Source: Patescibacteria group bacterium
GTDB lineage: Bacteria > Patescibacteriota > Patescibacteriia > JAHIZJ01
Direction: 5' to 3'
NCBI GenBank assembly: GCA_041661625.1
Contig: JBAZUB010000002.1
Span: 28,059-92,058, forward strand
DNA length: 64,000 bases
In this document: positions 1 to 64,000 of the stretch, one piece after another
How positions within the stretch are numbered: position 1 is the first letter of the stretch
Layout: each line of letters opens with the position of its first letter
The notes under the pieces: model-generated
The model's input: the letters and a program-made list of their open reading frames with translations, nothing else
What the model was told of the DNA's origin: nothing
Database searches by the model: none
Position numbers and translations under genes: made by a program

Positions 1-720
1 AAAGCAGTACGATGCCGAACATGGATCCGATCATGATCGAGGTTTGCCCAAGGAGCTCCGGTGGTTATCATGCCAGCCTCCGGGGTGATCGTAACCGCTG
101 GGGTGGGGGAACCACCATTGAACAAGCGGTAGTCGGGCTGGTGAGCGTTTTCCCGGAAATGGTTGGTACGGCGCCGGGCCAGGTTACTGCCGTCATGGTC
201 GCGAGACGACCCAGGCTAACACTGAGGAACCCGTTCAACGCAATGGGAGAACCGAAACCGGAAAGCATGTTTCTACCCTGCGAACTTCGATAGTACGAGA
301 CTGGTTCGGGTGTTTTGTCACGCTGGGAGTATGACCAGCACAGGCACGAAGCCAATGGAGGGCGGTATGTCAGTAAGTCTGGTTCTGAAGTCGTACTGTC
401 CGGGGGAGTGTATTCCCTGCACCTGTAGTCTGATGGCTTGGTTGAGGATTCGGGTCCCGGCGCTTACCGGCGTGCCCGATGTCACTATTGCCTGCCAGAG
501 GCGGTCATCGCCCGACGACGGCATAACAGCCGTATTCACAGGCATGGGCACAGCGAACGATCGGCGTCGTATCGCTGACGAACTGAACAGGGAGCTCACC
601 ACCTGTTTTGTTGGGCAGGCAGTGTACATCTGCTTCTGCGAATGAAACAGGCATGTCTACACAGACAAGTTGGCTACGATAGGCTCGCGAGCGGTAACGC
701 CCGGGAGCCCTTTTTTATTC

Positions 721-770
721 TGTCATTGCGACCCCGCTGTTCGCGAACGGCGGGGTTGGCAATCCCCTTA
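721..770. repeat. Palindromic hairpin element (attgcgaccccgc ... gcgggg(t)tggcaat), copy 1; related 'cgcaatgac' motifs recur at 826-860
   Basis: Inverted repeat with ~13-bp stem read directly; near-identical copy at 7706-7750. Confidence 0.5.
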
Positions 771-863
771 TCCGCTGGTACTAACCGGGTGATTGCTTCG
801 TCGCTCGCTTTGCTCGCTCCTCGCAATGACATGAAGGGAAAAGGGGCTCGCAATGACGAATCA

Positions 864-1817
864 TTAAAGTTTATCAACGATACTTATAACCTCGTTGGCT
901 GATTTGACGTTCATTAATTTCACTCGTAATGCTTTCGCCTCGGGCCACCCGGACACGTATGCCTTGTAGTGTTTTTTCATAATGTCAAAATGTTTATTCT
1001 CGCCAAACATTTTTTCGAATAGGCGGGTATGCTCCAACAAAGCCTTTAGCTTCTCTTTGGGCGTAATAGATTCCGGTGGCCGCTCGGCATCAAAAAACCA
1101 CGGATTACCAAACGCTCCCCGTCCCACCATAATCCCATCGGCGCCGGTTTGTTTAGCTAACTCTTGGCCTTGTGCCAGGCTGGCCACGTCGCCGTTGCCA
1201 ATGATTAAAGTTTTTGATTTAATTGCGTCACGTAATTCGATGGCGCGCTTGATTCGATCCCAATGCGCCGGACCTTTGGACATTTCTTTTCTAGTGCGCG
1301 CGTGGATTGTAATCGCGGCCAAATCGACATCGAGTAATACCGGCAGCCATTCATCCAAAATGTCATTCGAATAACCCAGGCGTGTTTTTACCGACACGGG
1401 CAGGGTACCGGCGCCGCGAATTGTTTCGGCGATAATACGTTGGGCCAGCTTAGGGTCTTTCATTAGTTTGGCGCCGGCGTTTTGTCTTTCTACGGCGCGA
1501 TCGGGACAACCCATGTTGATATCGATACCATCGAATTTCCACTCTTGAGCCATTTGGGCGCAGCGATAAAAATTGTCCGGCTTAGAACCAAAAAGCTGCA
1601 GCACCAACGGCCGTTCGTTCTCGGTATATTTAAGATCAACCTTCAATCGTTCGAGCCCCTCGGAGCACAACCCATCGCAGGAAATAAACTCGGTGAAAAA
1701 AACGTCCGGCGGCCCATACTTCGCGAACATCCGGCGAAAGGCCGAGTCGGTCACATTGGCCATTGGCGCCAGGATGAAGAACGGTTTACGCAGTTTTCTC
1801 CAAAAGCCTGATTTCAT
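864..1817 (-). CDS. dus: tRNA-dihydrouridine synthase (Dus family, TIM-barrel flavoenzyme)
   Basis: 317-aa ORF; motifs FILAPMANVTD...GADGIMVGRGAFGNPWFF typical of DusA/B/C family. Confidence 0.8.
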   Translation of the reverse strand: MKSGFWRKLRKPFFILAPMANVTDSAFRRMFAKYGPPDVFFTEFISCDGLCSEGLERLKVDLKYTENERPLVLQLFGSKPDNFYRCAQMAQEWKFDGIDINMGCPDRAVERQNAGAKLMKDPKLAQRIIAETIRGAGTLPVSVKTRLGYSNDILDEWLPVLLDVDLAAITIHARTRKEMSKGPAHWDRIKRAIELRDAIKSKTLIIGNGDVASLAQGQELAKQTGADGIMVGRGAFGNPWFFDAERPPESITPKEKLKALLEHTRLFEKMFGENKHFDIMKKHYKAYVSGWPEAKALRVKLMNVKSANEVISIVDKL

Positions 1818-1919
1818 GTGTTTTTTAACCTATGTTGTTTCATTGGTAAATTGACTCTAACATGATTTTCTGATACAACCAAGGCAGGTTATCATGGGAA
1901 TCACAAAAGGAGGCCGCGG

Positions 1920-2375
1920 ATGTCAGTTCGACGGTTGTCGCGTTCATTAGAGGAGGGCCACACCTATTCGGGGGCGGCATTTGCCGAGCAACTTGAGGTG
2001 TTTATCGACAGACTACAGGATAGCGCTGTATTTCAAAAAGCGGTACTCCGCGAGGCGCATGAGGCGTTGCTTCACGTGCGTGACGCCATTATTGGCCGAC
2101 CTCCGGTTGATGCGGCCAAAAGCGCAGCCTACTATGCGATGTTTGCCAGGATGTATCGCCGGGTCGTGAGTTCTGGCCATTCGCGAGAGCAGATGAACTA
2201 CTGGTTCTTACTGGCCGAGGGGTTCGTGGAAAGACTGTCCCGAGCCGCCCGGTACTCATTCTCTGGTTTAGATGTTGAACTACTCGGAAATCTCGCCAAA
2301 ATGTTCCGGCTCATTGCCGAAGAGGGCGAACACCGAGCATACAGCAGGGGCATGTCTGACGACGATGACGAATAG
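1920..2375 (+). CDS. hypothetical protein (151 aa)
   Basis: ORF preceded by aaaggagg RBS-like motif; acidic C-terminus; no recognisable domain. Confidence 0.4.
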   Translation: MSVRRLSRSLEEGHTYSGAAFAEQLEVFIDRLQDSAVFQKAVLREAHEALLHVRDAIIGRPPVDAAKSAAYYAMFARMYRRVVSSGHSREQMNYWFLLAEGFVERLSRAARYSFSGLDVELLGNLAKMFRLIAEEGEHRAYSRGMSDDDDE

Positions 2376-2490
2376 TTCCCATCTCGTTTCGTTGGACGCT
2401 CACCACCACCTTGATCAAGGGGTGGTTTTCTTATAGCCAAGTTGCCCCATCGAAGGCGGGCAAACGTTTGCCCGCCTACGTTTGGTGTGA

Positions 2491-2856
2491 TTATTCAAAG
2501 TTAATACCCTTGATAGTATACAGCGGCAATACGGCGCATTTTACCCGCGAGGGTGAAAGATCGACGGCCAGTTTTTTTAGTAATACGGCGGTCTTCATGG
2601 CTTGAGCCTGTTTTAAGGTCTTGCCTTTTATCATATTGGAGAGAATTGATGACGCGGCTTGGGAGATGGCACAGCCCGAGCCTTCCCAACGGACATCGGT
2701 AATTATATTCTTGGAATTTAATTTTACGTAAAACCTGACTTCATCGCCGCAGGAAACATTTTGCCCGGGAAATATTTTCGTAGGATGAGTCAACTTACCC
2801 TTGTTACTGGGCGTAGTGGCGTGACGATAAACTAGCGTGTTGTAAAGGTCGGCCAT
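2491..2856 (-). CDS. sufU: SufU/IscU-like Fe-S cluster assembly sulfur acceptor/scaffold
   Basis: 121 aa; motifs NVSCGDEV...GSGCAISQAASS characteristic of NifU-N/SufU; 3'-terminal gene of suf operon. Confidence 0.7.
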   Translation of the reverse strand: MADLYNTLVYRHATTPSNKGKLTHPTKIFPGQNVSCGDEVRFYVKLNSKNIITDVRWEGSGCAISQAASSILSNMIKGKTLKQAQAMKTAVLLKKLAVDLSPSRVKCAVLPLYTIKGINFE

Positions 2857-4064
2857 TGTTTGATGATCTCGGTTAATGCGGACGCCAGCGCGTCAACTTC
2901 GATTTTAGAATTATAAACCGACAGACCGATCCGGGCGGTAGCCGGCACGTTTAGTTTTTGATGCAACGGTTGGGCGCAATGATGCCCGGCGCGCACGCAA
3001 AAGCCGCGCTCATCCAGCCAGCTGGCCAGGTCGTGGGCATGCAGTCCGGTAATGGTAAATGCAATCACGCCTCCGCGCTCGCTAGGTGATGGTCCGTAGA
3101 TCTTCAAGCCCGGTATTTGTGAAAGTTTTTTGTAAGCATATGCGGTTAGGTCTTTCTCGTGCCGGATTAACGCCGGCCAGCCGAGTTTCTGAAGATAAGC
3201 TACGGCGGCTCCCAGGCCAGCTACCTGAGCCAGGGGCGGCGTACCGGCTTCCAGCAGGCCCGGCATGGGCTTGAAATCACTATGCTGCCAATCAACCCGG
3301 CTGATCATATCTCCGCCGGTCTGGTAGGGTTGTAATTCATCCCAGTGCTCGGGTGCGACATAGGCGACGCCGATACCGGTGGGGCCGTACATTTTGTGTC
3401 CTGAGAAGACCAAGAAGTCCGGCTTAAGTTTTTTGATATCAATTGGTAAATGGGCGATACTTTGGGCGGCGTCGACGACCACGACCACGCCAATTTTTTG
3501 CGCCGCACGAATAATATTTTCAATTGGGTTAATCGTACCAAGTACATTTGATACATGAGTCAACGAAAGCAGTTTTACGCCGGCCAGTGTTTTTGTTAGA
3601 TTGGTTAAAACCAATTTACCAGCCGCATCGATCGGCCAGTAGCGCAGAATTAGACTTTTTTCCTTGGCTAGTTGTTGCCACGGCACGATATTGGCGTGGT
3701 GTTCCATCTCGGTCACTAGAATCACGTCACCGCGCTTGAGATTTGGCCTTGCCCAAGCCTGGGTGATCAGGTTAATTCCTTCGGTGGTGCCTTTTGTGAA
3801 AACTATCGATCGTGCATCGGACGCGTTTAGAAATTCGGCTACCTGGCTACGCACGCGCTCATAGGCCACGGTCGCTTCTTCGGCCAGGGCGTAGACGCCC
3901 CTGTGAATGTTGGCGTTGGTGGTTTCGTACCAGTTGGTTTCGGCGTCGATAACCGATCGCGGTCTTTGGCTGGTGGCTACGGAATCAAAGTAAATAAACG
4001 GCCGGTGGCGCGCCGCCATGGATTTAAATATTGGGAAATCCTGTTTGATGTTTTTTGGTATCAT
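2832..4064 (-). CDS. sufS: cysteine desulfurase SufS (class V aminotransferase)
   Basis: 410 aa; HHANIVPWQ, SGHKMYGPTGIGVAY (PLP-lysine region), C-terminal RAGHHCAQP active-site Cys loop. Confidence 0.9.
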   Translation of the reverse strand: MIPKNIKQDFPIFKSMAARHRPFIYFDSVATSQRPRSVIDAETNWYETTNANIHRGVYALAEEATVAYERVRSQVAEFLNASDARSIVFTKGTTEGINLITQAWARPNLKRGDVILVTEMEHHANIVPWQQLAKEKSLILRYWPIDAAGKLVLTNLTKTLAGVKLLSLTHVSNVLGTINPIENIIRAAQKIGVVVVVDAAQSIAHLPIDIKKLKPDFLVFSGHKMYGPTGIGVAYVAPEHWDELQPYQTGGDMISRVDWQHSDFKPMPGLLEAGTPPLAQVAGLGAAVAYLQKLGWPALIRHEKDLTAYAYKKLSQIPGLKIYGPSPSERGGVIAFTITGLHAHDLASWLDERGFCVRAGHHCAQPLHQKLNVPATARIGLSVYNSKIEVDALASALTEIIKQWPTFTTR

Positions 4065-5012
4065 TTAGGTGGCTAGATAACGGTCGAATAATCGTTTAAT
4101 GTTTTCATTGGGAGCGTGCCGGACAACCTGATGGACAAACGCTTTGATCAGAAGCCGGTCGGCTTGTGGGCTCGACAATCCGCGAGTGGTCAGGTAAAAG
4201 CGTTCCAACTCTGATAGGCGTCCGACGGTAGCCCCATGATAGGCTTTTACGTCATGATTGAGGATTTCAAGATTGGGTACGGTTTTGATGCGGCTCTGCT
4301 CTGATAATAATAGCGCATTCTGAAATAAAACTGAATTCGTGCCCCGTCCTTTCGGTCCAATTCGCACTTTTCCATCAACTGATGTGTCCGAATGATCACG
4401 CCCCAAGCCAGCCCAGTGAATAGCGCCGCGGCCTCGTTGTTTTTGGTGGTCATTAGTCAAACACATTGAAACATTGGCAGTTTGTCGGGCATCAATAATT
4501 GTGTTTATCTCACCGGTAGCGTTCCATCCGATATGCCGGATGGTTTGGTTGATCACGTGCCGATGATTTAACCGTCCGTACCAATTTAGCGATGCTCGGC
4601 CGTGCGTATCTACCAACGTCAAAGTATTTAAATCAAACGATTGATTGTTTATGCTCTCACCAAAGTAATCAGCTTGAGCTCCTTTTTGACAAAGAATAAC
4701 CGTGGAGCTTCCGGCCGGTACTTTGCCGGAATATATAAGATGCTCAATAATCGTTAAGTGGGCTCGTGGGCTCGCGATAAAATACAACGTCGGCCAGCTG
4801 GCTAATAATTTGTTAGTGAATTCAATGGTTAGCTTAGTGTTGCAGGGTACGATCGTGGCAAAACGGTTAGGCTGGCTTAAACCCGACGTCTTGTCCAAAA
4901 TAGCGCGCAACGTGGCGGGTAATTTGGCGTATGGTAAAATTGGCGCTTTAAAAGCGCTTTGAATGGCATTGATAGACAGTTTTGTGGGATGGTGAGACTT
5001 GGTTAGGGTCAT
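4065..5012 (-). CDS. sufD: Fe-S cluster assembly protein SufD
   Basis: 315 aa; SufBD-fold C-terminal motif [21 protein letters not shown]; placed between sufB and sufS. Confidence 0.7.
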
Positions 5013-6403
5013 CCGATTGAGTCCTTCATTTCCATGGCGATCAGGCGGTTAAGCTCGATGGCATATTCCAGCGGCAGTTCTTTGGCAAAGACTTCCATGA
5101 ATCCCACCACCACCATACGCTCGGCCGCGGCGCGGGAAAGGCCGCGCGATTGCAGGTAGTAAAGCTGTTCATCGCTAATTTTTGATACCGACGCTTCGTG
5201 TTCAACTATCGTCCGGTCGTTTTCAATATCCATCGTTGGATAGGTGTCCGATCGCGAAAGTTCGTCAACCAGAAGGGCGTCACAGCGCACATTCACCCGG
5301 CAGTTGGCGGCCCAGGGTACAACTCTTACCAGCCCGCGGTAAGAAGCGCGGCCGCCGTCCTTGGATATGGATTTGGAAACAATTTTCGATGATGTGTCGG
5401 ATGCCAGATGCCAGACCTTGGCGCCGGTATCCTGGTGCTGACCCTTACCGGCGAACGCTACCGACAGCACGTCGGCACGGGCACCGCGGCCCTTGAGCAA
5501 TACGGCCGGATACTTCATGGTCACCTTTGACCCCAGATTACCATCGACCCACTCGACCAGCGCGTTTTCATGTGCTACCGCTCGCTTAGTCACCAGATTA
5601 TAAACATTCGAGGACCAGTTTTGAATGGTGGTGTAACGGATTTTTGCCCGGGGCAGGGCGATTATTTCCACCACGGCGGCGTGCAAAGAGTCTTTGGAAT
5701 AGGTCGGGGCGGTACAGCCCTCGATGTAGTGAACCGAGGCATCTTCGTCAACAATAATTAATGTGCGCTCAAACTGGCCCATCGATGGCGCGTTGATGCG
5801 GAAATAGGCCTGGAGCGGCAGATCGACTTTCACGCCCTTGGGCACATAGATGAACGACCCGCCCGACCAAACCGCCGTATTGAGCGCGGCAAATTCATTA
5901 TCGCGGGTGGGAATCACCGAACCAAAATATTTCTGCACCAATTCCGGGTGCTTCAACGGCGCTTCCGACATATCGCAGAAGACTACGCCCAGTTTAGTCC
6001 ATTGCTCTTTAAGATTATGATAAATCACCTCCGATTCGTATTGCGCGCCGACACCGGCCAGGAACTTACGCTCGGCTTTGGGAATGCCCAGCTTTTCAAA
6101 AGTATTTTTTATATAAGCCGGTACGTCTTTCCAGGTGGTGGTAGGTTGGTTGGATGGTTTCCAGTAATAGGTAATGTCATCGAAATCAATATCAGATAAA
6201 TCGGCTCCCCAAGTCGGCATTGGTTTCGAAGCGAATACCTTCAGCGCTTCCAGCCGCTTGGCTAGCAGCCAGGCCGGTTCTTTCTTATGGGCCGAGATCG
6301 ATTTAACCACACTCGCGTTGAGCCCCTTGGGAGTGCGAAAAGAGTATTTCAGCGGGTCGTGAAAGGTTGACTGTGAAGTATTAAAATTAATCGCTCGACT
6401 CAT
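5009..6403 (-). CDS. sufB: Fe-S cluster assembly protein SufB
   Basis: 464 aa; strongly SufB-like throughout (e.g. [48 protein letters not shown] read in reverse orientation of ORF translation); overlaps sufD by 4 nt. Confidence 0.9.
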
Positions 6404-6406
6404 TGG

Positions 6407-7162
6407 TTATTTCTTTTCCAACAACCAGGCATAGCCTTGGCGGTCTAGTTTATGAAGCAAGCCTTGCGCCCCCGAAACCGCAATCGCACCATCGGACATA
6501 ACATGAACCGCGTCCGGTTTTAAGGCATGCAGAAGTTTTTGATAATGGGTAATTACCAGAACTACTCGCTGGGGAGCCTTAAGCTTTTTTACGGTCTGGG
6601 CGACCAGCTTGAGGGCGTCAATATCCAGTCCCGAATCGGTTTCGTCCAGTATAATCAGTTTGGGTTGAAGCATGAGCAGCTGAACCAATTCGGCCTTCTT
6701 TTTTTCACCACCCGAGAAGCCCTCATTGATTGAACGCTCCAGAAACTTCGGTGCTAACTTTAATTCACGCAATGCGTTACGCAGTCGCTGGTCAAATTTT
6801 TTCGAGCTAGCCTTTTCCCCGGTGACAGCCTGATACGCCGTCCAGAGAAATTCGCGGTAACCCACGCCCGAAATTTCGATTGGGTATTGGAACGCCAAAA
6901 ACACACCTAGCCGGGCACGTTCGGAAGCGGAAAGCTTCAAAATATTTACGCCTTGCCACATGACCCGCCCACTTTTCACCTGATAACCCGGGTGACCCAT
7001 CAGGATGTTAGCCAGCGTTGACTTGCCCGAACCATTCGGACCCATCAAAGCGGTAATGGTGCCCGGTTTGGCGAGCAGATTCAAATCATGAAGAATAATC
7101 TTGCCTTTGGGGCCGGCGGTCAGCCGATCGATATGCAATGTGAACTTTGATATTTTGGACAT
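6407..7162 (-). CDS. sufC: Fe-S cluster assembly ATPase SufC
   Basis: 251 aa; Walker A LMGPNGSGKSTL, ABC signature FSGGEKKK, Walker B ILDETDSGLD. Confidence 0.9.
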   Translation of the reverse strand: MSKISKFTLHIDRLTAGPKGKIILHDLNLLAKPGTITALMGPNGSGKSTLANILMGHPGYQVKSGRVMWQGVNILKLSASERARLGVFLAFQYPIEISGVGYREFLWTAYQAVTGEKASSKKFDQRLRNALRELKLAPKFLERSINEGFSGGEKKKAELVQLLMLQPKLIILDETDSGLDIDALKLVAQTVKKLKAPQRVVLVITHYQKLLHALKPDAVHVMSDGAIAVSGAQGLLHKLDRQGYAWLLEKK

Positions 7163-7163
7163 G

Positions 7164-7583
7164 TTAGGTTAATAATTTAGCTAATGAAATACCGGCCATA
7201 GTTTGATCCAACGCGGTTTGAACCTTGGACCAGGCTTTTTTAGACGGACAATGGTTTGATAACGCGCAAGCTCGGCCTTGATTATGGGTGGCACAGTCGA
7301 TCAGTTGAAGGCGTCCCTCTATCAGTGAAACTATGGCTTTCAACGAAACTAATTTTGGATTCTTAACCATAACATAACCGCCATTGCGACCGCGGCGGCT
7401 TTTTATCCAACCGGCTTTTTTGAATGGTAGAATCAATTGCTCAAGATACTTGAGTGAGATGTTTTCGTGACGGCTGATTTCAGACAGTGTTACCGATTGT
7501 TGGGTGGAGTATGATTTGGCCAGCCAGAGCGCCAGGCGCAGGGCGTAGTGCTCTTTGGCCGAAATGGCACCGAAATATGGCAT
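7164..7583 (-). CDS. Rrf2-family transcriptional regulator (IscR/SufR-like), first gene of suf operon
   Basis: 139 aa; N-terminal HTH SAKEHYALRLALWLAK, C-terminal Cys cluster CALSNHCPSKKAW; 1 nt upstream of sufC. Confidence 0.75.
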   Translation of the reverse strand: MPYFGAISAKEHYALRLALWLAKSYSTQQSVTLSEISRHENISLKYLEQLILPFKKAGWIKSRRGRNGGYVMVKNPKLVSLKAIVSLIEGRLQLIDCATHNQGRACALSNHCPSKKAWSKVQTALDQTMAGISLAKLLT

Positions 7584-7588
7584 CGATT

Positions 7589-7641
7589 TATAATCCTAGT
7601 AAGATAGTAGGATTATACGATAATAAGATTGTTGCGTCAAT
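7589..7641 (-). promoter_or_regulatory. Candidate sigma70 promoter (-35 TTGACG, -10 TATAAT) overlapped by inverted repeat tataatcct-N11-aggattata (putative Rrf2 operator)
   Basis: Hexamers and 9-bp perfect inverted repeat read directly 6-58 nt upstream of rrf2 start codon. Confidence 0.45.
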
Positions 7642-7705
7642 AGTCATCCCCCCTTTTATTTAAAGGGCGCCAGATGGTTTGTGATAACCGTTTCTATCAT
7701 ATCTC

Positions 7706-7750
7706 GTTATTGCGACCCCGCTGTTCACGAACGGCGGGGTCGCAATGACG
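7706..7750. repeat. Palindromic hairpin element, copy 2 (cgttattgcgaccccgc tgttcacgaac gcggggtcgcaatgacg)
   Basis: ~17-bp stem hairpin nearly identical to copy at 721-770. Confidence 0.5.
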
Positions 7751-7892
7751 GGTACTATAATGTGTGGGCGATTAAGAGCATAAAACAAGTTTTCTCAATG
7801 GGTGGTTTACGGAAGAAAAATCAACTATAGCAATTATTGTACGACTTCAAACATTAGCATTATAATAACGGCACATTATTAAATATCATTAT

Positions 7893-8480
7893 ATGAAGCA
7901 CATCGCCAATTTCTTCTATGAACTAGGTATGCTGAAACGTCAATTACACGTGGGGCCCACGTTGGCTGGTGCGCTGCCGGTGGAATTAGACAGCTTAAGC
8001 GATCACACGGCGCGCGCGGCATTGATTGGGTATATATTGGCCGATCTGGAAGGAGTCAATCCGGAAAAGGTAGCGTGTATGCTCTTAGTGCATGATGTCC
8101 CGGAAGTTAGGATTGGTGATCAGCACAAAGTGGCGGCTGGATATCTCAATACCGACGCGGCCGAACAGGCGGCGTTCGAAGAACAGTTGGAGTTATTGCC
8201 TGATGCGGTCGCGGCCAGCTGGAAAAAGTATCAAGCGGAATTTAACCAACGCGATACCAAAGAAGGAACAGTGGCCAAAGATGCCGATTGGCTGGAGACG
8301 GCCATTACCGCTCGTGAATTGGTCGGGCGCGGTTATTCGGCTATGCAAAACTGGATAGACAATGTGCGCTCCGCGCTGGAAACAGCTAGCGCTAAAAAGA
8401 TCCTCGAGGAAATAGAAAAAACAGAACCGACCGACTGGTGGAAAGATCTCAAGAAGATGACGTATACAAAACTGGGATAA
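7893..8480 (+). CDS. HD-domain phosphohydrolase, YfbR-like 5'-deoxynucleotidase
   Basis: 195 aa; HD motif LLVHDVPEVRIGD and downstream AKDADWLETA resemble YfbR family. Confidence 0.7.
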   Translation: MKHIANFFYELGMLKRQLHVGPTLAGALPVELDSLSDHTARAALIGYILADLEGVNPEKVACMLLVHDVPEVRIGDQHKVAAGYLNTDAAEQAAFEEQLELLPDAVAASWKKYQAEFNQRDTKEGTVAKDADWLETAITARELVGRGYSAMQNWIDNVRSALETASAKKILEEIEKTEPTDWWKDLKKMTYTKLG

Positions 8481-8524
8481 TAGTATCCCTCTGCATATTC
8501 AAATGGCTTAATGAGGCGCCGTGC

Positions 8525-8553
8525 TTGACACGGTCGTTTAAGTTTAGTATACT
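8525..8553 (+). promoter_or_regulatory. Near-consensus sigma70 promoter (TTGACA-17 nt-TATACT)
   Basis: Hexamers read directly; 29 nt upstream of sORF at 8582. Confidence 0.5.
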
Positions 8554-8581
8554 CATTAATACAATATTTCTTAGGAAATCC

Positions 8582-8731
8582 ATGAACAACTGCCAACTAT
8601 TTCATTCTCTGTGGACGACCCCTGTGCGTGATGCGCGGATTGGGTCGATTCTGGTTGCACTTGATATGCAGCCGGAGTCCCGGACGGCAGAATTGAGCAT
8701 GGAAGAGTCGTTGGCGAATACACTTTTGTAA
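8582..8731 (+). CDS. small ORF (49 aa) between promoter and terminator, upstream of ABC exporter; possible leader or exported peptide
   Basis: ATG..TAA ORF MNNCQLFHSLWTTPVRDARIGSILVALDMQPESRTAELSMEESLANTLL; flanked by promoter 8525 and terminator 8760; coding status uncertain. Confidence 0.3.
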   Translation: MNNCQLFHSLWTTPVRDARIGSILVALDMQPESRTAELSMEESLANTLL

Positions 8732-8759
8732 CAATAGACACACTTCTCCTATGTTGAGT

Positions 8760-8788
8760 TCTGCCGAGATCCGGCAGAGCTTTTTTGG
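8760..8788 (+). terminator. Rho-independent terminator (tctgccg agatc cggcaga + TTTTTT)
   Basis: 7-bp stem followed by U-tract, 79 nt upstream of ABC exporter start. Confidence 0.5.
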
Positions 8789-8866
8789 TTCGCGGCCAGG
8801 TTTGAGTCAATGAGGAATTGACCGTACACCGACCGCAGGGTTCATTGAAAACATAGGAGGAACACC

Positions 8867-10615
8867 GTGCTCAGATCGCATTGGCGCAAACTCAAGACTA
8901 CTGTCGAGCCGCTGGTCGTCAGCGGCCGCCGCCTGATCGTACCCACCTGCCTGTTGATTGCGGCGGTCCAGGCCATGCAGTTTGCCGGCCCGTATCTGTT
9001 CAAGTACGTGATCGACGGGTTAGCCACCGGCGTTGCCGGCCGGCCGGTTCGGCTAATCTGGATCTCGTTCGGGGTCTGGATGCTGCTGGGAGTGGTCAAG
9101 AAGTACCGCGATGAACATATCTTCACCTACCTGTTGCTGCTCCAGAAACACCTGCCGCTCCAGGCGGCCGCCAAATTGGTGTCGCTGCCGCTGGGGTACC
9201 ACGAGCAAAACAACACTGGCAGTACGATCAACAAGATCCGCCGCGGAGCCGACATGTTCGAGTACCTCAATGGCACGTTCTTGTTCGAATTTCTGCCGAC
9301 GGTTATTCAGACAGTCGCCACGTTCGTTATCTTGTTGGTGCTCAACTGGCGGATCGCTCTGCTCTTCTCGGCGGTCATACCGCCGTACGCGGTTGTGACA
9401 TACTGGCTGAACCGGCGGGTGCAGCCATTGCGCCGCAGCCGGTTCGATGGCTACGAAGTGAGCGCTTCCACGCTGACGCAGACGATCATGAATGTGGGCA
9501 CGGTGCAGTCGTACGCCCAAGAAGAAGCGGAGGTGCGGCGGTTGACCGACATCCAACATAGTATCTTTACCACGGAACTGCAGGAGTGGCGGACTGTCAT
9601 TCGGGTGAATTTGCTGCGCGACCTGATCATTAATCTGGGCAGGCTGGCTGTCCTGTTGGTCAGCACGACGTTCATCATGCGGCATGAAATCAGCTTGGGC
9701 AGCCTGGTGTTGTTTCTGTCGCTGTCGGAGCAGGCGTACTTTTCGCTGTTCCGGCTGTCGCGCATCTTCGACATCTCGGCTGAGGGAGCGGAGGCGATTA
9801 CCCGGCTATCCACTCTGGTGAAGGAGCGGCCGGCTATTGTCTCGCCGCCCGACGCTGTACCGGTAACGCGGCTGAATGGAGGCATACACTTCGAACATGT
9901 CACATTCGCCTATACGGCTAACGGCGATGAGGCGCTAAATGACATCTCATTTGCCGTCCAGCCGGGCGAAACAGTGGCATTGGTCGGGACGAGTGGTAGC
10001 GGTAAGACAACGATCGTCAAGCTGTTGTACCGGCATTATGACGTGACCGGAGGGCGGGTGGCTATCGACGGACAGGACGTGCGCCAATTGCCGCTGTCGG
10101 AGGTCAGAGGGCAAATGGCAATCGTACCGCAGGAAGTCGATCTCTTCGACCGGACGATTCGTGACAACATCGCGTTTGCCCATCCGGGTGCGACTGATGA
10201 GCAAGTCATTCAGGCGGCCAAGCTGGCGCACGCGCATGAGTTTATTGTCCGGCTGCCTGATGGCTACAACACGCTGGTGGGAGAGCGCGGTTATCGCTTA
10301 TCCGGCGGCCAACGCCAGCGGGTGGGCATTGCGCGGGCGATCCTGACTGATCCGCGGATCCTGATCTTCGACGAGGCGACCAGCCAGCTGGACAGCCAGT
10401 CCGAGCGGCTGATCCAAACGGCGCTGGACCACCTCCGGCGCGGCCGCACCACCATCCTCATCGCCCACCGGCTGAGCACGATCCAGCGGGCCGACCGGAT
10501 CCTGGTCTTCGACCGGGGCCGGCTGATCGAACAGGGCGATCACGCTCGTCTGGTCTCCCGCAACGGCCTGTATGCCAGTCTGCATCGGCTGCAAGTGGAG
10601 GGAGCAGTCGTGTGA
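8867..10615 (+). CDS. ABC transporter, fused permease/ATPase (MsbA-like exporter)
   Basis: 582 aa; N-terminal 6-TM domain; Walker A GTSGSGKTT, signature LSGGQRQR, Walker B ILIFDEATSQLD, H-loop IAHRL; GTG start after aggagga RBS; gene markedly more GC-rich than flanks. Confidence 0.85.
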   Translation: MLRSHWRKLKTTVEPLVVSGRRLIVPTCLLIAAVQAMQFAGPYLFKYVIDGLATGVAGRPVRLIWISFGVWMLLGVVKKYRDEHIFTYLLLLQKHLPLQAAAKLVSLPLGYHEQNNTGSTINKIRRGADMFEYLNGTFLFEFLPTVIQTVATFVILLVLNWRIALLFSAVIPPYAVVTYWLNRRVQPLRRSRFDGYEVSASTLTQTIMNVGTVQSYAQEEAEVRRLTDIQHSIFTTELQEWRTVIRVNLLRDLIINLGRLAVLLVSTTFIMRHEISLGSLVLFLSLSEQAYFSLFRLSRIFDISAEGAEAITRLSTLVKERPAIVSPPDAVPVTRLNGGIHFEHVTFAYTANGDEALNDISFAVQPGETVALVGTSGSGKTTIVKLLYRHYDVTGGRVAIDGQDVRQLPLSEVRGQMAIVPQEVDLFDRTIRDNIAFAHPGATDEQVIQAAKLAHAHEFIVRLPDGYNTLVGERGYRLSGGQRQRVGIARAILTDPRILIFDEATSQLDSQSERLIQTALDHLRRGRTTILIAHRLSTIQRADRILVFDRGRLIEQGDHARLVSRNGLYASLHRLQVEGAVV

Positions 10616-10622
10616 TGTTCGT

Positions 10623-10656
10623 AAGGCGTTTCCGAATTCGGGGACGCCTTTATCTA
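10623..10656 (+). terminator. Hairpin terminator after ABC exporter (aaggcgt..ccgaattcgg..acgcctt)
   Basis: Nested inverted repeat followed by T-rich stretch. Confidence 0.45.
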
Positions 10657-10658
10657 TA

Positions 10659-10688
10659 TCGACAAACTTACCCGATTACAGTTATAAT
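10659..10688 (+). promoter_or_regulatory. Candidate promoter for glyA-folD (TCGACA-18-TATAAT)
   Basis: Hexamers read directly 38 nt upstream of glyA GTG. Confidence 0.45.
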
Positions 10689-10725
10689 TATTAAAGACGC
10701 CTTTTGATTTCTAACCACTAACTTT

Positions 10726-11991
10726 GTGAGCGACTATACCATCCTGCCACTATCACAGCTGACGCCACACGATCGGCCGGTGGCTGCGGCTATCCAGGCT
10801 GAATTGGAACGGCAGCGCCATGGGCTGGAAATGATCCCATCCGAAAACTTCCCATCGCTGAATGTGCTGGCTGCGCTGGGTTCGGTATTGAATAATAAAT
10901 ACGCCGAGGGCTATCCGGGCAAGCGGTATTATGGCGGCACGGAATTTGTCGACACGATCGAACAGCTGGCCATTGATCGAGCGAAGCAATTATTCGGTGC
11001 CGAGCATGTTAATGTGCAACCGCTATCCGGCGCGCCGGCCAATATCGCGGTCTACTCGGCCTTGCTCGAACCGGGCGACACCGTATTAGGCATGGACCTT
11101 TCGCACGGTGGACACCTGACGCATGGCCACCCGGTCACCTGGATGTCGAAGCTGTTCAAATTCATACGTTACAAGACCACACCGACCGGTGAGATCGACT
11201 ACGAACAGGTACGAGACCTGGCGCTCGAACATCACCCAAAGCTGATTCTTTGCGGCTACTCGGCTTATTCGCGCGAGATCGATTATCAAAAATTCAAGGA
11301 TATTGCCGAAGAAATCGGCGCCTACACTATGGCCGATATCGCCCACCCAGCCGGCCTAGTCGCTGCCGGAGTAATGAAGAACCCGGTGCCGTTGTTTGAC
11401 GTTGTCACGACGACCACCCACAAGACACTGCGCGGACCGCGTGGGGGAATGATTATGTGTCGAAACGATCTAGCCAAGAAAATCGATGCGGCGGTATTTC
11501 CCGGATTTCAGGGCGGACCGCACGAACATCAGATTGCCGCCAAGGCAATTGCCTTTGGTGAGGCGCTACAACCAGAATTCGAAGACTATGGAGCCCAGGT
11601 GCTGCGTAATGCCCGGGCGCTGGCCGAATCACTGGCGGCGGGCGGATTGCCGATTATGTTCGGTCGTACCGAAAATCATCTGGTCCTGGTTGATGTCACT
11701 TCGTTTGGTATCGGAGGCAAACAAGCTCAAGCCATATTGGACAACGTACGTATTACGGTGAATAAGAACATGATTCCAGACGACATCCGTCCGCCGATGG
11801 ATCCGTCGGGTATCAGACTGGGTTCGCCGGCGCTCACCACGCGCGGTTTTACGGAATCAGATATGCGCCGGATCGGCACCGCTATTGTTGAACGACTGCG
11901 CTACCCCGACAGCGAGGAAGTGCGTGAACGCACCCTTGGCTTGGTAAAAGAATTAGCCGATATGCATCCGCTATATCCGGAGCTAAACTGA
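10726..11991 (+). CDS. glyA: serine hydroxymethyltransferase
   Basis: 421 aa; [29 protein letters not shown] (PLP-Lys) motifs. Confidence 0.9.
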
Positions 11992-12842
11992 TGAAATCTA
12001 TCGATGGTCGAGCGCTGGCCCAACATCTCAGGAATGATATTAAAAACGAAATCACTCAATCGGGAATCAAACCCGGACTGGCTATTGTTTTAGTCGGTGA
12101 TGATCCGGCCTCACAGCTATACGTCAGCCTGAAGGAACGTGCCTGCCAAGAGGTGGGCATTGTCTTCGAAAAACACCTGCTGCCGACTGATGCGCTAGCC
12201 GAGCAGGTGATTGGCTTGATTGAAGAATTAAACGAGCGCGCCGATATCCATGGCATAGTGGTTCAATTGCCACTGCCGCATCACTTGAACGAGGACAATA
12301 TTATTTCCGCGATCAATCCGCTAAAAGACGCCGATGGTTTTCATCCAGACAATCTGGCCAGCTTAGCGGCCGAGAAGCCCAAGCTAATGCCGGCGCTGAC
12401 TTTGAGCATTTTGGATTTGATTCATAGCACGGGTGTCAACGTGCAAGACCGGCTGGTTGTGGTACTTGCCAACAGCCGCGTTTTTTATAAACCCCAGGCT
12501 CAGGTATTGCAGCAAGCCGGTGCTCGGACAGAGTTTGTCGGCACGGACGTAACCAGTCCGTTCGTACTCGAGGCGGATATTGTTATCATTGCTCTTGGTA
12601 AGCCGGGGGTGCTGAAGGCCGAACACGTAAAAGATGGGGTAGTGATAATCGACGTGGGAATAACCAAGACAGCTCAGGGCGTGGTTGGAGATGCCGATCC
12701 GGAATCATTGGCAGCAAAATCCGGATGGCTAACCCCGGTGCCGGGTGGAGTCGGGCCAATGACAGTGGCGCACTTATTGGGCAATACTGTGCAAGCGGCG
12801 CGGATGCTGCAGGCTCACCAACCACCCCCTACTTCAAAATAA
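11991..12842 (+). CDS. folD: bifunctional methylenetetrahydrofolate dehydrogenase/cyclohydrolase
   Basis: 283 aa; IDGRALA, LAIVLVGDDPASQLYV, GIVVQLPLP, PVPGGVGPMTVA motifs; ATGA overlap with glyA stop. Confidence 0.85.
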   Translation: MKSIDGRALAQHLRNDIKNEITQSGIKPGLAIVLVGDDPASQLYVSLKERACQEVGIVFEKHLLPTDALAEQVIGLIEELNERADIHGIVVQLPLPHHLNEDNIISAINPLKDADGFHPDNLASLAAEKPKLMPALTLSILDLIHSTGVNVQDRLVVVLANSRVFYKPQAQVLQQAGARTEFVGTDVTSPFVLEADIVIIALGKPGVLKAEHVKDGVVIIDVGITKTAQGVVGDADPESLAAKSGWLTPVPGGVGPMTVAHLLGNTVQAARMLQAHQPPPTSK

Positions 12843-12874
12843 AATCTTAAGACAAGGTTCAAAGATACTACAAA

Positions 12875-12906
12875 CTGCCCCCTCCTTTGTAAGGAGGGGG
12901 CAGTTT
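12875..12906. terminator. Bidirectional hairpin terminator (ctgccccctcctt tgta aggagggggcag) between folD and convergent gene
   Basis: 12-bp GC-rich stem with short T runs on both sides. Confidence 0.6.
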
Positions 12907-12936
12907 AAAGAATTGTGCTGCTAAGTTGGTTTGGGT

Positions 12937-13740
12937 TTAACCGGGGCCGAGCGGGTTGTGGTTGCTCATGACTTCGGTATAATCGTCAAAGCCATCGCCA
13001 TCTGTATCACGATTGAATGGATCCGTGCCAATCGTCCGTTCGGAAGCATCGGTCAAGCCATCCTGGTCGGAGTCGACGTTAGCGTTGACGTTTGAGTTGC
13101 TATTGGTGTTGCTATTGAGGTTACTGTTAGCATTGGCATTAATATTGCTATTCAAGTTGGAAGAATTAACGTTCGAATTCCGGTCCGCGTTTGTGTTGGC
13201 GTTTCCGTTCAGATTCGTGTTGGCGTTAACGTTTTCATTCGAGTTGCCGTTAGTGTTGCTGGTATTCGTATTATCATTTAAGTTCTGATTGAGATTGCCG
13301 TTTAAGTTGCTGTTCAAATTGGAATTCAGGTTGGCATTGCTATTCCGATTGAAATTTATATTGCCAGTCGTATTGGTATTGAGATTTGAGTTATTAACAG
13401 TGGAATTCGTGTTGGAATTATCATTTTTAGCGGTCAGGTTTTGAAATAAGAAAATGGCTCCGATGACCACTCCAGCCAGGATGAGCAGAATTATTACACC
13501 AATAATAATGTACTTCTTGCGGCCGGAATTGTCCGAATATTGGGGTTCGGGCGGGCCGCCGGCAGGAGTTGTCGGCGGAACGTTTACATTCGGCATGGTG
13601 GGTGACATTGGCGGCTGCCCAATAGGAGGGGGCGTATTGCCCGGTGGGGTGATATTGGCGGGATCGTCGAACATGCTATTGTTGTTTATTTGATAACTAC
13701 TAATACTATACCACAAACGCACCATTGAAACAAAATCCAC
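12937..13740 (-). CDS. membrane-anchored Asn-rich low-complexity protein with C-terminal thrombospondin-type-3-like Ca-binding repeats
   Basis: 267 aa; Pro-rich N-term, one TM (IIIGVIILLILAGVVIGAIFLF), long N-x-N repeats, C-term DSDQDGLTDASE..DTDGDGFDDYTE. Confidence 0.5.
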   Translation of the reverse strand: MDFVSMVRLWYSISSYQINNNSMFDDPANITPPGNTPPPIGQPPMSPTMPNVNVPPTTPAGGPPEPQYSDNSGRKKYIIIGVIILLILAGVVIGAIFLFQNLTAKNDNSNTNSTVNNSNLNTNTTGNINFNRNSNANLNSNLNSNLNGNLNQNLNDNTNTSNTNGNSNENVNANTNLNGNANTNADRNSNVNSSNLNSNINANANSNLNSNTNSNSNVNANVDSDQDGLTDASERTIGTDPFNRDTDGDGFDDYTEVMSNHNPLGPG

Positions 13741-13958
13741 GGTTGACTAAGCGGGCAGAAAACGCTAGATTTAAGAGACTCTTATTACCCAGAACCATAA
13801 CATGTCCTTCTCAGTCGGCATTGTACGAACACAACCCAACATTTAGAAAGAGCAACAAACCCCAAGTTGATACCCTTTTTCTTCGAAATCAAGCTTCCCG
13901 CCACACGTAGTGCTGTGGTGCACAAAGAAACTATACATTCATAGACCATAAATAAAAT

Positions 13959-13982
13959 CTCCCTTAGCTGGGAGTTTTTTGG
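13959..13982. terminator. Hairpin terminator (ctccc ttagct gggag + TTTTTT), likely 3' end of the minus-strand sugar operon or of a short plus-strand transcript
   Basis: 5-bp stem plus T6 on plus strand; A/T-rich on other side. Confidence 0.45.
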
Positions 13983-14121
13983 TTGTAATGATACTCTTAA
14001 TTGCCGACTGTTAATGAAATAGCTAACTGGATGGCAGAAAACAGCCTCTACTCCCAACCTCGTTACACTATTTCTTTACCCACCTTACGCTTACCCCAAT
14101 GGTATATGGTTGCTCGAAGCT

Positions 14122-15285
14122 TTATAAGCGGTCATCAAGATCGTATATGGTATTTATTTTTCCAGACAATACGCTTATGAATCTAGGTTTAGTCGATAAC
14201 TGACGAATAACTGTCGGTCTAGAATCATCAATTTCAGAAGCTAATAGTATTGGCTTGATCGCAAACATCGACCCCTGATAGTCAAGATTGATATTTGACA
14301 CCAAATATTTTTTCGACAAACTTACCATATTCTCCCAGGCTGTAGGCGGTTTTGCGATACACGTGTTGCAATTGCCTAATTGCCGCGAAGAGCAAGTACC
14401 GTGCGATTTGGGCTGGCAAGGGAAGGACGGCTGTTCATCATATGACGCCTGTTGGGGTGTGTGCATAACCGAGGTCAACGTGTGTAATGGTTGTAAACCA
14501 AAAGGCATGATGGAAAAATATAAACCATCAGCAACAGTAAGGCCAGCGCCTTTCATTTTGCTTGATGCTTTACATAAACATACCTCGCACAACTCATATT
14601 TTATTTTGTATTTCTCAAGACCAAACCTAGCGTTTATTTGGTTCACGCTAGCATACGTGGCGTTTACAACATAAGAAGTCCTGATACTGTGCGTATTATC
14701 AAATTCTATTACGTAGTCCGTGTCATCTTTAACGATGTTGGTTAGCTCTTTATTTAGCTCAATGCTAATGTTGCTCTTGCGTGAGATTCTTTTTCGTAAT
14801 TCGTTTTTCACTTTAAAAAAATCAAAGCTACACTCCTTCGTTTCGAACGCGGCCAGAGTGGAGCCTGGCACAAAGTATCTATCAGTATCACATGCGCGAA
14901 TCGGAATGCCAACTTTTAGACAAAATTGGATATATTCATCAGGGCTAGTTTTCGACCTGTTTGATGAAATCGCATATATTTGTTTAAACGACGCGTTAAT
15001 TGATGATTCAAAATCTCTAGCAAATCTATTGTAGTAATACGCCGTTTTTTCCGCTGTTTCTATACTACGAGGATAATGATACCCATTATGTAGTCTGGCT
15101 TGATTCACCATACTGGCCCTACCGAAAATATTGGAATCAATATCGACCACGATAATGTGTTTGTGCTTTTTGGCCAATACTAACGCAGCGTAAAGACCAT
15201 ATATACCAGCCCCCAATATTATTACATCACATTGTTTACGGTTCTTGATGCTTACTCGCTTGTGCATACCAGTGCTTTGCGGCAT
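14122..15285 (-). CDS. FAD-dependent oxidoreductase (Rossmann GAGIYG)
   Basis: 387 aa; dinucleotide-binding motif VIILGAGIYGLYAALVLA near N-term; last gene of AT-rich sugar operon. Confidence 0.55.
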   Translation of the reverse strand: MPQSTGMHKRVSIKNRKQCDVIILGAGIYGLYAALVLAKKHKHIIVVDIDSNIFGRASMVNQARLHNGYHYPRSIETAEKTAYYYNRFARDFESSINASFKQIYAISSNRSKTSPDEYIQFCLKVGIPIRACDTDRYFVPGSTLAAFETKECSFDFFKVKNELRKRISRKSNISIELNKELTNIVKDDTDYVIEFDNTHSIRTSYVVNATYASVNQINARFGLEKYKIKYELCEVCLCKASSKMKGAGLTVADGLYFSIMPFGLQPLHTLTSVMHTPQQASYDEQPSFPCQPKSHGTCSSRQLGNCNTCIAKPPTAWENMVSLSKKYLVSNINLDYQGSMFAIKPILLASEIDDSRPTVIRQLSTKPRFISVLSGKINTIYDLDDRL

Positions 15286-16093
15286 TTATTGATTCAGTTA
15301 AATCATCCGATAGATTATCGGGCTTTGGCACCATTTCTACTGAGTAATAACCGGCATATGATTTATTCATTGTTAGCGTCACTACTTCCTGGTATATTGC
15401 ATTATCTACTTGAACACGTCCCAGACCTGGACTGCTAAAATGAACATGTCCGATCATCCCCACAGCGTTGGCAACCACGGTTTGTGGATCCTCCTGATTA
15501 CTTATCATAGTGCCGGTATCTAAATTTATAGCTAAACCGGGTTGATGAACGTGGTTTAGAAACTCGATTACCTCCGATGAGGTAGTGAATATATCATTCT
15601 CTTGTTGACGTGGTATTGGTTCGATACAAAAAGACATGTTGTGTTTGTGAGCAAATCCTCCAATATTAACGAAGAATGCTGCAACCAAGTCATTTGTATC
15701 TTGATTTAAGTTGGGATTTAATGCGCGGTGGCGTGGAGACCCAAACACAATAGCCCGTATGCCCAGTTGTGCGCCGATTGATATAAGATGTTTGATATAT
15801 CGGAGCGCGAAGTTATAGTCATCTTTATTTTGAAATATCCTGAGATCAGGATAGTTATATAGAAGCGATTGCATTGCTACTGGCCGTAAATTATTCCGTT
15901 GTAGCGTTCTTAAATAGCTTTCAATGTCTGCTCTGCTTACACTCTCGGGTTTATCCCATATGCGCGTTGGACAGATTTCCAAATAAGAAACATCCAATTG
16001 GGTGAGCAATGAGTAAATTTGATCATTAACTGATTTATCCCAAGCAATATTGGATACTGCCAAGTGAATTGTGTCAGCATTATTGTTAGTCAT
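15236..16093 (-). CDS. sugar-phosphate isomerase/epimerase (xylose-isomerase-like TIM barrel)
   Basis: Start reassigned to MTNNNADTIHLAVSNIAWDK (ATG at 16091-16093) because the longer ORF overlaps the upstream gene and its terminator; TIM-barrel AP-endonuclease/xylose isomerase-like signature residues. Confidence 0.5.
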   Translation of the reverse strand: MTNNNADTIHLAVSNIAWDKSVNDQIYSLLTQLDVSYLEICPTRIWDKPESVSRADIESYLRTLQRNNLRPVAMQSLLYNYPDLRIFQNKDDYNFALRYIKHLISIGAQLGIRAIVFGSPRHRALNPNLNQDTNDLVAAFFVNIGGFAHKHNMSFCIEPIPRQQENDIFTTSSEVIEFLNHVHQPGLAINLDTGTMISNQEDPQTVVANAVGMIGHVHFSSPGLGRVQVDNAIYQEVVTLTMNKSYAGYYSVEMVPKPDNLSDDLTESINAAKHWYAQASKHQEP

Positions 16094-16111
16094 TTGTATA
16101 ATTGTAGTACC

Positions 16112-16159
16112 GTGTGGACAAAAAAGCAAAAAAAAGACGGGGAACATTGCCATTCCCCG
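16112..16159 (-). terminator. Rho-independent terminator on minus strand (cggggaa cattgcca ttccccg followed by TCTTTTTTTTGCTTTTTT)
   Basis: 7-bp stem and long U-tract immediately downstream of the P-loop kinase gene. Confidence 0.55.
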
Positions 16160-16188
16160 ACTAACCTTCGGATTACCGCTGATGTCCC

Positions 16189-16749
16189 CTATGCAACTTC
16201 GGGGCAATGTTCGGCGATCATCGCATCCGCCGCGCGATAGAGATCGTCGATCGTTCCCGAGTTGTCGATCAGCACATCGGCTACCGGCTCGATGTCGGGC
16301 ACGTGCCAAGCGACTTTCCGCTCATCACGTGGCAGCAGATAGGCCTTGGCCTCCTCGATGCTGGCCAAGTTCTCGCGAATGACCTGCCGTTCGAGGCGGA
16401 TCTCCTGAGACATGTTCACCCAGACGATGACGGCCCGGCTGCCAATCTGCTCGCGCATATAGAGACCGAGGTCTGGCCCATAGAGACTCTCCAGGCAGCA
16501 GCATTCGATACCGTTCTCGTTCACCCACCGTAGGAACTGCTTCGTGAACTCCTCGTGAAGCCAACGGGGGCGCTCAAACGCGGCTCGCTCGTTCCACTCC
16601 ACGAAGTCACCGGAGTGTCCCTCGTTTTCCATCACCATCCTCATGAATGTGACGATCTTGAGCCTCGTGATGCCCTTCGAATCGAGGTAGCGGCCGAACG
16701 TGCTCTTTCCAGATTCGCTCATGCCGCCGATCAGGAACACCTTCTTCAT
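16189..16749 (-). CDS. P-loop nucleoside/nucleotide kinase family protein
   Basis: 186 aa; Walker A GGMSESGKST near N-term; GC-rich relative to neighbours. Confidence 0.55.
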   Translation of the reverse strand: MKKVFLIGGMSESGKSTFGRYLDSKGITRLKIVTFMRMVMENEGHSGDFVEWNERAAFERPRWLHEEFTKQFLRWVNENGIECCCLESLYGPDLGLYMREQIGSRAVIVWVNMSQEIRLERQVIRENLASIEEAKAYLLPRDERKVAWHVPDIEPVADVLIDNSGTIDDLYRAADAMIAEHCPEVA

Positions 16750-17174
16750 GATCCCTCCTCCATCAATAGTCGGGTCTGTTCTTCAGATTCCGCCGGCGTG
16801 TGAGGCCCGTGTGCCACGTTTCTGATAATGCTTTCAGCCCATAGCATGCGGATACCGGAAGCCGGCTCCCTCTTGCCGATGATTTCTCGCACTTTGCGAA
16901 TGGCGTCTTCACCCTCCACGATGAAGATGTGTAAGGGTGCCGAAGCCATGAACTCGACCAGCTCAGGAAAGTAGTCACGGTGAGAAAATTCTCGATACAG
17001 TTCGGTGGCAGTTGCGACCGTGATCGTCTTCCTTCTCTCCTCGACGACTCTTAACTGAGCAGCCACTATCAATTCCCGGATCCTGTCAACCAGCCCCTTA
17101 GCTACCCCGTCGGGTTTCACTAGGAGCATCGACCTTTCCACGGCGCACATTACTCCCTCCCTTGGGGTAACCAC
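16746..17174 (-). CDS. nucleoside-diphosphate-kinase-like protein (divergent)
   Basis: 142 aa; ERSMLLVKPDGV and NVAHGPHTPAESE resemble NDK N-terminal and NxxHGSD regions but active-site motif is altered. Confidence 0.5.
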   Translation of the reverse strand: MVTPREGVMCAVERSMLLVKPDGVAKGLVDRIRELIVAAQLRVVEERRKTITVATATELYREFSHRDYFPELVEFMASAPLHIFIVEGEDAIRKVREIIGKREPASGIRMLWAESIIRNVAHGPHTPAESEEQTRLLMEEGS

Positions 17175-17923
17175 TGGCTTGGCCAGTCTATGTCTACTGA
17201 GACCAGTCGGCCATCAGGAAGCAAAGCAAACTCCCATGTCGGCATCGGTGCGATACGCGCGAGTTGTGCGAACGCATACGAATGAGACTGAAGCGTGTGG
17301 CATATGCTCCGGATAACCGTCGCAGGCAATATGTTGGCATATCCGACCTCGCGTAGTCGATATGAAGCCTCGATGTAGTCTGAGTAGTCGAGTGTGAATT
17401 GCTGTAATTCTCCCGTATACGCGGGCAATTGCCGATCGAACAGAATCTTGTTCGGCAAAACACCCCGCTGCATCTCAAGCACCTGACGATCACCATCGAG
17501 ATACAGCACATGTCCCGCGATGGATTCCGGTCCCCAAATCACCGGGGTAAACTCGACCCAGGTAGCTGGTCGCAGTTTTAGAATCTCTTGGAGCGCCCGA
17601 CCTTGATCGATAATGCGTTTACGACCCTGGTCGTCTCTCCACTCCACCGTATGATCGCTTTGAATCTGGAACAGAGGCGGAACCGCAGTCAACATCGGTT
17701 TCTCGGAAACGATTACCAGGAATGCCTCACCGTGGGCGAGGTGGTCATGGTAAATCCGAGACACTTGATCCTGATCACTTACGGATACAGCACATGGTTC
17801 ACCATCAGATGGTAGACCAAGACCTCTCATCAATGCTCGTTTCTGGAGACGTATCGGGAGAGCTAGGTCAATCCCAAACTCTCGGGAATGGCTGACCAGA
17901 AAATCGTCTTTCATGACGGTCAT
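17150..17923 (-). CDS. hypothetical protein (257 aa), GC-rich, in kinase/NDK block
   Basis: ORF in operon context; no motif recognised. Confidence 0.4.
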   Translation of the reverse strand: MTVMKDDFLVSHSREFGIDLALPIRLQKRALMRGLGLPSDGEPCAVSVSDQDQVSRIYHDHLAHGEAFLVIVSEKPMLTAVPPLFQIQSDHTVEWRDDQGRKRIIDQGRALQEILKLRPATWVEFTPVIWGPESIAGHVLYLDGDRQVLEMQRGVLPNKILFDRQLPAYTGELQQFTLDYSDYIEASYRLREVGYANILPATVIRSICHTLQSHSYAFAQLARIAPMPTWEFALLPDGRLVSVDIDWPSQWLPQGRE

Positions 17924-17999
17924 TAGCCCCTCCTTTGAGGTTTGAGGTTTTTTGTCACGACTATCCGGCAGTTTTCACCGGTAGCGATTGTCTACTATG

Positions 18000-18764
18000 T
18001 CAAAGGTCATAAAGAGCGAATAGACCACTGTATGGCTTTTTTGTAATTTTGTCAAGGTCCTTCTGGTTATGCAGGCTCCACCAATTACCACGATAACGAT
18101 AGACCTGTAGTGATTTAGGATCACTAGAAAATAGGTCTTCGTTCACTTCATCGAGATCGCTGGGAATGTTTTGTGCTGTGTACTGTCTCAATAACTGTGG
18201 TCGAATAATCATGCAGCCGGGTGACCACATATGTTGTAGCTTCGTCCGTCTAGATGATTTAATTTGATTCACTCCTTTAGCTGTGCCTACGCTGATTACC
18301 TTTCCTTGGCTAAACATAAGTTGTAAATGCGTGTCCGCTTCCTTATGTCTGTTGGTTACAAGTAATACGCTTTTGTCTGATGGTAATCCATGTATAATCA
18401 ACTTCGTAAAAAGATCCGGCGATAAGAGTACGTTGCCATCGCAATACAAGAATGGCTTTGTCCATTTCATTGTTGCCGCGCGTAGACGAGCAGGAAGGCT
18501 CATGTTCGGCGTATATTTTCCAAAGTGTATGCTGACCCCCCGTGATTTCCAATACGCCCGCGTCCTTGCAGCACTGCGATTGTGTTCTGGCCAGCCAAGA
18601 AGTACTACTGACCGTACGTTAGCTTGTTTTGCCATGGCAATGAGGTAATACAATAGCGGCTGGTTGGCGATTGGATAAAGCACTTTTGGGCCACGGTATT
18701 TTATTTTCTTAAAATAGTCGGAAATGCGTTGCCCGCGTCCCCCGACCGCAATTACCATTTTCAT
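18000..18764 (-). CDS. sugar-1-phosphate nucleotidylyltransferase (GlmU/RmlA-like N-terminal fold)
   Basis: 254 aa; MKMVIAVGGRGQRI...PKVLYPIANQPLLYYLI matches NTP-transferase signature. Confidence 0.65.
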   Translation of the reverse strand: MKMVIAVGGRGQRISDYFKKIKYRGPKVLYPIANQPLLYYLIAMAKQANVRSVVLLGWPEHNRSAARTRAYWKSRGVSIHFGKYTPNMSLPARLRAATMKWTKPFLYCDGNVLLSPDLFTKLIIHGLPSDKSVLLVTNRHKEADTHLQLMFSQGKVISVGTAKGVNQIKSSRRTKLQHMWSPGCMIIRPQLLRQYTAQNIPSDLDEVNEDLFSSDPKSLQVYRYRGNWWSLHNQKDLDKITKKPYSGLFALYDL

Positions 18765-18807
18765 AGTATGTATCTAAAGTAATATATAACTGTTGATTAT
18801 CTATTTG

Positions 18808-19521
18808 CTATTGGGGGTATTCTGGTTTCCATCCAATAGCATTCTTTACGCTGTGTATTCGTCCGGGATTATTGGAAACGGCATAAAATGTCGTAAAACG
18901 TCCCGGTATCTTTTTTATCTGCACAGCTTTTAAGATCACACTCACACAATCCTGATGATATAATATCACGCGATCATATAAGGGATCTTCGTTGTATCGA
19001 ATCTCGTTTGTCGTATTCACACCCCCGAAACGAATACAAACAACTTCGAGGTTGTGATGTACCGCATAATAATTTCCCAAGCGTTCACCATACACCTTAC
19101 TGGCTCCGTAGGGTGTATCAGGAATTGGGATCGTACTTGTTGTTTTCTCACCTTCACGCATTAAATGGTATGTATCTGCGTGAACAGAGCTGGCAAGAAT
19201 AACTCGTCGTACACCCGCTGCTACTGCAGCTCGGAAAATATTTTCCAGCATTACTTTGTTGTCGGCTACACTGTGCTCGTTTGGATAATCTTCAGCAACG
19301 TTCCAGGCTAAATGGATGAGCACATCGTGGCCTTTAACGAGCGTATACAGCTTATGATATTCCCGGGCGATGTTAACACGTTTAACCGATTTGTTACTCT
19401 TCTGATTTATATCAATGCAGGTAACGGGGTATTTACGCAGTAAAACAGGGCAGATAATTGTGCCAATATTACCCAAGGCTCCGGTTACCACTACTCGGGG
19501 ATGCGAACGATATAATCTCAT
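18808..19521 (-). CDS. NAD-dependent epimerase/dehydratase (SDR family)
   Basis: 237 aa; VVVTGALGNIGTII Rossmann motif, YGASK catalytic Y-x3-K. Confidence 0.7.
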   Translation of the reverse strand: MRLYRSHPRVVVTGALGNIGTIICPVLLRKYPVTCIDINQKSNKSVKRVNIAREYHKLYTLVKGHDVLIHLAWNVAEDYPNEHSVADNKVMLENIFRAAVAAGVRRVILASSVHADTYHLMREGEKTTSTIPIPDTPYGASKVYGERLGNYYAVHHNLEVVCIRFGGVNTTNEIRYNEDPLYDRVILYHQDCVSVILKAVQIKKIPGRFTTFYAVSNNPGRIHSVKNAIGWKPEYPQ

Positions 19522-21122
19522 CGATTTATTTCTGCAAATGCTCTCAGTACTGCAGATATTGTGGCATCAAGATCCTCCCTATCTAACCCGGGGTTTACAT
19601 AGAGATTAAATAGCCGCTTGGTGACCTCTTGGGATACCGGACAATCATTTACGTGTGAGCTTTTTAACAACTCCACTTCGGGCAGAGACAGCGGGTAAAG
19701 CTTTTTTATCGGGATTCCTAATTGCATTACCCGATTAAGAAACATATCACGCTTCTCTATCAGGCCTGCTGGCAGTAATCCAGTCAGGTAAAAATAGGCG
19801 TGTTCAGAATTTGGATCTGTTTTCTGAAAAGTGATTCCACTTCCCGCTATCTTTTTCTGCAGATAATTTGCATTATTTCGGCGTATTTGATTATTGACAT
19901 CAAGCCGTTTATTTTGCTCAATAGCAATCGCGGCCTGAATATCTGTAAGTTGGTAATTAAAACCCAGGCGATTATAGTCATACGCATCCAGATCTTCTTG
20001 ATTGATGCCATTATTTGCGTCCGAACGTATATGGCTGTAGTACTTTTCATTATTTGTGGCTATTAAGCCACCCTCCCCGCAAACTATATGTTTCGTTTGA
20101 TAAAGACTTGTGCAGATGATGTCACCATACGAACCAACGTACTTTCCATTATATCTCGCGCCCGTAGCTTGGGCGCAATCCTCTATCAGCACTAACTTAT
20201 GTTTATCGCAGATTATCCTCAGCGCGTTCAAATTGACTGGCTGACCATACATATGGACAACGATAACTGCCTTAGTGTGCTTGGTGATTTTCTTTATAAC
20301 GTCTTTGGGATCAATATTAAAAGTTTCAGCCTCAATGTCAGCGAATATCGGTTTCGCTCCAACTTGTAATACCGTTGAGCAATCCGCAATATTGGCCAGT
20401 GCGGGGACGATCACTTCATCGTTGGATTGAAGATCTAAAGCAGAAAGAGCAAGATGTAGCGCGGATGTACCAGAATTGACGGCATTGACAAAACGCTGTG
20501 ATAACATACGAGATATCACATCTTGAAATTCGCGGACTACTGGACCTCCTTCCGGTCTCGATAATATTCCGGAATGTAGCACTCGTACAACAGCCTCGGT
20601 TTCTTCGTCGCCGATCAGATGCGCATTTATTTTTTGCATCATTTGAGCAATATGCGCTTTGGCATCGTTGTTATCCGGTTGTTTACTACTATAGTGTTCA
20701 TGAATCATATCTCGGACTGCGTTTGGCCGAAGTTCATAGTTTCTGATATCGACAACATCAATCCAGACTAACTCATAGGTACCCACATAATGAGTTCCGT
20801 ATTGATACTCGGGTCCGAAAGCATTTCCCAGAATGCCACCCGTTATTTCGCAAAGAAAAAATAATTCAGTCTGACCCAGTGTGTCTGGATGTCCCGACGA
20901 TTGCTTAGTAAATAGCTCTTTTACTCTTATGTCCACACCAAGCTCTTCGTGGCACTCTCTCTGAACGGCTTGTTCTGGTGTTTCATTATTGTCGACTCCT
21001 CCGCCAGGAAATACCCAGTATGCCTCTTGTCCGGGTTTGGTTCTTTTTATAACTAACACGTGGTTTTGATGGATTATCACCGCTCGCGCTCTTAATTTAT
21101 CCTTCGTTTTTTGATTCGTCAT
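19518..21122 (-). CDS. fusion protein: N-terminal Nudix hydrolase + C-terminal DegT/DnrJ/EryC1/StrS PLP-dependent sugar aminotransferase
   Basis: 534 aa; Nudix box GGGVDNNETPEQAVQRECHEELGV; DegT motifs AVNSGTSALHLAL, VIVVHMYGQP, IEDCAQATGA, TKHIVCGEGG. Confidence 0.8.
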   Translation of the reverse strand: MTNQKTKDKLRARAVIIHQNHVLVIKRTKPGQEAYWVFPGGGVDNNETPEQAVQRECHEELGVDIRVKELFTKQSSGHPDTLGQTELFFLCEITGGILGNAFGPEYQYGTHYVGTYELVWIDVVDIRNYELRPNAVRDMIHEHYSSKQPDNNDAKAHIAQMMQKINAHLIGDEETEAVVRVLHSGILSRPEGGPVVREFQDVISRMLSQRFVNAVNSGTSALHLALSALDLQSNDEVIVPALANIADCSTVLQVGAKPIFADIEAETFNIDPKDVIKKITKHTKAVIVVHMYGQPVNLNALRIICDKHKLVLIEDCAQATGARYNGKYVGSYGDIICTSLYQTKHIVCGEGGLIATNNEKYYSHIRSDANNGINQEDLDAYDYNRLGFNYQLTDIQAAIAIEQNKRLDVNNQIRRNNANYLQKKIAGSGITFQKTDPNSEHAYFYLTGLLPAGLIEKRDMFLNRVMQLGIPIKKLYPLSLPEVELLKSSHVNDCPVSQEVTKRLFNLYVNPGLDREDLDATISAVLRAFAEINR

Positions 21123-21445
21123 GGTGGTGTTTTTATAAAGAGTGGTTATTTATATTGAATTCCCCGTTTTTACAAAAGATTCATACACATCGTATAGACT
21201 GATGATTTGCTGTACATATAGAAATTATTACTAAACAACATATATTATATAGGTTATTCGACTAATTGGACAGTGGTAAACAAAAGCTGATTCCACAATA
21301 AATCTGGTGGTATTACGATATTCAAAAGATGGCAAATACTAGCTCCCAGTCTGATTCACACCGAAAAAGCGAGGCTTTAATATGCCCAGTATGTATGGAA
21401 TTATTCCGTATCATTGTTCTGTTCTGTATGAAAACGCCAAAAATG

Positions 21446-21504
21446 TGTTATAATGCAGACAACACATAAACATATTGACAAAATTACACTATTTCTGCTA
21501 AGGT
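21446..21504 (+). promoter_or_regulatory. Candidate promoter region for Panacea operon (extended -10 TGtTATAAT at 21446-21454; alternative TTGACA-18-TAAGGT at 21475-21504)
   Basis: Motifs read directly in AT-rich intergenic region upstream of 21527. Confidence 0.4.
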
Positions 21505-21526
21505 TTCGGTCATTAAGCAAGAAACT

Positions 21527-22030
21527 ATGACCCCAGTAGCGGGAACAAAACAACAAGAGAAGGTCACCTATCAGGACGTAGCTGATTACTTCTTGGCATT
21601 GGGAAATGAAACAGGTGAGCCAATATCCAATCTTAAGCTCCAGAAGCTTGTCTACTATGCACAAGCTTGGCATCTAGCAAATACATCGGAGCCTCTATTT
21701 AATGCTAACTTTCAAGCTTGGGTACATGGTCCCGTTATACCTGAGTTGTACCACAAGTTAAAGACGTATGGATCAGCGCCTATTCAGAGTAACGCCGTCT
21801 TAAATGAAGTAAAAAACAGATTTGATTCCAATACACTAACTTTCTTAGAACAGGTTGCAGATGTGTATATGCCTAGAAGTGCTTATGAATTGGAGTTGAT
21901 GACACATATGGAGGATCCGTGGATTCTCGCGAGAGTTGGGCTTGAGCCAAACCAAGGAAGCGAAAATACTATCTCTGAGGAAATCATGGCTAGATTCTAT
22001 GGGGCAAAAATACACAGTAGAACCAAGTAG
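21527..22030 (+). CDS. Panacea-domain (DUF4065) protein, SocA/PanA-like antitoxin
   Basis: 167 aa; YFLALGNETGEPISNLKLQKLVYYAQAWHLA...FQAWVHGPVIPELY matches DUF4065 core. Confidence 0.75.
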   Translation: MTPVAGTKQQEKVTYQDVADYFLALGNETGEPISNLKLQKLVYYAQAWHLANTSEPLFNANFQAWVHGPVIPELYHKLKTYGSAPIQSNAVLNEVKNRFDSNTLTFLEQVADVYMPRSAYELELMTHMEDPWILARVGLEPNQGSENTISEEIMARFYGAKIHSRTK

Positions 22031-22439
22031 CATCCCTCAGAGAACTGAATTAGTTAATCCAACGACTGTTAATCCAAATCAGAACGTTTCTTTTAATTTT
22101 CGTCCTTTATGTACTAAAGGCGGTAAGTTTGAGTACAACAATAGGGAGCGAGGATATTTTGTTAAACTCCTCGAACGACTGCGCGATCTTTCGACAATGA
22201 GTAGGGGGCAACTTATAGCACCAGGCGGAAAAGGATTACGGTGTCATCCTATACGGTTCACCGACCAAGGAGTGAGTGAATCGTCATTTGGTATACCTGG
22301 GCAAGACATTGATGAAGATGCGTGGCAATTTGAAATCTCTTCTAATAAGCACGGTCGTGTTCATGGATACTTTGTAGGTAGCGTATTTTATATAGTGTGG
22401 CTTGACCCTGATCATGCACTTTATCCTAGGCAGCGATAA
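21999..22439 (+). CDS. hypothetical protein (146 aa), overlaps antitoxin-like gene by 32 nt; candidate toxin/partner
   Basis: Start chosen at MGQKYTVEPSS; C-terminal HGRVHGYFVGSVFYIVWLDPDHALYP; stop abuts SIR2 start (TAAATG). Confidence 0.45.
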   Translation: MGQKYTVEPSSIPQRTELVNPTTVNPNQNVSFNFRPLCTKGGKFEYNNRERGYFVKLLERLRDLSTMSRGQLIAPGGKGLRCHPIRFTDQGVSESSFGIPGQDIDEDAWQFEISSNKHGRVHGYFVGSVFYIVWLDPDHALYPRQR

Positions 22440-23420
22440 ATGGGTACACACAATTTAGTATTGTTAACCGGTGCTGGCTTCTCCAAAAACTTTGGAGGTT
22501 TTTTGGCTGCAGAAATGTGGTCGCATATATTTAATCACCCATTAACTAAAAGACACGCTGAATTGCGTAAGTTGCTAATGGCTGATCAGGATTATGAATC
22601 AGTATACACACTGGTTATGACTGGTAATGGTTTTTCTCCTGAGTGCCGAAACGATTTCAACATTGTTGTTGAGCAAGCCTATAAAGCGTTAGACGATACA
22701 TTGAGAAAATGGCAATTCACGGGCGAGCTAAATCAAGTAAATACTTATGGTATCGGCAAGCTGTTAAGCCTTTTTAATTCCCCCCATGATCGCTGCTATT
22801 TCTTTACATTAAACCAAGATCTATTCATGGAAAGATGGTGGGGATACAGGGCACCGAGTGTTCGTTGGTTTCCTGAACAATTTTACTCTCTTCATGGCGC
22901 TGAATTGGAACATAAGGATTTCATAAAACTACCGTCATCTATGGATGAAAAAACTGTGAATGAAGCGATAGCACTACATAGCGGCTTAACGTATATTAAA
23001 ATACACGGTTCTTACGGATGGCTATCTTCTGATGGTAAAAACTTAATGGTGATTGGAAAGGATAAAACGATCGCCATTTCAGCAGAGCCAGTATTGCGGA
23101 GATATTTTGATATATTCAAAAAGGTAATGAGCGAGGGACAAAAAAAGCTGCTAATAATTGGATATGGATTTGGGGATTCTCACATTAACCAAGTTATTGC
23201 CGATGCAGTCCGGAATAGAGGATTAAAGGTATGTATTGTTTCAACAAGTCCATATAAGGACTTATATTCTCGTATAGAACAAAACTATCCAGATGCCTTA
23301 GACATCCTTGATATCGGATTGGATGGCTATTTCCCTTACAGTCTTGCGCAAGTCTTTCCTGGTGATCAATCTGAAACCGTATACTTCGAGGAGATCAAAC
23401 GTAATCTTTCCGGCATCTAA
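22440..23420 (+). CDS. SIR2_2-domain protein (putative NAD+-consuming defence effector)
   Basis: 326 aa; LVLLTGAGFSKNFGG, FFTLNQDLFMERW (cf. TTNYD), KIHGSYGW, LLIIGYGFGDSHINQ correspond to SIR2_2 (PF13289) conserved blocks. Confidence 0.7.
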   Translation: MGTHNLVLLTGAGFSKNFGGFLAAEMWSHIFNHPLTKRHAELRKLLMADQDYESVYTLVMTGNGFSPECRNDFNIVVEQAYKALDDTLRKWQFTGELNQVNTYGIGKLLSLFNSPHDRCYFFTLNQDLFMERWWGYRAPSVRWFPEQFYSLHGAELEHKDFIKLPSSMDEKTVNEAIALHSGLTYIKIHGSYGWLSSDGKNLMVIGKDKTIAISAEPVLRRYFDIFKKVMSEGQKKLLIIGYGFGDSHINQVIADAVRNRGLKVCIVSTSPYKDLYSRIEQNYPDALDILDIGLDGYFPYSLAQVFPGDQSETVYFEEIKRNLSGI

Positions 23421-24871
23421 ATTTTACGCCATTTTTCTTCCCGGTCACGTTGCTCATATAGTTCAAAAAGTCCTTGTAAAATACTATAAAAATCAGAGAC
23501 CAACATACCCCACCCAATTTCAATGTGTTTTACGTCAAAGTGGAACTCGGGTTTCTCCTGACCCCACACGACGTCCACAGGTTGGAGGCTTTTAATGATA
23601 CTCAAGTTTCCTCCGATAATTGAGTCAAGCATTTTTTGTAAACCAGATAGCCTCGTTTCAAAATCATCTATGGAGTCGCCATATCGTTTCTGCAATTCAA
23701 GTTTATCCGAAAGTCCTTGCTTTATTATGTTTACTATATGAAATACTGCATTTTTATATAGTTCTTTATTGCCTGAGTGATCAGTGTCTGCATTGAGTGA
23801 GTAGCTCAATCTCCGAAAGTCTAGGACTTGCTCTCGATCTTTGAGCTGCTCGACATTAAAATTAAGGAGTCTTTCTATTCGATGCTTGTTACTTCCGAGA
23901 TAATGCTCGATCGGCTTCCAAAGTAGTACCTCAAACGGAGTCTCATCCGGCCATAGCTTCATTAGATGAAGCTTTGTTTTTAAGCAATAGTCAAAAACTA
24001 TTTGAGCAAGTGTTATATGTGAAGATTGCGGAAATGAATAATCTAAAGAAATAACTTTCTCACCGTGTATTATTTTACTTCTGAGTTGGTAAAAAGAGTC
24101 TGACCAGTTCGCGATTTCTTTCTTCTGTCCCAGAAGAAGTTGTATGCGGTCGCCCATTTCCTGTCCTTTACGACTATACTGTTGAATATTCAAGAGGGTT
24201 TCTAATGCGACTCCTAGGGAAATAATCATGTCTTCAGAAGTGACTAGTGGATCGGCAACATGGGAACGATTATACCAATATACTGATCTAAGAATCCTTT
24301 CTGCCTCAAGTTTTTCATCTTTCGTTCCGTTTGCTCTCCTTTCATTAAGTGTGCAAAGTGCTGAAAATATATCTTTTGATACCTCTCGGCTTACGTTTGT
24401 TACATTGATATAAAACGGGGTTTGTATTTTTGTTTCATCAATCATTAGTATATGGATACCGCGTCTTGAGTGCAATGAAAGGCCGCCACTTGTTTTATCT
24501 AGATTGAGTTCATAGGAATCCGATTTGAAATTCTCATAGGAGGACGGAAAAAACCTTTTCTGATGGCTTAAGTTTGCATAAGCTACAATGTTTGTTGCTG
24601 TAATTAACTCATCGTCGACTTTTTTATCGTATTGAGCAAAATTGTCTTTGCCGTCGCTAAGCCTTGATGCAATAACAGGATTTGCTAGCTGACTGTTATC
24701 GATAAAACCTCGATAAATTTTTACCAACTGATCAACACGTTGAGCGGCGTTTGAGATTTTCCCAAAACGCTTTTGTTTTTCTTTTAGATATGGCCAAAAG
24801 CAAATATCACCAATAGTAACAGACTCGTCGAGTTCTAGATAGGGGAATATTGTAAATGCTATTTTAGTCAT
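23417..24871 (-). CDS. hypothetical protein (484 aa) with HEPN-like R-x4-HG motif (FYQLRSKIIHGEKV)
   Basis: Large ORF converging on SIR2 gene with 4-nt 3' overlap; motif-level only. Confidence 0.5.
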   Translation of the reverse strand: MTKIAFTIFPYLELDESVTIGDICFWPYLKEKQKRFGKISNAAQRVDQLVKIYRGFIDNSQLANPVIASRLSDGKDNFAQYDKKVDDELITATNIVAYANLSHQKRFFPSSYENFKSDSYELNLDKTSGGLSLHSRRGIHILMIDETKIQTPFYINVTNVSREVSKDIFSALCTLNERRANGTKDEKLEAERILRSVYWYNRSHVADPLVTSEDMIISLGVALETLLNIQQYSRKGQEMGDRIQLLLGQKKEIANWSDSFYQLRSKIIHGEKVISLDYSFPQSSHITLAQIVFDYCLKTKLHLMKLWPDETPFEVLLWKPIEHYLGSNKHRIERLLNFNVEQLKDREQVLDFRRLSYSLNADTDHSGNKELYKNAVFHIVNIIKQGLSDKLELQKRYGDSIDDFETRLSGLQKMLDSIIGGNLSIIKSLQPVDVVWGQEKPEFHFDVKHIEIGWGMLVSDFYSILQGLFELYEQRDREEKWRKI

Positions 24872-24884
24872 TATAAGTTAGCGA

Positions 24885-26723
24885 TTATTGTCTTCTTGGA
24901 TCATCTGCTGAATAAGTTTTACCGTTCTGCCAATCAAACATAAAACCAAAATTGGTTTGTAGCCATTTGCCAAGATCTGTAATATACTCCCACACTTTAT
25001 CTCGGTCACCGCCTGTACTAAGTTTGATATATACTTCTTTTACCTCCCTCTGTATCGCTTCCCGATATTTGCTTTGAGAAAGTTTGTTCTTTATCCAATC
25101 AGGTATTCCTTCCCCCATGAACTCGACCACTTTTTGTTTATCTGAATGGGCGGCAGCTAGCGCTCCCACTGAAACCATAAGCTGGATCGTGTCGCCAGCA
25201 AGTTTATCTAAACCAGCTAATTCGTATTCTTTGTATAGTTCATGTAGGCGCATTACGGCAAGTGATGCACCACGGCTATTACCTATAGGTATTGCGCTTT
25301 CAGCAAAGCTACTATAAACCCACGCTAAATCATACAACCAATGCGATAAATCGGCACTTATACCTTCACGTTTAGACAGCTCTTTCTTTTTTTGTATGAG
25401 TGGTTTTGCTACTACGCTAATTGCATCAAAGTACACCAAGGGATACCAATCAGGCTTATTGTTTCGATAAGCGCTATCAAACGAAAGAAGTGTATTATAA
25501 TAGGCACCAAAAAAACTTGTATAATCATAGTTGGGCATTATCGGCTGGTTTGTAAAATCATAACTTGGAATCAGCCTTTCGCCTAACCAACCAAGATCCC
25601 GAAAAACGCCATCCAAATCATTTTCTGAATGATCTGTAAATAACATTTCCCCAATTTTTCTATACCCATACATAATGTTCACAAATAGAGGATTGTGCGA
25701 CTCTATGCAGGAATCCGCAAGGTTTTTCCAAAATACTAATAGTTCAGCAAGATCGTTGTAATGTTTATTCTCAACAAATAATTCTGCTATACGTTGAGAG
25801 GCTTCATAAATTATCGATGCTGCGTTTTTCGAGTGATTATTAACAGCCAGCTCAACTAACAATTCGAGAGATTGTACAAAGAACGCTTGATAATAACCGC
25901 AAAGGTTTGAATCTGGATCCCAGCTATCATTTTTGTATTTTCTTCCCACTGTGTAGTTTTCTAGAAATGAAGTTGTCAATACCTCTACGGAGTCGCGAAA
26001 ATTTCTTAAGGTTGCGTAGTCTCCGCTTCGCACGGACTTTTCCGCAATGCTGAGCAATAACTCAAATGGATTTGGTGAATTAGATACTTGCTTAGTTAAT
26101 GAGGTATAAGCCGATCTTTGTCGTTCTTGTGTTATTGCTTTCTTTACATTTTCGTTCTCGATTTCTTTTATTTCTTCCGGAGTAAGGTCACCTTTGTTTG
26201 TAATATATCTATCATATTTTTCTATCTTATCTTGTGAAAGTATGCTTACAGCCTGAAACCATGGTGTGGTAGGATCCGGCACTCCATAACGATCAAGCAG
26301 GAAGCAGCGAATATCCCCATAGTTCATATTCTTTTGAATCGATTGTAAAAAGGTAGTTGGCCTAAGATAACGTGAAAAATAAAATGAGAGAATTATGAAT
26401 AATAAAAGCGACAATAATACAAATGCCAACGAAATTATACCAAGGTACCCGGATGAAAATAGATCCGTAAGATTAAAATCGAGTTGCGGAATTATATCAT
26501 GGTGGGTATACGAGATTGCGTATGAGGCAACGCTGGTAAATATAATACCTGCCAAACTGAAAGATATATAAGCAAGTAGTATTCGAGTTCGAAATATAAA
26601 GGAGATTGAACGATATGAGTAACTTCCATAGACAAGCTGTAGGTATACAAAAACAGCCGCAACGGATATACCAAATACCGTGACCTGTAAACTCAGTAAT
26701 GTATTATAATAGCTACTTAACAT
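24885..26723 (-). CDS. membrane protein (4 N-terminal TM helices + ~450-aa soluble domain)
   Basis: 612 aa; hydrophobic segments in first 120 aa; no recognisable catalytic motif. Confidence 0.5.
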   Translation of the reverse strand: MLSSYYNTLLSLQVTVFGISVAAVFVYLQLVYGSYSYRSISFIFRTRILLAYISFSLAGIIFTSVASYAISYTHHDIIPQLDFNLTDLFSSGYLGIISLAFVLLSLLLFIILSFYFSRYLRPTTFLQSIQKNMNYGDIRCFLLDRYGVPDPTTPWFQAVSILSQDKIEKYDRYITNKGDLTPEEIKEIENENVKKAITQERQRSAYTSLTKQVSNSPNPFELLLSIAEKSVRSGDYATLRNFRDSVEVLTTSFLENYTVGRKYKNDSWDPDSNLCGYYQAFFVQSLELLVELAVNNHSKNAASIIYEASQRIAELFVENKHYNDLAELLVFWKNLADSCIESHNPLFVNIMYGYRKIGEMLFTDHSENDLDGVFRDLGWLGERLIPSYDFTNQPIMPNYDYTSFFGAYYNTLLSFDSAYRNNKPDWYPLVYFDAISVVAKPLIQKKKELSKREGISADLSHWLYDLAWVYSSFAESAIPIGNSRGASLAVMRLHELYKEYELAGLDKLAGDTIQLMVSVGALAAAHSDKQKVVEFMGEGIPDWIKNKLSQSKYREAIQREVKEVYIKLSTGGDRDKVWEYITDLGKWLQTNFGFMFDWQNGKTYSADDPRRQ

Positions 26724-27123
26724 TTCTATTATTTTTTAGAGTTGAGAATCTCATGAATCGGTCAATAATTGGTTGTCGTTCAGCAATCAACAGATCAAGC
26801 TCTTCATCCGAAAGATCGGCAAAGGGGTCGCTTATGGCGACCTTAGTTGCTTTGTAGGACCCTTTTAGCTTATAGGCCTTATCCAACCCAGCTTCACGGG
26901 CCCGCCAATCGTGATTCTTAAGCAGCCCTTTATGGACGTTTAAGAGTGTTTCGTCGGGTAGGTGCTTATCCATTAACTCCTGCCATCCCTTGCTTCTGGT
27001 GAGCTCCTGGGGCTTCTCAGCTGAACGTGAACTGTACCCCGCCTCGCGCATGGCAGAGCTGACCGATTTTCGGGGTTTTTCGGAGATTATTCGAGCGACG
27101 CGTAGTTGTTTTTGGGTAGCCAT
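26713..27123 (-). CDS. phage terminase small-subunit-like HTH protein
   Basis: 136 aa; N-terminus MATQKQLRVARII...SAMREAGYSSRSAE resembles Terminase_2 motif (LTxKQ..F....A...AGYS). Confidence 0.4.
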   Translation of the reverse strand: MATQKQLRVARIISEKPRKSVSSAMREAGYSSRSAEKPQELTRSKGWQELMDKHLPDETLLNVHKGLLKNHDWRAREAGLDKAYKLKGSYKATKVAISDPFADLSDEELDLLIAERQPIIDRFMRFSTLKNNRNVK

Positions 27124-27169
27124 ATAGAGTCATTATACACCCAAAACAACGGCTTGTTTTAACCATTAT

Positions 27170-27700
27170 CTAATCTGGGAGCGTAAGCCAAAAACCATAG
27201 TAAGCGTTCCCACAAGACAATAACAACCCAACTAAATATAGTAGCCTATACCATTGGGGGGCGGCTTTTTCCGCAACGAAGTTAATTGTGAGAGAATATA
27301 TTAGAAAACCTAGTGGCGGAAACAGCCACGCGATAAGATTTAGAAAACCGATCACCCTAACTACGACTACTTTTTTGTTTTTCTTATTCGCATACCATTT
27401 CCCGATGTAATGCCCGATAGTGATGGCAGCGATTGCCGAACCTACAATAATGTAAAATGGCCGCTGCACACTGAGATCATGTGAACTCAGAACCAATTGA
27501 AGGGCAATGTACGCAATAAACATAATAGCAAAATATATGACTACCTCAATCACTCTGGCAATTTTCACTCCTATTGATACTAGCTCATCATTACTATCCC
27601 TGTCATTATCTTGCTTCTTTTCTTTGGCTAATTCAGCCCCGCAGCTTCCACAAAATTTGTCTTTCAGTGTCGTTTCCTTCCCGCAATTTTGACAGTACAT
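27170..27700 (-). CDS. zinc-ribbon (CxxC-x10-CxxC) membrane protein
   Basis: 176 aa; MYCQNCGKET...CGSCGAEL then four hydrophobic helices. Confidence 0.45.
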   Translation of the reverse strand: MYCQNCGKETTLKDKFCGSCGAELAKEKKQDNDRDSNDELVSIGVKIARVIEVVIYFAIMFIAYIALQLVLSSHDLSVQRPFYIIVGSAIAAITIGHYIGKWYANKKNKKVVVVRVIGFLNLIAWLFPPLGFLIYSLTINFVAEKAAPQWYRLLYLVGLLLSCGNAYYGFWLTLPD

Positions 27701-27750
27701 AGACGTGTTATTAGTTATTTAGAGTTGGTTACATTTATCACGATAAACAA

Positions 27751-27884
27751 CCAGCAGATATTGCTGGCGCCGGTAAATCACAAAGCCCGCCGCCAGCGAT
27801 GACCTTTCGGCCACCTGCACCCCTTTCGGGATACAACCACTGCTGGTGCTCTGACGACGAGCCCAATATCCAGCAGTGGTTTTT
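27751..27884 (+). ncRNA. candidate small structured RNA (GC-rich islet ending in intrinsic terminator ccactgctgg..ccagcagtgg+TTTTT)
   Basis: GC-rich hairpin-dense ~135 nt in AT-rich intergenic region; 10-bp stem + U5 at 27837-27884. Confidence 0.25.
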
Positions 27885-27993
27885 GTACCATGCCACGGTT
27901 TGCGCCGTGGTTTAGGCACCAAATTGTAAGTAATTCCCTAATATCGGAATTACCTATATAATTGTACTATATTTTGTCGACATTTTCAATAAT

Positions 27994-28821
27994 ATGAAGG
28001 TATATTTCGATAGCAAAACGTTTGACTCTTATATTAAGGCAAACAAAAAGCTGGTACTGTCGACCAAGAAGTGTCTGCCAAGAAAACGACGATATTTAAT
28101 CGACCTTGGAATCATTTCGGCCGGCATACATGGAACAGACAATTTGATACGTAAGCAGTTTATCATTGGAAAAGTAGATAGCGAATCAAGATATGGATTA
28201 TATTCAGATCGTAGTAAAGAATATGACAAATTAGCAATAGAAAAAGAACTGTTGATAAAAAAGCTGATCCCCTCCAGGTTGATGATCAGAAGTGCTATTA
28301 TTGATCAGGCTTATGTTGAAATTATGGATATTGCGAATCGCGGCGTACAAGCTAATCCTGATGAAATAAGTACCGTTAGCTTCTTAGAAAACTGTGTAGA
28401 AATATATTTTCCATATTTGTTAAATGATCTAATTGGTTATTCCAAAATATCTAAATTAAAGATGTTTAGAGTTAAATCGGGGCGGCGATTTAATACTGTC
28501 TGCCAAAGATGTGGGGCGCCATTAAAGCGAACAAACACAAAAACAAAACTAATGCCGGTCGTCAATGATAATATTTGGTACGTATATACGCCCAGTCATT
28601 GCTATAGATCAGAAAACAGATCTTGCTCAGAAAGTAGAAATAAAAGGCAGAGTCCAAAATTAAAACCACCTTATGTTGCTGTGGGCAATTGCGTATTTTG
28701 TCATGTAATTACCACATCGGTAATAACAAAGAAAATACATGGAGCGGTATATAACTTTTGTAGCCAATCACACTACCAAAGCATGCGAAGGGCTCTAGTA
28801 AGGCGAAAACAAAGGGAGTAA
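27994..28821 (+). CDS. hypothetical protein with C-terminal FCS/TRASH-like zinc-binding motif
   Basis: 275 aa; C-terminal CQRCG...C..C and CVFCHV...YNFCSQSHY pattern. Confidence 0.4.
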   Translation: MKVYFDSKTFDSYIKANKKLVLSTKKCLPRKRRYLIDLGIISAGIHGTDNLIRKQFIIGKVDSESRYGLYSDRSKEYDKLAIEKELLIKKLIPSRLMIRSAIIDQAYVEIMDIANRGVQANPDEISTVSFLENCVEIYFPYLLNDLIGYSKISKLKMFRVKSGRRFNTVCQRCGAPLKRTNTKTKLMPVVNDNIWYVYTPSHCYRSENRSCSESRNKRQSPKLKPPYVAVGNCVFCHVITTSVITKKIHGAVYNFCSQSHYQSMRRALVRRKQRE

Positions 28822-29153
28822 TTGAGTCTGTCTCACTTTCTGTGTGGCATTATAGGCAGCTGAAAAAACAGCTGTTTTATAATTGGCTCATTCGTGAAGG
28901 GGCATACCCGTAGTGCTGCTAGAACGATATAAAACAAATCTAGCAAAGGTTACGGGCTTGTACGTGAAGGACTGCTGACGGTGATGATAGAGGGCGCGCT
29001 CTGCAGAATCTAACGGCTCAATCTAACTATCAAATATGGTTGATAAAAAAGCCAGTTAGAACAAACAGGGCTGTCAGGTCAGGACTATAAATATATATCA
29101 CCAGAAGCAGGGAGCAGAGCGGGAAGGTCTAAATCTTAATATCCGGAGTCGCA

Positions 29154-29315
29154 ATGTCGACAAAGCAACAAAAAAGAGAAACCAGACAAGCGAGAATTCA
29201 TCTTAAGTATCACAAAATTCTTAAAGTCACGGCATTTAATCGAGGTATGACAATATCGCGCTTACTTGATGAAGTAATAGAGGATTATTTTGGAATTAAA
29301 GGAGAGAAGGAATAG
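29154..29315 (+). CDS. ribbon-helix-helix (Arc/CopG-like) small DNA-binding protein (53 aa)
   Basis: Hand-translated ORF MSTKQQKRETRQARIHLKYHKILKVTAFNRGMTISRLLDEVIEDYFGIKGEKE; beta-strand/helix/G-x-T-x-S/helix pattern of RHH fold; below ORF-track cutoff. Confidence 0.4.
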   Translation: MSTKQQKRETRQARIHLKYHKILKVTAFNRGMTISRLLDEVIEDYFGIKGEKE

Positions 29316-29582
29316 TGTGACCGGCAAAGATAGTCTGATAATAGAGCAGGATATTATTTGAATGATGGTTGGGGAGTGTATTCAAATAGCCATAAAATCT
29401 TCGAAGGAATGATTTCTAGTAATGCATACAAACAAGATCAGCCCCAAGTCAGTTATCAATACGCGGGCCGGGTAACTGACGATAGCGACTATTTGAATTA
29501 TGCATTTGATATGCTATTTGAAGAAATTATGAAGCAAAACAACTTATTGACAACTAATGACAATTAGGATTATACTGTAATC

Positions 29583-29765
29583 ATGGAATTTCTTACTAGA
29601 GATGAGGTAGCCAAATACTTCAGGGTGCACCCCCGTACGGTTATGCGCTGGCTCAAACAGGGCAGTCTTAGGGGCTACAAATTAGGCACAGGTAAAACCG
29701 CCCTACTTCGCATATCCAAGTCCGAGATTGAAAGATTTATGGAAAAATCTAAGATCACAAAATGA
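29583..29765 (+). CDS. excisionase-family helix-turn-helix DNA-binding protein
   Basis: 60 aa; LTRDEVAKYFRVHPRTVMRWLKQGSL matches HTH_17/Xis family; 4-nt overlap with recombinase start. Confidence 0.7.
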   Translation: MEFLTRDEVAKYFRVHPRTVMRWLKQGSLRGYKLGTGKTALLRISKSEIERFMEKSKITK

Positions 29766-31513
29766 ACTCTACTGCTGACAAACAAGTTAAGCTGATCGCC
29801 ACGTACGCGCGTGTTTCAACGTCTCATCAGGAGGAACAACAAACGATACAAAACCAGTTAACCGCACTGCGTGAGTTTGCCAATAAGAATAATTACACGA
29901 TAGTCGAGGAATACACAGATGATGGCTGGAGCGGCGATATGCTGGCTAGGCCATCGCTTGATAAGCTTCGTCAGGATGTAAAGAACAAGATTTGGGAAGC
30001 GGTGCTTATTTATGACCCCGATCGTCTAGCTCGTCGTTACTCATATCAGGAGCTGGTAATGGATGAGTTGCGGGAAGCTGGAATTGAGGTAATGTTCATT
30101 ACCGTTACTGCTCCCAAAAACGACGAAGATAAGATATTGCACGGAGTAAGGGGTTTGTTTGCCGAATACGAGCGGGCGAAAATATCGGAGCGTTTCCGTC
30201 TCGGTAAACTTCGCAAGGTCAAAGAGGGGCATATTTTGGTGAGCGAGCCACTGTATGGCTATAACTATATTCCCAAACAAGACGACCGGCACGGCTACTA
30301 TAAGATCAACCCGGAGGAAGCGCGCGTTATCAAAATGATATTTTCGTGGGTAGCAGACGAAGGTTTGACCATTAGAGCGGTAATCAGAAGGCTACAGGAA
30401 ATGGGAATAAAGCCGCGCAAGAGCAAACGAGGAGTTTGGAGCACCAGCACATTGAGCACGCTGTTACGCCACCGTGCGTATATCGGCGAGGAACACTGGG
30501 GGAGTTCCTACGCGGTGGTTCCAGACAATCCGCTCAAGCACGAAAAATATAAGAAGATGAAGAAAACTAGTCGTCGGAAAAAGCCTAAAGAGGAATGGTT
30601 TACTATACCTGTACCCGCAATTATAAAAGCAGAAGTGTTTGAGAAAGTAGGGCGGCAGCTACAAGCAAACTATACTTTTTGCCAGCGTAACAAGAAGAAC
30701 GAATATTTACTGTCTGGTAAAATAGAGTGTGCTTGTGGGAGAAAACGGGCAGGAGAAGGCGCTTTGCAAGGTAAGCACCTATACTATCGTTGTGCTGACA
30801 GGGTTTACAGTTTTCCACTGCCTCATAAATGTAGAGAAAAAGGCATCAATGCCAGAATAGCTGACGATCTGGTATGGCAGAAAATAACAAAGCTAATGAC
30901 TTCGCCGGAGCTACTTTCTCAGCAGGTCAGTCGCTGGTTTAAGAGTAGGCAGGATAAATCTCAAGCGGCATTCGTTGACGTTGATTCGCTTAAAGGGCAG
31001 GTTGAGAAGCTCAAGGGGCAGGAGGAGCGTTATAACAAAGCCTACGGCGCGGGAGTGTTCAATCTGGAACAGCTTAAGGAGTACACGTCTCCCATTAGGG
31101 AAAAGATCGGTCAGATCGGTAAACAGATAATTGGCGCTAACCGTGAAGCCAACAGAATACAGCTAGAAGTGCCCGATCAGACCGAGATGGTATCATTCAC
31201 CCAGAAAGCAAGAACGACGTTACAGGACTTGAATTTTGAGGCAAAAAGGGCGATAATATTGAACACGGTCGAAAGAGTTGTAGGTACAAAGCAGAATTTA
31301 CAAGTATTCGGATATATTCCAATCACTCAAAATGTCTCATTCAACACTATCGGTCGGTATAGTCGGGCTGCCAAATGTCGGGAAATCCACCCTCTTCCAG
31401 GCGCTGACCAAAAAACAAGTCGATACTTCAAACTACCCTTTTGCCACTATCGATCCGAACGTAGGCGTGGTAGCCGTGCCCGACGCACGGTTAGACGCAT
31501 TGGCCAAGTTTAG
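29762..31513 (+). CDS. large serine recombinase (resolvase catalytic domain + recombinase domain + zinc ribbon + coiled coil)
   Basis: N-term LIATYARVSTSHQ..., AVLIYDPDRLARR; Cys pairs C..C and C..C; ORF continues 180 nt into ychF in another frame so true 3' end uncertain. Confidence 0.8.
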   Translation: MNSTADKQVKLIATYARVSTSHQEEQQTIQNQLTALREFANKNNYTIVEEYTDDGWSGDMLARPSLDKLRQDVKNKIWEAVLIYDPDRLARRYSYQELVMDELREAGIEVMFITVTAPKNDEDKILHGVRGLFAEYERAKISERFRLGKLRKVKEGHILVSEPLYGYNYIPKQDDRHGYYKINPEEARVIKMIFSWVADEGLTIRAVIRRLQEMGIKPRKSKRGVWSTSTLSTLLRHRAYIGEEHWGSSYAVVPDNPLKHEKYKKMKKTSRRKKPKEEWFTIPVPAIIKAEVFEKVGRQLQANYTFCQRNKKNEYLLSGKIECACGRKRAGEGALQGKHLYYRCADRVYSFPLPHKCREKGINARIADDLVWQKITKLMTSPELLSQQVSRWFKSRQDKSQAAFVDVDSLKGQVEKLKGQEERYNKAYGAGVFNLEQLKEYTSPIREKIGQIGKQIIGANREANRIQLEVPDQTEMVSFTQKARTTLQDLNFEAKRAIILNTVERVVGTKQNLQVFGYIPITQNVSFNTIGRYSRAAKCREIHPLPGADQKTSRYFKLPFCHYRSERRRGSRARRTVRRIGQV

Positions 31514-32390
31514 TGATTCCAAGAAAACGGTACCGACAACGATCGAATTTACCGATATTGCCGGCCTGGTGAAGGGAGCCTCTCAAGGTGAGGGTCTGGG
31601 TAATAAATTTCTCAATAACATCCGCCAGGTAGACGCCATCTGTCACGTGGTGCGTTCGTTTAGCGACCCTAATGTGGTGCACGTGGCTGGAAAAGTCGAT
31701 CCCGAATCGGATCAGCAGACGATTTTGTACGAATTAGCCATGGCCGATCTCGAGCAGGTTGCCCGAGCGATAGACCAAGCCAACGGCAAGGCCCGTTCGG
31801 GCGACAAAGACGCGATCAAACTTTTGGCTGTACTAGAAAAGATTAAGGCTGTGCTGGATCAAGGTCAACCCGCTGGAACGATTGATCTGGATGAAAGCGC
31901 GATTGAATTATTGAAACCGTTCAATCTGCTGACTATGAAGCCGATTCTGACAGTTCTTAATGTTGATGAAAACGACTATCAGCAAGTTGGCCACACATTA
32001 AAAATATCCGTGAAATTAGAGGCCGAGCTGGCCGGCTTCAGCCTCGAGGAAGCTAAAGAATATCTGGCTGGATTAGGTTGGGCGGAAAGTGGTCTCGATC
32101 GGTTGATTAGGGCCAGCTATGATCTGCTCGGTCTGATCACTTTTTTTACCACCGGCGAAAAAGAGTCGCGTGCATGGACTATTACAAAAGGTAACAAAGC
32201 GCCCCAAGCCGCCGGAGTGATTCACACTGATTTCGAAAAGGGCTTTATTCGCGCCGAAGTGATCAATTGGAAGGACTTGATCGATGCCGGCTCGGAAGCC
32301 AACGCCAAGGCTGAAGGCCTAATGCGCATGGAAGGTAAAGAATACGTGTTTCAGGATGGGGATACAACAGAGTTTCATTTTTCTGCTTGA
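31332..32390 (+). CDS. ychF: ribosome-binding ATPase YchF (Obg-family GTPase)
   Basis: 352 aa; VGIVGLPNVGKSTLFQALT, NYPFATIDPNVG, TGS C-terminal domain. Confidence 0.9.
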   Translation: MSHSTLSVGIVGLPNVGKSTLFQALTKKQVDTSNYPFATIDPNVGVVAVPDARLDALAKFSDSKKTVPTTIEFTDIAGLVKGASQGEGLGNKFLNNIRQVDAICHVVRSFSDPNVVHVAGKVDPESDQQTILYELAMADLEQVARAIDQANGKARSGDKDAIKLLAVLEKIKAVLDQGQPAGTIDLDESAIELLKPFNLLTMKPILTVLNVDENDYQQVGHTLKISVKLEAELAGFSLEEAKEYLAGLGWAESGLDRLIRASYDLLGLITFFTTGEKESRAWTITKGNKAPQAAGVIHTDFEKGFIRAEVINWKDLIDAGSEANAKAEGLMRMEGKEYVFQDGDTTEFHFSA

Positions 32391-32396
32391 AATCAT

Positions 32397-33032
32397 ATGG
32401 GTATCAATCGCACAATAGCAGCGTATGACAAATACGCTGAAATCTACGATCAGGAGACAATTGAATTTTGGGAAAAGTTCCCACGATCTGTAATTGCGGA
32501 ATTCGTTAAATTATTACCAGGCAAGAGAGTGTTAAATCTCGGTAGCGGGCCCGGGCGGGACGCTTTACTTTTGCGTGAGGCCGGTTTGGATGTTCTATGC
32601 GTTGACGCATCCACCGAAATGGTGAGGAGAACCCAAGATCTGGGCTTCGAGTCGATATCGTCTGATATTACCGCACTAGATTATCCAGATGATGAATTCG
32701 ATGGCATTTGGGCATACACCTCGCTGCTTCATGTGCCGACCGATAAAATGATAACTCTATTGCATCGGACGCGAAGCTGGTTGCGAATACACGGCGTGTT
32801 ATTAATAGGTATGATAGAAGGAGAATTTCAAGGAGAAATAACCCGGGACAATATGCCAAACATGAAACGATATTTTAAATATTATCAAGAATCGGAATTA
32901 ATCGAACTGATATCTCAAGCCGGATATGAACTACGTTATCAGGAGCGATATCAGCCGCACCGAAAAGTCTACCTAAATCAGATTTATATGAAGTCGGCTA
33001 AAGCACCCCACATATCGTTCCATAGCATATAA
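32397..33032 (+). CDS. class I SAM-dependent methyltransferase
   Basis: 211 aa; motif I VLNLGSGPGRDAL, motif post-I LCVDAS. Confidence 0.7.
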   Translation: MGINRTIAAYDKYAEIYDQETIEFWEKFPRSVIAEFVKLLPGKRVLNLGSGPGRDALLLREAGLDVLCVDASTEMVRRTQDLGFESISSDITALDYPDDEFDGIWAYTSLLHVPTDKMITLLHRTRSWLRIHGVLLIGMIEGEFQGEITRDNMPNMKRYFKYYQESELIELISQAGYELRYQERYQPHRKVYLNQIYMKSAKAPHISFHSI

Positions 33033-33049
33033 CCTGGTTGAATTTGCCC

Positions 33050-33392
33050 ACTTCACTCAGATTGATGTACACTAATAATGGACAGTATCGGAATGTCCAC
33101 CTTCAAAATCAGGCGGCTCTCATGAGGAGGGGCGCTGTTTTGTTTGCACAGTAGCACGGGGGTACTGATGGCATTCAAACCGACCACGGTTCGAAAGTCC
33201 CAGCGGGCATTGGGACTACGGCAACGGCAATTCCGCACCAGGAAGGATCCTGGTCGGGAAGCGAGAAAACCGGGATACCGCCTACAGTTTGTGCAACACA
33301 ATATCAGGCGGATGCGCCTGTCCGGCCCGCATCCAGCCTTGCAACGTCTCTAGCGGGATTCTCAACAGTCGGTGCTCCGATCGCCGACTTTT
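33050..33392. ncRNA. unassigned GC-rich structured region between convergent genes; candidate ncRNA (weak RNase P-like motifs GAAAGUCC, GUGCAACA on + strand)
   Basis: ~340 nt with many local hairpins (e.g. GUCCCA..UGGGAC, CCAGG..CCUGG, CAGGCG..CGCCUG), no credible ORF; identity not established. Confidence 0.25.
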
Positions 33393-34688
33393 CTATTTGT
33401 GCAGAGTCATCACATAAATCTCGCGACCGACTCGTTGGCCGGGGCGGTGATAGAGCAATGGATTCTTACCCGCCCAAGCCGGGAATGGCAGTAACTCAAA
33501 ACCCAGTCGCCGCATCGGTTCGTTCAACGGCAACCGTGTTACGGTTTGATTTTGAAACCAACATGGCACCACAAGGGCGATTCGTCCGCCCGCCCGGAGT
33601 ACTTTTTGAAACTGTTCCAGCGTTCGGGTAAAAAGACCGGTAAGTTCCACGCGGACTTTTTCCAATGCGGCCCGATTATGCGATAGTCGGGTAGGACCCA
33701 AATAGGGTTCGGTGACAATCACATCAATCGTGTTTGGTGCCACATATTCGGACAGCTGGGTGGCGTCGTGCATTTCTATTCGAATGCCGACCGAATCTTT
33801 GGGTGATTGTTCTTGCAGCCAATGGATATTTTTGGTCGTGGCCTGGATGGCTTTAGAACTGGTATCAAAGCCGATCAGATTTTTTATGCCCAGCAAATAA
33901 GCTTCTTGCAAAACCGTACCGGACCCGCAAAATGGATCGAGTAAGGTAGCTATGCTGGGCGCCCGTGTCAGGTTAATCATTATTTGGGCCAGTTTGGGGG
34001 GCAGCATACCCTGAAGCATGTCGCGTCCCGGCCGTCCATAATCCCGTCGGCCGTATGCCTCAAAATCTTGGACCGCTTCAGTCCGGCCAACCAAAACATT
34101 TTGTCCGCGGATAATTAACACGATCTCGCCGCCATTCTCGACCAAATTATTCTTAGTGACGCTTACGGACGATAGGGTTGGTTCGTTGTGATTCGCAAAC
34201 CGGCCGGCGTAACCTGCCATGCGCAGCTCCTTCTTCACTTCCATGCCTAATCGAACCACGGCTTGGCTATTGAATCCTTTTGTCTCGCCATAGACGCTAA
34301 TACCAAACGTCACCTTATCGGACAAAACCAGCAAACCAGTGTCGAATATCCCTTTGGCCAGTGTCGCGGTTAATTGCTTGATGGTGGTTTTCAAAATAAT
34401 CCGGCCCACTTTTATCGTACCGCCCAGCCGGTTCATGAGGTGATCCAGCTGGATCGCTCCAGAACCAGAAATAACCAGCGCCTGGCCGCATAGAGTCGGC
34501 GGTGTGTTTGGATCGATTTGGTCGTTCAAACAAACCGCGATTTCGGCGGCAGAAAGAGCGATTTCTCGGCCCAAAATAAAGAAATAATGGTACTGAGACG
34601 GCGGGTTTGGTTGAGCGGGTTGAGGGCTTGCCATGATTGTCTTATTATGATACAGTGGTTTGGCAATACAAAGGGTCATTTCTGACAC
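33393..34688 (-). CDS. RNA methyltransferase, THUMP-like N-terminal domain + class I SAM MTase (Trm14/RlmL-like)
   Basis: 431 aa; DPFCGSGTVLQEA motif I, VVTEPY motif IV-like; alternative start at MASPQP (34634) plausible. Confidence 0.6.
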   Translation of the reverse strand: MSEMTLCIAKPLYHNKTIMASPQPAQPNPPSQYHYFFILGREIALSAAEIAVCLNDQIDPNTPPTLCGQALVISGSGAIQLDHLMNRLGGTIKVGRIILKTTIKQLTATLAKGIFDTGLLVLSDKVTFGISVYGETKGFNSQAVVRLGMEVKKELRMAGYAGRFANHNEPTLSSVSVTKNNLVENGGEIVLIIRGQNVLVGRTEAVQDFEAYGRRDYGRPGRDMLQGMLPPKLAQIMINLTRAPSIATLLDPFCGSGTVLQEAYLLGIKNLIGFDTSSKAIQATTKNIHWLQEQSPKDSVGIRIEMHDATQLSEYVAPNTIDVIVTEPYLGPTRLSHNRAALEKVRVELTGLFTRTLEQFQKVLRAGGRIALVVPCWFQNQTVTRLPLNEPMRRLGFELLPFPAWAGKNPLLYHRPGQRVGREIYVMTLHK

Positions 34689-34729
34689 GTTTTATTGTAA
34701 CATTATTTAAACTATCTGTATCCAATCTC

Positions 34730-35287
34730 ATGGCATCGCGTTACGAACTGTTCTATCTTGTTTCCGCTCAAGTAGCCGAAAATGATTTACCCCAGATCAC
34801 CGGACGGGTGACCGAATTGATTACCAAGCTTGGTGGTCAAATCGTGAAGGACGAGCTTTGGGGAAAACGAAAATTGACTTATCAAATTGGCCGCGATAAT
34901 AACGCATATTTCTGGCTGACTCAATATGACACGGTTGAGCCCATCAATGCCGCCTTAACAGAACAGCTAAATTTGCAGCCTGAAATAATTCGCGTGCTCG
35001 TGACTGATGCATTGCCCGATTCCGAAACTGTCCCGATGGAACAGGCTCGTCAGGAAGCAGCGGCTCGCCAAGAAGAGCGCACGGCCAAGATTGACGCCGA
35101 CAAGGCGGCTGCCGTCGAGACCGCTCAGCCAGTCGAACCCGAGTTTATAACCGAATCCGAAGCTCTAACACCAGCCGTTAACACAACCAAATCGGCCGAG
35201 CCGTCCCGTGAAGAAAAGCGGGTTGACCTGGACGAGCTGGATCGTAAGTTGGATGAATTATTGGACGACAATATCAAGGATAAATAG
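34730..35287 (+). CDS. rpsF: 30S ribosomal protein S6 with acidic C-terminal extension
   Basis: Start moved to MASRYELFYLV; core matches S6 (LITKLGGQIVKDELWGKRKLTY); longer ORF start overlaps divergent gene. Confidence 0.8.
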   Translation: MASRYELFYLVSAQVAENDLPQITGRVTELITKLGGQIVKDELWGKRKLTYQIGRDNNAYFWLTQYDTVEPINAALTEQLNLQPEIIRVLVTDALPDSETVPMEQARQEAAARQEERTAKIDADKAAAVETAQPVEPEFITESEALTPAVNTTKSAEPSREEKRVDLDELDRKLDELLDDNIKDK

Positions 35288-35296
35288 GCCAATCAC

Positions 35297-35734
35297 ATGA
35301 TGAACCTAAACAAAGTACTGTTGATTGGAAACCTAACCCGCGATCCGGAAACTCGCACCACGCCAGGTGGGCAGAGTGTCAGTTCGTTCGGGTTGGCGAC
35401 TAACCGCAGCTGGCGCGACCAGCAGACTGGCGAACGAAAGACGGCCGTTGAATACCACAATATCGTAGCTTGGGGAAAGCTGGCCGACATTTGCACGCAG
35501 TATCTTCACAAAGGTAGCCGTATTTATACCGAAGGCCGTTTGCAAACCCGCAGTTGGGACGACCAGGCCGGCAATAAAAAATATCGTACCGAAATAGTTT
35601 TAGAAAATATGATAATGCTCGACCGCAAGGAAGACGGTAATCGTGGCTCCGACCATCCGGCCGTACCAGCCGCTGAAGAACCGACAACCCCGGCCAGCGA
35701 AGAGGAGATTAGCGTTGAAGACATTCCATTCTAG
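35297..35734 (+). CDS. ssb: single-stranded DNA-binding protein
   Basis: 145 aa; OB-fold [16 protein letters not shown]...[11 protein letters not shown]; acidic tail ending DIPF. Confidence 0.9.
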
Positions 35735-35756
35735 TTCAAGACACTCACAATCTGAG

Positions 35757-35969
35757 TTGGTTCAGAAAGAAAAATCCTGTGCTTTTTGCGCGCTCGATCG
35801 AAAAGAGATCGACTATAAGGACGTGACCACGTTGCAGCGATACATTTCTTCCTACGCGAAGATATTGCCCACCAAGCGCACCGGTACTTGTGCACGACAT
35901 CAGCGCAAATTGGCTACCGCTATCAAGCGGGCCCGCCAGGTATCGCTCTTACCTACCGTTGGCCGATAG
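35757..35969 (+). CDS. rpsR: 30S ribosomal protein S18
   Basis: TTG start inferred (no in-frame ATG after ssb stop); [16 protein letters not shown]...[24 protein letters not shown]. Confidence 0.7.
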
Positions 35970-35975
35970 ACTACC

Positions 35976-36536
35976 ATGCTTTTCATGAACGACATCAAAA
36001 TCGGGACGCTGTTCAAATACGATAACGCGCCTTATGTTGTGCTGAAAGCCGACCACGTCCAAATGGGCCGGGGCAGCGCAGTGCTGCGCACCAAGATTAA
36101 GAATGTTATTACTGGCCAAGTATTGGACCTAAGTTTGAAGAATGGTGATAAATTTGATGAGGCCCAGCTCGATCGGGCGAAGGCGACCTATCTTTATGCC
36201 GATGAGGCTGGCTTGAATCTGATGGATACGCAGTCATATGAACAGTTTACCTTGCCAGTCGAGGCAGCGGGTGACGCCAAACAATTTCTATGTGAGAATA
36301 TGGACGTTGAGGTAATGAGCTTCGATGGTAAGCCGGTTACGGTTCAATTGCCTAAGGTGGTCGAGCTGGAAGTGGTAGAGACAGCACCGGGCGTACGCGG
36401 TGACACGGCCCAGGGGAGTGTATCCAAGCCCGCGGTGTTGGTTTCGGGTGCCACGGTTAACGTACCGTTGTTCGTAAAACAAGGTGATAAGATTCGGGTA
36501 AATACCGAGCGCGGGGAATACCTGGATAGAGCTTAG
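35976..36536 (+). CDS. efp: elongation factor P
   Basis: 186 aa; KIGTLFKYDNAPYVVLKADHVQMGRGSAVLRTKIKNV (KOW/beta-lysylation loop region). Confidence 0.85.
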   Translation: MLFMNDIKIGTLFKYDNAPYVVLKADHVQMGRGSAVLRTKIKNVITGQVLDLSLKNGDKFDEAQLDRAKATYLYADEAGLNLMDTQSYEQFTLPVEAAGDAKQFLCENMDVEVMSFDGKPVTVQLPKVVELEVVETAPGVRGDTAQGSVSKPAVLVSGATVNVPLFVKQGDKIRVNTERGEYLDRA

Positions 36537-36615
36537 GGCAAGTAACATGTAATAAACAAAGAAGCTCCTAATACGGGAGTTTTTGAAATTTGAGTAATAA
36601 GATACACAACAAGCA

Positions 36616-36662
36616 CGTAGGCGGGCAAACCCCCTACCGATTCTGGTACGGGGCCGCCTACG
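36616..36662. terminator. extended nested hairpin between convergent efp and recA (cgtaggcgg...ccgcctacg enclosing cccctacc..ggtacgggg)
   Basis: 9-bp outer and 8/9-bp inner inverted repeats read directly. Confidence 0.45.
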
Positions 36663-36687
36663 GATGTTGTATTGCGTACGGCTAACT

Positions 36688-37719
36688 TTATTTTACGTCC
36701 ACTGTTGTGGGAAGCACTTCCTTGGCTTTTAGAATAACCGCGTTTTGGATCTCATCCATCAGCTTTGGGTCATTCTTGATTGTCTGTCGGGCAGTTTCGT
36801 GGCCAACACCCAGCTTGGTTTCACCAAAGGCGTAGGAATTACCATTCTTGGCAATGACATTCAGTCTGATGCCGGTGTCGAGAATATCACCCGATCGTGA
36901 AATGCCCTCATTGTACATGATATCAAATTCGGTGGTACGGAATGGCGGAGCCACCTTGTTTTTTACCACCTTGGCTTTGACGCGGTTTCCGACCACCTCT
37001 TCATTTTGCTTAAGCTGGGCGGCGCGTCGAACCTCAACGCGGATTGAAGAGTAAAACTTCAATGCGTTGCCACCGGGTGTGGTTTCTGGGTTGCCAAACA
37101 TGACGCCGATTTTCATCCGGATCTGATTGATGAAAATCACGATGGTATTTGACTTGCTCATGATGCCAGCCAGCTTGCGCAATGCCTGGCTCATCAGACG
37201 CGCCTGAAGACCCATGTGAGAAGCACCCATCTCCCCTTCAATTTCCGCCTTTGGAGTCAACGCAGCGACTGAATCAATCACGATGATATCGAGCGAATTG
37301 GAGCGTACCAATGTCTCGACAATTTCCAACGCCTGTTCGCCGTTGTCCGGTTGTGAAATTAACAGTTGGTCGATGTTTACACCCAAGCGCTTGGCGTAAT
37401 CGGGATCTAAGGCATGTTCAGCGTCGACGAATGCCGCAACGCCCCCCAATCGCTGAGCTTCGGCGATAGCGTGCAAAGTCAGGGTGGTTTTTCCGGACGA
37501 TTCCGGTCCATAAACCTCAATGACCCGGCCGCGCGGGAATCCGCCCACACCTAAAGCTAAATCGAGCGATAGACACCCGGATGAAATTGCCTCAACGTTC
37601 ATCTTTTTTGCCTCGCCCAGGCGCATAATCGCGCCATCGCCGAACCGTTCCTTGATCTGGTCAACGGCTGATTGGGCTGATTTGATTTTGTTGTAGGTTT
37701 CTGTAGGCTTCTTTGGCAT
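36688..37719 (-). CDS. recA: recombinase RecA
   Basis: 343 aa; [10 protein letters not shown] Walker [10 protein letters not shown], canonical RecA throughout. Confidence 0.95.
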
Positions 37720-37808
37720 AGTTGTTTTTCCTTGGCTATTATATCTCCTGCCGAGCTAATTAATTTTAAGGTTATTTGGCAATTCTGTCCAGGCCATTAA
37801 TTGGTATA

Positions 37809-39107
37809 TCAAGTGACTGCCAGATCAGCCACCGCTCCCGGCGCCGTACTGTCGCACTCGGCTGATTCCACCGGCCGCCCGGCGTCGGTACCGCAATTGT
37901 TATCATCATGGCAGGAGCGGGTTTGAACCGAATCGGCGCAAACGGACCAATCGGAACAATCCCAACTGGGAGTGCAGCCGGTTGTGCCAGCGAAGGTGAT
38001 GGGATAACCGGTGGTATTTACTACACCACTGGCATCAACAACATAGAGATAGGCCGGGTCGCCATTATTGAAAGTGCCTTGGTTAACCGTAAACTGGATT
38101 TGATCATCAACCCAGGTGGTGTGGGGGATTTGAATTTCACGGTGGGTGTTCGCTTCCCAGGTCGACGCGTTTCCGATTTCTATCCGAGCTTGAGTATAGT
38201 CAACATACATTTCGCTGACATACTGCCTCATTGTTGCTCCGCCATCAGTGCGAAAGAAGTGGCCGAACAGATACTCGTCAAATATTTGGCTGTCGATCAA
38301 TAGTGGACCATGTCCAACAGAAGTCGAAATTGACGCGATTCTTTCAAAATCCTGGTCGATCCAACTTACCGCATCGTAACCATTAACGGAGCCGGCATCC
38401 AAATATCTTTCGATTCTAACCCAGCGTCCAAGCGCAGAACTAAATATTGCAGATGCGTCAACACTGCCATGATCGGGGGCATACGGGGGCAAACATCTAC
38501 CATCTACATTACACATATAGAGATGTCCACCCCCCACATTTGGATAAATATCCACCCGGCATTGCGGAAAGAGATTTCCTTCGTTACGTGAAAAGTTTCC
38601 ATACAGTTTCGCATTATCACTTAAAAGCGCATTTCCGTTATAATCGTCCCGGAATACCCACTGGCTGGCGTAGAATCGGTGGATTGGTATATTTGTCAAA
38701 CCAATCGTCTGATTATAAAAACCGTCTGGAGGTAAGCCATAGCGCTGTTCGGCAACTTGTTCACCCGAGATGCGTTGTCGAAAAGTTGAATATCGGGGGT
38801 AGACGCCATTTGCTCCCACTGTTGTCCATCCTGTTTCTTCGGTTTGGCTTGCCAGCCTATCTCCTAATACCCCAGATTCAAAATCGTCGTATCGTAAGGG
38901 TTCCACCGGATCCTTTATCCCAAACCCGTTTCCATTAATCGTGATGCTTTGGCCATTCTGTATAGTGCCGGGGGCGTAGTTGATTTCTGGGATCGTATCA
39001 GCCATAGCCGGCACTGGGCGGTTAACTAAAAAAACCACACAAAATACAGCCAGAGCTTGGATAGCGATAAATACTTTATTGCGAATTATCGTACTGAAAA
39101 TTTTCAT
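37809..39107 (-). CDS. secreted hypothetical protein with Cys-rich C-terminus
   Basis: 432 aa; N-terminal signal peptide ...VPAMA; C-terminal multiple Cys. Confidence 0.5.
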   Translation of the reverse strand: MKIFSTIIRNKVFIAIQALAVFCVVFLVNRPVPAMADTIPEINYAPGTIQNGQSITINGNGFGIKDPVEPLRYDDFESGVLGDRLASQTEETGWTTVGANGVYPRYSTFRQRISGEQVAEQRYGLPPDGFYNQTIGLTNIPIHRFYASQWVFRDDYNGNALLSDNAKLYGNFSRNEGNLFPQCRVDIYPNVGGGHLYMCNVDGRCLPPYAPDHGSVDASAIFSSALGRWVRIERYLDAGSVNGYDAVSWIDQDFERIASISTSVGHGPLLIDSQIFDEYLFGHFFRTDGGATMRQYVSEMYVDYTQARIEIGNASTWEANTHREIQIPHTTWVDDQIQFTVNQGTFNNGDPAYLYVVDASGVVNTTGYPITFAGTTGCTPSWDCSDWSVCADSVQTRSCHDDNNCGTDAGRPVESAECDSTAPGAVADLAVT

Positions 39108-39178
39108 AGCAAGTTGTGGAAAGAGTTCGTCTCGATGTTACCCTGCTACACGTCGTTAGTCTATTTGAGTATTCGGCG

Positions 39179-39856
39179 TCACTTGTTCAACAGCACCTTT
39201 CGGTATATAATCGTGGGCTTACTCCGCTTCTTGACCGCTTCCAACGTGATAATATTCAATCCCTCTTGCAAAGTTACGGTATCATGGAAAGCGCCGTTTT
39301 GGTCGCTGACCACCTCCCGGCCGTTTATCTGCAGCTGGGATTCTGGTTCGACGTGACCCGAAATATCAAGCACAGACTGGGTGGTGATTAGATTATCGGT
39401 CGGTGTATCGATCGTCAGCAAGGGCGGCGATATTGATTTATATATGACATAACCTAAATAGGCAAAACAAGCCAAGATCACCAGCGCGATAGCTAGCCGG
39501 CGTACGATTTTTGGCGTAATGGCCAAAGAGTGAGCCGAAATGCGCTGCGGTAACAAAGGGGTGTTGCTTGGCTGACGCTGGGATCGATCCACTTGGCGCT
39601 CCTTTTCATACAATCTAAAAACGGAGGCTGGGTTTAACTCCAGATACTCCGCGTAACTTTTTAAAAAATTACGGGCATACATTTCACCGGGCAGGCGGTC
39701 ATAGCGGCCCTCTTCCAATGCTGCGAGATATGATTTTTGAATCCCGGTGGCGCTTGAAGCATCAGCCAGCTCGATTCCTGCCTCGGTCCGAATGGCACGC
39801 AAACGCTCACCCAGCGTCTTGATGGAACGAATATCTTTGGCCGTAAATTCAGCCAT
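39179..39856 (-). CDS. RodZ-like membrane protein (N-terminal Xre-type HTH + single TM)
   Basis: 225 aa; HTH LGERLRAIRTEAGIELADASSATGIQKSYLAALEEG; TM LAIALVILACFAYLGYVIY. Confidence 0.55.
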   Translation of the reverse strand: MAEFTAKDIRSIKTLGERLRAIRTEAGIELADASSATGIQKSYLAALEEGRYDRLPGEMYARNFLKSYAEYLELNPASVFRLYEKERQVDRSQRQPSNTPLLPQRISAHSLAITPKIVRRLAIALVILACFAYLGYVIYKSISPPLLTIDTPTDNLITTQSVLDISGHVEPESQLQINGREVVSDQNGAFHDTVTLQEGLNIITLEAVKKRSKPTIIYRKVLLNK

Positions 39857-39859
39857 AGG

Positions 39860-42067
39860 CTAGGTTTCAGTTTCGTCCGCGTCTAAGCCTTCTTCGGCTG
39901 CTGATTCCGTTTCGACGTCAGCAGCCAGTGAGCGTTGCACTAATATCTCTCGAGGCTTGGCTCCATCGCCCGGACCGATGATTCCTTCTTGCTCCAAAAG
40001 ATCCAGCAACCGGGCCGCTCGGGCATAGCCGATGCGCAGCCGACGCTGCAGCAACGAAGCCGATGCTTTATTGGCCTGCCAGATTACTTCTTTGGCGCTG
40101 GCCAGCAGCTCGTCATCTTCCAGCGATTCCAGACTGCCGGATATGGCACTGGTGGGTTTATCGGTTACCTCATTGACATAGTTTGGCTCGGATTGCTTCT
40201 TGAGATAATTTGTTACTCGTTCAATTTCCTCCTCGGTGACCAGCGCGCCCTGAATACGTCGAGGTTTCGATAGCTCGGAAGAGATATATAGCATATCGCC
40301 GCGACCTAATAGTTTTTCGGCGCCAGAATAGTCGAGAATGGTACGGCTGTCCATCAGCGATGCCACGCTGAAAGCGATGCGTGAAGTAATGTTAGCCTTG
40401 ATCAGGCCGGTAATGACATCAACTGATGGGCGTTGCGTGGAAACAATTAAATGGATGCCTACTGCGCGAGCCATTTGAGCCAGTCGAATGATAATGCTCT
40501 CAACGTCCTGGGCGGCCAATTGCATCAAGTCGGCTAATTCATCGATGATCACCACTATATAGGGGAGCTGGTTCACCAGCACGCTGCTGTTATATTGGGC
40601 AATATTCTTTTTGCTAGATTCGGCCAGTAGCCGGTAGCGACGATCCATTTCTCCCACCAGCCATTTGAGCGCGTTGATGGTTTTGTCCACCTCGGTGATT
40701 ACCGGGGTCAGCAAATGCGGAACATCATTGTAGGATATTAATTCAACTTTTTTCGGGTCGACCAGAATAAACTGCAGCGTATCAGGGCTGTTCTGGTAGA
40801 GCAAACTGACAATCACCGAGTGAATGCAGACGCTCTTACCCGAACCCGTAGCGCCGGCGATTAGCATATGAGGCATCTTGTCGAGCTGGACGACGATTGG
40901 ATTTCCGGCCACGTCGCGACCCAGCACGATACTGAGATTGCTGGTGCGCTTCTTGAACTCATCTGATTCCAATATGCCGCGCAAACCGACGGTAGCGATG
41001 CGCTGATTAGGCACTTCCAGCCCGACCAGGGACTTCCCAGGGATGGGAGCCTCGATTCTGATGGGGTGCGCGGCCAAGGCTAACGCCAGATCATTGCTTA
41101 AACCCGTAATCGATGAGAGCTTGACGCCATCAGCCGGCCGCAGCGTATACTGAGTCACGGTCGGACCAACTTTCACCTCGCCCATCTCGACGTTAATACC
41201 AAAGCTTTCGAGAGTTTTTCGAATCTTTTCCAGATTGCCATTAATATCTCCACTGGTCGGCTGAGCCGTCTTAGTTTCCAGGAGGTCAAGCGGCAAGTCG
41301 GGTTTGCGTCGGCGTTTAATCTGGGGAATGGCATCAGCCGCCGGCATATTGTCACTTCCTGGCTTGGCCGGGTCATACTGTGTCTGCTTGATGGCAAACT
41401 CAGCCGGACGATCCTCTTCGGATGATTCGTCGCCGTCAATCGGCTCGGTTTGATCCGTTGTCGACTCATCGCTAGTTTGATTAAATCCAGGTATTTTGGC
41501 CAGCGCATCGGTCAATGCCGGCGGCCGTCGTCGAAGCAAGCCTTCCAGGGAGGTATTTAGCATGATTAAAACTGAAATCAGGCACAGGGCCAGGATAACG
41601 ATTAGAGATGCGCCGAATCCCATCATACTTCGGAATGGGGCGCTCAATATGTAACCCAGGTAACCACCGCCCTGTCCTTGCGCGATGGCGGTGAGCGAAT
41701 CCTCGGCGGAAATAAAAATATGCATCAAGGCCGAGAAAGATAGGACGAAGATTATTCCTCCCAGGTAATTAGCTGTCGAGATGACATATTTTTTGGGACG
41801 AACCAGCACATAGCCCCAGCCGAACAGAAGAACTGGCACAGCAAACCTTCCCCAGCCAAACATTTGACGTAATACAGTGTTCAATATGTGCCCGACCGAT
41901 CCAGCTCGATCAAATAACCCAAAAACTGCCAAAGCGGCAAAGGCAAATACTAGGACAATGCCGATGCCGCGCTGTGTTTCGGGATGCAGACTCACGCTCG
42001 GGCCGGTCGTTGCCCGGATCTCGTCATCGGTTTGAGAGCGGCGTTTTCTACGGTATCTTTGAGCCAT
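39860..42067 (-). CDS. ftsK: DNA translocase FtsK/SpoIIIE
   Basis: Start set at MAQRYRRKRR; 4-5 TM N-term, Walker A GATGSGKS, DELADLM, gamma domain LLQRRLRIGYARAARLLDLLEQEGIIG. Confidence 0.9.
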   Translation of the reverse strand: MAQRYRRKRRSQTDDEIRATTGPSVSLHPETQRGIGIVLVFAFAALAVFGLFDRAGSVGHILNTVLRQMFGWGRFAVPVLLFGWGYVLVRPKKYVISTANYLGGIIFVLSFSALMHIFISAEDSLTAIAQGQGGGYLGYILSAPFRSMMGFGASLIVILALCLISVLIMLNTSLEGLLRRRPPALTDALAKIPGFNQTSDESTTDQTEPIDGDESSEEDRPAEFAIKQTQYDPAKPGSDNMPAADAIPQIKRRRKPDLPLDLLETKTAQPTSGDINGNLEKIRKTLESFGINVEMGEVKVGPTVTQYTLRPADGVKLSSITGLSNDLALALAAHPIRIEAPIPGKSLVGLEVPNQRIATVGLRGILESDEFKKRTSNLSIVLGRDVAGNPIVVQLDKMPHMLIAGATGSGKSVCIHSVIVSLLYQNSPDTLQFILVDPKKVELISYNDVPHLLTPVITEVDKTINALKWLVGEMDRRYRLLAESSKKNIAQYNSSVLVNQLPYIVVIIDELADLMQLAAQDVESIIIRLAQMARAVGIHLIVSTQRPSVDVITGLIKANITSRIAFSVASLMDSRTILDYSGAEKLLGRGDMLYISSELSKPRRIQGALVTEEEIERVTNYLKKQSEPNYVNEVTDKPTSAISGSLESLEDDELLASAKEVIWQANKASASLLQRRLRIGYARAARLLDLLEQEGIIGPGDGAKPREILVQRSLAADVETESAAEEGLDADETET

Positions 42068-42229
42068 AAAAGTGGTAAGTAACGTATGATATTGTACCAT
42101 GTTTAGGCAAAATCGTAAACCCCAATTTGATAATATGAATAGCAAAAAAAGCGCGCCATAGGAGCTAATCTGAATAGTGAGCAGCTAAAGAATAACGCAC
42201 CCCAATAACCAGTCAAACAACAGAGCGGT

Positions 42230-42862
42230 CTATTCAAAAACTATCGTACTTAACACGGTTGTTAATAGAAATTCGCAGGTAGTTGATTCAATTTTACCGC
42301 AAAACAAACCCGGATCATTGGTCTGGGTGATCAGGGCGGTGGCGGTGTAGTAAGAATCATCTTTATTTAAATGAGCAGTAATAATATCTAACTTTTGGTC
42401 TCGATAGCTTCGTACTAGGAACATATTATTACGAGCCATTTCATCAACGGTGAAAGTTTGTTTTGTTGTTGGAGTAAAGAATTCTGGCGTAGTTCGGATT
42501 AAAAAGCGTTTTGGATTTATAGTGAATTGTTTGTTGCTGACGGAGTCATCGGCTAGCTTACTTACATTGAGGGAGAGTTTATTTTCTCCCGACACAAAAG
42601 AAATAAAACCATCAGGAGCCTCATTATTAAACGACCACGTGGTCGGCATTTGTAACGAAAAATAAGCCGGCGATGTTGTCGTGGCCGTTGAGGGATAATG
42701 ATATGTTACCCAGCCGGTAGTCGGTGTGGTACCCAAAGGACCGGCATATTTGTTGTAGTATCGCATCGGATTGAGGAATATAAGCCAACCCAAGGCCGCA
42801 ATAGCGCTTATTACGACAACAATTATGCTGATAGCTAACAACAATCTTTTGTGTGCTGACAT
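42230..42862 (-). CDS. hypothetical membrane-anchored protein
   Basis: 210 aa; single N-terminal TM, Thr-rich. Confidence 0.45.
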   Translation of the reverse strand: MSAHKRLLLAISIIVVVISAIAALGWLIFLNPMRYYNKYAGPLGTTPTTGWVTYHYPSTATTTSPAYFSLQMPTTWSFNNEAPDGFISFVSGENKLSLNVSKLADDSVSNKQFTINPKRFLIRTTPEFFTPTTKQTFTVDEMARNNMFLVRSYRDQKLDIITAHLNKDDSYYTATALITQTNDPGLFCGKIESTTCEFLLTTVLSTIVFE

Positions 42863-42902
42863 GTATAGATCAAATATATATTCTATACGAAAAGATTATC
42901 AC

Positions 42903-42948
42903 AATATAACCAATTAGACAAAACACCCCGGCGTATTTCGTCGGGGTG
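42903..42948 (-). terminator. Rho-independent terminator downstream of rpoC (caccccg..cggggtg + TTTTGTCT on minus strand)
   Basis: 7-bp GC-rich stem and U-tract 26-70 nt past rpoC stop. Confidence 0.55.
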
Positions 42949-42973
42949 TTTCTATCAGAGAGAAGAGAGAGTT

Positions 42974-45900
42974 TTATTCTATCTTAGGAGCTTGTCTGAA
43001 AGCGGTTCCAGCCGGGATTAATTTACCGATGATGACATTTTCTTTCAAACCGCGCAGCCGGTCGACTTTTCCAGAGACAGCCGCTTCAATCAACACCCGA
43101 GCGGTTTCTTGGAATGAAGCCGCAGACAGGAAGCTGTCGGTCGAAAGCGAGGCCTTGGTGATACCGAGCAGCAGGTCTTCGCTAACAGCCCGTTTATCGC
43201 TGACCTTGAGTTTCCGATTGGCTTCGGCCAGCTCGCTCAAAGTGACAATTTCACCGGCCAGCAGATCGGTATCGCCGGCGTCTTTAATATAAACGCGGGA
43301 AAACATCTGCTTTACGATTACTTCAACGTGCTTATCGTTCAATTTTTGTCCCTGCGATGAGTAGATGAATCTAATTTCCCGGATGACATATTTTTGAGCC
43401 GCTTCTTTACCCTTCAGTTTGTATAATTGATGCAAATCAAGGCTGCCGTCGGACAATTGCTGGCCCTTAGCGACCAGATCATCATCTTTGACCCAGAGTG
43501 AGTAGCCAACCGGTACAGGATATTCCCGTTCCTGCTGGCCGGTAGTGGTTACCCGGATCTCGTCATCAACTATGTTGGCGATACCATCATCATGCGTAAT
43601 CGCCTTGTCTTTTCCCATGGCCCAAAGCAGGTCGCCTTTTTTTACCGATTGGCCGTTTTTGACCATGACTTTTAGTTCTGGCGAGGTTTTGGGATCATCG
43701 GGCAAAGGATATGTTTCGGTGATCGGTTCGTTGGAGGTCAGCTTGAGAGTAATCTGTTTGGCTTGTTTAAGCAGGCTGACTTTGCCGCCGACTTCGGCAA
43801 TCAGAGCCGGTTTCTTGATTGGCCGAGCCTCAAATAATTCTTCCACGCGGGGCAAACCTTGGGTAATATCCAGACCAGCGACACCGCCAGTGTGGAAGGT
43901 ACGCATGGTCAGCTGGGTGCCCGGTTCACCGATGCTTTGAGCGGCAATGATACCAACGGCGGTGCCGATCGCTACGGGCTTATTATAGCCCAGATCGTGG
44001 CCGTAGCATTTTTGGCAGACGCCGCGAATAGTCTGGCAGTTCATAACCGATCGAATTTGAACCTCTGAGATTTCCAGCCCCTTCAGTTTTCCGATTAGTT
44101 CTTTGGTAACCAATGCCCCGGCGGAAATAAGCACCTTGCCGGTTTTGGGATGTTTGACATCGGAGATCGTATAGCGGCCGTAGATGCGGTCGGTCAGCTC
44201 CTCGCCCATGTCCTTGCATTCCGCTTGGGTAATGGTGAGGCCAATGTTATCGCCGCAATCTTCTTCAACCACCACCACGTCCTGTGAGACATCAACCAGG
44301 CGGCGGGTCAGGTAGCCGGCGTTAGCGGTTCTCAAGGCAGTATCTGATAAGCCTTTGCGGGCGCCGTGTGTCGAGATAAAGTATTCCAGCACGTCGAAAC
44401 CTTCTTTGAAATTTCCCTTCACCGGCAGCTCGATAATATCGCCAGCCGGGTTGGTGACCAAGCCTTTCATGCCCATCATTTGGGTAGCTTGGGCCCAGGT
44501 GCCGCGAGCGCCGGATTCAATCATGGCAAATACCGGACCCTTAGGATCGAGCGCTTGGCTGCTTTCTTTGGTCACTAGCTCTTTGGCGTGATCCCAGGTT
44601 TCGATAATTTTATTATGACGCTCTTCGTCGGTCAGTAAGCCCGATTGATAATGAGATTCGATTTCGTCGGCTACTTTTTCAGCGTCTGATATGATCTCAT
44701 ATTTACGTTTCGGTATTGGCAAGTCATGCATACCCCAGCTCATACCAGATTGGGTGACATATTTGAAGCTAAGTGCCATGACCGCGTCCAGATATTTTAC
44801 AGTCATGTCCGATCCAAACTCTTCCAGGATGTGGCTGGTCAAGATCCGCAATTCTTTTTTATCCAGTGTCTTGTTTACAAACTCCAAATCCTTGGGCAGA
44901 ATCTGATTGAAAATAATCCGACCGGCGCTGGTCACGATTATCTTATTGTCTATTTTGACTCGAATCAGCTCCTGCAGTTTGATGTATTCGAGGCTATAAG
45001 ATAGTATCGCTTCGTCGGAATGGCAGAACGACTTGATATGGGTCGTGTCGATATTAGCCTCATCGTGAATATAGGTCAGATAAAAACAGCCCAAAACGAT
45101 ATCTTGGTTTGGCATCACGATTGGCTCGCCGGTAGCAGGCTTGAGTAGGTTCTTATCGGCGCGCATTAACTCGGCCGCTTCCTCTTTAGCCTTGACGGTC
45201 AGGGGAACGTGTACGGCCATTTGGTCGCCATCAAAGTCTGCGTTGAAAGCGGTACAAACCAACGGATGAATCTGAATGGCCTTGCCTTCGATCAAGACCG
45301 GTTGAAAGGCCTGAATACCCAGCCGGTGCAAGGTGGGGGCGCGATTGAGCAGCACATTCGAATTCTTGGTGATCTCTTCCAGGATATCCCAGACCTCGGC
45401 GCGGTTGGATTCGATAAACCGGCTGGCCGAGCGGACGTTGTGAACATATTCGCGCAGAATCAACTGGCTGATCACGAAGGGCTTGAATAATTCCAAAGCC
45501 ATGCGCTTGGGCAGGCCGCATTGATGCAGGTGCAAGCGGGGACCGACCACGATGACAGAACGACCGGAATAGTCAACGCGTTTACCGAGTAGGTTTTGCC
45601 GGAAACGGCCCTGTTTGCCCTTGAGAATATCGGCAATCGATTTCAGCATGCGTTTCTGGCCGGTGGAGGCGGTGACAGTCTTGCCATGACGGGCGCTGTT
45701 GTCAATTAAAGCATCGACGGCTTCCTGGAGCATGCGTTTCTCATTGCGGCAGATGACCTCGGGAGCATTCAATTCCAGCAGCCGCTTCAAACGATTGTTG
45801 CGATTGATTACGCGCCGATATAGATCGTTGAGATCGGACGCCGCAAACCGTCCGCCATCCAGTTGCACCATTGGTCGCAGGTCAGGCGGTATCACCGGTA

Positions 45901-46828
45901 AAGCAGTCAGAATCATCCATTCCGGTCGGATATTATTCTTCTTCAAATTGTGCACCAACTTCAATCGGCGCACCAGCTTGCGTTTGCGGTTTAAGGACGC
46001 GGTACGCATCTCGGTCTCGAGCTCGGAAATCAGCCCATCCATATCAATCACGTCGAGCAGGTGACGGACCGCTTCGGCGCCGATGCTAGCCTCGAAGACA
46101 TGGCCGTACTTGAGCGATAAGTCTTGATAAGTGCTTTCCGAGATTATTTGCAATCGTTTCAGGCTGCGCAGTTCCTTGCGGGCCAATTCAACTAAGGCGT
46201 CCAACTCCTTGATCTGTTCGTCTTTGAGCTTGGCATTGGCGGCCAATTCATCGGCCAGCATCTTCTCGTCGGGTTTGCTGGCATGGCGCTGGCGGGTTTC
46301 GTTGGCCAGGCGATTGAAGTTATTCTCAATCTGTTTTTTCTTCGATTGGCCCTCGCCGTCGATTTGCTTCAGGCTTTCCTGGCGCAGGTCCTCGTCGACC
46401 TTGGTAATAATAAAATTGGCGAAGTAGATAACCTTCTCAAGCTCCTGGGCGGATAGATCAAGCACTAGGCCGATCTTGGATGGCACGCCGCGGAGAAACC
46501 AGATGTGTGAAACCGGCGCGGCCAGATCGATATGACCCATGCGCTCACGGCGGACGATACTGCGGGTCACTTCCACGCCGCATTTGTCGCAAATAATGCC
46601 CTTGTAGCGAATCCGCTTGTATTTGCCGCAGTAACATTCCCAATCCTTAGATGGGCCAAAAATCTCTTCGGCAAACAAGCCGTCTTTTTCCGGTTTCTGA
46701 GTGCGGTAGTTGATGGTTTCCGGTTTGGTTACCTCGCCGTACGACCATTTGTGGATGTCGTCAGGAGAAGCCACCTTTAACCGGATGGCCCGGAAGTCCG
46801 GACTCTTCGATTCGTCTTGGTGGGGCAT
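42974..46828 (-). CDS. rpoC: DNA-directed RNA polymerase subunit beta'
   Basis: 1284 aa; zinc-binding CYCGKYKR...CDKCG, NADFDGD catalytic motif, canonical beta' throughout. Confidence 0.97.
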
Positions 46829-46836
46829 ATAGTATG

Positions 46837-49800
46837 TTACTTCTTGTTCTTGGACTCTCGTTTTTTAGGCTCAGGTTCAGGCGGCGTTTCAACCGGCGCC
46901 TCGATATCGGCCGACGTTTCAATTTTTTCCTGAATCGGCTGACCGTCGGAACCGAGCAGCTCAACGTCCAGCGCTAAACCTTTTAACTCCCGGACCAAGA
47001 CATTGAAAGATTCCGGGATGTTGATTTTATTGATTGGTTCGCCTTTGATAATCGCTTCATAAGCCTTGGAACGGCCGGGGACATCGTCGGACTTGATGGT
47101 CAGCATTTCTTGCAGAGTGTGCGCGGCACCATAGGCCTCGAGCGCCCAGACTTCCATTTCACCGAACCGCTGTCCGCCGAACTGGGCTTTACCACCGAGC
47201 GGCTGCTGGGTGACTAATGAGTATGGACCGATCGAACGCTGGTGAATCTTGTCTTCCACCAAGTGATTCAGTTTGAGCATATAAATGTAGCCGACGGTAA
47301 CTTTTTGATCGAACGGCCGACCGGTTCGCCCGTCGTAGACTGAAACCTTGCCATCTTCGGGCAAACCCGCTTTTTTCAATTCTTCCCGAATTTGAACGTC
47401 GGACATGCCATCGAGTGTCGGGGTGGCGACTTTATAGCCCAGCTGATGGGCGGCAAAACCGATATGCGTTTCCAAAATTTGACCCAGGTTCATACGGGAG
47501 ACGACGCCCAATGGGTTGAGTATAATATCGACCGGGCGGCCATCCTCGAGGAAGGGGAGATCTTCAGTGGCAACGATGCGGGAAATAACACCCTTATTAC
47601 CATGGCGGCCGGCCAGTTTGTCGCCTACCTGGACCTTGCGCAATTGAGCCACCGACACTTGGATGGTCTTAATCACGCCGGCGGGCAGTTTGTCGCCAGT
47701 TTCCTTGGAAAATATCTTAATATCAACGACTTTGCCGTGTTCGCCATGTTCGAGATAAAGCGAGCTGTCTTTGACGTCTTTGGCTTTTTCACCAAAGATG
47801 GCGCGCAATAACTTTTCTTCGGCGGACAGTTCGGTTTCACCTTTGGGAGTTATTTTACCGACTAGAATGTCGCCAGATGAAACCTCGGCGCCGATTCGAA
47901 CCACGCCCTCTTCATCCAGGTCTTTTAGTTTCTCTTCGCTGACATTCGGTATGTCGCGGGTAACTACCTCCGGACCTAATTTAGTATCGCGTACGTCTAC
48001 CGAGTAGTCTTCAATGTGTATGGAACTAAAGACATCGTTCTGAACCAAACGTTCCGACAGCAGAATCGCGTCCTCATAGTTGCCGCCGTCCCAGGGGATG
48101 AAGGCTACCAGCACATTTTGACCTAGTGCTAACTCGCCGTTTTCGGTCGAAGCGCCGTCGGCAATGACATCGCCAGCCTGTAATTTTTGGCCGACATCAA
48201 CCAGTACGTGTTGATTCATGCAGGTGGCCGCGTTGGACCGGACAAAGTTGCCCATCGGATAGACTTGAGTCGTGCCATCATCGGCCAACACCTGGACTTC
48301 CGAGGCCTGGCACTTGATCACGCGGCCGGGCTTGGTGTTCAGCACCACATGACCGGAATCCCGGGCGGCGCGCGCTTCCACGCCGGTGCCGACGATCGGC
48401 GCCTGGGGACGGATGCAGGAAACAGCCTGACGTTGCATATTGGTACCCATCAAGGCGCGGGTAGCGTCATCATTTTCCACAAACGGGATCAGGGAAGTGG
48501 CCACGCTAATGATCTGATTCGGGGCGACGGCCATTAAATTGATTTGTTCGGTGGGGACTATGGCCGGCTCGCCGTGTTTGCGGGCTTCGGCGCGGTCAAA
48601 GGCGAGGTTGTTATATTCGTCGACCGGCGTGGTGGCGGCGGTGGAGATGTATCGCTCTTCTTCAAAAGCGTCCAGATACACCAGCTCATCGGAAACGTGC
48701 GGCCGAATAGCGATCATGGACTGGCCATTGCTGGCGATATGCTCAGCCACCTCTTTGGTAATCAGTTCGCCCGCCTTAGTAATTACCTTACCTTGGGCAT
48801 CGGTAATATTTTCCCGGGCGATACGATTGACGGTTTTGGACGGTTTATTCTCAATTTCGTTGTAGATTTTGCAATACGGTGTTTCGATAAAACCAAAGTC
48901 ATTCACCCGCGCGTAGGTGGTCAAGTGGCCTACCAAGCCGATATTCGGACCTTCGGGAGTGGCGATCGGACAGATACGGCCATAGTGCGTGCGATGCACA
49001 TCGCGGACGTCGAAACCGGCTCGTTCGCGCGATAACCCGCCGGGACCCATGGCGGACAAGCGGCGCTTGTGTTCCAATTCCGCCAGGGGATTGGTCTGAT
49101 CCATGAACTGGGACAGCTGCGAAGACATGAAGAATTCCTTGACCGAACCCATCACCGGACGGGCATTGATCAATTGGCTTGGCGTCAGGGTATTCACGTC
49201 CATCGTACTCATGCGGTCGCGGATAATGCGTTCCATGCGGGACAGTCCGACGCGGAATTTGTTCTGGACCAATTCACCGATGGCGCGGACGCGGCGGTTG
49301 CCCAAGTGGTCGATATCATCGGCTTCCCGCTGGGTATTGTTCAAATCGATGATTTCTTTGATAATTGAAACCAAATCATCAATCCGTAAGATGCGCGTCT
49401 CTTTATTATTGGGGATATCAAAACCGAAGCGCTGGTTGATCTTGTAGCGTCCCACTCGGCCGAAGTCATAGCGGTCAAAAGAGAAGAACATCTTGAAAAT
49501 CAGCTCGCGGGCATTGTCGACCGTAGCTAAATCGCCCGGGCGGATGCGTTTGTAGACTTCCTTTAAGCCTTCGGCTTCCGAACGAGCCGCGTCCTTTTCG
49601 ATCGTCTTCGTAATATACTGGACATCGGGGTTGGCGTCGGCGCCTTCAAACAGTTTCTTGAGCTCCTCGTCGCTCCCGACCCCAAAAGCGCGCAGCAAAC
49701 TAGTGATCGGTACCTTCCGTTTGCGATCGATCTTAACAATTATTACGTTGTTGTAATCGGTCTCTAGTTCAAGCCAGGCGCCGCGGTTGGGGATGATCTT

Positions 49801-50271
49801 GGCGCCGTAGTAACGGCGGCCGCGATAGAGCTCCGAAGTAAAAAACACTCCGGCTGATCGGATCAGCTGGGATACTACGACGCGCTCAATGCCATTGATA
49901 ATGAAGGTGCCGCGGTCAGTCATCAACGGAAAGTCGCCCAAATAGACCTCTTGTTCCTTGATTTCACCGGTTTTCTTGTTGACCAGTCGGCAATTGACCC
50001 GGAGAGCGGCCTCATAGGTCAGATTCTTGGCTTTGGCCGTATTTTCGTCGAATCTGGGCTCATCCAGGTAGTAATTCTCGAAGTATAACTCAAGATTCCG
50101 GCCAATATACTCTTGGACGGGTGAAATCTCTTCAAATAGCTCTTTTAACCCCTCACGAAAAAACCAGTCATACGACTTGCGCTGGATTTCGATCAGATTG
50201 GGTAACGATATTGCTTCGCGCAGGGGCTTAAAGTACTTGCGCTCCTGCCTTTTAGTATGCAATTGAGACAT
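46837..50271 (-). CDS. rpoB: DNA-directed RNA polymerase subunit beta
   Basis: 1144 aa; canonical beta subunit blocks (e.g. [38 protein letters not shown]). Confidence 0.97.
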   Translation of the reverse strand: [1144 protein letters not shown]

Positions 50272-50379
50272 AAAACTCCACCCTCTCCCGTGTCGCCAGC
50301 CAGGAGACGGGGTATGAATCTATAAAATTGGCTCAATTTCGCCTGAAAAACCCTATATTTACGCCTAACATGTAAATTG

Positions 50380-50408
50380 ATGATAACACAAAAAACCAAG
50401 TTGTCAAC
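50380..50408 (-). promoter_or_regulatory. Candidate rpoBC promoter on minus strand (TTGACA-17-TATCAT with upstream TG)
   Basis: Hexamers read on reverse complement ~110 nt upstream of rpoB start. Confidence 0.45.
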
Positions 50409-50532
50409 ATATACGGTTCAGGGTGTCAAAAACGTACTAAAAAAACCTAATATTAGCCAATTAGTTGAAATTTTTGGCTAACGGTAAATAAAATGAACAC
50501 TTTATTGTGCACAGTCAATAGACAAGTTATCC

Positions 50533-50578
50533 ACAGTTATTATTTAGAAAATGAAACCAGGCTCATATGTGAGCCTGG
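50533..50578 (-). terminator. Rho-independent terminator after giant gene A (ccaggctca tatg tgagcctgg + TTTCATTTTCT on minus strand)
   Basis: 9-bp stem, U-tract; 34 nt downstream of gene A stop. Confidence 0.6.
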
Positions 50579-50611
50579 AGACATATTTTCTAGCAGATAT
50601 TGCAGCAAATA

Positions 50612-53600
50612 CTAACGCAATTCGTATTTCATGTAATAGGCCGATACGATCTTCTGCTTGATCAGACGCCCCGAAAGGTTAAGACAGGGCATATATGCGT
50701 AACACGTACCCCGATATTTATCACCACTGGCGCAGATATTAACATATGTATTATCAATACAAACCTGGCTTGGCGTGTCGCTATAGGGGTAATCCGGGTC
50801 TACCAGATAGGCCGCTCCGGTGCAGGATCCATTAAGATAGTAATTGGTGCCATACGCATCAGCCGAAACCTCGGTAGAATTGGGCGGACAAATCAATCCA
50901 CCGGCTGCATATGCCAAACTGCTAGAAATGGCGGAGCCGGTATCGTACCAGAATTTAACGCCGGTTGCCGTGTTGTCTCTGGTGGTGCCGGTGGTATAGA
51001 TATAACGCCCGAGGCAGACATCGGTACCGATTTCGCAGACACTTATCGAAACCGGCTTATCGCGACCTTGAAGTATCAGGTGGTTAGGAATACCGACCTT
51101 GCCGGAAAAAGTCGCTGCCCATCCGGTGCCGTCCTGTTGAGCGTACAGGGCCGAGCCCGACGCATTATTGGCATATATGCCCAACCCATCATTAGCATTG
51201 CCCGTGTTTGATGATCCAGCATTGATAGTTAACTTGGCATTGGGTCCGGTTTGTCCAATGCCGACCTTGCCGGTTCCGGTTATGTTTAGATCGCTTCGAC
51301 CCTGTGTTCCGAGCGACAGTATTTTATTTTCGTAGGAACCCACGTAGGCTTCTCCGGTGCCCGCTATGGAAATTTCCAGCCCGTCCCCGGCCGTTTGTCC
51401 GGTGTTCGTATTTTGCAGCAGCAGTACCGTGGGTGAGGCCGTGTCTTTGTACATATTCAGGAGAGACCTAGGAGTTGTTGTGCCCACGCCAACATTACCG
51501 CCCGTGAGAATAGTGATTCGGTCTTCGTTGCCACTACCATTTGCTAAGCGCAGGTCATTGCCGGCAGTGTACACACTGGCATAACCGGCCGCCGGCTTGA
51601 ACTTCAATAAACTGCCGGTGGTGCTAAACTGTATGTTGCCGGCAACGGTAAGTTTCTCGGTCAGGGTAGCGGTGCCAATGCCTACGTTGGTTCCATTATC
51701 AAATATTTGGGAGTCGCCCAGTGTGGTGCCGGCCGTGAATTTTGGTAAATAGTTGATTGTGCCCGAACCACCAATTCCGCCGCCACCCAGGTCGTCAGTT
51801 TCGCATGTCACCGACCCGTCAGCCGCGATTGCTCTAATCGAACTGCCGGCCGCGCAATCGGAAAAATATTTGGTCGTGCCATCCAGCTTGTATATGCTGC
51901 TCGCTATCGCTAAGCCGCCGCTATTGTTCAAGCGCAGATACTCGACACCGCCCTTGTAGAATCTAATCCCCTCCTTGCCTTCGATGGTCAGCGCTTGATT
52001 TGGCGTAAGATTGCTGGCGACTCCAATTAGACCGATTCGATCAGTTGTCATGCCGCCAATGATGAGCGCGTCAGCATCAGATCGCGCGCTGACTTGGCCC
52101 GAGAAGTACCCCGCATAACCAGCCGCGTTAGTCTGCTCACCGTAGATGGCCGCGTTAGCCGAATTGTTTTTTACCGATAGTTGCGTTGAATCACCAATAT
52201 TATTATGCCCAATTGCCACCTTGTCAGTCGCCTCATTGTTGGGATTGATAGTGTTGGCGCTGGCACCGGCTTCCCAGAGGCTAGACCCTCCAGCTATGGC
52301 CCAAGAGAGATTGCCCGAGCCATCGTTCTTTAAATAGGTACCTACACCACCCTGCGCATTTGGCCAAGAGTAGGTAATGTTTCGTAATTTAATGATATTG
52401 CCCGTGGAGTCGACCTGGAACTGGTGGCTGCTGCCGACCGTGAGAAGGGAAGTGGGGGCGGTATCACCAATGCCAACATTGCCGCCGGTCAAAATAGTGA
52501 TACGGTCTTCGTTGCCATTACCATTAGCTAGGCGCAGATCAGTGCCGGTGGTATATATGCTGGCGAAACCGGCGGTCGGTTTAAATTTCAGTAAACCGCC
52601 GGTTGTACTTAGTTGAATGTTGCCTGCTATGGTAAGCTTTTCAGTCATCGTGGTGGTTCCAATGCCAACATTGCCATTCATCAAGGCGGTTCGCCCCGAG
52701 AAGTAACCGGCGAACCCCGCGGCGTTCAGCTGTTCAGCATAAATTGCCGAATTAACAGAATTATTATAGGTGGCGAAAGCGGTCAGATCACCCTCGGTTG
52801 CTTGACCTACCCGGACCTTGTCATCGATCTCGGCCGGATAAACACTGTTAACGCCATTATGCGTCCAGAGAGTGTTGATCTGCAATCGATGATTCCCGCC
52901 CCCGACATTAATTTCCTGAGTCCAGATGCCGGTGCCGTTAACTAATTCGCTGCCGAGATATTCTGGAGTAGCATCTGCCGCGCTAGTCATGACCATGAAA
53001 GTGTCAGAACCAGCCGCACCGAAATCGTCGAATTCACAGGTTACGGTGCCATCAGCCGCGATGGCTCGGATAGAATTGCCAGCCGCACAGTCCGCAAAAA
53101 ACTTGGTTGTGCCGTTCAGCTTGTACAGTCCACCCGACATAGCCAAGTCGCCGTCGATACCCAGCTCTTGATTTGGGCTGACGGTATTGATACCCATCCG
53201 GCCTCCCATAACAACGGTTTTACCAGAAAAATATCCTGCATACCCATTGGCGTTAGCTTGTTCGAAATATCCTGCGGCATTCAATGAGCCGTTCTTCACG
53301 GATAATTGCGTCGAATCACCAATATTATTGTGCCCAATTGCCACCTTGTCGGTCGTCTCGTTAATCGGATTGATCGTGTTCGCGGTCGCGCCGGCTTCCC
53401 AGAGGCTGGCGCCCGCACCCTGATCGACGCCACAGAAAAGATTGCCATTGGCGTCGACGTCGACCGTGTTATTTCCGGTGCAGCCTGTGAGGCCGGGGAT
53501 TCTGATGGTGCCATCTCCGAGTATGCGCATTCGCTCAGCAAAAGCGCCGGTGTTCGTAGTGAAGAAAATCATGTCAAAGGTGTTGGATCCGAGTTGCCGC

Positions 53601-54349
53601 TCGACCGCAATCCGGCCGTTCGAACCATCCGGCCCCCAGGGGAATCCCGCCGAACCGCCAAAGCGCCAGTCGATACCCATGGCGTTCGAACCGTTGTTAT
53701 CCAAACTATCGATGGTAAACATAGACTTGTAGCCGACCACGCTCGCTCCAACGGCCAGTGGCGCGCTGGGATTGTTTGTGCCAATGCCGACATTCCAGCT
53801 CAAGTTGGTGGGATACAGATTCGCGCCAACCTGGGTCCAAAAACCGCCACCTCCGCCACCCCCGCAACCCAACGTTCCCTCGTTGTCCGTGCTGACACCG
53901 CCGCAACCGGCACCGCCATTGATCAGATTCTGCACGGATAGTTGGCCCACATTCGCTCCAGCCTGAGAGATTTTTACTTTACCTTGCAGTTCAATGTGAT
54001 CACCTATGTCGCCGGGTGAAACATAGAGCGTGTTGGCGCCGAAGTTAATATGCGGTTTGGCCAAGTCGGCGCCATTAAACCAAAAAATACCAGTATTGTC
54101 GTACGGTATGTACAGGCTACCGGATGAAACGCTCAGGAATTCCCCCGCCACGGTCAATGAGCCATTCTTTGTTTGAGGTGAAGACGAGGTATTGATCGGC
54201 GCGGCGACATTGCCCCCCGGCGGTGCACTTTCGGGAGGAGACCAAGCCGCTAGCGCTTGGCCAACCGGTGCCGATAATGCCACGCACAAGAGCACCGGCA
54301 TGACCATTAGGTACACCAGCTTTGAGCCACGGAATAGATTTGATTTCAT
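50612..54349 (-). CDS. giant secreted repeat protein (paralog A), phage tail-fibre-like repetitive modules
   Basis: 1245 aa; signal peptide MKSNLFRGSKLVYLMVMPVLLCVALSAPVGQALA; shared N-terminal module with B and D; Gly/Asn/Thr-rich repeats. Confidence 0.8.
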   Translation of the reverse strand: MKSNLFRGSKLVYLMVMPVLLCVALSAPVGQALAAWSPPESAPPGGNVAAPINTSSSPQTKNGSLTVAGEFLSVSSGSLYIPYDNTGIFWFNGADLAKPHINFGANTLYVSPGDIGDHIELQGKVKISQAGANVGQLSVQNLINGGAGCGGVSTDNEGTLGCGGGGGGGFWTQVGANLYPTNLSWNVGIGTNNPSAPLAVGASVVGYKSMFTIDSLDNNGSNAMGIDWRFGGSAGFPWGPDGSNGRIAVERQLGSNTFDMIFFTTNTGAFAERMRILGDGTIRIPGLTGCTGNNTVDVDANGNLFCGVDQGAGASLWEAGATANTINPINETTDKVAIGHNNIGDSTQLSVKNGSLNAAGYFEQANANGYAGYFSGKTVVMGGRMGINTVSPNQELGIDGDLAMSGGLYKLNGTTKFFADCAAGNSIRAIAADGTVTCEFDDFGAAGSDTFMVMTSAADATPEYLGSELVNGTGIWTQEINVGGGNHRLQINTLWTHNGVNSVYPAEIDDKVRVGQATEGDLTAFATYNNSVNSAIYAEQLNAAGFAGYFSGRTALMNGNVGIGTTTMTEKLTIAGNIQLSTTGGLLKFKPTAGFASIYTTGTDLRLANGNGNEDRITILTGGNVGIGDTAPTSLLTVGSSHQFQVDSTGNIIKLRNITYSWPNAQGGVGTYLKNDGSGNLSWAIAGGSSLWEAGASANTINPNNEATDKVAIGHNNIGDSTQLSVKNNSANAAIYGEQTNAAGYAGYFSGQVSARSDADALIIGGMTTDRIGLIGVASNLTPNQALTIEGKEGIRFYKGGVEYLRLNNSGGLAIASSIYKLDGTTKYFSDCAAGSSIRAIAADGSVTCETDDLGGGGIGGSGTINYLPKFTAGTTLGDSQIFDNGTNVGIGTATLTEKLTVAGNIQFSTTGSLLKFKPAAGYASVYTAGNDLRLANGSGNEDRITILTGGNVGVGTTTPRSLLNMYKDTASPTVLLLQNTNTGQTAGDGLEISIAGTGEAYVGSYENKILSLGTQGRSDLNITGTGKVGIGQTGPNAKLTINAGSSNTGNANDGLGIYANNASGSALYAQQDGTGWAATFSGKVGIPNHLILQGRDKPVSISVCEIGTDVCLGRYIYTTGTTRDNTATGVKFWYDTGSAISSSLAYAAGGLICPPNSTEVSADAYGTNYYLNGSCTGAAYLVDPDYPYSDTPSQVCIDNTYVNICASGDKYRGTCYAYMPCLNLSGRLIKQKIVSAYYMKYELR

Positions 54350-54378
54350 ATGGGAGTATTTTATATTAACCGGCTGAT

Positions 54379-54387
54379 ATTATACCA
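54379..54387 (-). promoter_or_regulatory. extended -10 (TGgTATAAT) candidate promoter for gene A
   Basis: Read on reverse complement 30 nt upstream of gene A start. Confidence 0.4.
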
Positions 54388-54511
54388 TAAATAATCCCGC
54401 CGACACAATGTGGTGCATGCAGCCATAACAAACCAGACCCATAAATGGGTCTGGTTATTCTATTTCGGTTTTAGTTTATTTCTGATTGTTGGCCTGGATG
54501 AATCAGGCTGG

Positions 54512-57500
54512 TTATTTGACCTTTTGCTCCAGTCGATCGAGGCGGGCGGTGAGTTCATCGATCGTATGGCTCTGCTTATCGATAATCTGACTCTGTTCCT
54601 GGATCGCCTTGACCATTGGGGCCATCAAGTCGTTGTAACGAAGATTTCTGGTCTTTTCGGCATCGTTATCTATCAATAGCATGTTGTATTCATCGGGCGA
54701 CACGAGCTTCTCAATATCCTGGGCGATGAAGCCGAAGTCAGTCTTGCCGTTGCCGTTCTTCATATTGTACTGCACCGGGCGCAAGCTGTTTATGAAACCC
54801 AGCCCGAGCGAACTATCCTTGATGTTCTCTTTCAACCTGACATCCGAAGGGGAGGAGAATGCAACCTGGATAGTGGCCGATGAAATACTGGCGTTACCAA
54901 TCCGGACTGAATTAGATGCGCTCGTGGTCGCCCCATATCCGATATTGATGGTGTTCTCCAGTGCTCCCGAGGTTGGCCCAGATCCGCGTCCAATGCCCAC
55001 ATTGAAATTTCCGGAGGTAACATTCTCGAGCGCCAGGTAGCCAGCGGACACATTGTATCCGCCGGATACATTGTTGAGCTGACTTCGAGTTCCGATCGCG
55101 ACGTTACCGGCGGCCGTCGTAAGGGCTGTTAGAGCTGATCTACCCACAGCTACGTTGGATGAACTAGTGGTAGATTTCAGTGCTTGAAAGCCAACCGCCG
55201 TGTTTTCGAATGTGTTGGTAATACTAGACAGGGCCTGATAACCGATGGCGGTTTGCTGCGTAGCAGTCGTAATGCTAGCGCCAGCGCCGTTGCCAAATAT
55301 AGTGTTACCATCAACATTGCCCGAACCGCGCCCAGCCCGCAGACCATTGATTGTGATATCACCGTCGAAATATCCGGCCCACTCACCTGCGCCGGTGTTC
55401 CCGCCTACCGAGCCATAGACGCCCGCGCAGGTGCCGGTGCAATTCGACCCCGCCACTAATTCGCCATAGACACCGCTGCCATTTACTCCGGAACCACTGT
55501 TGCCTTTGTAGCCGGATACTGCGTTGTAGTTCGAACTGGAATTGTTATAGGCTGAAACGGTGTTATTTACTGTGTAACCACTCGCGCCGGTTGCGGAAAC
55601 GGTTAACAACGACGCGGGACTAGTGTTGCCGATACCGACCTGACCACCGTTCAACATATACATCACATTGGTCGAAGAGTTATTCCGGATATTCCATCCA
55701 CCGCTGCCGAAATTGGTATACATGACATTATCAGTCCAGCGCGGCCACATCCAGGCATTCCATGCGCCGGCGCTGTCTTTGGCTTCCATAATTTGTCCAT
55801 TGCCTTGCCCGATCGTGCCGTTAACATGAAGAGTCCGCTCGGGAGTTATAGTATTAATGCCAACATTGCCGCCGGTTAAAATGGTAATACGGTCTTCGTT
55901 GCCACTGCCGTTAGCCAGTCGCAGGTCGGTGCCGGCGGTATATATACTGGCAAAACCGGCGGTTGGTTTTAGTTTCAGCTGGCCTCCCGCCGTGCTTAGT
56001 TGAACATTGCCCGCGATCGTAAGTTTTTCGGTAGGTGTTGTCATGCCGATGCCGACGCTACCCGCCCCAGTGATGCTTAGATCGTTTCGGCCCTGGGTGC
56101 CGAGAGATAAAGATCTATTTTCATATGAACCAACATAGGCGTCGCCCAACGCTGCGACCGAAACTTCCAGACCATCACCGTTGGTATTGCCAGTGGTCGC
56201 GTTTTGCACTAATAGAACCGAGCTCCCTCCAATTGGGTTATATAAATCCAGCCGGGAGGCAGGTGTGCTTGTGCCGATACCGACATTACCGGACGTATCA
56301 ACAAACAAGCCTTCATTACCGCCATCATTCGAAACCCAATAGCCGCTCATTCTTAAGTTGGCTCTGGCAATATGATCGCCCAGGTTATCTCCCACGGCTC
56401 CGCCATCGTCAGTCTCGCAAGTCACAGTACCGTCAGCAGCGATAGTTTTGATCGACAGATTTGCACCGCTGCAGGTATCGGCAAAAAACTTTGTTGCGCC
56501 GTCCAGTTTATAGATGCCGCCGGACATTGCCAGGTCGCCACTTAGTCCAAGTTCCTGGTTCGGTGTGGCGGTGCCAACGCCGAGGCGGCCGCCCATTACC
56601 ACGGTTTTGCCTGATAGGTAAGCGGCATATCCCGCGGCATTGGCTTGTTCAAAGTAGGCCGCGGAGTTAGCTGAATTATTTTTTACCGACAACTGGGTTA
56701 AATCGCCGATGTTGTTATGCCCAATCGCCACCTTATCCGTCGCCTCGTTTATCGGATTGATCGTGTTCGCGCTCGCGCCTACCTCCCACAAATTGGAACC
56801 GCCGGCGGGCAACCAGGTTAAATTGCCCGAGCCGTTATTGGTGAGCACAGTACCGGCTCCGCCTTGGCCAACAGGCCAAGAGTAGGTTACGTTTCTAATT
56901 CGGATGGGATTGCCATTAGAATCAACTTGAAACAGGTCGCCGCTACCGACCGTCAAAAGGGAGGCGGGGGTGGTATCGCTAATGCCAACATTGCCACCGG
57001 TTAAAATGGTAATACGGTCTTCGTTGCCATTGCCGTTAGCCAGCCGCAGGTCGGAACCAGTGGTATACAAACTGGCAAAACCAGCTGACGGTTTTAATTT
57101 CAACAAACTACCAACCGTACTGAACTGAATGTTACCAGCAATCGTTAGTTTTTCAGTCAGGGTAGTGGTCCCAATGCCGACATCGCCGTCCATCATCGCG
57201 GTTTTACCGGAAAAATAGGCGGCATAACCGGAGGCGTAGGCCTGCTCAAAGTAGGCCGCTGAGTTAACTGAACTATTTTTTACTGACAACTGCGTTGAAT
57301 CGCCGATAACATTGTGTCCAATGGCCACCTTATCGCTGGCTTCATTTACTGGATTGATCGTATTCGCGGTCACACCGACTTCCCAGAGACCACTGCCACC
57401 CGAGGACGCGATTTGGATCTGTTCATTGCCGCCGGCATTTAGTTTTGTCAGAGTAATATTCGAACCGGCCGATAATTTATCCTGGAGGTAACTAGCGATC

Positions 57501-58756
57501 GAATCCGTGGCCGATGCCTTAACCAATTCATCGGTACCGCCCAGGCCACCCGTTAGGTCAGTGGCGCAGATTAACTGCCCGTTGTTGTCCGCTTTTACCG
57601 TGTTGGCGCCAAGACAAGCGCCGCCAGCCAAGCTAGCTATTCGGGCGCTGCCCACGACGTCGAGTTGATAACTTGGATCGGTCGTTCCAATGCCGACGAA
57701 ACCGCCGAAGATAGAGAAGTCATAATTGTTCGACAGTATTAAGTCAAAATGTCGCGGGCTGTTTTTTGATCCCAAGCCAAGCTTGGCTGCGGTTAGGCCA
57801 TTGTTTAGCCACCAAATATATGGATTTTCGGCTATCGTCGGGTTTTCTTCATTAAGCATCAGCGTGTTTTGGTCGAAAGTCAGCGTGCCCCAGTTTGTGT
57901 CCCAAGGTTTGTTTTCAGAGACTCTGAAACCACCAGAAAAGTAGCCGGCATAACCGAATTGGCTATTCTGTTCTGCGTAGATGGTCGAATTGATGGAATT
58001 ATTAATAACCGACAACTGGGTGGAATCACCGATATTATTGTGCCCAATGGCCACCTTATCGGTCGTCTCGTTTATCGGGTTGATCGTGTTGGCACTCGCG
58101 CCAGCTTCCCACAGGCTAGAGCCACCACCCGAAGCGGCGATCTGAATCTGCTCGTTACCGCCCGGATTTATGGTGGTTAAAGTTACGTTCGCGCCGGCCG
58201 ACAATTTATTAATCAGATAATCCGCCGTCGTATCGAGGTTGGATATTTTTACCAATTTATCATCGCCGCCTGGTCCGACGCCCACCTCATCTGTCGTACA
58301 TACCAGTTTGCCAGCCAGGTCGGTTTTTAGAGTATTTACACCCGTGCATCCAGCCACATTCGGGAATGTTAGATCGCCCTGTAGTTCAATATGATTGTTA
58401 ATCAAGTCACCCGGAGAAATATATAGCGTATTGGTTAGAAAATTTATATGCGGTTGTTCCAAATGGGGCAGGTCGGTCTCGTCGGACCAAAAAATACCCT
58501 TTTCACTACCCGGAATGTACAAATCCCCAGTTGCTAATTTCAGAAAATTGCCGGCCACGGTCAGATCGCCCTGCTTGGTCTGGGGTGTGGCTGATGTATT
58601 GATCGGCGCGGCTACGTTGCCTCCCGGCGGGATGGTTGTCGGGACGGTCCAGGACGCGAACGCCTGCCCGGCAAGTGTAAATAGTGCCACGCATAATAAC
58701 ACCGGCATAGCCACTGGGTACATCAGCTTGAAGCCTCTAAATAGGTTGGGTTTCAT
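54512..58756 (-). CDS. giant secreted repeat protein (paralog B) with C-terminal intramolecular-chaperone (peptidase S74-like) domain of phage tailspike/tail-fibre proteins
   Basis: 1414 aa; signal peptide; C-terminus SSPSDVRLKENIKDS...GFIAQDIEKLVSPDEYN...coiled coil ELTARLDRLEQKVK. Confidence 0.8.
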   Translation of the reverse strand: MKPNLFRGFKLMYPVAMPVLLCVALFTLAGQAFASWTVPTTIPPGGNVAAPINTSATPQTKQGDLTVAGNFLKLATGDLYIPGSEKGIFWSDETDLPHLEQPHINFLTNTLYISPGDLINNHIELQGDLTFPNVAGCTGVNTLKTDLAGKLVCTTDEVGVGPGGDDKLVKISNLDTTADYLINKLSAGANVTLTTINPGGNEQIQIAASGGGSSLWEAGASANTINPINETTDKVAIGHNNIGDSTQLSVINNSINSTIYAEQNSQFGYAGYFSGGFRVSENKPWDTNWGTLTFDQNTLMLNEENPTIAENPYIWWLNNGLTAAKLGLGSKNSPRHFDLILSNNYDFSIFGGFVGIGTTDPSYQLDVVGSARIASLAGGACLGANTVKADNNGQLICATDLTGGLGGTDELVKASATDSIASYLQDKLSAGSNITLTKLNAGGNEQIQIASSGGSGLWEVGVTANTINPVNEASDKVAIGHNVIGDSTQLSVKNSSVNSAAYFEQAYASGYAAYFSGKTAMMDGDVGIGTTTLTEKLTIAGNIQFSTVGSLLKLKPSAGFASLYTTGSDLRLANGNGNEDRITILTGGNVGISDTTPASLLTVGSGDLFQVDSNGNPIRIRNVTYSWPVGQGGAGTVLTNNGSGNLTWLPAGGSNLWEVGASANTINPINEATDKVAIGHNNIGDLTQLSVKNNSANSAAYFEQANAAGYAAYLSGKTVVMGGRLGVGTATPNQELGLSGDLAMSGGIYKLDGATKFFADTCSGANLSIKTIAADGTVTCETDDGGAVGDNLGDHIARANLRMSGYWVSNDGGNEGLFVDTSGNVGIGTSTPASRLDLYNPIGGSSVLLVQNATTGNTNGDGLEVSVAALGDAYVGSYENRSLSLGTQGRNDLSITGAGSVGIGMTTPTEKLTIAGNVQLSTAGGQLKLKPTAGFASIYTAGTDLRLANGSGNEDRITILTGGNVGINTITPERTLHVNGTIGQGNGQIMEAKDSAGAWNAWMWPRWTDNVMYTNFGSGGWNIRNNSSTNVMYMLNGGQVGIGNTSPASLLTVSATGASGYTVNNTVSAYNNSSSNYNAVSGYKGNSGSGVNGSGVYGELVAGSNCTGTCAGVYGSVGGNTGAGEWAGYFDGDITINGLRAGRGSGNVDGNTIFGNGAGASITTATQQTAIGYQALSSITNTFENTAVGFQALKSTTSSSNVAVGRSALTALTTAAGNVAIGTRSQLNNVSGGYNVSAGYLALENVTSGNFNVGIGRGSGPTSGALENTINIGYGATTSASNSVRIGNASISSATIQVAFSSPSDVRLKENIKDSSLGLGFINSLRPVQYNMKNGNGKTDFGFIAQDIEKLVSPDEYNMLLIDNDAEKTRNLRYNDLMAPMVKAIQEQSQIIDKQSHTIDELTARLDRLEQKVK

Positions 58757-58785
58757 ATGTAAAATATTTTATATAAACCAACTTT

Positions 58786-58814
58786 ATTATACTAAGATTG
58801 ATATAATGAAGCAA
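58786..58814 (-). promoter_or_regulatory. Candidate promoter for gene B (TTGCTT-17-TATAAT on minus strand)
   Basis: Hexamers read on reverse complement 30 nt upstream of gene B start. Confidence 0.45.
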
Positions 58815-58890
58815 GGCGCAAAGAAACAGCGACCACAATCCGATCGCCGTTTCTTTCGTTACTATTCTGTTTGCTATCTAGGTCGATCCA

Positions 58891-61800
58891 CTATGGATAC
58901 GGGAAAGCACCCATGTCGGTGCCGGCACCAAAGGCCGGGTTGCCCGTATTAATGCACGGTGATCCAGCCAACAGGTGATAGTCATTAGCGGCTGAGTTGA
59001 TAAACCTTGGATCGGCATTAATATTGTTTGACCCGAAGCCCGACCAGCCGCCTTGAATGTCGGAGTATTGAACCTTGGCACATAGCGGCCAGGGATTAGA
59101 CATCTGCCCGATGCTGGGACTAATTGGCGCGGTATTGGCCCAAACGATACTGCTGTCAAATACCGGATTTTGAGCCAAGCAGGCGCCGAGGTTAGTGGAA
59201 TTATTAACGAATACGCCGCCGCCTTCACCCGAGGTCGTGTTATACGCTACGGTGTTATTCCTGACATTTATCAGATTGCCCGGAGCATCGTACAATACAG
59301 TCAACAACATGCCTCCACCATAACCGTAAGTCGGTAAAATTGTGTTTCTGAACACTGCATTCTTTTCAATCAATGCGCCTCCCCCGCCGGCGAAAGCTAT
59401 TCCAGCTCCCCCAGATTCGGTCGGCCCGATAGTGTTATTTGAAATAGTATTATTCGAGATATTGGCATATCCGCCCCAGTGGTTGATACCGCCGCCGGAA
59501 TATTTTACAGCATTGTTGCTAATAGTATTGTTGGTAATTGTGGTCGATGTACTAGCGTTGCCACCCGACGAGATACCGCCACCATAGCTACCGCTGGTAC
59601 CGGAGGTATTCTGCGTGATGGTGTTGCCGGTAATAGTGAAAGTACCGCCGTTATATGTCGCCGAAACACCAGCGCCGGCACCGTCAGTAACGTTGCTGGT
59701 GACAGTATTGCCGGAAAAAGTTACGGTTCCGCCTATGTCCGCACCACCACCACCACCGCGATTACTTACGCCAGTTCCAAGGGCGGTATTTCCAGTCAGC
59801 GTATTATTGGAAACGGTTCCACTGCCGCGGAAGTAAATACCCCCGCCAAACTTACCGTCATTACTGGTGATTGAGTTACTACTGATATTAGCCGTGCCAG
59901 CCTGACAGTTAACGCCCCCACCGTTTGATCCGCTGCCGCCACCGTGGTGGTTGATGTTGTTATTTTGAATCGTGGCCGAAACGGTACCCGCCAGACACAT
60001 AATACCGGGGCCGCCAGCAGTACAGTTCATAGTGCCAGACATGCCATCTCTAATAGTGTTCCAGGTGATAGTCGCCGATCCGCCCCACACATAGACGCCG
60101 CGGCAATTGCCATAAATTAAGTTATCGTTAATCGTGGCATTGCTGCCTGTTTCAACTTTTACACCCGCGGTCACGCAATTGTATATTTCATTATTTCGGA
60201 CCGTGGCGGTAGCGTTGCCATTGACGGTCACACAGTATGGTTCGACCGGATCGCCCCAGGGGTTATTGAACCCCACGATATAGAAACCCTCCAGAATCGA
60301 ACCGGTGCCGCCGTTGAAAACAACATGCGGAATTTCATTATTCTGTGGAATCATGTCCTGACTTTTTAGAGTAATTGATTTGCCCTGGAAGTCGATTATA
60401 CCCTCATTCCAGAAATACCAGCCACCAGTAGAGTCAGTCACAAGTACATTACCAGCGACCGTGTCAGTGTCGTTGATGGCGGCGGTAATGGTGGCATAGT
60501 TTTCCACTTCGGTCATATTGGCGGCGCTGATGTAGCGTCTGACCCGGCGCGGACAGGCGCCACAGTCGGCAGCACAGCTCGAACACGTTTCTGGCGCTAT
60601 GCACTGTCCATTACCGCAACAGCTGCCGCAATCTCCCGGACAGGTCGAACAGGTTTCACCATTGTTGCACACGGTGTCACCACAGAAGCACGCGCCACAA
60701 TCTCCCGGACAAGAAGTACAATTCTCGCCAAAATTACAGCTACCATCCCCACAGCAGTTGCCGCAATCAGCCGAGCAATTCGAACAATTTTCCGGTGCCA
60801 CGCAGGCGCCGTTGCCGCAACAAGCACCACAATCGGCTGGACAGGTTGAACAGGTTTCACCGTTATTACATTGTGTGTCGGGACAATTGGGGACATCGGC
60901 AATAGTAATGGTAATCGATTCCGTATCGGTGGCGCTGGCCGTATCGGTAGCGGTGAAGACAATATTGGGATAACTGCCCGATTGGGTATAGCTTGGAGTC
61001 CAAGTAAAGGTAGCCTCAAACTTTCCCAGTCCGGCGTTATAGGAAGTGTTGCTTAGGTTTGAACCAGATGGTTTATTAGCTACGCTGATGGTCACCGTGT
61101 CACCCGGTGAGTCTGGGTCGGCCGCACGCACCACAAATGACATAGCGACTCCTTCAGAGCCGTTTTTATTGCCGATCGGATCCAGTACGGGAGGTTGGTT
61201 GGTGTTGGCAATAGTGATAGTAATTGATTCCGTATCGGTGGCGCTGGCCGTATCGGTAGCGGTGAAGACAATATTGGGATAACTGCCCGATTGGGTATAG
61301 CTTGGAGTCCATGTGAAGGTAGCCTCAAATTTACCGGTGCCAGCGTTGTAGGTCGTGTTGCCCAAGCTGGAGCCAGATGGCAGATTAGCGGCGGTTATTG
61401 TAACACTATCGCCGGTAGCTTGATCTGGGTCGCTCGCGCTGATCGTGAAAGACATGGCCGTGCCCTCGGCGCCGTTCTTGTTTCCGATCGGATCGAGCAC
61501 GGGGGGTTGGTTCACCGGAGCGGCACCGAACTTCTTCAATGCTTTAATGCCATTATTGGTGTTTATTCTGACCCTAGTGGCGTTAGGATCGCCCGGCGGT
61601 ACCAGCACTATACTGTATGTTGAGCCATTTTGTTTGACGCGTAATTCGGAAGTTGTCGGACCGGCGGGCACGCAGGCAAAATGAAGTGTTTGGATTCCGT
61701 CATATACTCGGAGGCCGCAGTCGGTTTCGCCGGGAAGTGGGGTGGTTCCCCAAGCCAAGTCAAAAGCTGCCCCATTGTTGGTAAACACGGAGCTACCCAG

Positions 61801-62826
61801 ACCCGTCCAAGTGGTTCCGTTCGTTGAAGTCGCGAAAGTGTTGGTGACATTATTTCCAGCCGCAATCCACTTACCATCGCCCCAGGCCACAGATGTACCA
61901 CCACCACCGGGGGGACTAAAAATATCAAGACCACCCAACCCAACCCAATTGATGCCATCTATGGATGTGGCAATAACGTTGATATCCGTGCCGACATTAT
62001 ATGTATGCGCAACCGCAACCCACCTGCTGCCATTCCAGGCCAAGTCCATACCACCATAACCATCAGCATTAGTAAATATTGAATTGCCCAAACCTGTCCA
62101 ATTAATACCGTCATAAGAGTACGCGATGGTGTTGGCTCCATATCCTACCGCTACCCACATTGTTTCATTCCAGGCAATACCAACGCCGGTATTAGAAAAT
62201 ATTCCTTTACCCAAGCCAGTCCATGAGATGCCGTCATATGAATAGGCGATAGTATTGTTGCCTCCTCCCACCGCAACCCACATTGTTCCGTTCCAAGCAA
62301 CGTCTAAACCGCTCTCGCCTGGATTAGAACCGAATATATTTACACCACCACGGCCAACCCAATTAATACCATCGGCTGATGTAGCAAAATTATTAGGAGC
62401 ATTTCCTACTGCTACCCATTTGTTATCGCCCCAAGCCACGCCATATCCACCGCCTTGTTGGGTCCATTGATTATAATCAAAAATCGAATCACCTAGTCCC
62501 GTCCAGTCGACACCATTCGTAGAATGGGCAACGGTGTTTTCACCCACCCCTACTGCGACCCACATGCTTCCGTTCCAGGCTACACCTTGACCCCATTGGG
62601 AAAATATTGCTTTGCCTTGGCTGGTCCAATTAGTGCCATCCAGGGAAGTGGCCATGGTGGCGTCGTCGCCACGTCCGACTGCTATCCATCGGCCAGCGGC
62701 CACCACTGGTTGGTTCATCATTCCAATTCCTGTCAGCGAGAAAACAAATACCGCGCAGAGGCGGATCAGCCACCATTGGCGACTCTGATGTGCGAGTATA
62801 GTTGTTAGCTCGGACTTCGGGTTCAT
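58891..62826 (-). CDS. giant mosaic surface protein (paralog C): WxAVG beta-propeller-like repeats, tandem Ig/cadherin-like domains, Cys-rich repeats, parallel beta-helix repeats
   Basis: 1311 aa; N-terminal hydrophobic anchor/signal; ~9 repeats of W(V/I)AVG..DG.NWTG; two near-identical PPVLDPIGNKNG..DPD domains; NGETCSTCPxDCG repeats; NNTISNN/GGG beta-helix-like repeats. Confidence 0.8.
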   Translation of the reverse strand: MNPKSELTTILAHQSRQWWLIRLCAVFVFSLTGIGMMNQPVVAAGRWIAVGRGDDATMATSLDGTNWTSQGKAIFSQWGQGVAWNGSMWVAVGVGENTVAHSTNGVDWTGLGDSIFDYNQWTQQGGGYGVAWGDNKWVAVGNAPNNFATSADGINWVGRGGVNIFGSNPGESGLDVAWNGTMWVAVGGGNNTIAYSYDGISWTGLGKGIFSNTGVGIAWNETMWVAVGYGANTIAYSYDGINWTGLGNSIFTNADGYGGMDLAWNGSRWVAVAHTYNVGTDINVIATSIDGINWVGLGGLDIFSPPGGGGTSVAWGDGKWIAAGNNVTNTFATSTNGTTWTGLGSSVFTNNGAAFDLAWGTTPLPGETDCGLRVYDGIQTLHFACVPAGPTTSELRVKQNGSTYSIVLVPPGDPNATRVRINTNNGIKALKKFGAAPVNQPPVLDPIGNKNGAEGTAMSFTISASDPDQATGDSVTITAANLPSGSSLGNTTYNAGTGKFEATFTWTPSYTQSGSYPNIVFTATDTASATDTESITITIANTNQPPVLDPIGNKNGSEGVAMSFVVRAADPDSPGDTVTISVANKPSGSNLSNTSYNAGLGKFEATFTWTPSYTQSGSYPNIVFTATDTASATDTESITITIADVPNCPDTQCNNGETCSTCPADCGACCGNGACVAPENCSNCSADCGNCCGDGSCNFGENCTSCPGDCGACFCGDTVCNNGETCSTCPGDCGSCCGNGQCIAPETCSSCAADCGACPRRVRRYISAANMTEVENYATITAAINDTDTVAGNVLVTDSTGGWYFWNEGIIDFQGKSITLKSQDMIPQNNEIPHVVFNGGTGSILEGFYIVGFNNPWGDPVEPYCVTVNGNATATVRNNEIYNCVTAGVKVETGSNATINDNLIYGNCRGVYVWGGSATITWNTIRDGMSGTMNCTAGGPGIMCLAGTVSATIQNNNINHHGGGSGSNGGGVNCQAGTANISSNSITSNDGKFGGGIYFRGSGTVSNNTLTGNTALGTGVSNRGGGGGADIGGTVTFSGNTVTSNVTDGAGAGVSATYNGGTFTITGNTITQNTSGTSGSYGGGISSGGNASTSTTITNNTISNNAVKYSGGGINHWGGYANISNNTISNNTIGPTESGGAGIAFAGGGGALIEKNAVFRNTILPTYGYGGGMLLTVLYDAPGNLINVRNNTVAYNTTSGEGGGVFVNNSTNLGACLAQNPVFDSSIVWANTAPISPSIGQMSNPWPLCAKVQYSDIQGGWSGFGSNNINADPRFINSAANDYHLLAGSPCINTGNPAFGAGTDMGAFPYP
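60899..61520. repeat. tandem direct repeat, 2 x ~310 bp (first ~105 bp of each copy nearly identical) inside gene C
   Basis: gcaatagt(a/g)at(g/a)gtaat(c/t)gattccgtatcggtggcgctggccgtatcggtagcggtgaagacaatattgggataactgcccgattgggtatagcttggagtcca present at 60899 and 61209. Confidence 0.8.
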
Positions 62827-62842
62827 GGCCGACCTTTTGTTT

Positions 62843-63979
62843 TTAGTTCAATACCAGCCACATCTGTCCGACCGCGGGACTGGCGGGATCGCCTTGGGCC
62901 GCGGTGCGAACCTGAATAACTAAGCCGTCAGTGGCCTTTATCGTACCACCCTGAACTTCGAGTTTAGTGCCGGCTGCCGGGTTCTCCACCCCAATACCCA
63001 CCGCGCCATTCATGATGACAGTTTTGCCGGAAAAGTATCCGGCAAAACCCTGGCCGCCGGTGATCTCGGCGTATAGAGTCTTGTCATTGGCAGCCGTGGC
63101 CGCATTGGTCACTGACAAACGAGTATTGTCACTAATGTCCAGTCGGCCAATTGCCACCTTATCAGTAGTTTCGTTAGTTGGCGCAATGGTGTCTGCAGTC
63201 GAACCAGCCTTCCAAATGCCACCGCCAGCCGCAACAACAGCCCAGGAAAGATTGCCGCTGCCGTCGTTCTTTAAGTATGCGTCATTATCCGCCCCTAGGT
63301 TATTATTCGGCCAATTGTAAGTGACGCCCTTGATCCGGATGATATTACCCGTGGCGTCGACCATGAATTTGTCGCCATTGCCGACGGTGAGAGGCGATAG
63401 AGGGGTGATATCGCCAATGCCAACATTCGCGGTTGGGTTAGTCGGGTAAAGATCGTTCACGTCCTGGGTCCAGAAGCCACCACCAGCCGCGCCGCCGCAG
63501 GTTATTGTGCCATCGGCATCGGTGCTAAGACCGCCGCAACTGACCATATTGGGATTCTGGATACTTAGCGTGGCTAGATTAGTCGGACTGGCCGCGGTGA
63601 TCTTTACGGCGCCTTGCAGCTCAATATGATCGCCCGTTTCGCCAGGGGAAAGATATAGTGAGTTAGCTCCAAAGTTTATGTGGGGCTTAGCCGTGTCTGA
63701 CACGTTGGACCAAAAAACACCCCGGTCCGCCGTGGAAATAAAGAGATCGCCAGTAGCTACCCGGAGATAATTACCAGCTATAGTCAGGTCGCCATTTTTG
63801 GTTTGAGGGGTGGCCGAAGTATTGATTGGCGCAGCCACATTGCCGCCCGGCGGAGCAGTGTCAGGAGCGGTCCAGGATGCCAGCGCCCGGCCGGCCAGAG
63901 TTGAAAATGCCAAGCATAAAAGCACTGGCATAACCGTAAGGTACATCAGCTTTGAGCCTCGAAATAGATTTGATTTCAT
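62843..63979 (-). CDS. secreted protein (paralog D) sharing N-terminal module of A and B, short form (378 aa)
   Basis: MKSNLFRGSKLMYLTVMPVLLCLAFSTLAGRALA signal peptide and first ~120 aa ~75% identical to A; 16-nt gap to gene C suggests co-transcription. Confidence 0.7.
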   Translation of the reverse strand: MKSNLFRGSKLMYLTVMPVLLCLAFSTLAGRALASWTAPDTAPPGGNVAAPINTSATPQTKNGDLTIAGNYLRVATGDLFISTADRGVFWSNVSDTAKPHINFGANSLYLSPGETGDHIELQGAVKITAASPTNLATLSIQNPNMVSCGGLSTDADGTITCGGAAGGGFWTQDVNDLYPTNPTANVGIGDITPLSPLTVGNGDKFMVDATGNIIRIKGVTYNWPNNNLGADNDAYLKNDGSGNLSWAVVAAGGGIWKAGSTADTIAPTNETTDKVAIGRLDISDNTRLSVTNAATAANDKTLYAEITGGQGFAGYFSGKTVIMNGAVGIGVENPAAGTKLEVQGGTIKATDGLVIQVRTAAQGDPASPAVGQMWLVLN

Positions 63980-64000
63980 ATGGGATTATTTTATGTTAGC

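What the first reader, a model, noticed from the sequence alone, without database searches (positions are those of the whole stretch)
50612..63979. Locus of four giant co-oriented surface-protein genes; three share a ~110-aa N-terminal module and a conserved leader
Genes A, B and D begin with near-identical signal peptides (MK(S/P)NLFRG.KL.Y...MPVLLC.A). A conserved ~110-aa domain follows (…PPGGNVAAPINTS.TPQTK.G.LT.AG…PHINF..N.LY.SPG…HIELQG) before the sequences diverge. The 30 nt upstream of each ATG are also conserved (CATATG-N6-TATTTTAT(A/G)T(T/A)A on the plus strand). Together the genes encode more than 4,300 aa of Gly/Asn/Thr-rich beta-repeat modules. This suggests a family of exchangeable adhesins or receptor-binding fibres with a common secretion/anchoring module, possibly used for attachment to a host cell or substrate.
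Basis: seen in the sequence. Interest (0 to 1): 0.75.

Follow-up and report, generated by a model that had tools for sequence, protein, structure and literature searches.

The report
Tail-fibre-like surface fibres in Patescibacteria
An uncultured ultra-small (Patescibacteria/CPR) bacterium carries, next to rpoB, a cluster of secreted proteins built like phage tail fibres that share one N-terminal 'handle' and differ at their tips; they are probably surface fibres for attaching to a host cell, and closely resemble the prey-recognition fibres of the predator Bdellovibrio.

Summary
Genes A (50612-54349), B (54512-58756) and D (62843-63979), all on the minus strand, share a 34-35-aa Sec-type signal peptide, a ~90-aa mature N-terminal module (57-69% identity) and a leader made of a perfect TATAAT box plus ATAAAATA. 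Gene C is an unrelated secreted protein, and D has only 378 aa.

Third-codon identity in the module is 35-47%, so the paralogs are old and not an assembly artefact. B ends in a Peptidase_S74 chaperone with the SDxxxK dyad; its model matches solved S74 structures. A ends in a unique Cys-rich tip.

Related Patescibacteria MAGs carry one to at least five such genes at the same site, between a Mur ligase gene and rpoB. Some relatives are mosaics, and some have homogenised 5' ends.

The full module is rare (~20 clusters). Its first 30 residues (W..PT..PPGGNV.AP.N.S...Q.K.G.L) follow a signal peptide in more than 2,500 protein clusters, in Patescibacteria wherever an organism was named. No Pfam, NCBIfam or PDB match exists.

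Best reading: trimeric, tail-fibre-like surface adhesins architecturally like the Bdellovibrio MAT family. Function is inferred, not shown. This is a new variant of a known kind, of moderate interest.

The parts
62843..63979 (-). Gene D: short family member (378 aa) with signal peptide, N-module, one shaft unit and a C-terminal ...GQMWLVLN end. GenBank MFA6198270.1, 'hypothetical protein'.
63605..63979 (-). D signal peptide (aa 1-35, ...RALA|SW) plus conserved N-terminal module (aa 36-125).
63980..64000 (-). Part of the D leader (gctaacATAAAATAatcccat). The TAGTATAAT -10 box and a TTGACG -35 box lie just beyond the window end (L002 9944-9972).
58891..62826 (-). Gene C: unrelated secreted protein of 1311 aa. 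It has its own signal peptide, W.AVG propeller-like repeats, two He_PIG Ig domains, CxxC-rich repeats and a right-handed beta-helix. It starts 16 nt after the D stop, so it is probably co-transcribed with D.
54512..58756 (-). Gene B: 1414-aa fibre protein of the S74 type. GenBank MFA6198268.1, 'tail fiber domain-containing protein'.
58367..58756 (-). B signal peptide (aa 1-35, ...QAFA|SW) plus N-module (to about aa 130).
58757..58791 (-). B promoter and leader: TATAAT at 58786-58791, ATAAAATA at 58765-58772, then ttttaCAT before the ATG. Predicted to be unstructured.
54515..54847 (-). B C-terminal Peptidase_S74 intramolecular chaperone (aa 1304-1414). The catalytic motif S1304-D-V-R-L-K1309 gives the predicted autocleavage site.
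54431..54456 (-). Intrinsic-terminator-like hairpin (11 bp) plus T-run after B.
50612..54349 (-). Gene A: 1245-aa fibre protein of the non-S74 type. GenBank MFA6198267.1, 'hypothetical protein'.
53975..54349 (-). A signal peptide (aa 1-34, ...QALA|AW) plus N-module (aa 35-125).
54350..54384 (-). A promoter and leader: TGgTATAAT with TATAAT at 54379-54384, ATAAAATA at 54357-54364, then ctccCAT before the ATG. Predicted to be unstructured.
50615..51082 (-). A C-terminal Cys-rich tip (aa ~1090-1245, 8 Cys). No relative was found among any fetched protein. Candidate ligand-binding tip.
50557..50578 (-). Terminator-like hairpin after A. The rpoB promoter (TTGACA-16-TATCAT, 50380-50407) follows.

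Best explanation
A, B and D are paralogous, Sec-exported, phage-tail-fibre-like fibre proteins of an uncultured Patescibacteria (CPR) bacterium. They sit in a variable-copy island fixed between a Mur-ligase gene and rpoB.

Proposed mechanism:
1. Transcription. A and B each have their own strong -10 promoter and terminator. D has its own promoter and is probably co-transcribed with C. The short, unstructured, A/U-rich leader suits Shine-Dalgarno-independent initiation, which is the norm in this genome. (Sequence shown; function inferred.)
2. Export. A 34-35-aa signal peptide directs export, and signal peptidase I cuts at AxA just before (A/S)W. (Inferred.)
3. Anchoring. The conserved ~90-aa mature N-terminal module stays cell-proximal and docks the fibre onto a common envelope component. 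(Inferred from its position, from purifying selection, and by analogy with Bdellovibrio MAT fibres.)
4. Shaft. The shaft is a shuffled set of short beta modules: VGIGTxxPxxxL 'capping loop' units, disulphide hairpins and, in B, YadA-head-like repeats. These probably fold as an intertwined trimer. (Inferred.)
5. Tips. In B the C-terminal S74 chaperone drives trimerisation and then cuts itself off at Ser1304. A carries a unique Cys-rich tip instead. The variable distal ends bind host-cell or substrate ligands. (Inferred.)

Diversity arises over evolutionary time through duplication and module or tip swapping, with the conserved 5' end as a likely recombination handle.
For: Organism:
- GenBank labels the proteins 'Patescibacteria group bacterium'.
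- In the species-genome scan, every locus whose record names a phylum-level group is Patescibacteria, apart from five TPA records labelled Gammaproteobacteria or Hyphomicrobiales.

Secretion:
- The n/h/c regions and the AxA site are conserved.
- Across 144 relatives the W sits at median position 31, Ala is at -1 in 118/144, V/L/I/A dominate at -3, and a strongly hydrophobic segment lies upstream.
- Cysteines come in pairs.

Fibre nature:
- Peptidase_S74 hits B with E 1e-11.
- Ser and Lys of SDxxxK are invariant in 18 relatives.
- The model of this domain (pLDDT 85-97) matches MyRF ICA 7dc3 and endosialidase chaperone 3gw6/3gud with probability 0.96-1.0.
- PHROG tail-spike and tail-fibre families hit.
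- B weakly hits the Bdellovibrio MAT fibre Bd2133, PDB 8ond.
- The capping-loop motif occurs 7, 8 and 1 times in A, B and D, and not at all in C.

Common N-terminal domain under selection:
- Amino-acid identity is 65-66% while third-codon identity is only 35-47%.

Cellular, not phage:
- Synteny Mur ligase - fibre genes - rpoB holds in five other MAG contigs.
- No phage genes lie in the flanks.
- No relative was found in IMG/VR.

Modularity:
- P0006 is a mosaic of A and B.
- Copy number ranges from 1 to at least 5.
- 5' ends are homogenised in L004/L007.

Known analogue:
- All 21 Bdellovibrio MATs have a conserved ~130-aa domain right after the signal peptide. They fall into S74 and non-S74 subfamilies with variable tips (PMC10769870).
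Against: - No experimental data exist for localisation, oligomeric state or ligand.
- Homology of the N-module to the Bdellovibrio MAT N-domain could not be tested, because the full-length Bd sequences could not be retrieved.
- The sequence link to Bd2133 is weak (E 0.008) and lies in a low-complexity repeat.
- The host-dependent lifestyle of this particular MAG is assumed from the phylum, not shown.
- A perfect -10 box next to rpoB would also fit abundant structural (S-layer-like) proteins.
Confidence: 0.65

Rival explanations
1. They are structural envelope proteins: S-layer or sheath subunits with a conserved N-terminal cell-wall anchor and variable outer parts. They would serve as a protective or antigenically variable coat rather than as adhesins.
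For: - Strong promoters and a position beside rpoB.
- Gly/Asn/Thr/Ser-rich composition.
- A conserved N-terminus with a variable remainder.
- From my own knowledge, this arrangement recalls the Campylobacter fetus Sap S-layer family; that resemblance is not tested here.
Against: - The S74 chaperone, tail-fibre PHROG hits, capping-loop motifs and YadA-head-like repeats point to trimeric fibres, not 2-D lattice subunits.
- No SLH or other S-layer Pfam domain was found.
- The proteins are much longer and more repetitive than typical S-layer proteins.
Confidence: 0.12
2. They are secreted tailspike-like enzymes or weapons. Together with the beta-helix protein C they would degrade or penetrate the capsule or cell wall of the host, so attachment would be secondary.
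For: - C carries a right-handed beta-helix (Pfam Beta_helix and NosD hits).
- S74 domains are classically found on endosialidase tailspikes.
- B hits the tail-spike family phrog_4636 with E 3e-31.
Against: - No catalytic glycosidase or lyase family was detected in A, B or D.
- The PHROG hit covers the YadA-like repeats plus S74, not an enzyme core.
- C is absent from the equivalent islands of relatives.
Confidence: 0.1
3. They are remnants of a prophage or tailocin: true tail-fibre genes rather than cellular surface proteins.
For: - NCBI names B 'tail fiber domain-containing protein'.
- PHROG tail families hit A and B.
Against: - They carry Sec signal peptides.
- Each has its own promoter and terminator.
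- No capsid, tail, terminase or integrase genes lie nearby.
- The chromosomal site is the same in several species.
- The N-module was not found in 2.9 million viral contigs.
Confidence: 0.03
4. It is an assembly artefact: a collapsed or chimeric repeat.
For: The genes are repetitive.
Against: - Paralogue DNA identity is only 62-78%.
- Third-codon positions are near saturation.
- Identical proteins occur on contigs of 267,894 bp and 311,612 bp from different sources.
Confidence: 0.01

Closest known systems
Bdellovibrio bacteriovorus MAT (mosaic adhesive trimer) fibre family (Caulton et al. 2024, PMC10769870)
   Same: - A multi-paralogue family of long fibre proteins in a bacterium that lives on other bacteria.
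- A signal peptide followed directly by a conserved N-terminal domain of about 100-130 aa shared by all members.
- Both S74-terminated and non-S74 members.
- A recurring VG(G/N)xxxPxxxL capping-loop motif.
- Mosaic, swappable tips.
- Weak direct sequence similarity of the shaft to Bd2133.
   Different: - A different phylum.
- From my own knowledge, the Patescibacteria envelope is monoderm-like and that of Bdellovibrio is diderm; this was not tested here.
- Here the genes are clustered in tandem at one site.
- Homology of the N-terminal domain to the MAT N-domain is untested.
- The first 30 residues of the N-module form a motif seen only in Patescibacteria wherever an organism was named.
- No localisation or binding data exist here.
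Phage tail fibres and tailspikes with a C-terminal S74 intramolecular chaperone (K1F endosialidase 3GW6, T5 pb1 4UW8)
   Same: B has the S74 domain with the Ser-Lys dyad and a matching predicted fold. PHROG tail-fibre and tail-spike hits were found.
   Different: These are chromosomal genes with Sec signal peptides and no virion genes nearby. The N-terminus is not a tail-attachment domain, and no viral relatives of the N-module were found.
Trimeric autotransporter adhesins (YadA family)
   Same: B residues ~1140-1290 carry YadA-head-like NxxAxGxxA repeats. Relatives are named 'trimeric autotransporter adhesin' by JGI, and one has PF05658.
   Different: There is no C-terminal beta-barrel anchor (no YadA_anchor hit). 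The conserved, presumably anchoring, end is the N-terminus.
Variable surface protein families with a conserved leader plus signal peptide (Mycoplasma Vsp/Vlp/Vsa; Campylobacter fetus Sap). This comparison is from my own knowledge and not from a tool.
   Same: Tandem paralogues share the 5' leader, signal peptide and N-terminal part, and differ downstream.
   Different: No lipobox, homopolymer tract, invertible promoter or DGR was found. All copies appear independently expressible.

Membership tests
Bdellovibrio-type MAT fibre family | A signal peptide followed immediately by a conserved ~130-aa domain shared by all paralogues | tested here: met
   A, B and D share a signal peptide plus a ~90-aa module at 57-69% identity. 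The definition comes from PMC10769870.
Bdellovibrio-type MAT fibre family | The N-terminal domain is homologous to the MAT N-domain | not tested
   Full-length Bd MAT sequences could not be retrieved: one search returned only proteins under 400 aa, and the PDB holds only C-terminal fragments. The profile of the N-module has no PDB or Pfam match.
Bdellovibrio-type MAT fibre family | Both S74-terminated and non-S74 members occur within one family | tested here: met
   B has Peptidase_S74. A and D do not.
Bdellovibrio-type MAT fibre family | Capping-loop motif V-G-G/N-pi-x-x-P-x-x-x-L in the shaft | tested here: met
   A relaxed regular expression for the motif matches 7 times in A, 8 in B, 1 in D and 0 in C.
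Bdellovibrio-type MAT fibre family | Sequence homology of the shaft to a solved MAT | tested here: inconclusive
   B residues 810-1056 against 8ond_A (Bd2133) give E 0.008 and 17 bits, in a repetitive region.
Bdellovibrio-type MAT fibre family | Intertwined trimer, surface localisation and binding to prey or host | not testable with these tools
Peptidase S74 intramolecular chaperone (B only) | Pfam PF13884 hit above the gathering score | tested here: met
   45.4 bits against a cut-off of 22, E 9.9e-12, residues 1304-1351.
Peptidase S74 intramolecular chaperone (B only) | Catalytic Ser-Lys dyad in an SDxxxK motif | tested here: met
   SDVRLK starts at residue 1304. Ser and Lys are invariant in an 18-sequence alignment.
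Peptidase S74 intramolecular chaperone (B only) | Fold of the chaperone domain | tested here: met
   The AF2 model has pLDDT 85-97 over the domain. The top Foldseek hits are 7dc3 (MyRF ICA, probability 1.0, TM 0.59-0.63) and 3gw6/3gud (probability 0.96-0.99). The E-values are modest, 6e-3 to 0.7.
Peptidase S74 intramolecular chaperone (B only) | Autoproteolysis after trimerisation | not testable with these tools
   Needs expression and SDS-PAGE with an S1304A control.
Prophage or tailocin tail fibre | Embedded among virion or tail-assembly genes, with relatives in viral genomes | tested here: not met
   The flanks encode a Mur ligase, an S8 peptidase, LytR, rpoB and rpoC. No N-module relative was found in IMG/VR.
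Trimeric autotransporter adhesin | C-terminal YadA-type beta-barrel membrane anchor | tested here: not met
   No YadA_anchor hit in the Pfam scan of A-D at E <= 0.01.
Type IV pilin | Short leader ending in G, then F/M-x-x-x-E and a hydrophobic helix | tested here: not met
   The N-termini lack the G|FxxxE motif. The conserved motif lies after, not before, the hydrophobic segment.
Lipoprotein | A conserved lipobox Cys at the end of the signal peptide | tested here: not met
   Cys22 (VLLC) does not fit a lipobox and is absent in many relatives.
Programmed variation systems (DGR target or invertible-promoter family) | Template/variable repeat pair with a reverse transcriptase, or inverted repeats flanking the promoter | tested here: not met
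   No near-identical repeat pairs and no promoter-flanking inverted repeats were found. No reverse transcriptase was found among the window ORFs scanned.

The most novel reading that the evidence does not exclude
The first ~30 residues of the mature proteins are W-x-x-P-[TS]-x-x-P-P-G-G-N-V-x-A-P-[IL]-N-x-[SG]-x-x-x-Q-x-K-x-G-x-L. They always follow an AxA-type signal-peptide end. The motif occurs in more than 2,500 protein clusters at 50% identity, ranging from 64 to 1,617 aa among the 144 listed hits that carry it, and in Patescibacteria wherever the organism was named.

This motif could be a phylum-wide, so far undescribed, surface-display or docking signal. Through such an N-terminal 'handle', CPR cells would mount many different extracellular proteins, including these phage-like host-recognition fibres, on one common envelope receptor or filament.
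Probability: 0.3. Interest if true: 0.8.

Novelty: new variant of a known kind. Interest (0 to 1): 0.55.

Why it matters
How ultra-small Patescibacteria/CPR episymbionts recognise and hold on to their hosts is largely unknown; the literature retrieved here credits mainly type IV pili.

A tandem, fast-diversifying family of phage-tail-fibre-like surface proteins would give concrete candidate host-range determinants. These are comparable to phage receptor-binding proteins and to Bdellovibrio MAT fibres.

The shared N-terminal motif offers a simple sequence tag for listing the displayed surface proteome of any CPR genome, and a bait for finding what it docks to.

The sequences themselves are already public but annotated only as 'hypothetical' or 'tail fiber domain-containing'.

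Tried and rejected
1. The search for homologous proteins with the D N-terminus (130 aa) returned nothing, a limit of the word index. The exhaustive HMM search was used instead.
2. An attempt to fetch full-length Bd2133 through its PDB fragment returned only proteins under 400 aa, none from Bdellovibrio. Homology of the N-module to the MAT N-domain therefore stays untested.
3. The AlphaFold2 monomer of the N-module gave pLDDT 60.7 and pTM 0.24, with only the signal helix and one hairpin defined. It was not used for fold search.
5. Pfam, NCBIfam and PDB profile searches of the N-module gave only scattered chance hits.
6. PF26696, precomputed on some shaft relatives, is not in the local Pfam copy, so its identity is unknown.
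7. A metagenome scan for close relatives of D found none, so no strain-level comparison of cassette content was possible. The only variant seen is G161V in A.
8. Literature string searches for the motif (PPGGNV, AWTEP and others) found nothing relevant. Searches combining Patescibacteria with tail-fibre or S74 terms found no description of this family.
9. Ideas rejected: lipoprotein (Cys22 is not conserved), type IV pilin, structured leader or riboswitch (leaders are unstructured, z about 0), DGR or invertible switch, and prophage.


Full report
**What is there.** The last 13.4 kb of the window holds four minus-strand ORFs: D (62843-63979, 378 aa), C (58891-62826, 1311 aa), B (54512-58756, 1414 aa) and A (50612-54349, 1245 aa). 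They are followed directly by rpoB (46837-50271) and rpoC (42974-46828). The rest of the window is ordinary chromosome: FtsK, RecA, EF-P, SufBCD/S, SHMT, FolD and others. An exact-sequence look-up places the window on a Patescibacteria (CPR) MAG. A is GenBank MFA6198267.1 ('hypothetical'), B is MFA6198268.1 ('tail fiber domain-containing protein') and D is MFA6198270.1 ('hypothetical'). They lie on a 311,612-bp contig, and near-identical copies lie on ENA contig k141_1052516 of 267,894 bp. The parent contig supplied 10 kb upstream of D (locus L002). That stretch encodes a LytR_cpsA_psr protein, a 943-aa S8 peptidase with FG-GAP repeats, and a Mur-ligase-family protein ending about 100 nt before D.

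**Check of the observation.** The first ~125 residues of A, B and D align with 57-69% identity and 67 invariant columns. Whole-protein BLASTP E-values are 1e-72 to 0. Residues 1-34/35 form a classical Sec signal: a basic n-region MK(S/P)NLFRG.K, a hydrophobic core ...MPVLLC(V/L)A... and an AxA site (ALA|AW, AFA|SW, ALA|SW). Synonymous differences within codons 1-16 (for example Arg as cgt, cga and aga) show that the first ATG is the real start. Some gene callers nevertheless began D and A at the internal Met. Residues 36-125 form the conserved module. Upstream, all three genes share GTATAATA, a 13-15-nt spacer, A(T/C)ATAAAATA, and 5-6 nt ending in CAT before the ATG. This combined pattern is expected 0.02 times in the window by chance and occurs twice, with the third copy just beyond the window end. 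D is not giant. C is unrelated. The spacing is N4-5, not N6. Only 21 nt upstream of D lie in the window.

**Not an artefact, not recent.** Paralogous DNA segments are only 62-78% identical. Within the module, amino-acid identity is 65-66% but third-codon identity is 35-47%, and about half of the identical residues use different codons. The copies are therefore old, and the module is held by purifying selection. In the signal-peptide codons third-position identity is higher (57-63%), hinting at extra constraint on the 5' end of the mRNA, though only 35 codons are involved. The leaders are predicted to be unstructured, with dG of -2 to -7 kcal/mol and z-scores of -0.5 to +1.2. Most genes in the window lack a Shine-Dalgarno sequence. 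The A/U-rich ATAAAATA block is therefore best read as part of an SD-independent initiation region downstream of a strong promoter. B and A are followed by clear terminator hairpins (54431-54456 and 50557-50578). C starts 16 nt after D's stop, so D and C probably form one operon, while B and A are monocistronic.

**What the proteins are.**
- B ends in a Peptidase_S74 intramolecular-chaperone domain (45.4 bits against a cut-off of 22). Its SDVRLK motif starts at residue 1304, and Ser and Lys are invariant among 18 relatives.
- A model of B 1200-1414 has pLDDT 85-97 over this domain. Its best PDB matches are the MyRF ICA domain (7dc3, probability 1.0, TM 0.59-0.63) and the endosialidase chaperone (3gw6/3gud, probability 0.96-0.99).
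- PHROG tail-spike and tail-fibre families hit B (3e-31, 2e-14) and A (1e-6).
- B's residues ~1140-1290 are YadA-head-like repeats.
- A lacks S74 and ends in a unique 8-Cys tip.
- A, B and D share shuffled shaft modules and cysteine pairs 13-18 residues apart.
- C is a different secreted protein with propeller-like W.AVG repeats, two He_PIG domains, CxxC repeats and a right-handed beta-helix.

**Closest known system.** The only PDB sequence hit of B is Bd2133 (8ond), a Bdellovibrio 'mosaic adhesive trimer' (MAT) fibre. The hit is weak (E 0.008). Caulton et al. 2024 (PMC10769870) describe 21 MATs, 13 with S74 and 8 without. All have a conserved beta-rich ~130-aa domain directly after the signal peptide. 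That domain is proposed to sit next to the predator's surface and has no PDB homologue. They also describe variable tips that bind prey ligands and a capping-loop motif V-G-G/N-pi-x-x-P-x-x-x-L. The same architecture is found here, and the motif occurs 7, 8 and 1 times in A, B and D, and not at all in C. Whether the two N-terminal domains are homologous could not be tested.

**Distribution.** An exhaustive profile search of 1.84 billion cluster representatives found the full 125-aa module in only about 20 clusters (E < 1e-10). The first ~50 profile positions, meaning the end of the signal peptide plus W..P(T/S)..PPGGNV.AP(I/L)N.S...Q.K.G.L, were found in 2,525 clusters (E < 1e-3).

Among the 150 best hits, 144 carry the motif. 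In those:
- W sits at median position 31.
- Ala is at -1 in 118 of 144, and V/L/I/A dominate at -3.
- Median protein length is 283 aa, with a range of 64-1617.

In 185,579 species genomes a pattern scan gave 47 loci. Every record that names a phylum-level group names a Patescibacteria lineage (Saccharibacteria, Nealson-, Taylor-, Kaiser-, Nomura-, Yonath- and Paceibacteria, among others). The exceptions are five TPA records labelled Gammaproteobacteria or Hyphomicrobiales, three of which hold full-module loci that share the Mur-ligase or rpoB neighbourhood. A metagenome scan gave 126 relatives; contig names that state a source point to groundwater and marine sediment. IMG/VR gave none. The module has no Pfam, NCBIfam or PDB match, and I found no paper that describes it.

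**Island structure.** In the MAGs that carry the full module, the genes sit at the same place.
- L008: S8-like protein, Mur ligase, one 1389-aa gene, rpoB.
- L005: two genes (1590 and 1469 aa), then rpoB.
- L003: at least two genes, the last of 1617 aa with S74, then rpoB.
- L006: Mur ligase, then at least two genes.
- L004 plus L007 (one contig): Mur ligase, at least five genes, rpoB.

Each gene has its own tttt(c/t)AGTATAAT box. P0006 (814 aa) resembles A over residues 1-400 (51%) and B over residues 372-812 (48%), which makes it a head/tail mosaic. In L004/L007 the paralogues are 88-100% identical over the first 300-400 coding nucleotides and then become essentially unalignable. That is the signature of 5' homogenisation, or of recombination at the module boundary. 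No DGR-type repeats or promoter-flanking inverted repeats exist in the window, so I see no programmed switching.

**Interpretation.** The best-supported model (confidence ~0.65) has these steps:
1. Sec export and cleavage before (A/S)W.
2. Docking of the conserved N-module to a common envelope component.
3. A trimeric tail-fibre-like shaft.
4. Variable distal tips, with S74-assisted folding and self-cleavage in B.
5. Tip binding to host-cell or substrate ligands.

The sequence features and family matches are shown. Cleavage, trimerisation, anchoring and ligand binding are inferred. Rival readings are an S-layer-like coat (0.12), tailspike-like enzymes (0.10), a prophage remnant (0.03) and an assembly artefact (0.01).

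**Verdict.** This is a Patescibacteria version of the phage-tail-fibre-derived adhesin families known from Bdellovibrio. It has an N-terminal module that I could not find described and whose leading motif is phylum-wide. It is a new variant of a known kind, with interest 0.55. The most novel reading still open is that the N-terminal motif is a general CPR surface-display signal (p ~0.3).

Noticed in passing
window 27798-27918 (-): A full-length match to the Rfam LOOT RNA (RF03000; 85.9 bits against a gathering score of 46.4). It lies in a low-GC stretch between a zinc-ribbon ORF and an unannotated ORF. The function of this RNA family is unknown.
   Followed up: partly
window ~14000-30000: A low-GC island (38-43% against ~50% elsewhere). 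It carries sugar-modifying genes (DegT aminotransferase fused to NUDIX, an epimerase), a SIR2-like protein and several ORFs with no Pfam hit. A large serine recombinase lies at its edge (29762-31513). It may be a mobile, glycan or defence island.
   Followed up: partly
window 50272-50330 (-); also L003, L005, L007 and L008 just upstream of rpoB: A G/C-rich hairpin followed by a T-run sits immediately before the rpoB start codon, and an equivalent hairpin is present in the related MAGs. It contains the only GGAG-like stretch near rpoB. The whole 109-nt leader does not fold better than shuffled controls (z = -1.2).
   Followed up: partly
whole window: Most genes lack a recognisable Shine-Dalgarno sequence; their upstream regions are A-rich instead. 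The genome therefore seems to rely mainly on SD-independent initiation.
   Followed up: no
window 62843-62960 (-), C-terminus of D: D ends in ...GLVIQVRTAAQGDPASPAVGQMWLVLN. Very similar ends (…GGLIIETRAADPAAPVTGQMWIIN, …NGSMWIQ) close two small motif-bearing proteins (P0057 of 90 aa, P0043 of 85 aa). This may be a short C-terminal end-cap motif of unknown role.
   Followed up: partly
L002 5753-9899 (upstream of D, outside the window); L008 406-4151: A large S8 subtilisin-like peptidase (with FG-GAP repeats in L002) and a Mur-ligase-family gene precede the fibre island in both this genome and L008. The peptidase is a candidate processing or partner protein.
   Followed up: no
L004 and L007 (contig CAYJKP010000003.1): Tandem paralogues have nearly identical leaders and first 300-400 coding nucleotides, but unrelated remainders. 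This suggests gene conversion or recombination at the module boundary. One copy is interrupted by a run of N.
   Followed up: yes
window 53869 region (A residue 161): The ENA/JGI copy of A differs from the GenBank/window copy by a single residue (G161V), next to the first cysteine hairpin. No other strain-level variation was available.
   Followed up: partly
window 12937-13740 (-): A 267-aa ORF with bacterial thrombospondin type-3 (TSP3) calcium-binding repeats. It is another likely extracellular protein, unrelated to the fibre family.
   Followed up: no
proteins P0279, P0281 and P0202 (Bacteroidota-like relatives of the shaft): Shaft and S74 relatives from other phyla carry a different conserved domain after their signal peptide (…NESGN.PD.SAMLDISST.KG.L.PRMT..QRNAI..PA.GL…). 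The fibre shaft therefore seems to be combined with lineage-specific N-terminal domains.
   Followed up: no

Follow-up and report, generated by a model that had tools for sequence, protein, structure and literature searches.

In Neisseria (pilE/pilS), Mycoplasma genitalium (mgpB/MgPar) and Borrelia (vlsE), one expression site is accompanied by promoterless partial cassettes, and these systems show long DNA tracts of high identity and abundant population variants. Trimeric autotransporter adhesins of the YadA/Hia type are modular head-neck-stalk fibres, and the gp37/gp38 adhesins of T-even phages are mosaics whose swapped segments lie between short conserved motifs. Recombination by E. coli RecA has a minimal processing segment of about 23-27 nt, and its rate falls log-linearly with divergence. 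To our knowledge, host recognition and attachment by ultrasmall epibiotic Patescibacteria are largely unknown. In cultivated Saccharibacteria, published work points to type IV pili in host attachment, together with several adhesins that have not been named (PMC12206443, PMC10633639). In Bdellovibrio, the MAT ('mosaic adhesive trimer') structures are trimeric beta-helix shafts with swapped tips, and they form S74 and non-S74 subfamilies (Caulton et al. 2024, PMC10769870).

Here we describe the genome of an uncultured Patescibacteria bacterium in which tandem genes encode homologues of the fibres that Bdellovibrio uses for prey recognition, the MAT fibres. The window analysed is a 64,000-nt stretch of that genome (GCA_041661625.1 JBAZUB010000002.1:28059-92058). 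We consider it quite probable that the encoded proteins are MAT-like modular fibres, that the segment repeated within them (module M) is an ancient shaft module under purifying selection, and that its shuffling has been evolutionary only.

Results

Gene Organization and Predicted Products

Genes A (50612..54349, 1245 aa), B (54512..58756, 1414 aa) and D (62843..63979, 378 aa) all lie on the minus strand. Each is a complete ORF with an ATG start and an N-terminal Sec-type signal peptide, the latter read by eye. From ORF and translation, A and B are predicted to be secreted, modular fibre proteins; D is a short paralogue with a signal peptide and N-terminal domain like theirs, and the three are probably tandem paralogues of one secreted family. 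On the chromosome of this Patescibacteria (CPR) bacterium, the array is flanked by a Mur ligase gene on one side and by rpoB-rpoC on the other. In a relative whose RpoB is 87.7% identical, the order Mur ligase, fibre array, rpoB is kept and the fibre genes are different.

The module map gives the strings N-G-c-L-Y-E-L-M-F-L-Y-K-M-Q-Z for A, N-c-E-L-c-E-L-M-F-L-Y-R-Q-M-H-S for B, and N-F-L, without M, for D. Residues 1-1150 of A and 1-1144 of B are 38.6% identical, and the C-termini are unlike. The tip of A (aa 1083-1245, module Z) is Cys-rich and non-S74, whereas B ends in H-S74: aa 1304-1351 (54704..54847, minus strand) match the Peptidase_S74 intramolecular chaperone/autoprotease domain (Pfam PF13884, E=9.9e-12). 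The sequence SDVRLK starts at aa 1304 and fits the SD.R.K motif; self-cleavage is predicted. A had zero matches in Pfam and NCBIfam. PHROG yielded a tail-fibre match in A (aa 558-653) and tail spike and tail fibre matches in B, which NCBI names 'tail fiber domain-containing protein [Patescibacteria group bacterium]'. The A protein of the NCBI MAG (MFA6198267.1) differs from its ENA/JGI/Logan counterpart (P0001) by G161V; the window has the NCBI glycine.

Between B and A (54379..54456, minus strand), a hairpin with an 11-bp stem (54431-54456) lies 3' of the B stop codon, and TGgTATAAT lies 30 nt upstream of the A start codon. Its -10-like hexamer (54379-54384) was read by eye and is unscored by any scan. 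A and B appear to be transcribed separately.

The paralogues share more than M. The E-L-M-F-L-Y block of A (51791..53011, minus strand, aa 447-853) is collinear with and paralogous to aa 404-784 of B (56405-57547), with 72.9% DNA identity across a 635-nt core. Module L ('SLWEAG...YAGYFSG' or SLWEAG...QLSVKN), also on the minus strand throughout, occurs in A as two clear copies (53210..53410 and 52088-52285) and one diverged copy (52685-52837), in B as three (57920-58120, 57194-57394 and 56597-56797) and in D as one (63014-63220). Its copies have dN of 0.10-0.23 and dS from 1.5 to saturated. The initial annotation was thus right that A and B are paralogous fibre proteins and that other modules are common to both. 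The map supports the view that these fibre/adhesin-like proteins are assembled from shared modules and that the family is mosaic.

In the proposed architecture of each protein, an N-terminal domain conserved in the lineage is joined to a modular shaft and a variable tip, which in A is a Cys-rich domain and in B a self-cleaving S74 chaperone. Shaft modules would span about 30-100 residues, many beginning G-N-V-G-I-G-T-x-x-P-x-x-K-L. The junction DNA GGCAATGTTGGCATTGG was found at four module boundaries.

Copies and Distribution of Module M

A repeat is present, on the minus strand, at all four of the places where it had been proposed: A1 (52466..52672, A aa 560-628, context L-M-F, 143.6 bits), A2 (51482..51688, A aa 888-956, K-M-Q, 142.4 bits), B1 (56978..57184, B aa 525-593, L-M-F, 143.5 bits) and B2 (55853..56059, B aa 900-968, Q-M). 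All encode LK(F/L)KP.AG(F/Y)AS.YT.G.DLRLANG(N/S)GNEDRITILTGGNVG, and BLASTN between copies gave E-values of 1e-22 to 1e-46, a likeness well above chance. The proposed unit of about 120 bp corresponds to the most conserved core; the conserved unit itself is larger, about 207 nt (69 codons). In four of four copies, M is 64 residues bounded exactly by G(N/D/S)VGIG, or 69 with the closing motif, and it would be one shaft module occurring twice per protein between two GNVGIG motifs. A count of at least five copies, with further positions in B, did not hold up. The profile built from the four copies scored 141.6-143.6 bits on them and below 9 bits on all other stretches of A, B and D, with zero matches in C.

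Among 1.84 billion representative proteins, the M-specific subtype (single domain >60 bits) was found only in A, B, P0074 and P0119. The P0074 copy lies on an unrelated contig of 31% GC. It retains the core motif, KP.AG.AS.YT.G.DLR.ANG.GNEDRIT.L, despite saturated dS, which points to selection on the peptide. P0074 also has the preceding K unit and belongs to a phage-like, co-directional gene cluster, the neighbouring genes of which had no matches in PHROG or Pfam.

Divergence and Selection

The M copies had been described as near-identical DNA. In fact they share 70-78% of their nucleotides across the full 207 nt and 74-88% across the core of 120 nt, and 86 of 210 sites are polymorphic. No other module is as well conserved between A and B: the encoded M peptides are 83-86% identical, against 38.6% for the two proteins overall. 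By the NG86 method, dN between copies is 0.08-0.15 and dS is 0.99-2.6 or incomputable through saturation; the A and B ORFs are intact, with dN/dS far below 1. At conserved residues, copies use the same codon in 43-64% of cases, against about 35% expected from codon usage.

No gene-conversion tract was detectable between M copies in a GENECONV-like permutation test (p >= 0.15 in six of six pairs). Over the 40-codon core, dS is lower in two pairs, B1-B2 (0.38) and A1-B2 (0.60). The longest exact run between copies is 33 nt, shared by B1 and B2 (55872-55904 = 56997-57029). Together with the low core dS, this run may reflect a short, old conversion event inside the M core, non-significant in the permutation test. 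Because the peptides are this similar while the DNA is this divergent, with dS from about 1 to saturation and no conversion tract, the M copies most probably stem from old duplications, with purifying selection acting on the protein. That selection, rather than recent duplication or gene conversion, would maintain their likeness.

Structural Homology

We searched a generic-repeat profile of 27 sequences against the PDB. The best match was Bdellovibrio Bd2133 (8OND), at E=3.7e-16 over four stretches, with repeat positions 2-74 aligned to chain positions 138-213. The other matches were 8OJN (5e-8), 8OL4 (1e-5), 8OML (1e-5) and 8ON4 (7e-4), so that all significant matches were MAT fibre structures. 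B as a single sequence matched 8OND at E=0.008. Among the 1.84 billion representatives, the generic module profile found 3827 proteins (E <= 1e-3), and the generic repeat is also present in IMG/VR viral contigs.

An AlphaFold2 monomer model of M (pLDDT 80.3) is all-beta, with six strands. Foldseek of this model against the PDB returned nothing at E <= 0.001, the top, non-significant match being T4 gp34. The fold of M is accordingly assigned through sequence-profile homology alone: by comparison with Bd2133, M would form a single beta-helix sub-domain in the shaft of a trimer. From the same homology, A and B are predicted to trimerise, to be displayed at the surface and to be adhesive.

M might also be kept for a function of its own and not only as a shaft spacer, for example as a partner docking site, a ligand or glycan groove or a modification site, and its cassette might be traded between cellular and phage tail fibres. 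The unusual conservation of M, the rarity of its subtype and the presence of its core with the preceding K unit in P0074 fit such a role, as does the binding cleft in the beta-helix region of the MAT protein Bd3182 (PMC10769870). Against this, a ligand or partner is purely putative, the GNVGIG-to-GNVGIG layout is common to thousands of ordinary shaft repeats, and the viral nature of the P0074 cluster is itself putative. We regard this added role as unlikely. It would be compatible with the main explanation, not exclusive of it.

Recombination and Population Data

The initial annotation proposed that the repeats allow recombination within and between the genes, shuffling fibre segments and generating adhesin diversity or phase variation. 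On this reading, homologous recombination or gene conversion would act on the repeats today and continually reshuffle the fibres in the population. Some features would suit this. The spacings of the M copies (984, 1125, 3387 and 4512 nt) are all multiples of 3, and all copies share one frame and register, which would keep any exchange in-frame. B1 and B2 also have their 33-nt run. Exact repeats of at least 17 nt, however, number only 13 in the 8.1 kb, against none in shuffled sequence. The B1/B2 run is the only one above 21 nt shared between M copies, and no exact match between A and B exceeds 21 nt, short of the E. coli RecA minimal processing segment. With the divergence and absence of significant conversion tracts described above, the M copies as they now stand are ill suited to RecA-type homologous recombination.

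Other observations also count against such activity. Two independent assemblies, an ENA k141 contig of 268 kb and a 311-kb contig from NCBI/JGI, are collinear and differ by a single SNP across 19,489 nt, without rearrangement; the population sample consists of these two near-clonal assemblies, whose consensus would hide rare or minor recombinants. No chimeric or variant alleles were found among 5.8 billion clustered proteins. A repeat search of the whole window found no inverted repeats of at least 50 nt and no near-identical repeat pairs outside the fibre modules, and TRF found no tandem arrays in 50000-64000. None of A, B and D is a silent cassette, each being a full gene that encodes a signal peptide, and the hairpin and -10-like element separate B from A. 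Strong DNA divergence of the copies and a lack of structural variation, here between the two near-clonal assemblies, are the two outcomes that the initial annotation had itself named as refuting its proposal. The evidence does not support homologous recombination or phase variation as a process still under way, and we think it improbable that the repeats act in this way.

Although the source is a metagenome-assembled genome, it is highly implausible that the repeats arose by mis-assembly or collapse of paralogous reads in the bin, because the two independent assemblies match but for that one SNP, neither ORF is broken and dN/dS is far less than 1, and exact identity between copies, at most 33 nt, is far under assembler k-mers, so the copies cannot be collapsed or cross-joined.

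Module Order Among Paralogues

Fibre segments have nevertheless been shuffled. The second M is followed by Q and the tip in A (K-M-Q-tip) and preceded by Q in B (R-Q-M-H-S74), no two module strings are alike among A, B, D and their relatives, and P0005, from another organism, joins an A-like front half to a B-like S74 back half. These differences indicate shuffling during evolution. They, and the natural hybrid architecture of P0005 in particular, could also be cited for active recombination; what survives of the earlier proposal is the shuffling over evolutionary time, not an ongoing, programmed or high-frequency variation. Modules would have been gained, lost and permuted across that time, most likely when rare exchanges took place in frame at the junctions that encode the short, conserved GNVGIG motif, where shuffling is plausible.

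Discussion

The repeats are best read as the signature of a modular protein architecture under purifying selection, and not as a present-day switch or diversity generator. MAT homology, the combination of S74 and non-S74 tips, and a conserved but fast-changing locus beside rpoB make A, B and D concrete candidates for host-recognition proteins. The fibres of A and B would contact other cells, namely the hosts of the epibiont.

A broader proposal is more tentative. CPR bacteria may widely carry chromosomal tandem arrays of MAT-like mosaic fibres with a phylum-specific N-terminal anchor, serving epibiotic host recognition, with host range altered by module and tip swaps at GNVGIG junctions, including swaps with phage tail fibres (the K-M cassette of P0074), and with M as a docking or binding element. 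Taken jointly, these statements are more doubtful than probable.

Among known systems, the pilE/pilS, mgpB/MgPar and vlsE loci resemble this one in having dispersed repeats common to surface-protein genes. They differ in that A and B are complete genes with 70-78% DNA identity between repeats and no variants seen in two assemblies. Trimeric autotransporter adhesins are likewise long, repetitive, mosaic adhesive fibres with domain order shuffled among paralogues, adhesion being putative for A and B, and no TAA anchor or head domain had a Pfam match in A or B. P0014, a distant relative, has PF05658.

Among phage proteins, long tail fibres and tailspikes that end in a Peptidase_S74 intramolecular chaperone (K1F endosialidase type) are also modular, share the S74 C-terminus with B and have short conserved junction motifs flanking exchangeable segments. 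A and B, in contrast, lie on a bacterial chromosome by rpoB and have Sec signal peptides. Their called neighbours included no gene noted as phage structural, and the T4 gp34 fold match for M was non-significant.

The MAT fibres of Bdellovibrio bacteriovorus (Bd2133, 8OND; Bd3182; Bd1334; PMC10769870) are another close comparison. A and B come from another phylum with another cell envelope and are known here from sequence alone. Their N-terminal domain is Patescibacteria-wide (AW.PP...PPGGN.AAP.N.S...Q.K.G.L), their genes stand in a tandem array beside rpoBC, and their module repertoire is unlike that of MAT fibres, with the M subtype seen only in A, B, P0074 and P0119. The two families share homologous shaft repeats delimited by GNVGIG...KLxV, several paralogues in one genome with common shaft sequence and exchanged tips, an S74 chaperone subfamily (as in B) alongside non-S74 tips (as in A), and an organism that lives on or from other bacteria.

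Repeat M in Genes A and B

M is a genuine structural module, present four times in a pair of paralogous MAT-like fibre proteins from a Patescibacteria bacterium. These are encoded by neighbouring minus-strand genes, A (50612-54349, 1245 aa) and B (54512-58756, 1414 aa), and the peptide quoted in the initial annotation occurs in them exactly four times, at aa 587 and 915 of A and aa 552 and 927 of B. The conserved unit spans 69 codons (207 nt), with minus-strand copies at 52466-52672 and 51482-51688 in A and at 56978-57184 and 55853-56059 in B. Every copy consists of exactly the 64 residues lying between one G(N/D/S)VGIG motif and the next, and copy pairs gave BLASTN E-values of 1e-22 to 1e-46. 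A profile of the four copies scored 141.6-143.6 bits on those copies and below 9 bits on everything else in A, B and their short paralogue D; the intervening gene C had no match, and no fifth copy was found in these four genes. The initial annotation had described a ~120-bp repeat in at least five copies, with more in B. The repeat is real, but 120 nt is only the core of the unit and the copies number four. A second module, L ('SLWEAG...'), is common to A and B, as had been stated.

In window coordinates, A and B are followed by C (58891-62826), which encodes 1311 aa with He_PIG and beta-helix domains and is unrelated to them, and by D (62843-63979, 378 aa), and preceded by the RNA polymerase genes rpoC (42974-46828) and rpoB (46837-50271), all on the minus strand. 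A, B and D are all complete genes. NCBI labels B 'MAG: tail fiber domain-containing protein [Patescibacteria group bacterium]'; A comes from the same MAG and is labelled hypothetical. A 268-kb ENA contig has this locus too, in the order LytR - peptidase S8 - Mur ligase - D - C - B - A - rpoB - rpoC. In a relative with an 87.7% identical RpoB, the syntenic Mur ligase-to-rpoB locus (L001 and L002 compared) has two different fibre genes, P0011 and P0003, plus a 202-aa ORF, in place of D-C-B-A. The interval from Mur ligase to rpoB is a variable fibre island, occupied in the window by D-C-B-A (50272-63979).

Between B and A, a perfect hairpin with an 11-bp stem (54431-54456) lies 3' of the B stop codon and is followed by TGgTATAAT, 30 nt 5' of the A ATG (54379-54456 region). 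This placement suggests that A may be transcribed separately. Upstream of rpoB is a strong sigma-70-like site (50407-50380, minus strand; 11 of 12 matches, with TG).

Divergence and Selection

At the nucleotide level, the M copies are 70-78% identical over 207 nt and 74-88% identical over the 120-nt core, with 86 of 210 sites polymorphic. Only 13 exact repeats of at least 17 nt exist across the 8.1 kb of A and B; the longest (33 nt, 55872/56997) lies entirely within B, and exact runs shared by A and B reach at most 21 nt. The segments are therefore not near-identical, as they had been called.

The encoded peptides are 83-86% identical between copies, and their conserved residues follow the pattern KP.AG.AS.YT...DLR.ANG.GNEDRIT. 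Nei-Gojobori estimates gave dN of 0.08-0.15, with dS of 0.99-2.6 or uncomputable due to saturation; the L module behaves likewise (dS from 1.5 to saturated). Identical residues used an identical codon in 43-64% of cases, versus ~35% expected from the codon usage of A and B themselves, and the pair formed by copy A2 of gene A and copy B1 of gene B was statistically no different from independent codon choice (z = 1.4). A GENECONV-like permutation of polymorphic sites detected no unusually long shared tract in any pair (p >= 0.15). Because of these dN/dS, codon and permutation results, we conclude that the M copies are old and that purifying selection on the peptide holds their resemblance. In the 40-codon core dS is lower (0.38 for B1-B2, 0.60 for A1-B2), which could reflect a short, old exchange confined to the core, although this lacks significance.

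Evidence on Present and Past Recombination

In the window, A has the NCBI allele (G161), and the ENA assembly (L001) differs from the window by one SNP, at 53868, with no indel or rearrangement over 19,489 aligned bases. Exact-sequence look-ups of A, P0062 and P0061 matched no record. Since the two assemblies agree, an assembly artefact is ruled out. The SNP (C/A) changes Gly161 of A to Val, immediately ahead of seven consecutive glycines (CGGGGGGG). A comparison of both proteins with 5.8 billion clustered proteins returned zero near-identical variants and zero chimeras, the nearest non-self relatives being 40-51% identical across about one-third of the length. The window has no inverted repeats of at least 50 nt, and 50000-64000 is free of tandem arrays. 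Searches for other variation mechanisms, namely DGR TR/VR pairs, invertible elements and tandem arrays, found none.

Gene C, which encodes a surface protein, contains two Ig-like repeats of ~103 residues, 309 nt apart and about 80-84% identical over ~300 nt, with a perfectly identical run of 86 nt (60917-61002 and 61226-61311). They are far better suited to homologous recombination or changes in repeat number than any repeat in A or B. Between them and the beta-helix region is a Cys-rich run of CxxC-type repeats at about aa 640-760 (59900-60600; CNNGETCSTCPADCGACCGNGAC).

Annotation of the whole fibre family with one HMM per module gave strings that all begin with the N-terminal domain (N). 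A reads N-G-c-L-Y-E-L-M-F-L-Y-K-M-Q-Z, where Z is its Cys-rich tip, and B reads N-c-E-L-c-E-L-M-F-L-Y-R-Q-M-H-S, where S is the S74 domain; D is N-F-L. Among related proteins from database searches, P0003 is N-F-E-L-c-E-L-F-(weak partial M)-c-K-L, P0011 is N-E-L-c-E-L-Y-R-H, P0004 is N-c-E-L-F-L-Q-H and P0005 is N-G-c-L-H-S. A and B have the collinear block E-L-M-F-L-Y in common (72.9% DNA identity, 635 nt); past it the order is permuted, K-M-Q in A versus R-Q-M in B. P0005 corresponds to aa 1-408 of A (51%) joined to aa 958-1412 of B (48%), with the junction at a GNVGIG motif. GTDB genomes with the N-terminal domain often have two to five tandem fibre genes, with module strings that are all different. 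The junction-encoding DNA GGCAATGTTGGCATTGG is found at four module boundaries, where it might supply microhomology for rare in-frame illegitimate exchanges.

The proposal that recombination shuffles fibre modules is thus borne out over evolutionary time, by the permuted strings and by P0005, but not for the present day. That the repeats now enable diversity or phase variation is unsupported: the outcomes that the initial annotation had itself named as counting against it, diverged copies and no structural variants or chimeric alleles, are those observed, with a single SNP in 19,489 nt between two assemblies.

Distribution of M

In an exhaustive search of 1.84 billion representative proteins, the M-profile HMM matched 3827 at E <= 1e-3, of which 334 reached E <= 1e-10, and so the generic unit is very common. 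It is also present in IMG/VR viral contigs. Scans of metagenome and viral contigs with the module alignment gave only generic repeats among the matches listed, and those listed that aligned most of the module were at most 45% identical.

Beyond A and B, the M subtype itself (single-domain score above 60 bits) was seen only in P0074, at 99.7 bits, and P0119, at 63.6 bits. The 972-aa fibre protein P0074 lacks a signal peptide and is encoded at 10001-12919 of L036, a Logan SRR24750923 contig (19,348 bp, 31% GC) of co-directional unknown genes. The core motif is retained in its M copy, where overall identity is 59-67% and dS saturated; this argues for peptide selection over recent copying as the probable cause of the likeness. 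A K unit precedes M in P0074, as in copy A2. The P0074 cluster has 15 tightly packed co-directional genes with no recorded Pfam family, and the ten that were scanned had no PHROG match and no above-threshold Pfam match. From the gene layout, our impression is of something resembling an unknown phage's tail or baseplate module. A longest contig of 19,348 bp is likewise listed for P0015 (1299 aa), so this protein may come from L036 as well.

Conserved N-Terminal Domain

The 5' ends of A, B and D are alike in leader, signal peptide and N-terminal domain (54144-54368, 58551-58775 and 63774-63998), the domain following the pattern AW.PP...PPGGN.AAP.N.S...Q.K.G.L.(I/V).G. Its first ~30 residues were found at 34 GTDB loci (L062-L095), nearly all in Patescibacteria MAGs (Paceibacterota, Nealsonbacteria, Kaiserbacteria, Saccharibacteria and others); a few are TPA assemblies labelled 'uncultured Gammaproteobacteria'. 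No Pfam or NCBIfam family covers the domain, which may serve as an anchoring or export motif specific to the phylum. Patescibacteria thus possess MAT-like fibres in tandem arrays, with an N-terminal domain typical of the phylum. No direct description of tail-fibre or MAT-like fibres from Patescibacteria turned up in the literature searched; the fibres are plausible candidate host-recognition proteins.

Relationship to MAT Fibres

Both A and B matched PHROG tail-fibre families. The C-terminus of B is a Peptidase_S74 domain (E = 9.9e-12) with an S-D-x-R-x-K motif at aa 1304; A has zero Pfam or NCBIfam matches, and NCBIfam also gave nothing for B and D. When B was searched against the PDB as a single sequence, the sole match was Bd2133 (8OND). 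A generic-repeat profile was built from 27 full-length GNVGIG-to-GNVGIG units from A, B and their homologues, and its significant PDB matches were five Bdellovibrio MAT fibre structures only: 8OND (Bd2133; E = 3.7e-16, four stretches, with repeat positions 2-74 aligned to chain positions 138-213), 8OJN (5e-8), 8OL4 (1e-5), 8OML (1e-5) and 8ON4 (7e-4). An AF2 monomer model of M, of adequate confidence (pLDDT 80), had six strands. Foldseek found no significant match to this model in the PDB, which is expected of a single chain from a predicted trimeric fibre.

The Bdellovibrio structures are surface-displayed 'mosaic adhesive trimers' with trimeric beta-helix shafts (Caulton et al. 2024, PMC10769870), and by homology to them M would be one beta-helix sub-domain of the shaft. 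MAT fibres are split into S74 and non-S74 subfamilies, and MAT paralogues have shafts that are ~75% identical and tips that have been exchanged (PMC10769870).

Follow-up and report, generated by a model that had tools for sequence, protein, structure and literature searches.

The window, a stretch of 64,000 nucleotides from a Patescibacteria group bacterium, holds a gene, here called B, for a secreted fibre protein, together with two paralogues (C and A) and a further neighbouring protein (Table 1). Gene B lies on the minus strand; the original prediction for this DNA had not stated a strand. Its product is NCBI MFA6198268.1, labelled "tail fiber domain-containing protein" (Patescibacteria group bacterium MAG), and identical copies of the protein are present on a 268-kb ENA contig and on a 311-kb contig. 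By inspection of the sequence, B starts with a Sec-type signal peptide that has three basic residues within its first 12 and an AxA motif, and residues 11–34 form the sole hydrophobic stretch in the protein. This is followed by a conserved N-terminal domain, a long shaft, a YadA-like head and a Peptidase_S74 domain; cysteine pairs are found at residues 137/153, 381/397, 762/780, and 1106/1110. Downstream of the stop codon is a perfect hairpin, whose weak minus-strand T-tail makes it no more than suggestive of a terminator.

Paralogue C is 44% identical to B over ~1000 residues and has five capping-loop motifs in its shaft, and no sequence relatives of its cysteine-rich tip were found in the PDB. 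At the DNA level, repeats between B and C share only 62–78% identity, which gives no indication that cassettes were exchanged recently. The original prediction noted that the neighbours of B appear to lack its C-terminal domain, and indeed neither Pfam nor a six-frame scan of the window with a local HMM detected S74 in the 1245-, 1311-, and 378-residue proteins. NCBIfam gave no matches for any of these three proteins or for B.

Table 1. Features of the gene B locus (window positions; residue numbers refer to protein B)
Feature	Position	Strand	Basis or remark
Gene B, 1414-aa secreted fibre protein	54512–58756	minus	ORF list and translation
Sec-type signal peptide, residues 1–34	58655–58756	minus	Sequence inspection; predicted cleavage A-F-A/S35
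Conserved N-terminal domain, residues 35 to ~130	58367–58654	minus	Common to paralogues C and A and relatives; candidate cell-surface docking module (function inferred)
Shaft	55310–58366	minus	Internal repeats, eight capping-loop motifs (V-G-I-G-x-x-x-P-x-x-x-L), paired cysteines
YadA-like head repeats, residues ~1150–1290	54887–55309	minus	N-T-A-x-G-x-x-A-L type; predicted mature tip after chaperone release
Predicted autocleavage site, P1303/S1304	54845–54850	minus	Alignment with solved chaperones and Ser conservation
S1304, predicted nucleophile	54845–54847	minus	
K1309, predicted general base of Ser-Lys dyad (S-D-x-x-x-K)	54830–54832	minus	Invariant alignment column
Peptidase_S74/intramolecular chaperone auto-processing domain, S1304–K1414, 111 aa	54515–54847	minus	
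C-terminal long helix, residues 1374–1413	54518–54637	minus	Predicted trimeric coiled coil
Stop codon of gene B	54512–54514	minus	
Hairpin, perfect 11-bp stem, 56 nt downstream of B stop	54431–54456	.	Terminator scan and sequence; possible intrinsic terminator between B and paralogue C
Paralogue C, 1245 aa	50612–54349	minus	Same signal peptide, N-domain and shaft; different cysteine-rich C-terminal tip, without S74
Paralogue A, 378 aa	62843–63979	minus	Same signal peptide and N-domain; short shaft, without S74
Neighbouring protein, 1311 aa	58891–62826		Without S74

The S74-type chaperone domain claimed for the C-terminus of B in the original prediction is confirmed by profile searches. Pfam PF13884 (Peptidase_S74) significantly matches residues 1304–1351 (E 9.9e-12; 45.4 bits, above the curated cut-off of 22), the domain scores 140 bits with a local HMM built from 41 homologues, and PHROG families of tail spikes and tail fibres cover residues 1138–1412 with E-values down to 3e-31. 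The interval originally assigned to it, 54512–54900, stands in part: 54515–54847 is the cleavable domain, but 54848–54900 falls in the preceding YadA-like head. The domain sits at the extreme C-terminus behind a beta-roll fibre segment and has a long helix at its end. Minus-strand positions 54830–54859 of the window encode FSSPSDVRLK, in which S1304-D-V-R-L-K1309 fits S-D-x-x-x-K at the start of the domain. The Ser/Lys motif, to which the original prediction had pointed as S-D-x-R-x-K-x-N-I, is intact in B, and in the alignment of the 41 homologues S, D, and R are each conserved in at least 90% of the sequences and K is invariant. SDxxxK is the catalytic motif of S74 proteins (PMC10769870).

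A phmmer search of PDB sequences with the last 302 residues of B as a single sequence gave no matches; a profile of homologues was needed. This profile matched a tail fibre (8jov, E 1.7e-11) and the MyRF ICA domain (7dc3, E 1.5e-6), as well as a long tail fibre tip (6f45) and the phi29 gp12 chaperone (3gud). In the alignment, S1304 corresponds to residue 1 (SDERHK) of 3gud, the phi29 gp12 chaperone chain after its release, and its motif to the SD-R-K motifs in 8jov and 6f45. The modelled fold of the domain, a monomer, resembles solved intramolecular chaperones, with weak Foldseek E-values (best 0.011) for this monomer model against intertwined trimeric chaperones. The similarity to phage intramolecular chaperones that had been proposed is thus seen in both the profile matches and the modelled fold. 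EndoNF, T5 pb1, phi29 gp12, and MyRF self-cleave. Judged from its sequence, B ends in a folding domain of the self-cleaving type that phage tail fibres carry; family membership and homology suggest that B would also trimerise and cleave itself.

Cellular, signal-peptide-bearing, S74-terminated proteins are known from Bdellovibrio bacteriovorus, in which they form a subgroup (e.g., Bd3182) of the mosaic adhesive trimer (MAT) fibres (Caulton et al., 2024, Nat Microbiol, PMC10769870). MAT proteins consist of a signal peptide, a conserved beta-rich N-domain of ~130 residues, a shaft with capping loops (V-G-G/N-pi-x-x-P-x-x-x-L), and an S74 or non-S74 tip (PMC10769870). B resembles them in several respects: a chromosomal gene encodes a protein of ~1000 residues or longer with a signal peptide; a conserved domain lies directly behind this peptide (~130 residues in MAT and ~125 in B, a likeness of position and size); the long shaft carries V-G-I/N-G-x-x-x-P-x-x-x-L capping loops; the C-terminal S74 domain carries SDxxxK; and paralogues of the same genome end with S74 (B) or without it (C and A), as in the S74/NS74 split. 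B contains eight capping-loop motifs, whereas 0.03 are expected by shuffling. The B sequence alone matches Bd2133 (8OND, E 0.008), and a profile of its shaft, searched against the whole PDB, matches only MAT structures (Bd2133, Bd1334, Bd3182, and Bd2439), with E-values of 3e-22 (8OND), 4.5e-11 (8OML), 3.2e-10 (8OJN), 6.8e-7 (8OL4), and 5.8e-6 (8ON4). There are also differences. B comes from Patescibacteria, a lineage outside the phyla of Table S3 of Caulton et al.; a YadA-like beta-roll head precedes its cleavage site, whereas Bd3182 has a triple beta-helix; its N-terminal module bears a motif typical of Patescibacteria; and its organism is probably monoderm-like, so that there would be no outer membrane to cross.

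Given this architecture, B is probably a chromosomal, Sec-exported, MAT-like, self-processing trimeric fibre of Patescibacteria (CPR) that functions as an adhesin. The signal peptide would be cut off after A34, and the mature N-terminus, which carries the lineage-specific module, would be the part by which the fibre docks on to the cell surface. Three chains would assemble from the C-terminus, whereby the S74 chaperone and the terminal coiled-coil helix would nucleate and register the trimer of YadA-like head and capping-loop shaft. After folding, the S1304/K1309 dyad would cut between P1303 and S1304 and the chaperone would be released, leaving a mature fibre of ~1270 residues with the YadA-like head as its newly exposed distal tip. 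We infer both the surface docking and the adhesive role, the latter most plausibly in the recognition of host or partner cells, as would be expected of an episymbiotic lineage.

Other known systems share parts of this design. Phage fibres and tailspikes (K1F endoNF, 3GW6; T5 pb1, 4UW8; phi29 gp12, 3GUD) likewise carry S74 with the Ser-Lys motif at the extreme C-terminus, and the domain is expected to play the same role in B, namely trimer folding followed by self-release. Unlike them, B has a signal peptide, a non-viral N-terminus and a cellular context, lacks a virion-attachment domain, and is only 29–41% identical to phage proteins. The MyRF ICA domain (7DC3) belongs to a eukaryotic membrane-bound transcription factor, in which cleavage frees a DNA-binding trimer and no extracellular fibre is formed. 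The likeness of B to trimeric autotransporter adhesins (YadA, BoaA, EibD, and CbpF) is confined to the head repeats; by Pfam, B has no C-terminal YadA-type beta-barrel anchor and has the S74 chaperone there instead, and no outer membrane is known for its organism. A type Vc autotransporter was rejected because this membrane anchor is missing.

A processed trimeric fibre could also have another role, such as an envelope structure, attachment to a matrix or surface, or a glycan-binding or -degrading spike acting on the cell's own environment. Envelope genes abound around B, which would fit such a role: they encode LytR_cpsA_psr, a Mur ligase, an S8 peptidase that is secreted, and a surface protein of the beta-helix/He_PIG type. 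YadA-type heads have many ligands, collagen and other matrix proteins among them. However, no glycosidase or lyase domain was detected in B, its paralogues with swapped tips suggest diversified binding specificity, as in MATs, and a preprint describes all cultivated Patescibacteria as obligate episymbionts (bioRxiv 10.1101/2024.11.25.624915). We therefore consider a role other than partner recognition rather unlikely.

Less likely still, at roughly the level of an outside chance, is that the S74-like domain is a permanent C-terminal trimerisation or capping module that does not cleave itself and is kept in the mature fibre. Several "S74-like" tips of other bacteria are listed in Table S3 of Caulton et al. 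(PMC10769870), and the residue before the serine of B is a proline (P1303), which is unusual at a scissile bond. Against this, both dyad residues are intact, S-D-x-R-x-K-x-x-I is conserved in the 41 homologues, and a homologue in a related MAG has SDLRLK at the dyad motif. Moreover, in the literature consulted, all motif-bearing S74 proteins that have been assayed self-cleave: a C-terminal fragment of Bd3182 cuts at S782, and S782A abolishes cleavage (PMC10769870).

The genomic setting bears on whether the fibre protein is cellular at all. In principle, B could come from a prophage, as an intact or decayed tail fibre or tailspike, or could serve a nearby tailocin or extracellular contractile injection system as its fibre. 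Many phages share its C-terminal module, in which YadA-like repeats are joined to S74, as seen in the PHROG tail families, in 158 phage records with a tail-spike or tail-fibre annotation that match it at 29–37% identity, and in at least 484 IMG/VR loci in viral contigs; a large serine recombinase is encoded ~23 kb from B (29762–31513). However, the 268-kb contig is a Patescibacteria contig on which B lies beside rpoB and rpoC, and these two genes together with FtsK, RecA, EF-P, and YchF stand between B and the recombinase; the Mur ligase and LytR are likewise cellular neighbours. Phage structural, packaging, and lysis genes were absent from the 20 scanned ORFs at 14–42 kb and from the genes called within ~10 kb upstream of B, and there are no tRNA genes in the window. 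A low-GC stretch at 14–30 kb contains sugar-modification and defence-type genes without phage structural genes, and the GC content of gene B is similar to that of rpoBC. The nearest relatives of B are cellular (45–52% identity), whereas viral ones reach at most 41%. A related MAG (rpoB 82% identical) encodes a 1620-residue S74-terminated homologue with the same N-terminus at the same site, directly upstream of rpoB. Finally, a Sec signal peptide is absent from virion and contractile-system fibres, which are assembled in the cytoplasm, whereas B has one along with its paired cysteines, and none of 2.9 million viral contigs contains the N-terminal module of B, in contrast to the C-terminal one. 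On the basis of context, signal peptide, and synteny, a prophage origin was rejected as highly improbable; gene B is chromosomal and cellular, not phage. The original prediction had likewise described a cellular, signal-peptide-bearing protein outside any prophage, and its interpretation of B is supported; none of the contrary findings it had named was encountered where these could be checked computationally.

The N-terminal domain (~125 residues) is conserved in B, C, A, and their relatives, and is opened in B by the motif W-T-x-P-T-x-x-P-P-G-G-N-V-A-A-P-I-N-T-S-x-x-x-Q-T-K-x-G-x-L-T (residues 36–66; 58559–58651). When the N-terminal profile was run in a word-indexed search, it found just six proteins, and it was an exhaustive HMMER scan that revealed the family, with 6122 representative proteins (clusters at 50% identity), in which the motif nearly always lies at residues 20–40. 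The named members of the ~6,100 clusters with W-T-x-P-T-x-x-P-P-G-G-N-V-x-A-P-I-N are all from Patescibacteria, except for a 135-residue partial sequence labelled Micrarchaeota, and none of them is viral. Ten of 156 proteins with the N-terminal module end in S74. Some Bacteroidota-type relatives (PF26696, precomputed) carry a different N-terminus. An AF2 model of the domain from a nine-sequence alignment was unreliable (pLDDT 55.8; pTM 0.26). In the literature searched, we found no description of the N-terminal motif and nothing relevant on CPR in combination with the chaperone of endosialidase. Tentatively, and with considerable doubt, Patescibacteria may possess a lineage-specific superfamily of Sec-exported fibres that is very large (~6,100 clusters), in which the N-terminal motif would be a dedicated surface-docking or sorting signal and the tips, including phage-derived YadA-head/S74 modules, would be swappable; such fibres would be the CPR counterpart of MAT fibres and a main determinant of which host cells these bacteria attach to.

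As originally stated, the finding is of modest significance: the domain was called correctly, but both concept and annotation existed before. The novelty it implied was overstated in view of the Bdellovibrio fibres described in 2024 (PMC10769870), the at least 552 loci in bacterial species genomes that carry the C-terminal module, and the existing NCBI label. Cellular S74 fibres were already known from the predator Bdellovibrio, and B adds another of that sort, as a candidate host-attachment protein. The host-binding determinants of Patescibacteria are described as largely unknown in the preprint cited above, with type IV pili as the main characterised factor (bioRxiv 10.1101/2024.11.25.624915). 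If B does represent a MAT-like, self-processing family, it would provide concrete candidates for determinants of host specificity, with swappable tips and a conserved chromosomal site beside rpoBC, that are open to cleavage, trimerisation, and binding tests without culturing the organism. B also widens the known occurrence of this phage chaperone in cellular proteins to a further major lineage of bacteria, and the conserved N-terminal module may be a lineage-specific surface-anchoring signal.

The original prediction placed a phage-type S74 chaperone (Peptidase_S74, an intramolecular chaperone or ICA domain) at the C-terminus of B, the 1414-aa secreted fibre protein, over the interval 54512-54900, which is the 3' end of the minus-strand ORF. 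The peptide quoted there, FSSPSDVRLK, is the translation of window:54830-54859(-). The Pfam model PF13884 (Peptidase_S74, 'chaperone of endosialidase') matched residues 1304-1351 of B with 45.4 bits (E 9.9e-12; gathering cut-off, 22 bits), and PHROG tail-spike and tail-fibre families matched residues 1138-1412 with E-values down to 3.3e-31, confirming a real S74 domain far beyond chance. The domain proper is shorter than first proposed: it starts at S1304, so that the portion of the interval upstream of this residue falls in the repeat region before the domain. A sequence search with the last 220 aa of B returned 51 relatives, nearly all with PF13884; in a 41-sequence alignment, the Ser, Asp, and Arg of the S-D-x-R-x-K motif were at least 90% conserved and the Lys invariant, and the blocks G-F-I-A-Q and V-K-A-x-Q-E were conserved as well. 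The C-terminus of B as a single sequence found no match among PDB sequences. The 41-sequence profile matched a phage tail fibre (8jov, E 1.7e-11), a long-tail-fibre tip (6f45, E 8.4e-11), the MyRF ICA domain (7dc3, E 1.5e-6), and the released phi29 gp12 chaperone (3gud, E 3e-4), whose first residue is the Ser aligned to S1304; its upstream half matched the YadA head 1p9h (E 3e-4). AlphaFold2 modelled the 220 C-terminal residues confidently (pLDDT 87) as regularly spaced short strands, a small alpha/beta unit, and a 40-residue terminal helix. Taken together, the alignment motif, the PDB profile matches, and the model indicate that the C-terminus of B consists of a YadA-like head (approximately residues 1150-1290) and, after it, a canonical S74 intramolecular chaperone whose Ser/Lys dyad is intact, and that B displays every defining sequence and model feature of S74 proteins.

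Features of the fibre locus and its surroundings (window coordinates)
Feature	Position	Strand	Remarks
B	54512-58756	minus	1414 aa; motif residues S1304, D1305, R1307, K1309
S74 domain proper of B	54515-54847	minus	S1304-K1414
N-module start in B	58550-58654	minus	residues 35-69, directly after signal peptide; W-T-x-P-T-x-x-P-P-G-G-N-V-x-A-P-I-N-x-S-x-x-x-Q-T-K-x-G-x-L-T
C	50612-54349	minus	1245 aa; paralogue sharing the N-domain
N-module in C	54143-54247	minus	
C-terminal ~230 aa of C	50612-51300	minus	Cys-rich tip
A	62843-63979	minus	378 aa; paralogue sharing the N-domain
N-module in A	63773-63877	minus	
Hairpin in B-C spacer	54431-54456		11-bp stem
1311-aa secreted protein	58891-62826	minus	
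DNA repeat D6	60898-61413		84% identical
Gene pair with the 432-aa protein	37809-39107; 39179-39856	minus	
Low-GC stretch	14000-31500		
Large serine recombinase	29762-31513		borders low-GC stretch

At its other end, B carries what by inspection is a Sec-type signal peptide: three basic residues, a hydrophobic stretch at residues 11-34 that is the only one in B, and an A-F-A|S site. Its cysteines are closely paired, as would be expected of an extracellular protein. The following N-domain (residues 35 to ~130) shares ~61% identity with the neighbouring ORFs C and A and was modelled poorly by AlphaFold2 (pLDDT 56). The shaft contains internal repeats and eight copies of V-G-I-G-x-x-x-P-x-x-x-L (0.03 expected in shuffles; five in C and one in A), the 'capping loop' consensus derived for MyRF and the mosaic adhesive trimer (MAT) fibres of Bdellovibrio (Caulton et al. 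2024, PMC10769870). Searched alone against all PDB sequences, B found a single match, Bd2133 (8OND, E 0.008), and a shaft profile (B 800-1060 plus relatives) found MAT structures only: 8OND (3e-22), 8OML (4.5e-11), 8OJN (3.2e-10), 8OL4 (6.8e-7), and 8ON4 (5.8e-6), the entries for Bd2133, Bd1334, Bd3182, and Bd2439 (data-availability statement, PMC10769870). B and the MAT fibres have in common a signal peptide, a homologous shaft with capping loops, and paralogues that end with or without S74. The class of trimeric autotransporters was rejected because B has no anchor.

These features support the interpretation of B as a putative self-processing, phage-fibre-like adhesin. B would be exported through Sec, with removal of the signal peptide, and its chains would assemble into a trimer beginning at the C-terminus, where the S74 chaperone and its coiled-coil helix would act as the nucleus. 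The S1304/K1309 dyad would then cut the P1303|S1304 bond and free a 111-residue chaperone, leaving the YadA-like head as the exposed distal tip of a long fibre held on the cell by the conserved N-terminal module. Ser/Lys chemistry also operates in K1F endosialidase, T5 pb1, phi29 gp12, and MyRF. Bd3182 offers a direct precedent: a fragment from its C-terminus cuts itself at S782, and the S782A mutation blocks the cut (PMC10769870). A structural or environmental role, not directed at a host, is unlikely. Less probable still is that the S74-like domain merely caps the fibre and never cleaves, given a dyad that is intact in B and lies in a conserved motif. We favour the self-processing adhesin.

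The paralogue C has a Cys-rich tip in place of the S74 module, with eight Cys within its last ~140 aa, no Pfam match, and no sequence relative in the PDB; by analogy with the non-S74 MAT tips, it may be a new receptor-binding domain. As originally predicted, the neighbours of B lack S74: a six-frame HMM scan of the window found it in B only, and the N-module in A, B, and C only. Relatives retrieved with full-length B likewise have both S74 and non-S74 ends behind one N-domain. Two adjacent N-module genes, encoding proteins of 360-500 aa, far shorter than B, were seen on a Saccharibacteria MAG contig (L013, 5344-7738; one S74 end) and a Paceibacterota MAG contig (L003, 3-5503; both S74-ended). 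Tandem S74 fibre genes are common, with 111 S74 ORFs across 80 genome loci. The 162-nt B-C spacer holds a perfect palindromic hairpin (AACCAGACCCAT-AAAT/ATTT-GGGTCTGGTT). After it, on the minus strand, a TATAAT-like box precedes C, an arrangement that suggests separate transcription of B and C.

The gene order on the minus strand is LytR_cpsA_psr, S8 peptidase, Mur ligase, A, a 1311-aa beta-helix/He_PIG protein, B, C, rpoB, and rpoC, and then FtsK, an HTH protein, a secreted 432-aa protein, RecA, EF-P, methyltransferases, and YchF; no tRNA genes were found in the window. The GC content around B (0.51-0.52) is similar to that of rpoBC. An identical protein occurs on 268-kb (ENA) and 311-kb contigs, and a related MAG (rpoB 82% identical) encodes directly upstream of rpoB a protein of 1620 aa that shares the N-terminus of B and ends in S74 (SDLRLK). 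The 1311-aa protein, another large surface protein of the cluster, comprises N-terminal W-rich repeats (...W-V-A-V-G...), two He_PIG Ig-like domains (the duplicated unit being DNA repeat D6), a Cys-rich C-G-x-C repeat run, and a right-handed beta-helix (NosD/Beta_helix). The 432-aa protein has a signal peptide, a Cys-rich C-terminus, and no Pfam match; the HTH_25 protein beside it has a Glucodextran_B-like domain at its C-terminus, a domain also recorded for the S8 peptidase. A low-GC stretch (0.38-0.43 vs ~0.51 elsewhere) contains sugar-modification genes (a DegT aminotransferase fused to NUDIX, an epimerase, an NTP transferase), a SocA/Panacea antitoxin-like gene, a SIR2_2 protein, and two unknown proteins (484 and 612 aa), and may be an integrated island carrying defence genes. 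The stretch (14-30 kb) yielded no phage structural genes, and core genes separate it and its recombinase from B, in keeping with the earlier claim that B lies outside any recognisable prophage.

Cellular genomes carry the C-terminal module very often, and viruses just as often. In species-representative genomes, a single peptide pattern picked out at least 552 loci that were confirmed, mostly in Bacteroidota; four are from Patescibacteria (an unclassified MAG, Paceibacterota, Wolfebacteria, and Saccharibacteria). The top cellular matches are 45-52% identical, compared with 29-41% for at least 484 IMG/VR loci and at most 37% for 158 GenBank phage records. The N-module found no relatives in 2.9 million viral contigs, and among 160 fetched loci it occurred in those of Patescibacteria only, in divergent form in the Wolfebacteria locus. 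That B is a prophage or injection-system fibre, for all its tail-fibre matches, is hardly credible, since neither its genomic context nor its N-terminus fits. An exhaustive HMMER scan of 1.84 billion representatives with the N-module profile returned 6122 proteins at E<=1e-3, 131 at E<=1e-10, and 18 at E<=1e-30. W-x-x-P-x-x-x-P-P-x-G-N-x-x-x-P-x-N stands at residues 20-40 in 123 of the 141 matches listed, right after a hydrophobic stretch with a small-x-small end. These proteins span 64-2700 aa, ~10 of 156 are S74-ended, and their organism names, where a source gives one, are Patescibacteria group, Paceibacterota, Parcubacteria, and Nomurabacteria, the sole named exception being a 135-aa partial cluster member labelled Micrarchaeota. 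No Pfam or NCBIfam model matches the N-module and our literature search found no description of its motif; one possible role is that of a lineage-specific signal for surface docking or sorting.

The novelty of B itself is modest, since NCBI already annotates it (MFA6198268.1, 'MAG: tail fiber domain-containing protein [Patescibacteria group bacterium]') and the concept was already in place for Bdellovibrio in 2024. The MAT-like proteins tabulated by Caulton et al. (PMC10769870, Table S3) come from Oligoflexia, the PVC group, Alphaproteobacteria, the FCB group, and Omnitrophica, with none from Patescibacteria; a literature search linking CPR (Patescibacteria) with the S74 domain found no paper. 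The main value lies in the MAT-like family organisation beside rpoBC and in a widespread, apparently undescribed Patescibacteria N-module. Little is known of what determines host binding in episymbiotic Patescibacteria (bioRxiv 10.1101/2024.11.25.624915), though very large surface proteins are already suspected of a part in it (PMC13059738), and an S74/MAT-like fibre is now placed in a lineage where such proteins may matter.

What the first reader, a model, noticed from the sequence alone, without database searches (positions are those of the whole stretch)
58891..62826. Gene C is a domain mosaic with a recent ~310-bp tandem duplication and Cys-rich NGETCSTCPxDCG repeats
The protein carries about nine W(V/I)AVG…(T/S)xDGxNWTG repeats of beta-propeller type. 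Two tandem ~95-aa Ig/cadherin-like domains follow (PPVLDPIGNKNG…SATDTESITITIA). Their DNA copies at 60899 and 61209 are nearly identical over the first ~105 bp, so the duplication or gene conversion is recent. Next is a block of at least seven short Cys-rich repeats, then NNTISNN/GGG parallel beta-helix repeats. Such repeat arrays are hot spots for slipped-strand or recombinational length variation of a surface protein.
Basis: seen in the sequence. Interest (0 to 1): 0.55.

Follow-up and report, generated by a model that had tools for sequence, protein, structure and literature searches.

The report
Mosaic surface protein with converted Ig pair
This is an ordinary but real 1311-residue, multi-module cell-surface protein of a Patescibacteria bacterium; its two tandem Ig domains are an old duplicate partly homogenised by a later gene-conversion event, not a recent duplication or an unstable repeat array.

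Summary
The ORF at 58891-62826 (-) is real and is already in GenBank as MFA6198269.1, a Patescibacteria MAG "right-handed parallel beta-helix repeat-containing protein". The module order is: signal/anchor helix, 7-bladed Asp-box-like beta-propeller (7 blades, not ~9), a small beta domain, two He_PIG Ig domains, five 22-residue six-Cys units (5, not >=7), then a right-handed beta-helix with a C-terminal cap.

The Ig copies lie 309 bp apart. Their 5' 60 codons are saturated at synonymous sites (pS 0.76). Their 3' 43 codons have pS 0.23 and pN 0, with an 86-bp perfect core. This points to an old duplication followed by a later gene-conversion tract.

The Cys units (47-71% DNA identity) and the propeller blades are old repeats. 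Tandem Repeats Finder reports no array of these units, and the one partial orthologue keeps the same arrangement of Cys units. Hot-spot length variation is therefore unsupported.

No full-length homologue exists among 5.8 billion proteins, and each module has its own set of relatives, so "mosaic" holds. The gene sits among three tail-fibre-like paralogues upstream of rpoB. I infer an N-terminally anchored adhesin or glycan-binding fibre with a fast-evolving beta-helix tip. It is a new member of a known kind, of low to moderate interest.

The parts
58891..62826 (-). Whole CDS, 1311 aa plus stop. It equals GenBank MFA6198269.1, 'MAG: right-handed parallel beta-helix repeat-containing protein [Patescibacteria group bacterium]'.
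   Evidence: an identical CDS is present in the independent ENA contig L001
62692..62826 (-). N-terminal signal peptide or signal-anchor (aa 1-45). The only hydrophobic segment is aa 18-38, followed by VAA|G. An AAAGG Shine-Dalgarno-like motif lies about 7 nt upstream of the ATG, which is 16 nt after the stop of the upstream gene.
   Evidence: Kyte-Doolittle scan; read directly from the sequence
61741..62691 (-). Seven-bladed beta-propeller (aa 46-362). There are seven W[VI]A[VA][GA] + S.[DN]G..W (Asp-box-like) repeats spaced 41-51 aa apart.
   Evidence: AF2 pLDDT is mostly above 90; fold matches to propellers; no Pfam or NCBIfam model matches
61513..61740 (-). Small linker domain (aa 363-438). 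It is 57% identical over 68 aa to the N-terminus of the 205-aa secreted protein P0354. Its fold was not resolved (AF2 pLDDT below 50).
61207..61512 (-). Ig domain 1 (He_PIG), aa 439-540.
60898..61206 (-). Ig domain 2 (He_PIG), aa 541-643.
61207..61335 (-). Gene-conversion tract, copy in Ig1 (aa 498-540). The perfect 86-bp core is 61226-61311.
60898..61026 (-). Gene-conversion tract, copy in Ig2 (aa 601-643). The perfect 86-bp core is 60917-61002.
60553..60885 (-). Five 22-aa six-Cys units of pattern C-x4-C-x5-C-x2-C-x3-C-x2-C (aa 648-758), with one Phe spacer between units 3 and 4. Units 1/4 (82% aa identity) and 2/5 (73% aa identity) pair up, which suggests an old block duplication.
   Evidence: (D3); AF2 pLDDT about 70; 2920 50%-identity clusters carry the unit; no Pfam or NCBIfam model matches
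58894..60546 (-). Neck (aa 761-860), right-handed parallel beta-helix (about aa 861-1250) and C-terminal cap (aa 1251-1311, with a sub-threshold choice-of-anchor-Q match).

Best explanation
Gene C encodes a secreted or N-terminally anchored, multi-module surface fibre of a Patescibacteria (CPR) bacterium.

Reading outward from the cell, the modules are: signal/anchor helix, 7-bladed Asp-box-like propeller, small beta domain, two He_PIG Ig domains, a stalk of five disulfide-knotted six-Cys mini-modules, and a regular right-handed beta-helix with a cap as the distal tip.

I infer that it acts as an adhesin or glycan-binding protein, possibly glycan-cleaving, used to contact a host cell or substrate, together with the three tail-fibre-like paralogues that flank it.

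The two Ig domains arose by an old intragenic tandem duplication. Later, a short tract of about 86-130 bp at their 3' ends was copied from one to the other by intragenic gene conversion.

Shown: the ORF, the module identities, the mosaic distribution of relatives, and the old-duplication-plus-conversion pattern. Inferred: the topology, the adhesin or glycan-binding role, and the joint action with the neighbouring genes.
For: - Modules: Pfam He_PIG and Beta_helix score above their cut-offs. The AF2 propeller model has pLDDT mostly above 90, and the beta-helix model is mostly above 85.
- Repeat counts: 7 blades and 5 Cys units.
- Anchor: a single N-terminal hydrophobic segment and no C-terminal anchor.
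- Mosaic: no full-length homologue exists and hits fall per module. None of the 120 hits listed for the C-terminal query (aa 644-1311) combines the Cys units with this beta-helix.
- Conversion: pS 0.76 in the 5' part against 0.23 in the 3' part of the Ig pair, with pN 0.20 against 0. The maximum chi-square is 35.6 and 0 of 2000 permutations reach it. The 86-bp perfect core has P about 0.0009.
- The Ig copies are each other's closest relatives, at 83% aa identity, against at most 49% for the listed hits that cover both Ig domains.
- Assembly: the CDS is identical in a second assembly, with 1 mismatch in 15,110 bp of overlap.
- Surface or fibre context: the neighbours share a signal-peptide N-terminal module. 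The 1414-aa neighbour carries a Peptidase_S74 chaperone and hits PHROG tail spike and tail fibre families.
- The propeller fold recurs in phage fibres that carry an S74 chaperone and in giant-virus collagen-like proteins.
- The nearest solved structures to the beta-helix are polysaccharide lyases and phage tailspikes, though weakly.
- The orthologue fragment L002 keeps the stalk (88-90% aa identity) but diverges to about 40% in the distal beta-helix. pN rises from 0.07 to 0.41 and pS from 0.55 to 0.73-0.94.
Against: - No experimental or expression data are available.
- Fold matches for the beta-helix are weak (best E 5e-4, TM 0.2-0.3), and no catalytic residues were identified. Binding versus enzymatic activity is therefore open.
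- The AF2 alignments were shallow (20-23 rows), and the Cys units reach only pLDDT of about 70.
- An alternative history gives the same pattern: a recent duplication whose 5' part was later overwritten from an outside donor. No such donor is in the window, but the rest of the genome was not searched.
- Whether the signal peptide is cleaved was not predicted with a dedicated tool.
- Co-function with the neighbours rests only on adjacency, which is conserved in L002.
Confidence: 0.7

Rival explanations
1. This is a recent tandem duplication of the ~310-bp Ig unit, as in the first reader's title. The 5' two-thirds then diverged fast under diversifying selection, while the 3' third stayed unchanged.
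For: The copies are adjacent, in frame and each other's closest relatives. The 3' 43 codons have no amino-acid change.
Against: Selection on the protein cannot saturate synonymous sites. pS is 0.76 in the 5' 60 codons against 0.23 in the 3' part, and pN in the 5' part is only 0.20, so pN/pS is well below 1 there.
Confidence: 0.07
2. The repeat blocks (blades, Ig pair, Cys units, beta-helix coils) form a contingency locus whose copy number changes by slipped-strand mispairing or unequal recombination, giving phase or length variation of a surface antigen.
For: The 86-bp perfect repeat spaced 309 bp apart is long enough for RecA-dependent unequal exchange (established knowledge), and recA is present in the window. 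The L002 contig breaks inside the Cys array, as assemblies often do at repeats. The conversion tract itself shows that the two Ig copies do recombine.
Against: Tandem Repeats Finder reports no array of these units in the gene region; its only rows in 58-64 kb are micro-repeats of 16-22 bp. Cys units are 47-71% identical and blades at most 75% identical at the DNA level. Two assemblies give the same copy numbers. The orthologue L002 has the same units 3-5 and the same spacer. No variant with a different copy number appeared in the searches of 5.8e9 proteins.
Confidence: 0.1
3. The near-identical tract is an artefact: a short-read assembly chimera or collapse between two diverged Ig copies.
For: The sequence comes from a metagenome-assembled genome, and reads could not be inspected.
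Against: The identical core (86 bp) is shorter than the final k-mer of 141 implied by the ENA contig name, and shorter than usual read lengths, so the graph is unambiguous. The frame is intact and the differences that flank the core inside the tract are all synonymous.
Confidence: 0.04
4. The pair is a template/variable-repeat pair of a diversity-generating retroelement, a system common in CPR bacteria, that mutagenises an Ig-like ligand-binding domain.
For: There are two repeats of about 130 bp at about 94% identity in a surface-protein gene of a CPR bacterium. That DGRs are frequent in CPR genomes is recalled from the literature and was not tested here.
Against: Within the tract all differences are synonymous, mostly at third codon positions, and of mixed base types (T/A, A/G, C/T); the one replacement (Asn/Asp) lies just past its end. 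This is not the adenine-specific, amino-acid-changing pattern of a DGR. Both copies are coding. No reverse transcriptase appeared among the 25 window ORFs scanned against Pfam, but not all ORFs were scanned.
Confidence: 0.02

Closest known systems
Bacterial and archaeal He_PIG / Big_9 / cadherin-like tandem Ig surface proteins (Pfam PF05345, PF17963)
   Same: The two Ig domains match He_PIG above the cut-off. They are 40-49% identical to tandem domains in many such proteins, including proteins of Methanomicrobiaceae and Methanolobus MAGs.
   Different: The target has only two copies, embedded between unrelated modules. Relatives usually carry 4-12 copies.
Right-handed parallel beta-helix repeat proteins of the PMP-like / 'choice-of-anchor Q' type (Pfam PF13229, PF05048, PF02415; NCBIfam NF041518)
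   Same: The coils are regular, of the N-x-I-x-x-N...GGG type. Pfam Beta_helix is matched. There is 27-35% identity over about 80% of the region to many such proteins, and the 60-aa C-terminal cap is shared with 33 of them.
   Different: The target itself does not reach the choice_anch_Q cut-off (15.4 against 25 bits). It does not hit Chlam_PMP. It has no C-terminal sorting signal.
Phage tailspikes, tail fibres and other receptor-binding proteins
   Same: It shares the elongated, modular build. The beta-helix gives fold hits to the P22, HK620 and Det7 tailspikes. The propeller fold occurs in phage fibres that carry an S74 chaperone. A conserved stalk with a divergent distal module is seen against the orthologue. 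The flanking genes are tail-fibre-like.
   Different: It lies on a bacterial chromosome next to rpoB/rpoC, ftsK and recA. The target has no PHROG hit. It has a signal/anchor sequence instead of a virion-attachment domain. There is no evidence of trimerisation.
Asp-box (BNR) / Ycf48-type and Kelch-type seven- or six-bladed beta-propellers
   Same: Each of the seven blades has the S-x-D-G-x-x-W motif. Fold matches include Ycf48 (5ojr, 8am5) and Kelch designs. BFVD matches include 'BNR repeat domain' and DUF6242 proteins.
   Different: No Pfam BNR, Kelch or DUF6242 model is matched even at E<=10. The only sequence-profile hits in the PDB are designed SAKe proteins. It belongs to its own large, uncurated family, shared by giant-virus contigs and bacteria.
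Myxococcus-type cysteine-rich repeats (TIGR02232 / Pfam DUF4215; recalled from memory)
   Same: These are short, tandem, Cys-rich extracellular repeats that are frequent in Myxococcota surface proteins. Many relatives of the target's units come from Myxococcota.
   Different: The target's units match no Pfam or NCBIfam model. Proteins with 10-14 such units match none either. The spacing C-x4-C-x5-C-x2-C-x3-C-x2-C appears to be a distinct family.

Membership tests
Pfam He_PIG (PF05345) Ig-like domain | HMM score above the gathering cut-off (24 bits) | tested here: met
   60.8 bits, E 1.8e-16, two stretches at aa ~441-539 and ~543-643
Pfam Beta_helix (PF13229) right-handed parallel beta-helix | HMM score above the cut-off (25.9 bits) and a beta-helical fold | tested here: met
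   68.1 bits, E 8.9e-19, 3 stretches. The AF2 model shows regular three-strand coils, with 10-residue block mean pLDDT mostly above 85.
NosD (PF05048) periplasmic copper-binding protein of the nos cluster | Genomic association with the nosZ/nosF/nosY genes | tested here: not met
   The HMM scores 28.2 bits, just above the 23.6-bit cut-off, but on the same stretch as Beta_helix, which belongs to the same clan. The neighbours are tail-fibre-like genes, rpoB and rpoC; no nos genes are present.
NCBIfam choice-of-anchor Q domain (NF041518) | HMM score above the cut-off (25 bits) | tested here: not met
   15.4 bits, E 0.017, at aa 1280-1305.
BNR/Asp-box beta-propeller | Repeated S-x-D-x-G-x-x-W motif in a propeller blade, plus a match to a BNR family model | tested here: inconclusive
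   The motif is present in all 7 blades and the propeller fold is predicted. No Pfam BNR or BNR_2 hit appears at E<=10.
Kelch-repeat propeller | Match to a Kelch family model | tested here: not met
   There is no Pfam Kelch hit. Only designed SAKe proteins match the sequence profile.
Phage tail fibre / tailspike | Homology to phage tail protein families and a prophage or virion context | tested here: not met
   The target has no PHROG hit at E<=1e-3. The context is chromosomal. Only weak fold resemblance is seen.
Tandem-repeat contingency (slipped-strand) locus | Head-to-tail repeats of high DNA identity, and copy-number variants among relatives | tested here: not met
   Tandem Repeats Finder reports no array of the Ig, Cys or blade units. 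Unit identities are 47-79% apart from the 86-bp core. The second assembly and the orthologue fragment show the same arrangement.
DGR variable/template repeat pair | Adenine-specific, non-synonymous mismatches, plus a nearby reverse transcriptase | tested here: not met
   All differences inside the tract are synonymous and of mixed base types. No RT was seen among the ORFs scanned, though the scan was incomplete.
Sortase- or autotransporter-anchored adhesin | A C-terminal LPXTG signal or a beta-barrel translocator | tested here: not met
   The C-terminus is ...GAGTDMGAFPYP, with no hydrophobic tail. The only hydrophobic segment is aa 18-38.

The most novel reading that the evidence does not exclude
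The locus (three tail-fibre-like paralogues plus this mosaic protein) could be a cellular counterpart of a viral receptor-binding apparatus. In that reading, an episymbiotic Patescibacteria cell recognises its host with fibres built from the same module pool as phage and giant-virus fibres: an Asp-box-like propeller family shared with giant-virus contigs, S74-chaperoned fibres, and a tailspike-like beta-helix. Specificity would be changed by swapping or fast evolution of the distal beta-helix, with intragenic conversion keeping the stalk domains uniform.

Along the way it exposes two large domain families with no curated model: the 22-aa six-Cys unit (about 2,900 50%-identity clusters) and the propeller family.
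Probability: 0.15. Interest if true: 0.55.

Novelty: new member of a known kind. Interest (0 to 1): 0.27.

Why it matters
Taken alone the finding matters little. Large mosaic surface proteins with internal repeats are common, and this one is already annotated.

It is useful in three modest ways:
- It is a clean, statistically supported example of intragenic gene conversion between tandem Ig domains in a CPR genome, which shows that homologous recombination acts within such genes.
- It flags two widespread extracellular modules that have no Pfam or NCBIfam model. One of them is shared between giant-virus contigs and host-dependent bacteria (Patescibacteria, Dependentiae).
- With its tail-fibre-like neighbours and its conserved-stalk, variable-tip pattern, it is a reasonable candidate host-attachment factor for an episymbiont lineage in which such factors are largely unknown.

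Tried and rejected
- Tandem Repeats Finder on 58-64 kb reported no array of the Ig, Cys or blade units; its only rows were micro-repeats of 16-22 bp.
- Pfam at E<=10 and NCBIfam gave nothing for the propeller, the linker or the Cys block taken alone.
- A phmmer search of the whole protein against PDB sequences gave no hit.
- A profile of the propeller hit only designed SAKe proteins.
- PHROGs gave no hit for the target.
- The search for related loci with the full protein found no confirmed relative in genome contigs or metagenome contigs. Copy number therefore could not be compared across genomes by that route.
- The third homologue search (linker + Ig pair) returned only proteins of 520 aa or fewer and no orthologue fragment carrying the Ig pair. 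The conversion could not be dated against the L002 lineage.
- Two literature searches found nothing specific.
- I first read the propeller as giant-virus-derived. I softened this after relatives of similar identity (44-55%) turned up in Patescibacteria, Dependentiae and Victivallales genomes.
- The DGR reading, the assembly-artefact reading and the reading of a recent duplication followed by diversifying selection were all rejected; see the rival explanations.
- The precomputed 'PF22847' tags on the propeller relatives are 'faint' Glyco_hydro_43_rel hits and did not reproduce with hmmscan, so I did not use them.

Full report
**1. What is in the sequence**

A single uninterrupted ORF occupies 58891-62826 on the minus strand and encodes 1311 aa. 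Its ATG lies 16 nt after the stop of the upstream gene and is preceded by AAAGG. The identical protein is in public databases as MFA6198269.1, 'MAG: right-handed parallel beta-helix repeat-containing protein [Patescibacteria group bacterium]', on a 311,612-bp contig.

An independently assembled ENA contig (ERZ27249449 k141_1052516, 267,894 bp; locus L001) carries the same CDS base for base. It differs from the window at 1 of the 15,110 overlapping bases. The window is a bacterial chromosome: rpoB (46837-50271), rpoC (42974-46828), ftsK and recA lie just downstream.

**2. Module map**

- aa 1-45 hold the only hydrophobic segment of the protein (aa 18-38), followed by VAA|G. This is a signal peptide or a signal anchor.
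- aa 46-362 hold seven repeats, not about nine, of W[VI]A[VA][GA] followed by S.[DN]G..W, spaced 41-51 aa apart.
  - An AF2 model built on a 20-row alignment of relatives gives an all-beta domain with pLDDT mostly above 90.
  - Foldseek finds only generic propellers in the PDB: designed SAKe Kelch proteins, LRP6 YWTD domains and Ycf48.
  - Among viral models it gives much better matches (E 1e-26 to 1e-14). These are proteins of giant viruses such as Hokovirus HKV1 and Klosneuvirus KNV1, and phage proteins annotated with an intramolecular chaperone auto-processing domain, DUF6242, BNR repeats or as tail fibre.
- aa 363-438 form a small domain that AF2 could not model. It is 57% identical to the N-terminus of P0354, a 205-aa secreted protein.
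- aa 439-540 and 541-643 are two He_PIG Ig domains.
- aa 648-758 are five units, not at least seven, of C-x4-C-x5-C-x2-C-x3-C-x2-C, with 30 Cys in all. A lone Phe separates units 3 and 4.
- aa 761-1311 are a neck, a regular right-handed beta-helix (Pfam Beta_helix 68.1 bits; AF2 block-mean pLDDT mostly above 85) and a 60-aa cap.
  - The cap is shared with 33 of the 120 proteins listed in the search with the C-terminal part, aa 644-1311.
  - Fold matches of the helix to solved structures are weak (best E 5e-4, TM 0.2-0.3). They are PL6 alginate lyases and the P22, HK620 and Det7 tailspikes.

**3. The tandem Ig pair**

The DNA copies are 60898-61206 and 61207-61512. Overall identity is 79.5%, which is not a recent duplicate. 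The identity is strongly mosaic.

In coding sense, the first 60 codons differ at 62 nucleotide positions, with Nei-Gojobori pS 0.76 (saturated) and pN 0.20. The last 43 codons have pS 0.23 and pN 0. A maximum chi-square scan places the break at alignment column 186 of 312. The statistic is 35.6, the Fisher P is 4e-10, and 0 of 2000 permutations reach it.

Inside the homogenised part there is a perfect 86-bp run, 61226-61311 = 60917-61002. Given 8 mismatches spread uniformly over 130 bp, its probability is about 0.0009.

Protein-level selection cannot lower synonymous divergence, so the simplest history is an old tandem duplication followed by one or more gene-conversion events over the 3' end of the domain. 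The two copies are each other's nearest relatives, at 83% aa identity. The listed hits that cover both Ig domains are at most 49% identical. The duplication is therefore intragenic.

No third copy that could have acted as donor exists in the window. The rest of the genome was not available to me.

All differences inside the tract are synonymous and of mixed base type. This excludes a DGR template/variable pair.

**4. The other repeats are old**

Pairwise DNA identity of the Cys units is 47-71%. Units 1/4 (82% aa) and 2/5 (73% aa) pair up, which suggests an ancient block duplication. The best blade pair is 75% identical over 110 nt (D2). Tandem Repeats Finder reports no array of these units; its only rows in 58-64 kb are three micro-repeats of 16-22 bp.

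The only orthologue I could find is a 2,555-bp contig from another sample (L002, ERZ27256924), cut at its 5' end inside Cys unit 3. It has the same units 3-5, the same Phe spacer and the same junction with the neck. It is followed by a homologue of the window's next gene.

Nothing therefore supports the claim that these arrays vary in length. The 86-bp core is the only plausible substrate for unequal exchange.

**5. Mosaic nature**

Among 5.8e9 proteins the only full-length match is the protein itself. Of the 120 best hits, 116 match only the propeller repeats, typically 20-29 repeats per protein, which corresponds to several propellers in tandem. Four match only the Ig domains.

With the C-terminal 668 aa as query, 83 hits match only the Cys units and 37 only the beta-helix. 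None has both.

The Cys unit occurs in 2,920 50%-identity clusters (E<=1e-3; 1,029 at E<=1e-10). It appears in proteins from Myxococcota, Pacebacteria and Aenigmarchaeota. It is found next to lamin-tail, SdrD-B, PLD-like and cohesin domains. No Pfam or NCBIfam model covers it, even in proteins with 10-14 units.

The propeller family also lacks a model. It is very abundant in IMG/VR contigs, including GVMAG giant-virus bins: at least 456 confirmed stretches. Two of its closest members sit on 359-kb and 505-kb contigs with a PolX-ligase fusion, PCNA, eIF-1a, cathepsin and RING genes. It is also found at similar identity (44-55%) in Yanofskybacteria, Paceibacteria, Levybacteria, Dependentiae and Victivallales genomes. 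I therefore draw no conclusion about the direction of any transfer.

**6. Context and likely function**

The gene is the second of four co-oriented genes: 62843-63979, the target, 54512-58756 and 50612-54349. The other three share a 100-aa N-terminal module (signal peptide plus SWT.P...PPGGNVAAPINTS..PQTK.G.L) at 66-70% identity.

The 1414-aa protein ends in a Peptidase_S74 intramolecular chaperone and hits PHROG tail spike and tail fibre families. A terminator-like hairpin (50578-50557) and an 11/12 promoter-like site (50407-50380) separate this cluster from rpoB. These are consensus matches only.

Against L002, amino-acid identity falls from 88-90% in the Cys stalk and neck to about 40% in the distal beta-helix. 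pN rises from 0.07 to 0.41, and pS from 0.55 to 0.73-0.94. The stalk is therefore conserved and the tip evolves fast, or has been exchanged, as in viral receptor-binding proteins. Alignment error in the low-identity part may inflate pS.

From these facts I infer an N-terminally anchored or secreted surface fibre whose propeller and beta-helix bind, or possibly cleave, glycans on a host or substrate surface. This is an inference, not something shown here.

**7. Verdict**

The near-identity is a gene-conversion tract inside an old duplicate, not a recent duplication. The repeat arrays show no sign of instability.

The protein is a new member of a known kind, a mosaic extracellular adhesin-like protein, and is already annotated generically. 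Interest is low to moderate. The most interesting by-products are the two uncurated module families and the tail-fibre-like gene cluster.

Noticed in passing
window 62843-63979 (-), 54512-58756 (-), 50612-54349 (-): Three paralogous large genes flank the target. They share a 100-aa N-terminal module (signal peptide plus SWT.P...PPGGNVAAPINTS..PQTK.G.L) at 66-70% identity. The 1414-aa one carries a C-terminal Peptidase_S74 chaperone and hits PHROG tail spike and tail fibre families. This is a tail-fibre-like gene cluster on a Patescibacteria chromosome directly upstream of rpoB.
   Followed up: partly
target aa 46-362 (window 61741-62691); loci L003, L004, L005-L078, L079-L155: The seven-bladed propeller belongs to a large family with no Pfam or NCBIfam model. 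It gave at least 456 confirmed stretches in IMG/VR, many of them in GVMAG giant-virus bins or on contigs of 100-570 kb. Two close members lie on contigs with NCLDV-like genes. The family also occurs at similar identity in Patescibacteria, Dependentiae and Victivallales genomes.
   Followed up: partly
target aa 648-758 (window 60553-60885): The 22-aa six-Cys unit CG[DN]GxCxxxE[TN]CxxCxxDCGxC is found in 2,920 50%-identity protein clusters (E<=1e-3), in Myxococcota, CPR and DPANN proteins. It sits next to lamin-tail, SdrD-B, PLD-like and cohesin domains. No Pfam or NCBIfam model matches it.
   Followed up: partly
L002 1-1836 against window 58894-60720: The orthologue fragment shows a gradient of divergence. 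The Cys stalk and neck are 88-90% identical at the aa level (pS about 0.55, pN 0.07). The distal beta-helix is about 40% identical (pS 0.73-0.94, pN up to 0.41). This suggests a fast-evolving or exchanged tip module.
   Followed up: partly
window ~14000-30000: This block has low GC (38-43%, against about 50-54% elsewhere). It carries sugar-modification genes (a DegT aminotransferase fused to NUDIX, and an epimerase) and a SIR2_2-domain gene; a large serine recombinase gene at 29762-31513 (+) lies at its right-hand edge. It looks like an integrated island.
   Followed up: partly
window 27798-27918 (-): There is a full-length match to the Rfam LOOT RNA (RF03000): 85.9 bits against a gathering score of 46.4, E 7.8e-15. 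It lies inside the low-GC block.
   Followed up: no
target aa 366-433 (window ~61528-61731): The small linker domain is 57% identical to the N-terminus of the unrelated 205-aa secreted protein P0354. It has no family assignment and AF2 did not resolve its fold.
   Followed up: partly
window 50380-50578 (-) and 54431-54456: A terminator-like hairpin (50578-50557) and a near-consensus sigma-70-like promoter (50407-50380, 11/12 with extended TG) lie between the 1245-aa gene and rpoB. A perfect 11-bp-stem palindrome lies between the 1414-aa and 1245-aa genes. These are consensus matches only.
   Followed up: no
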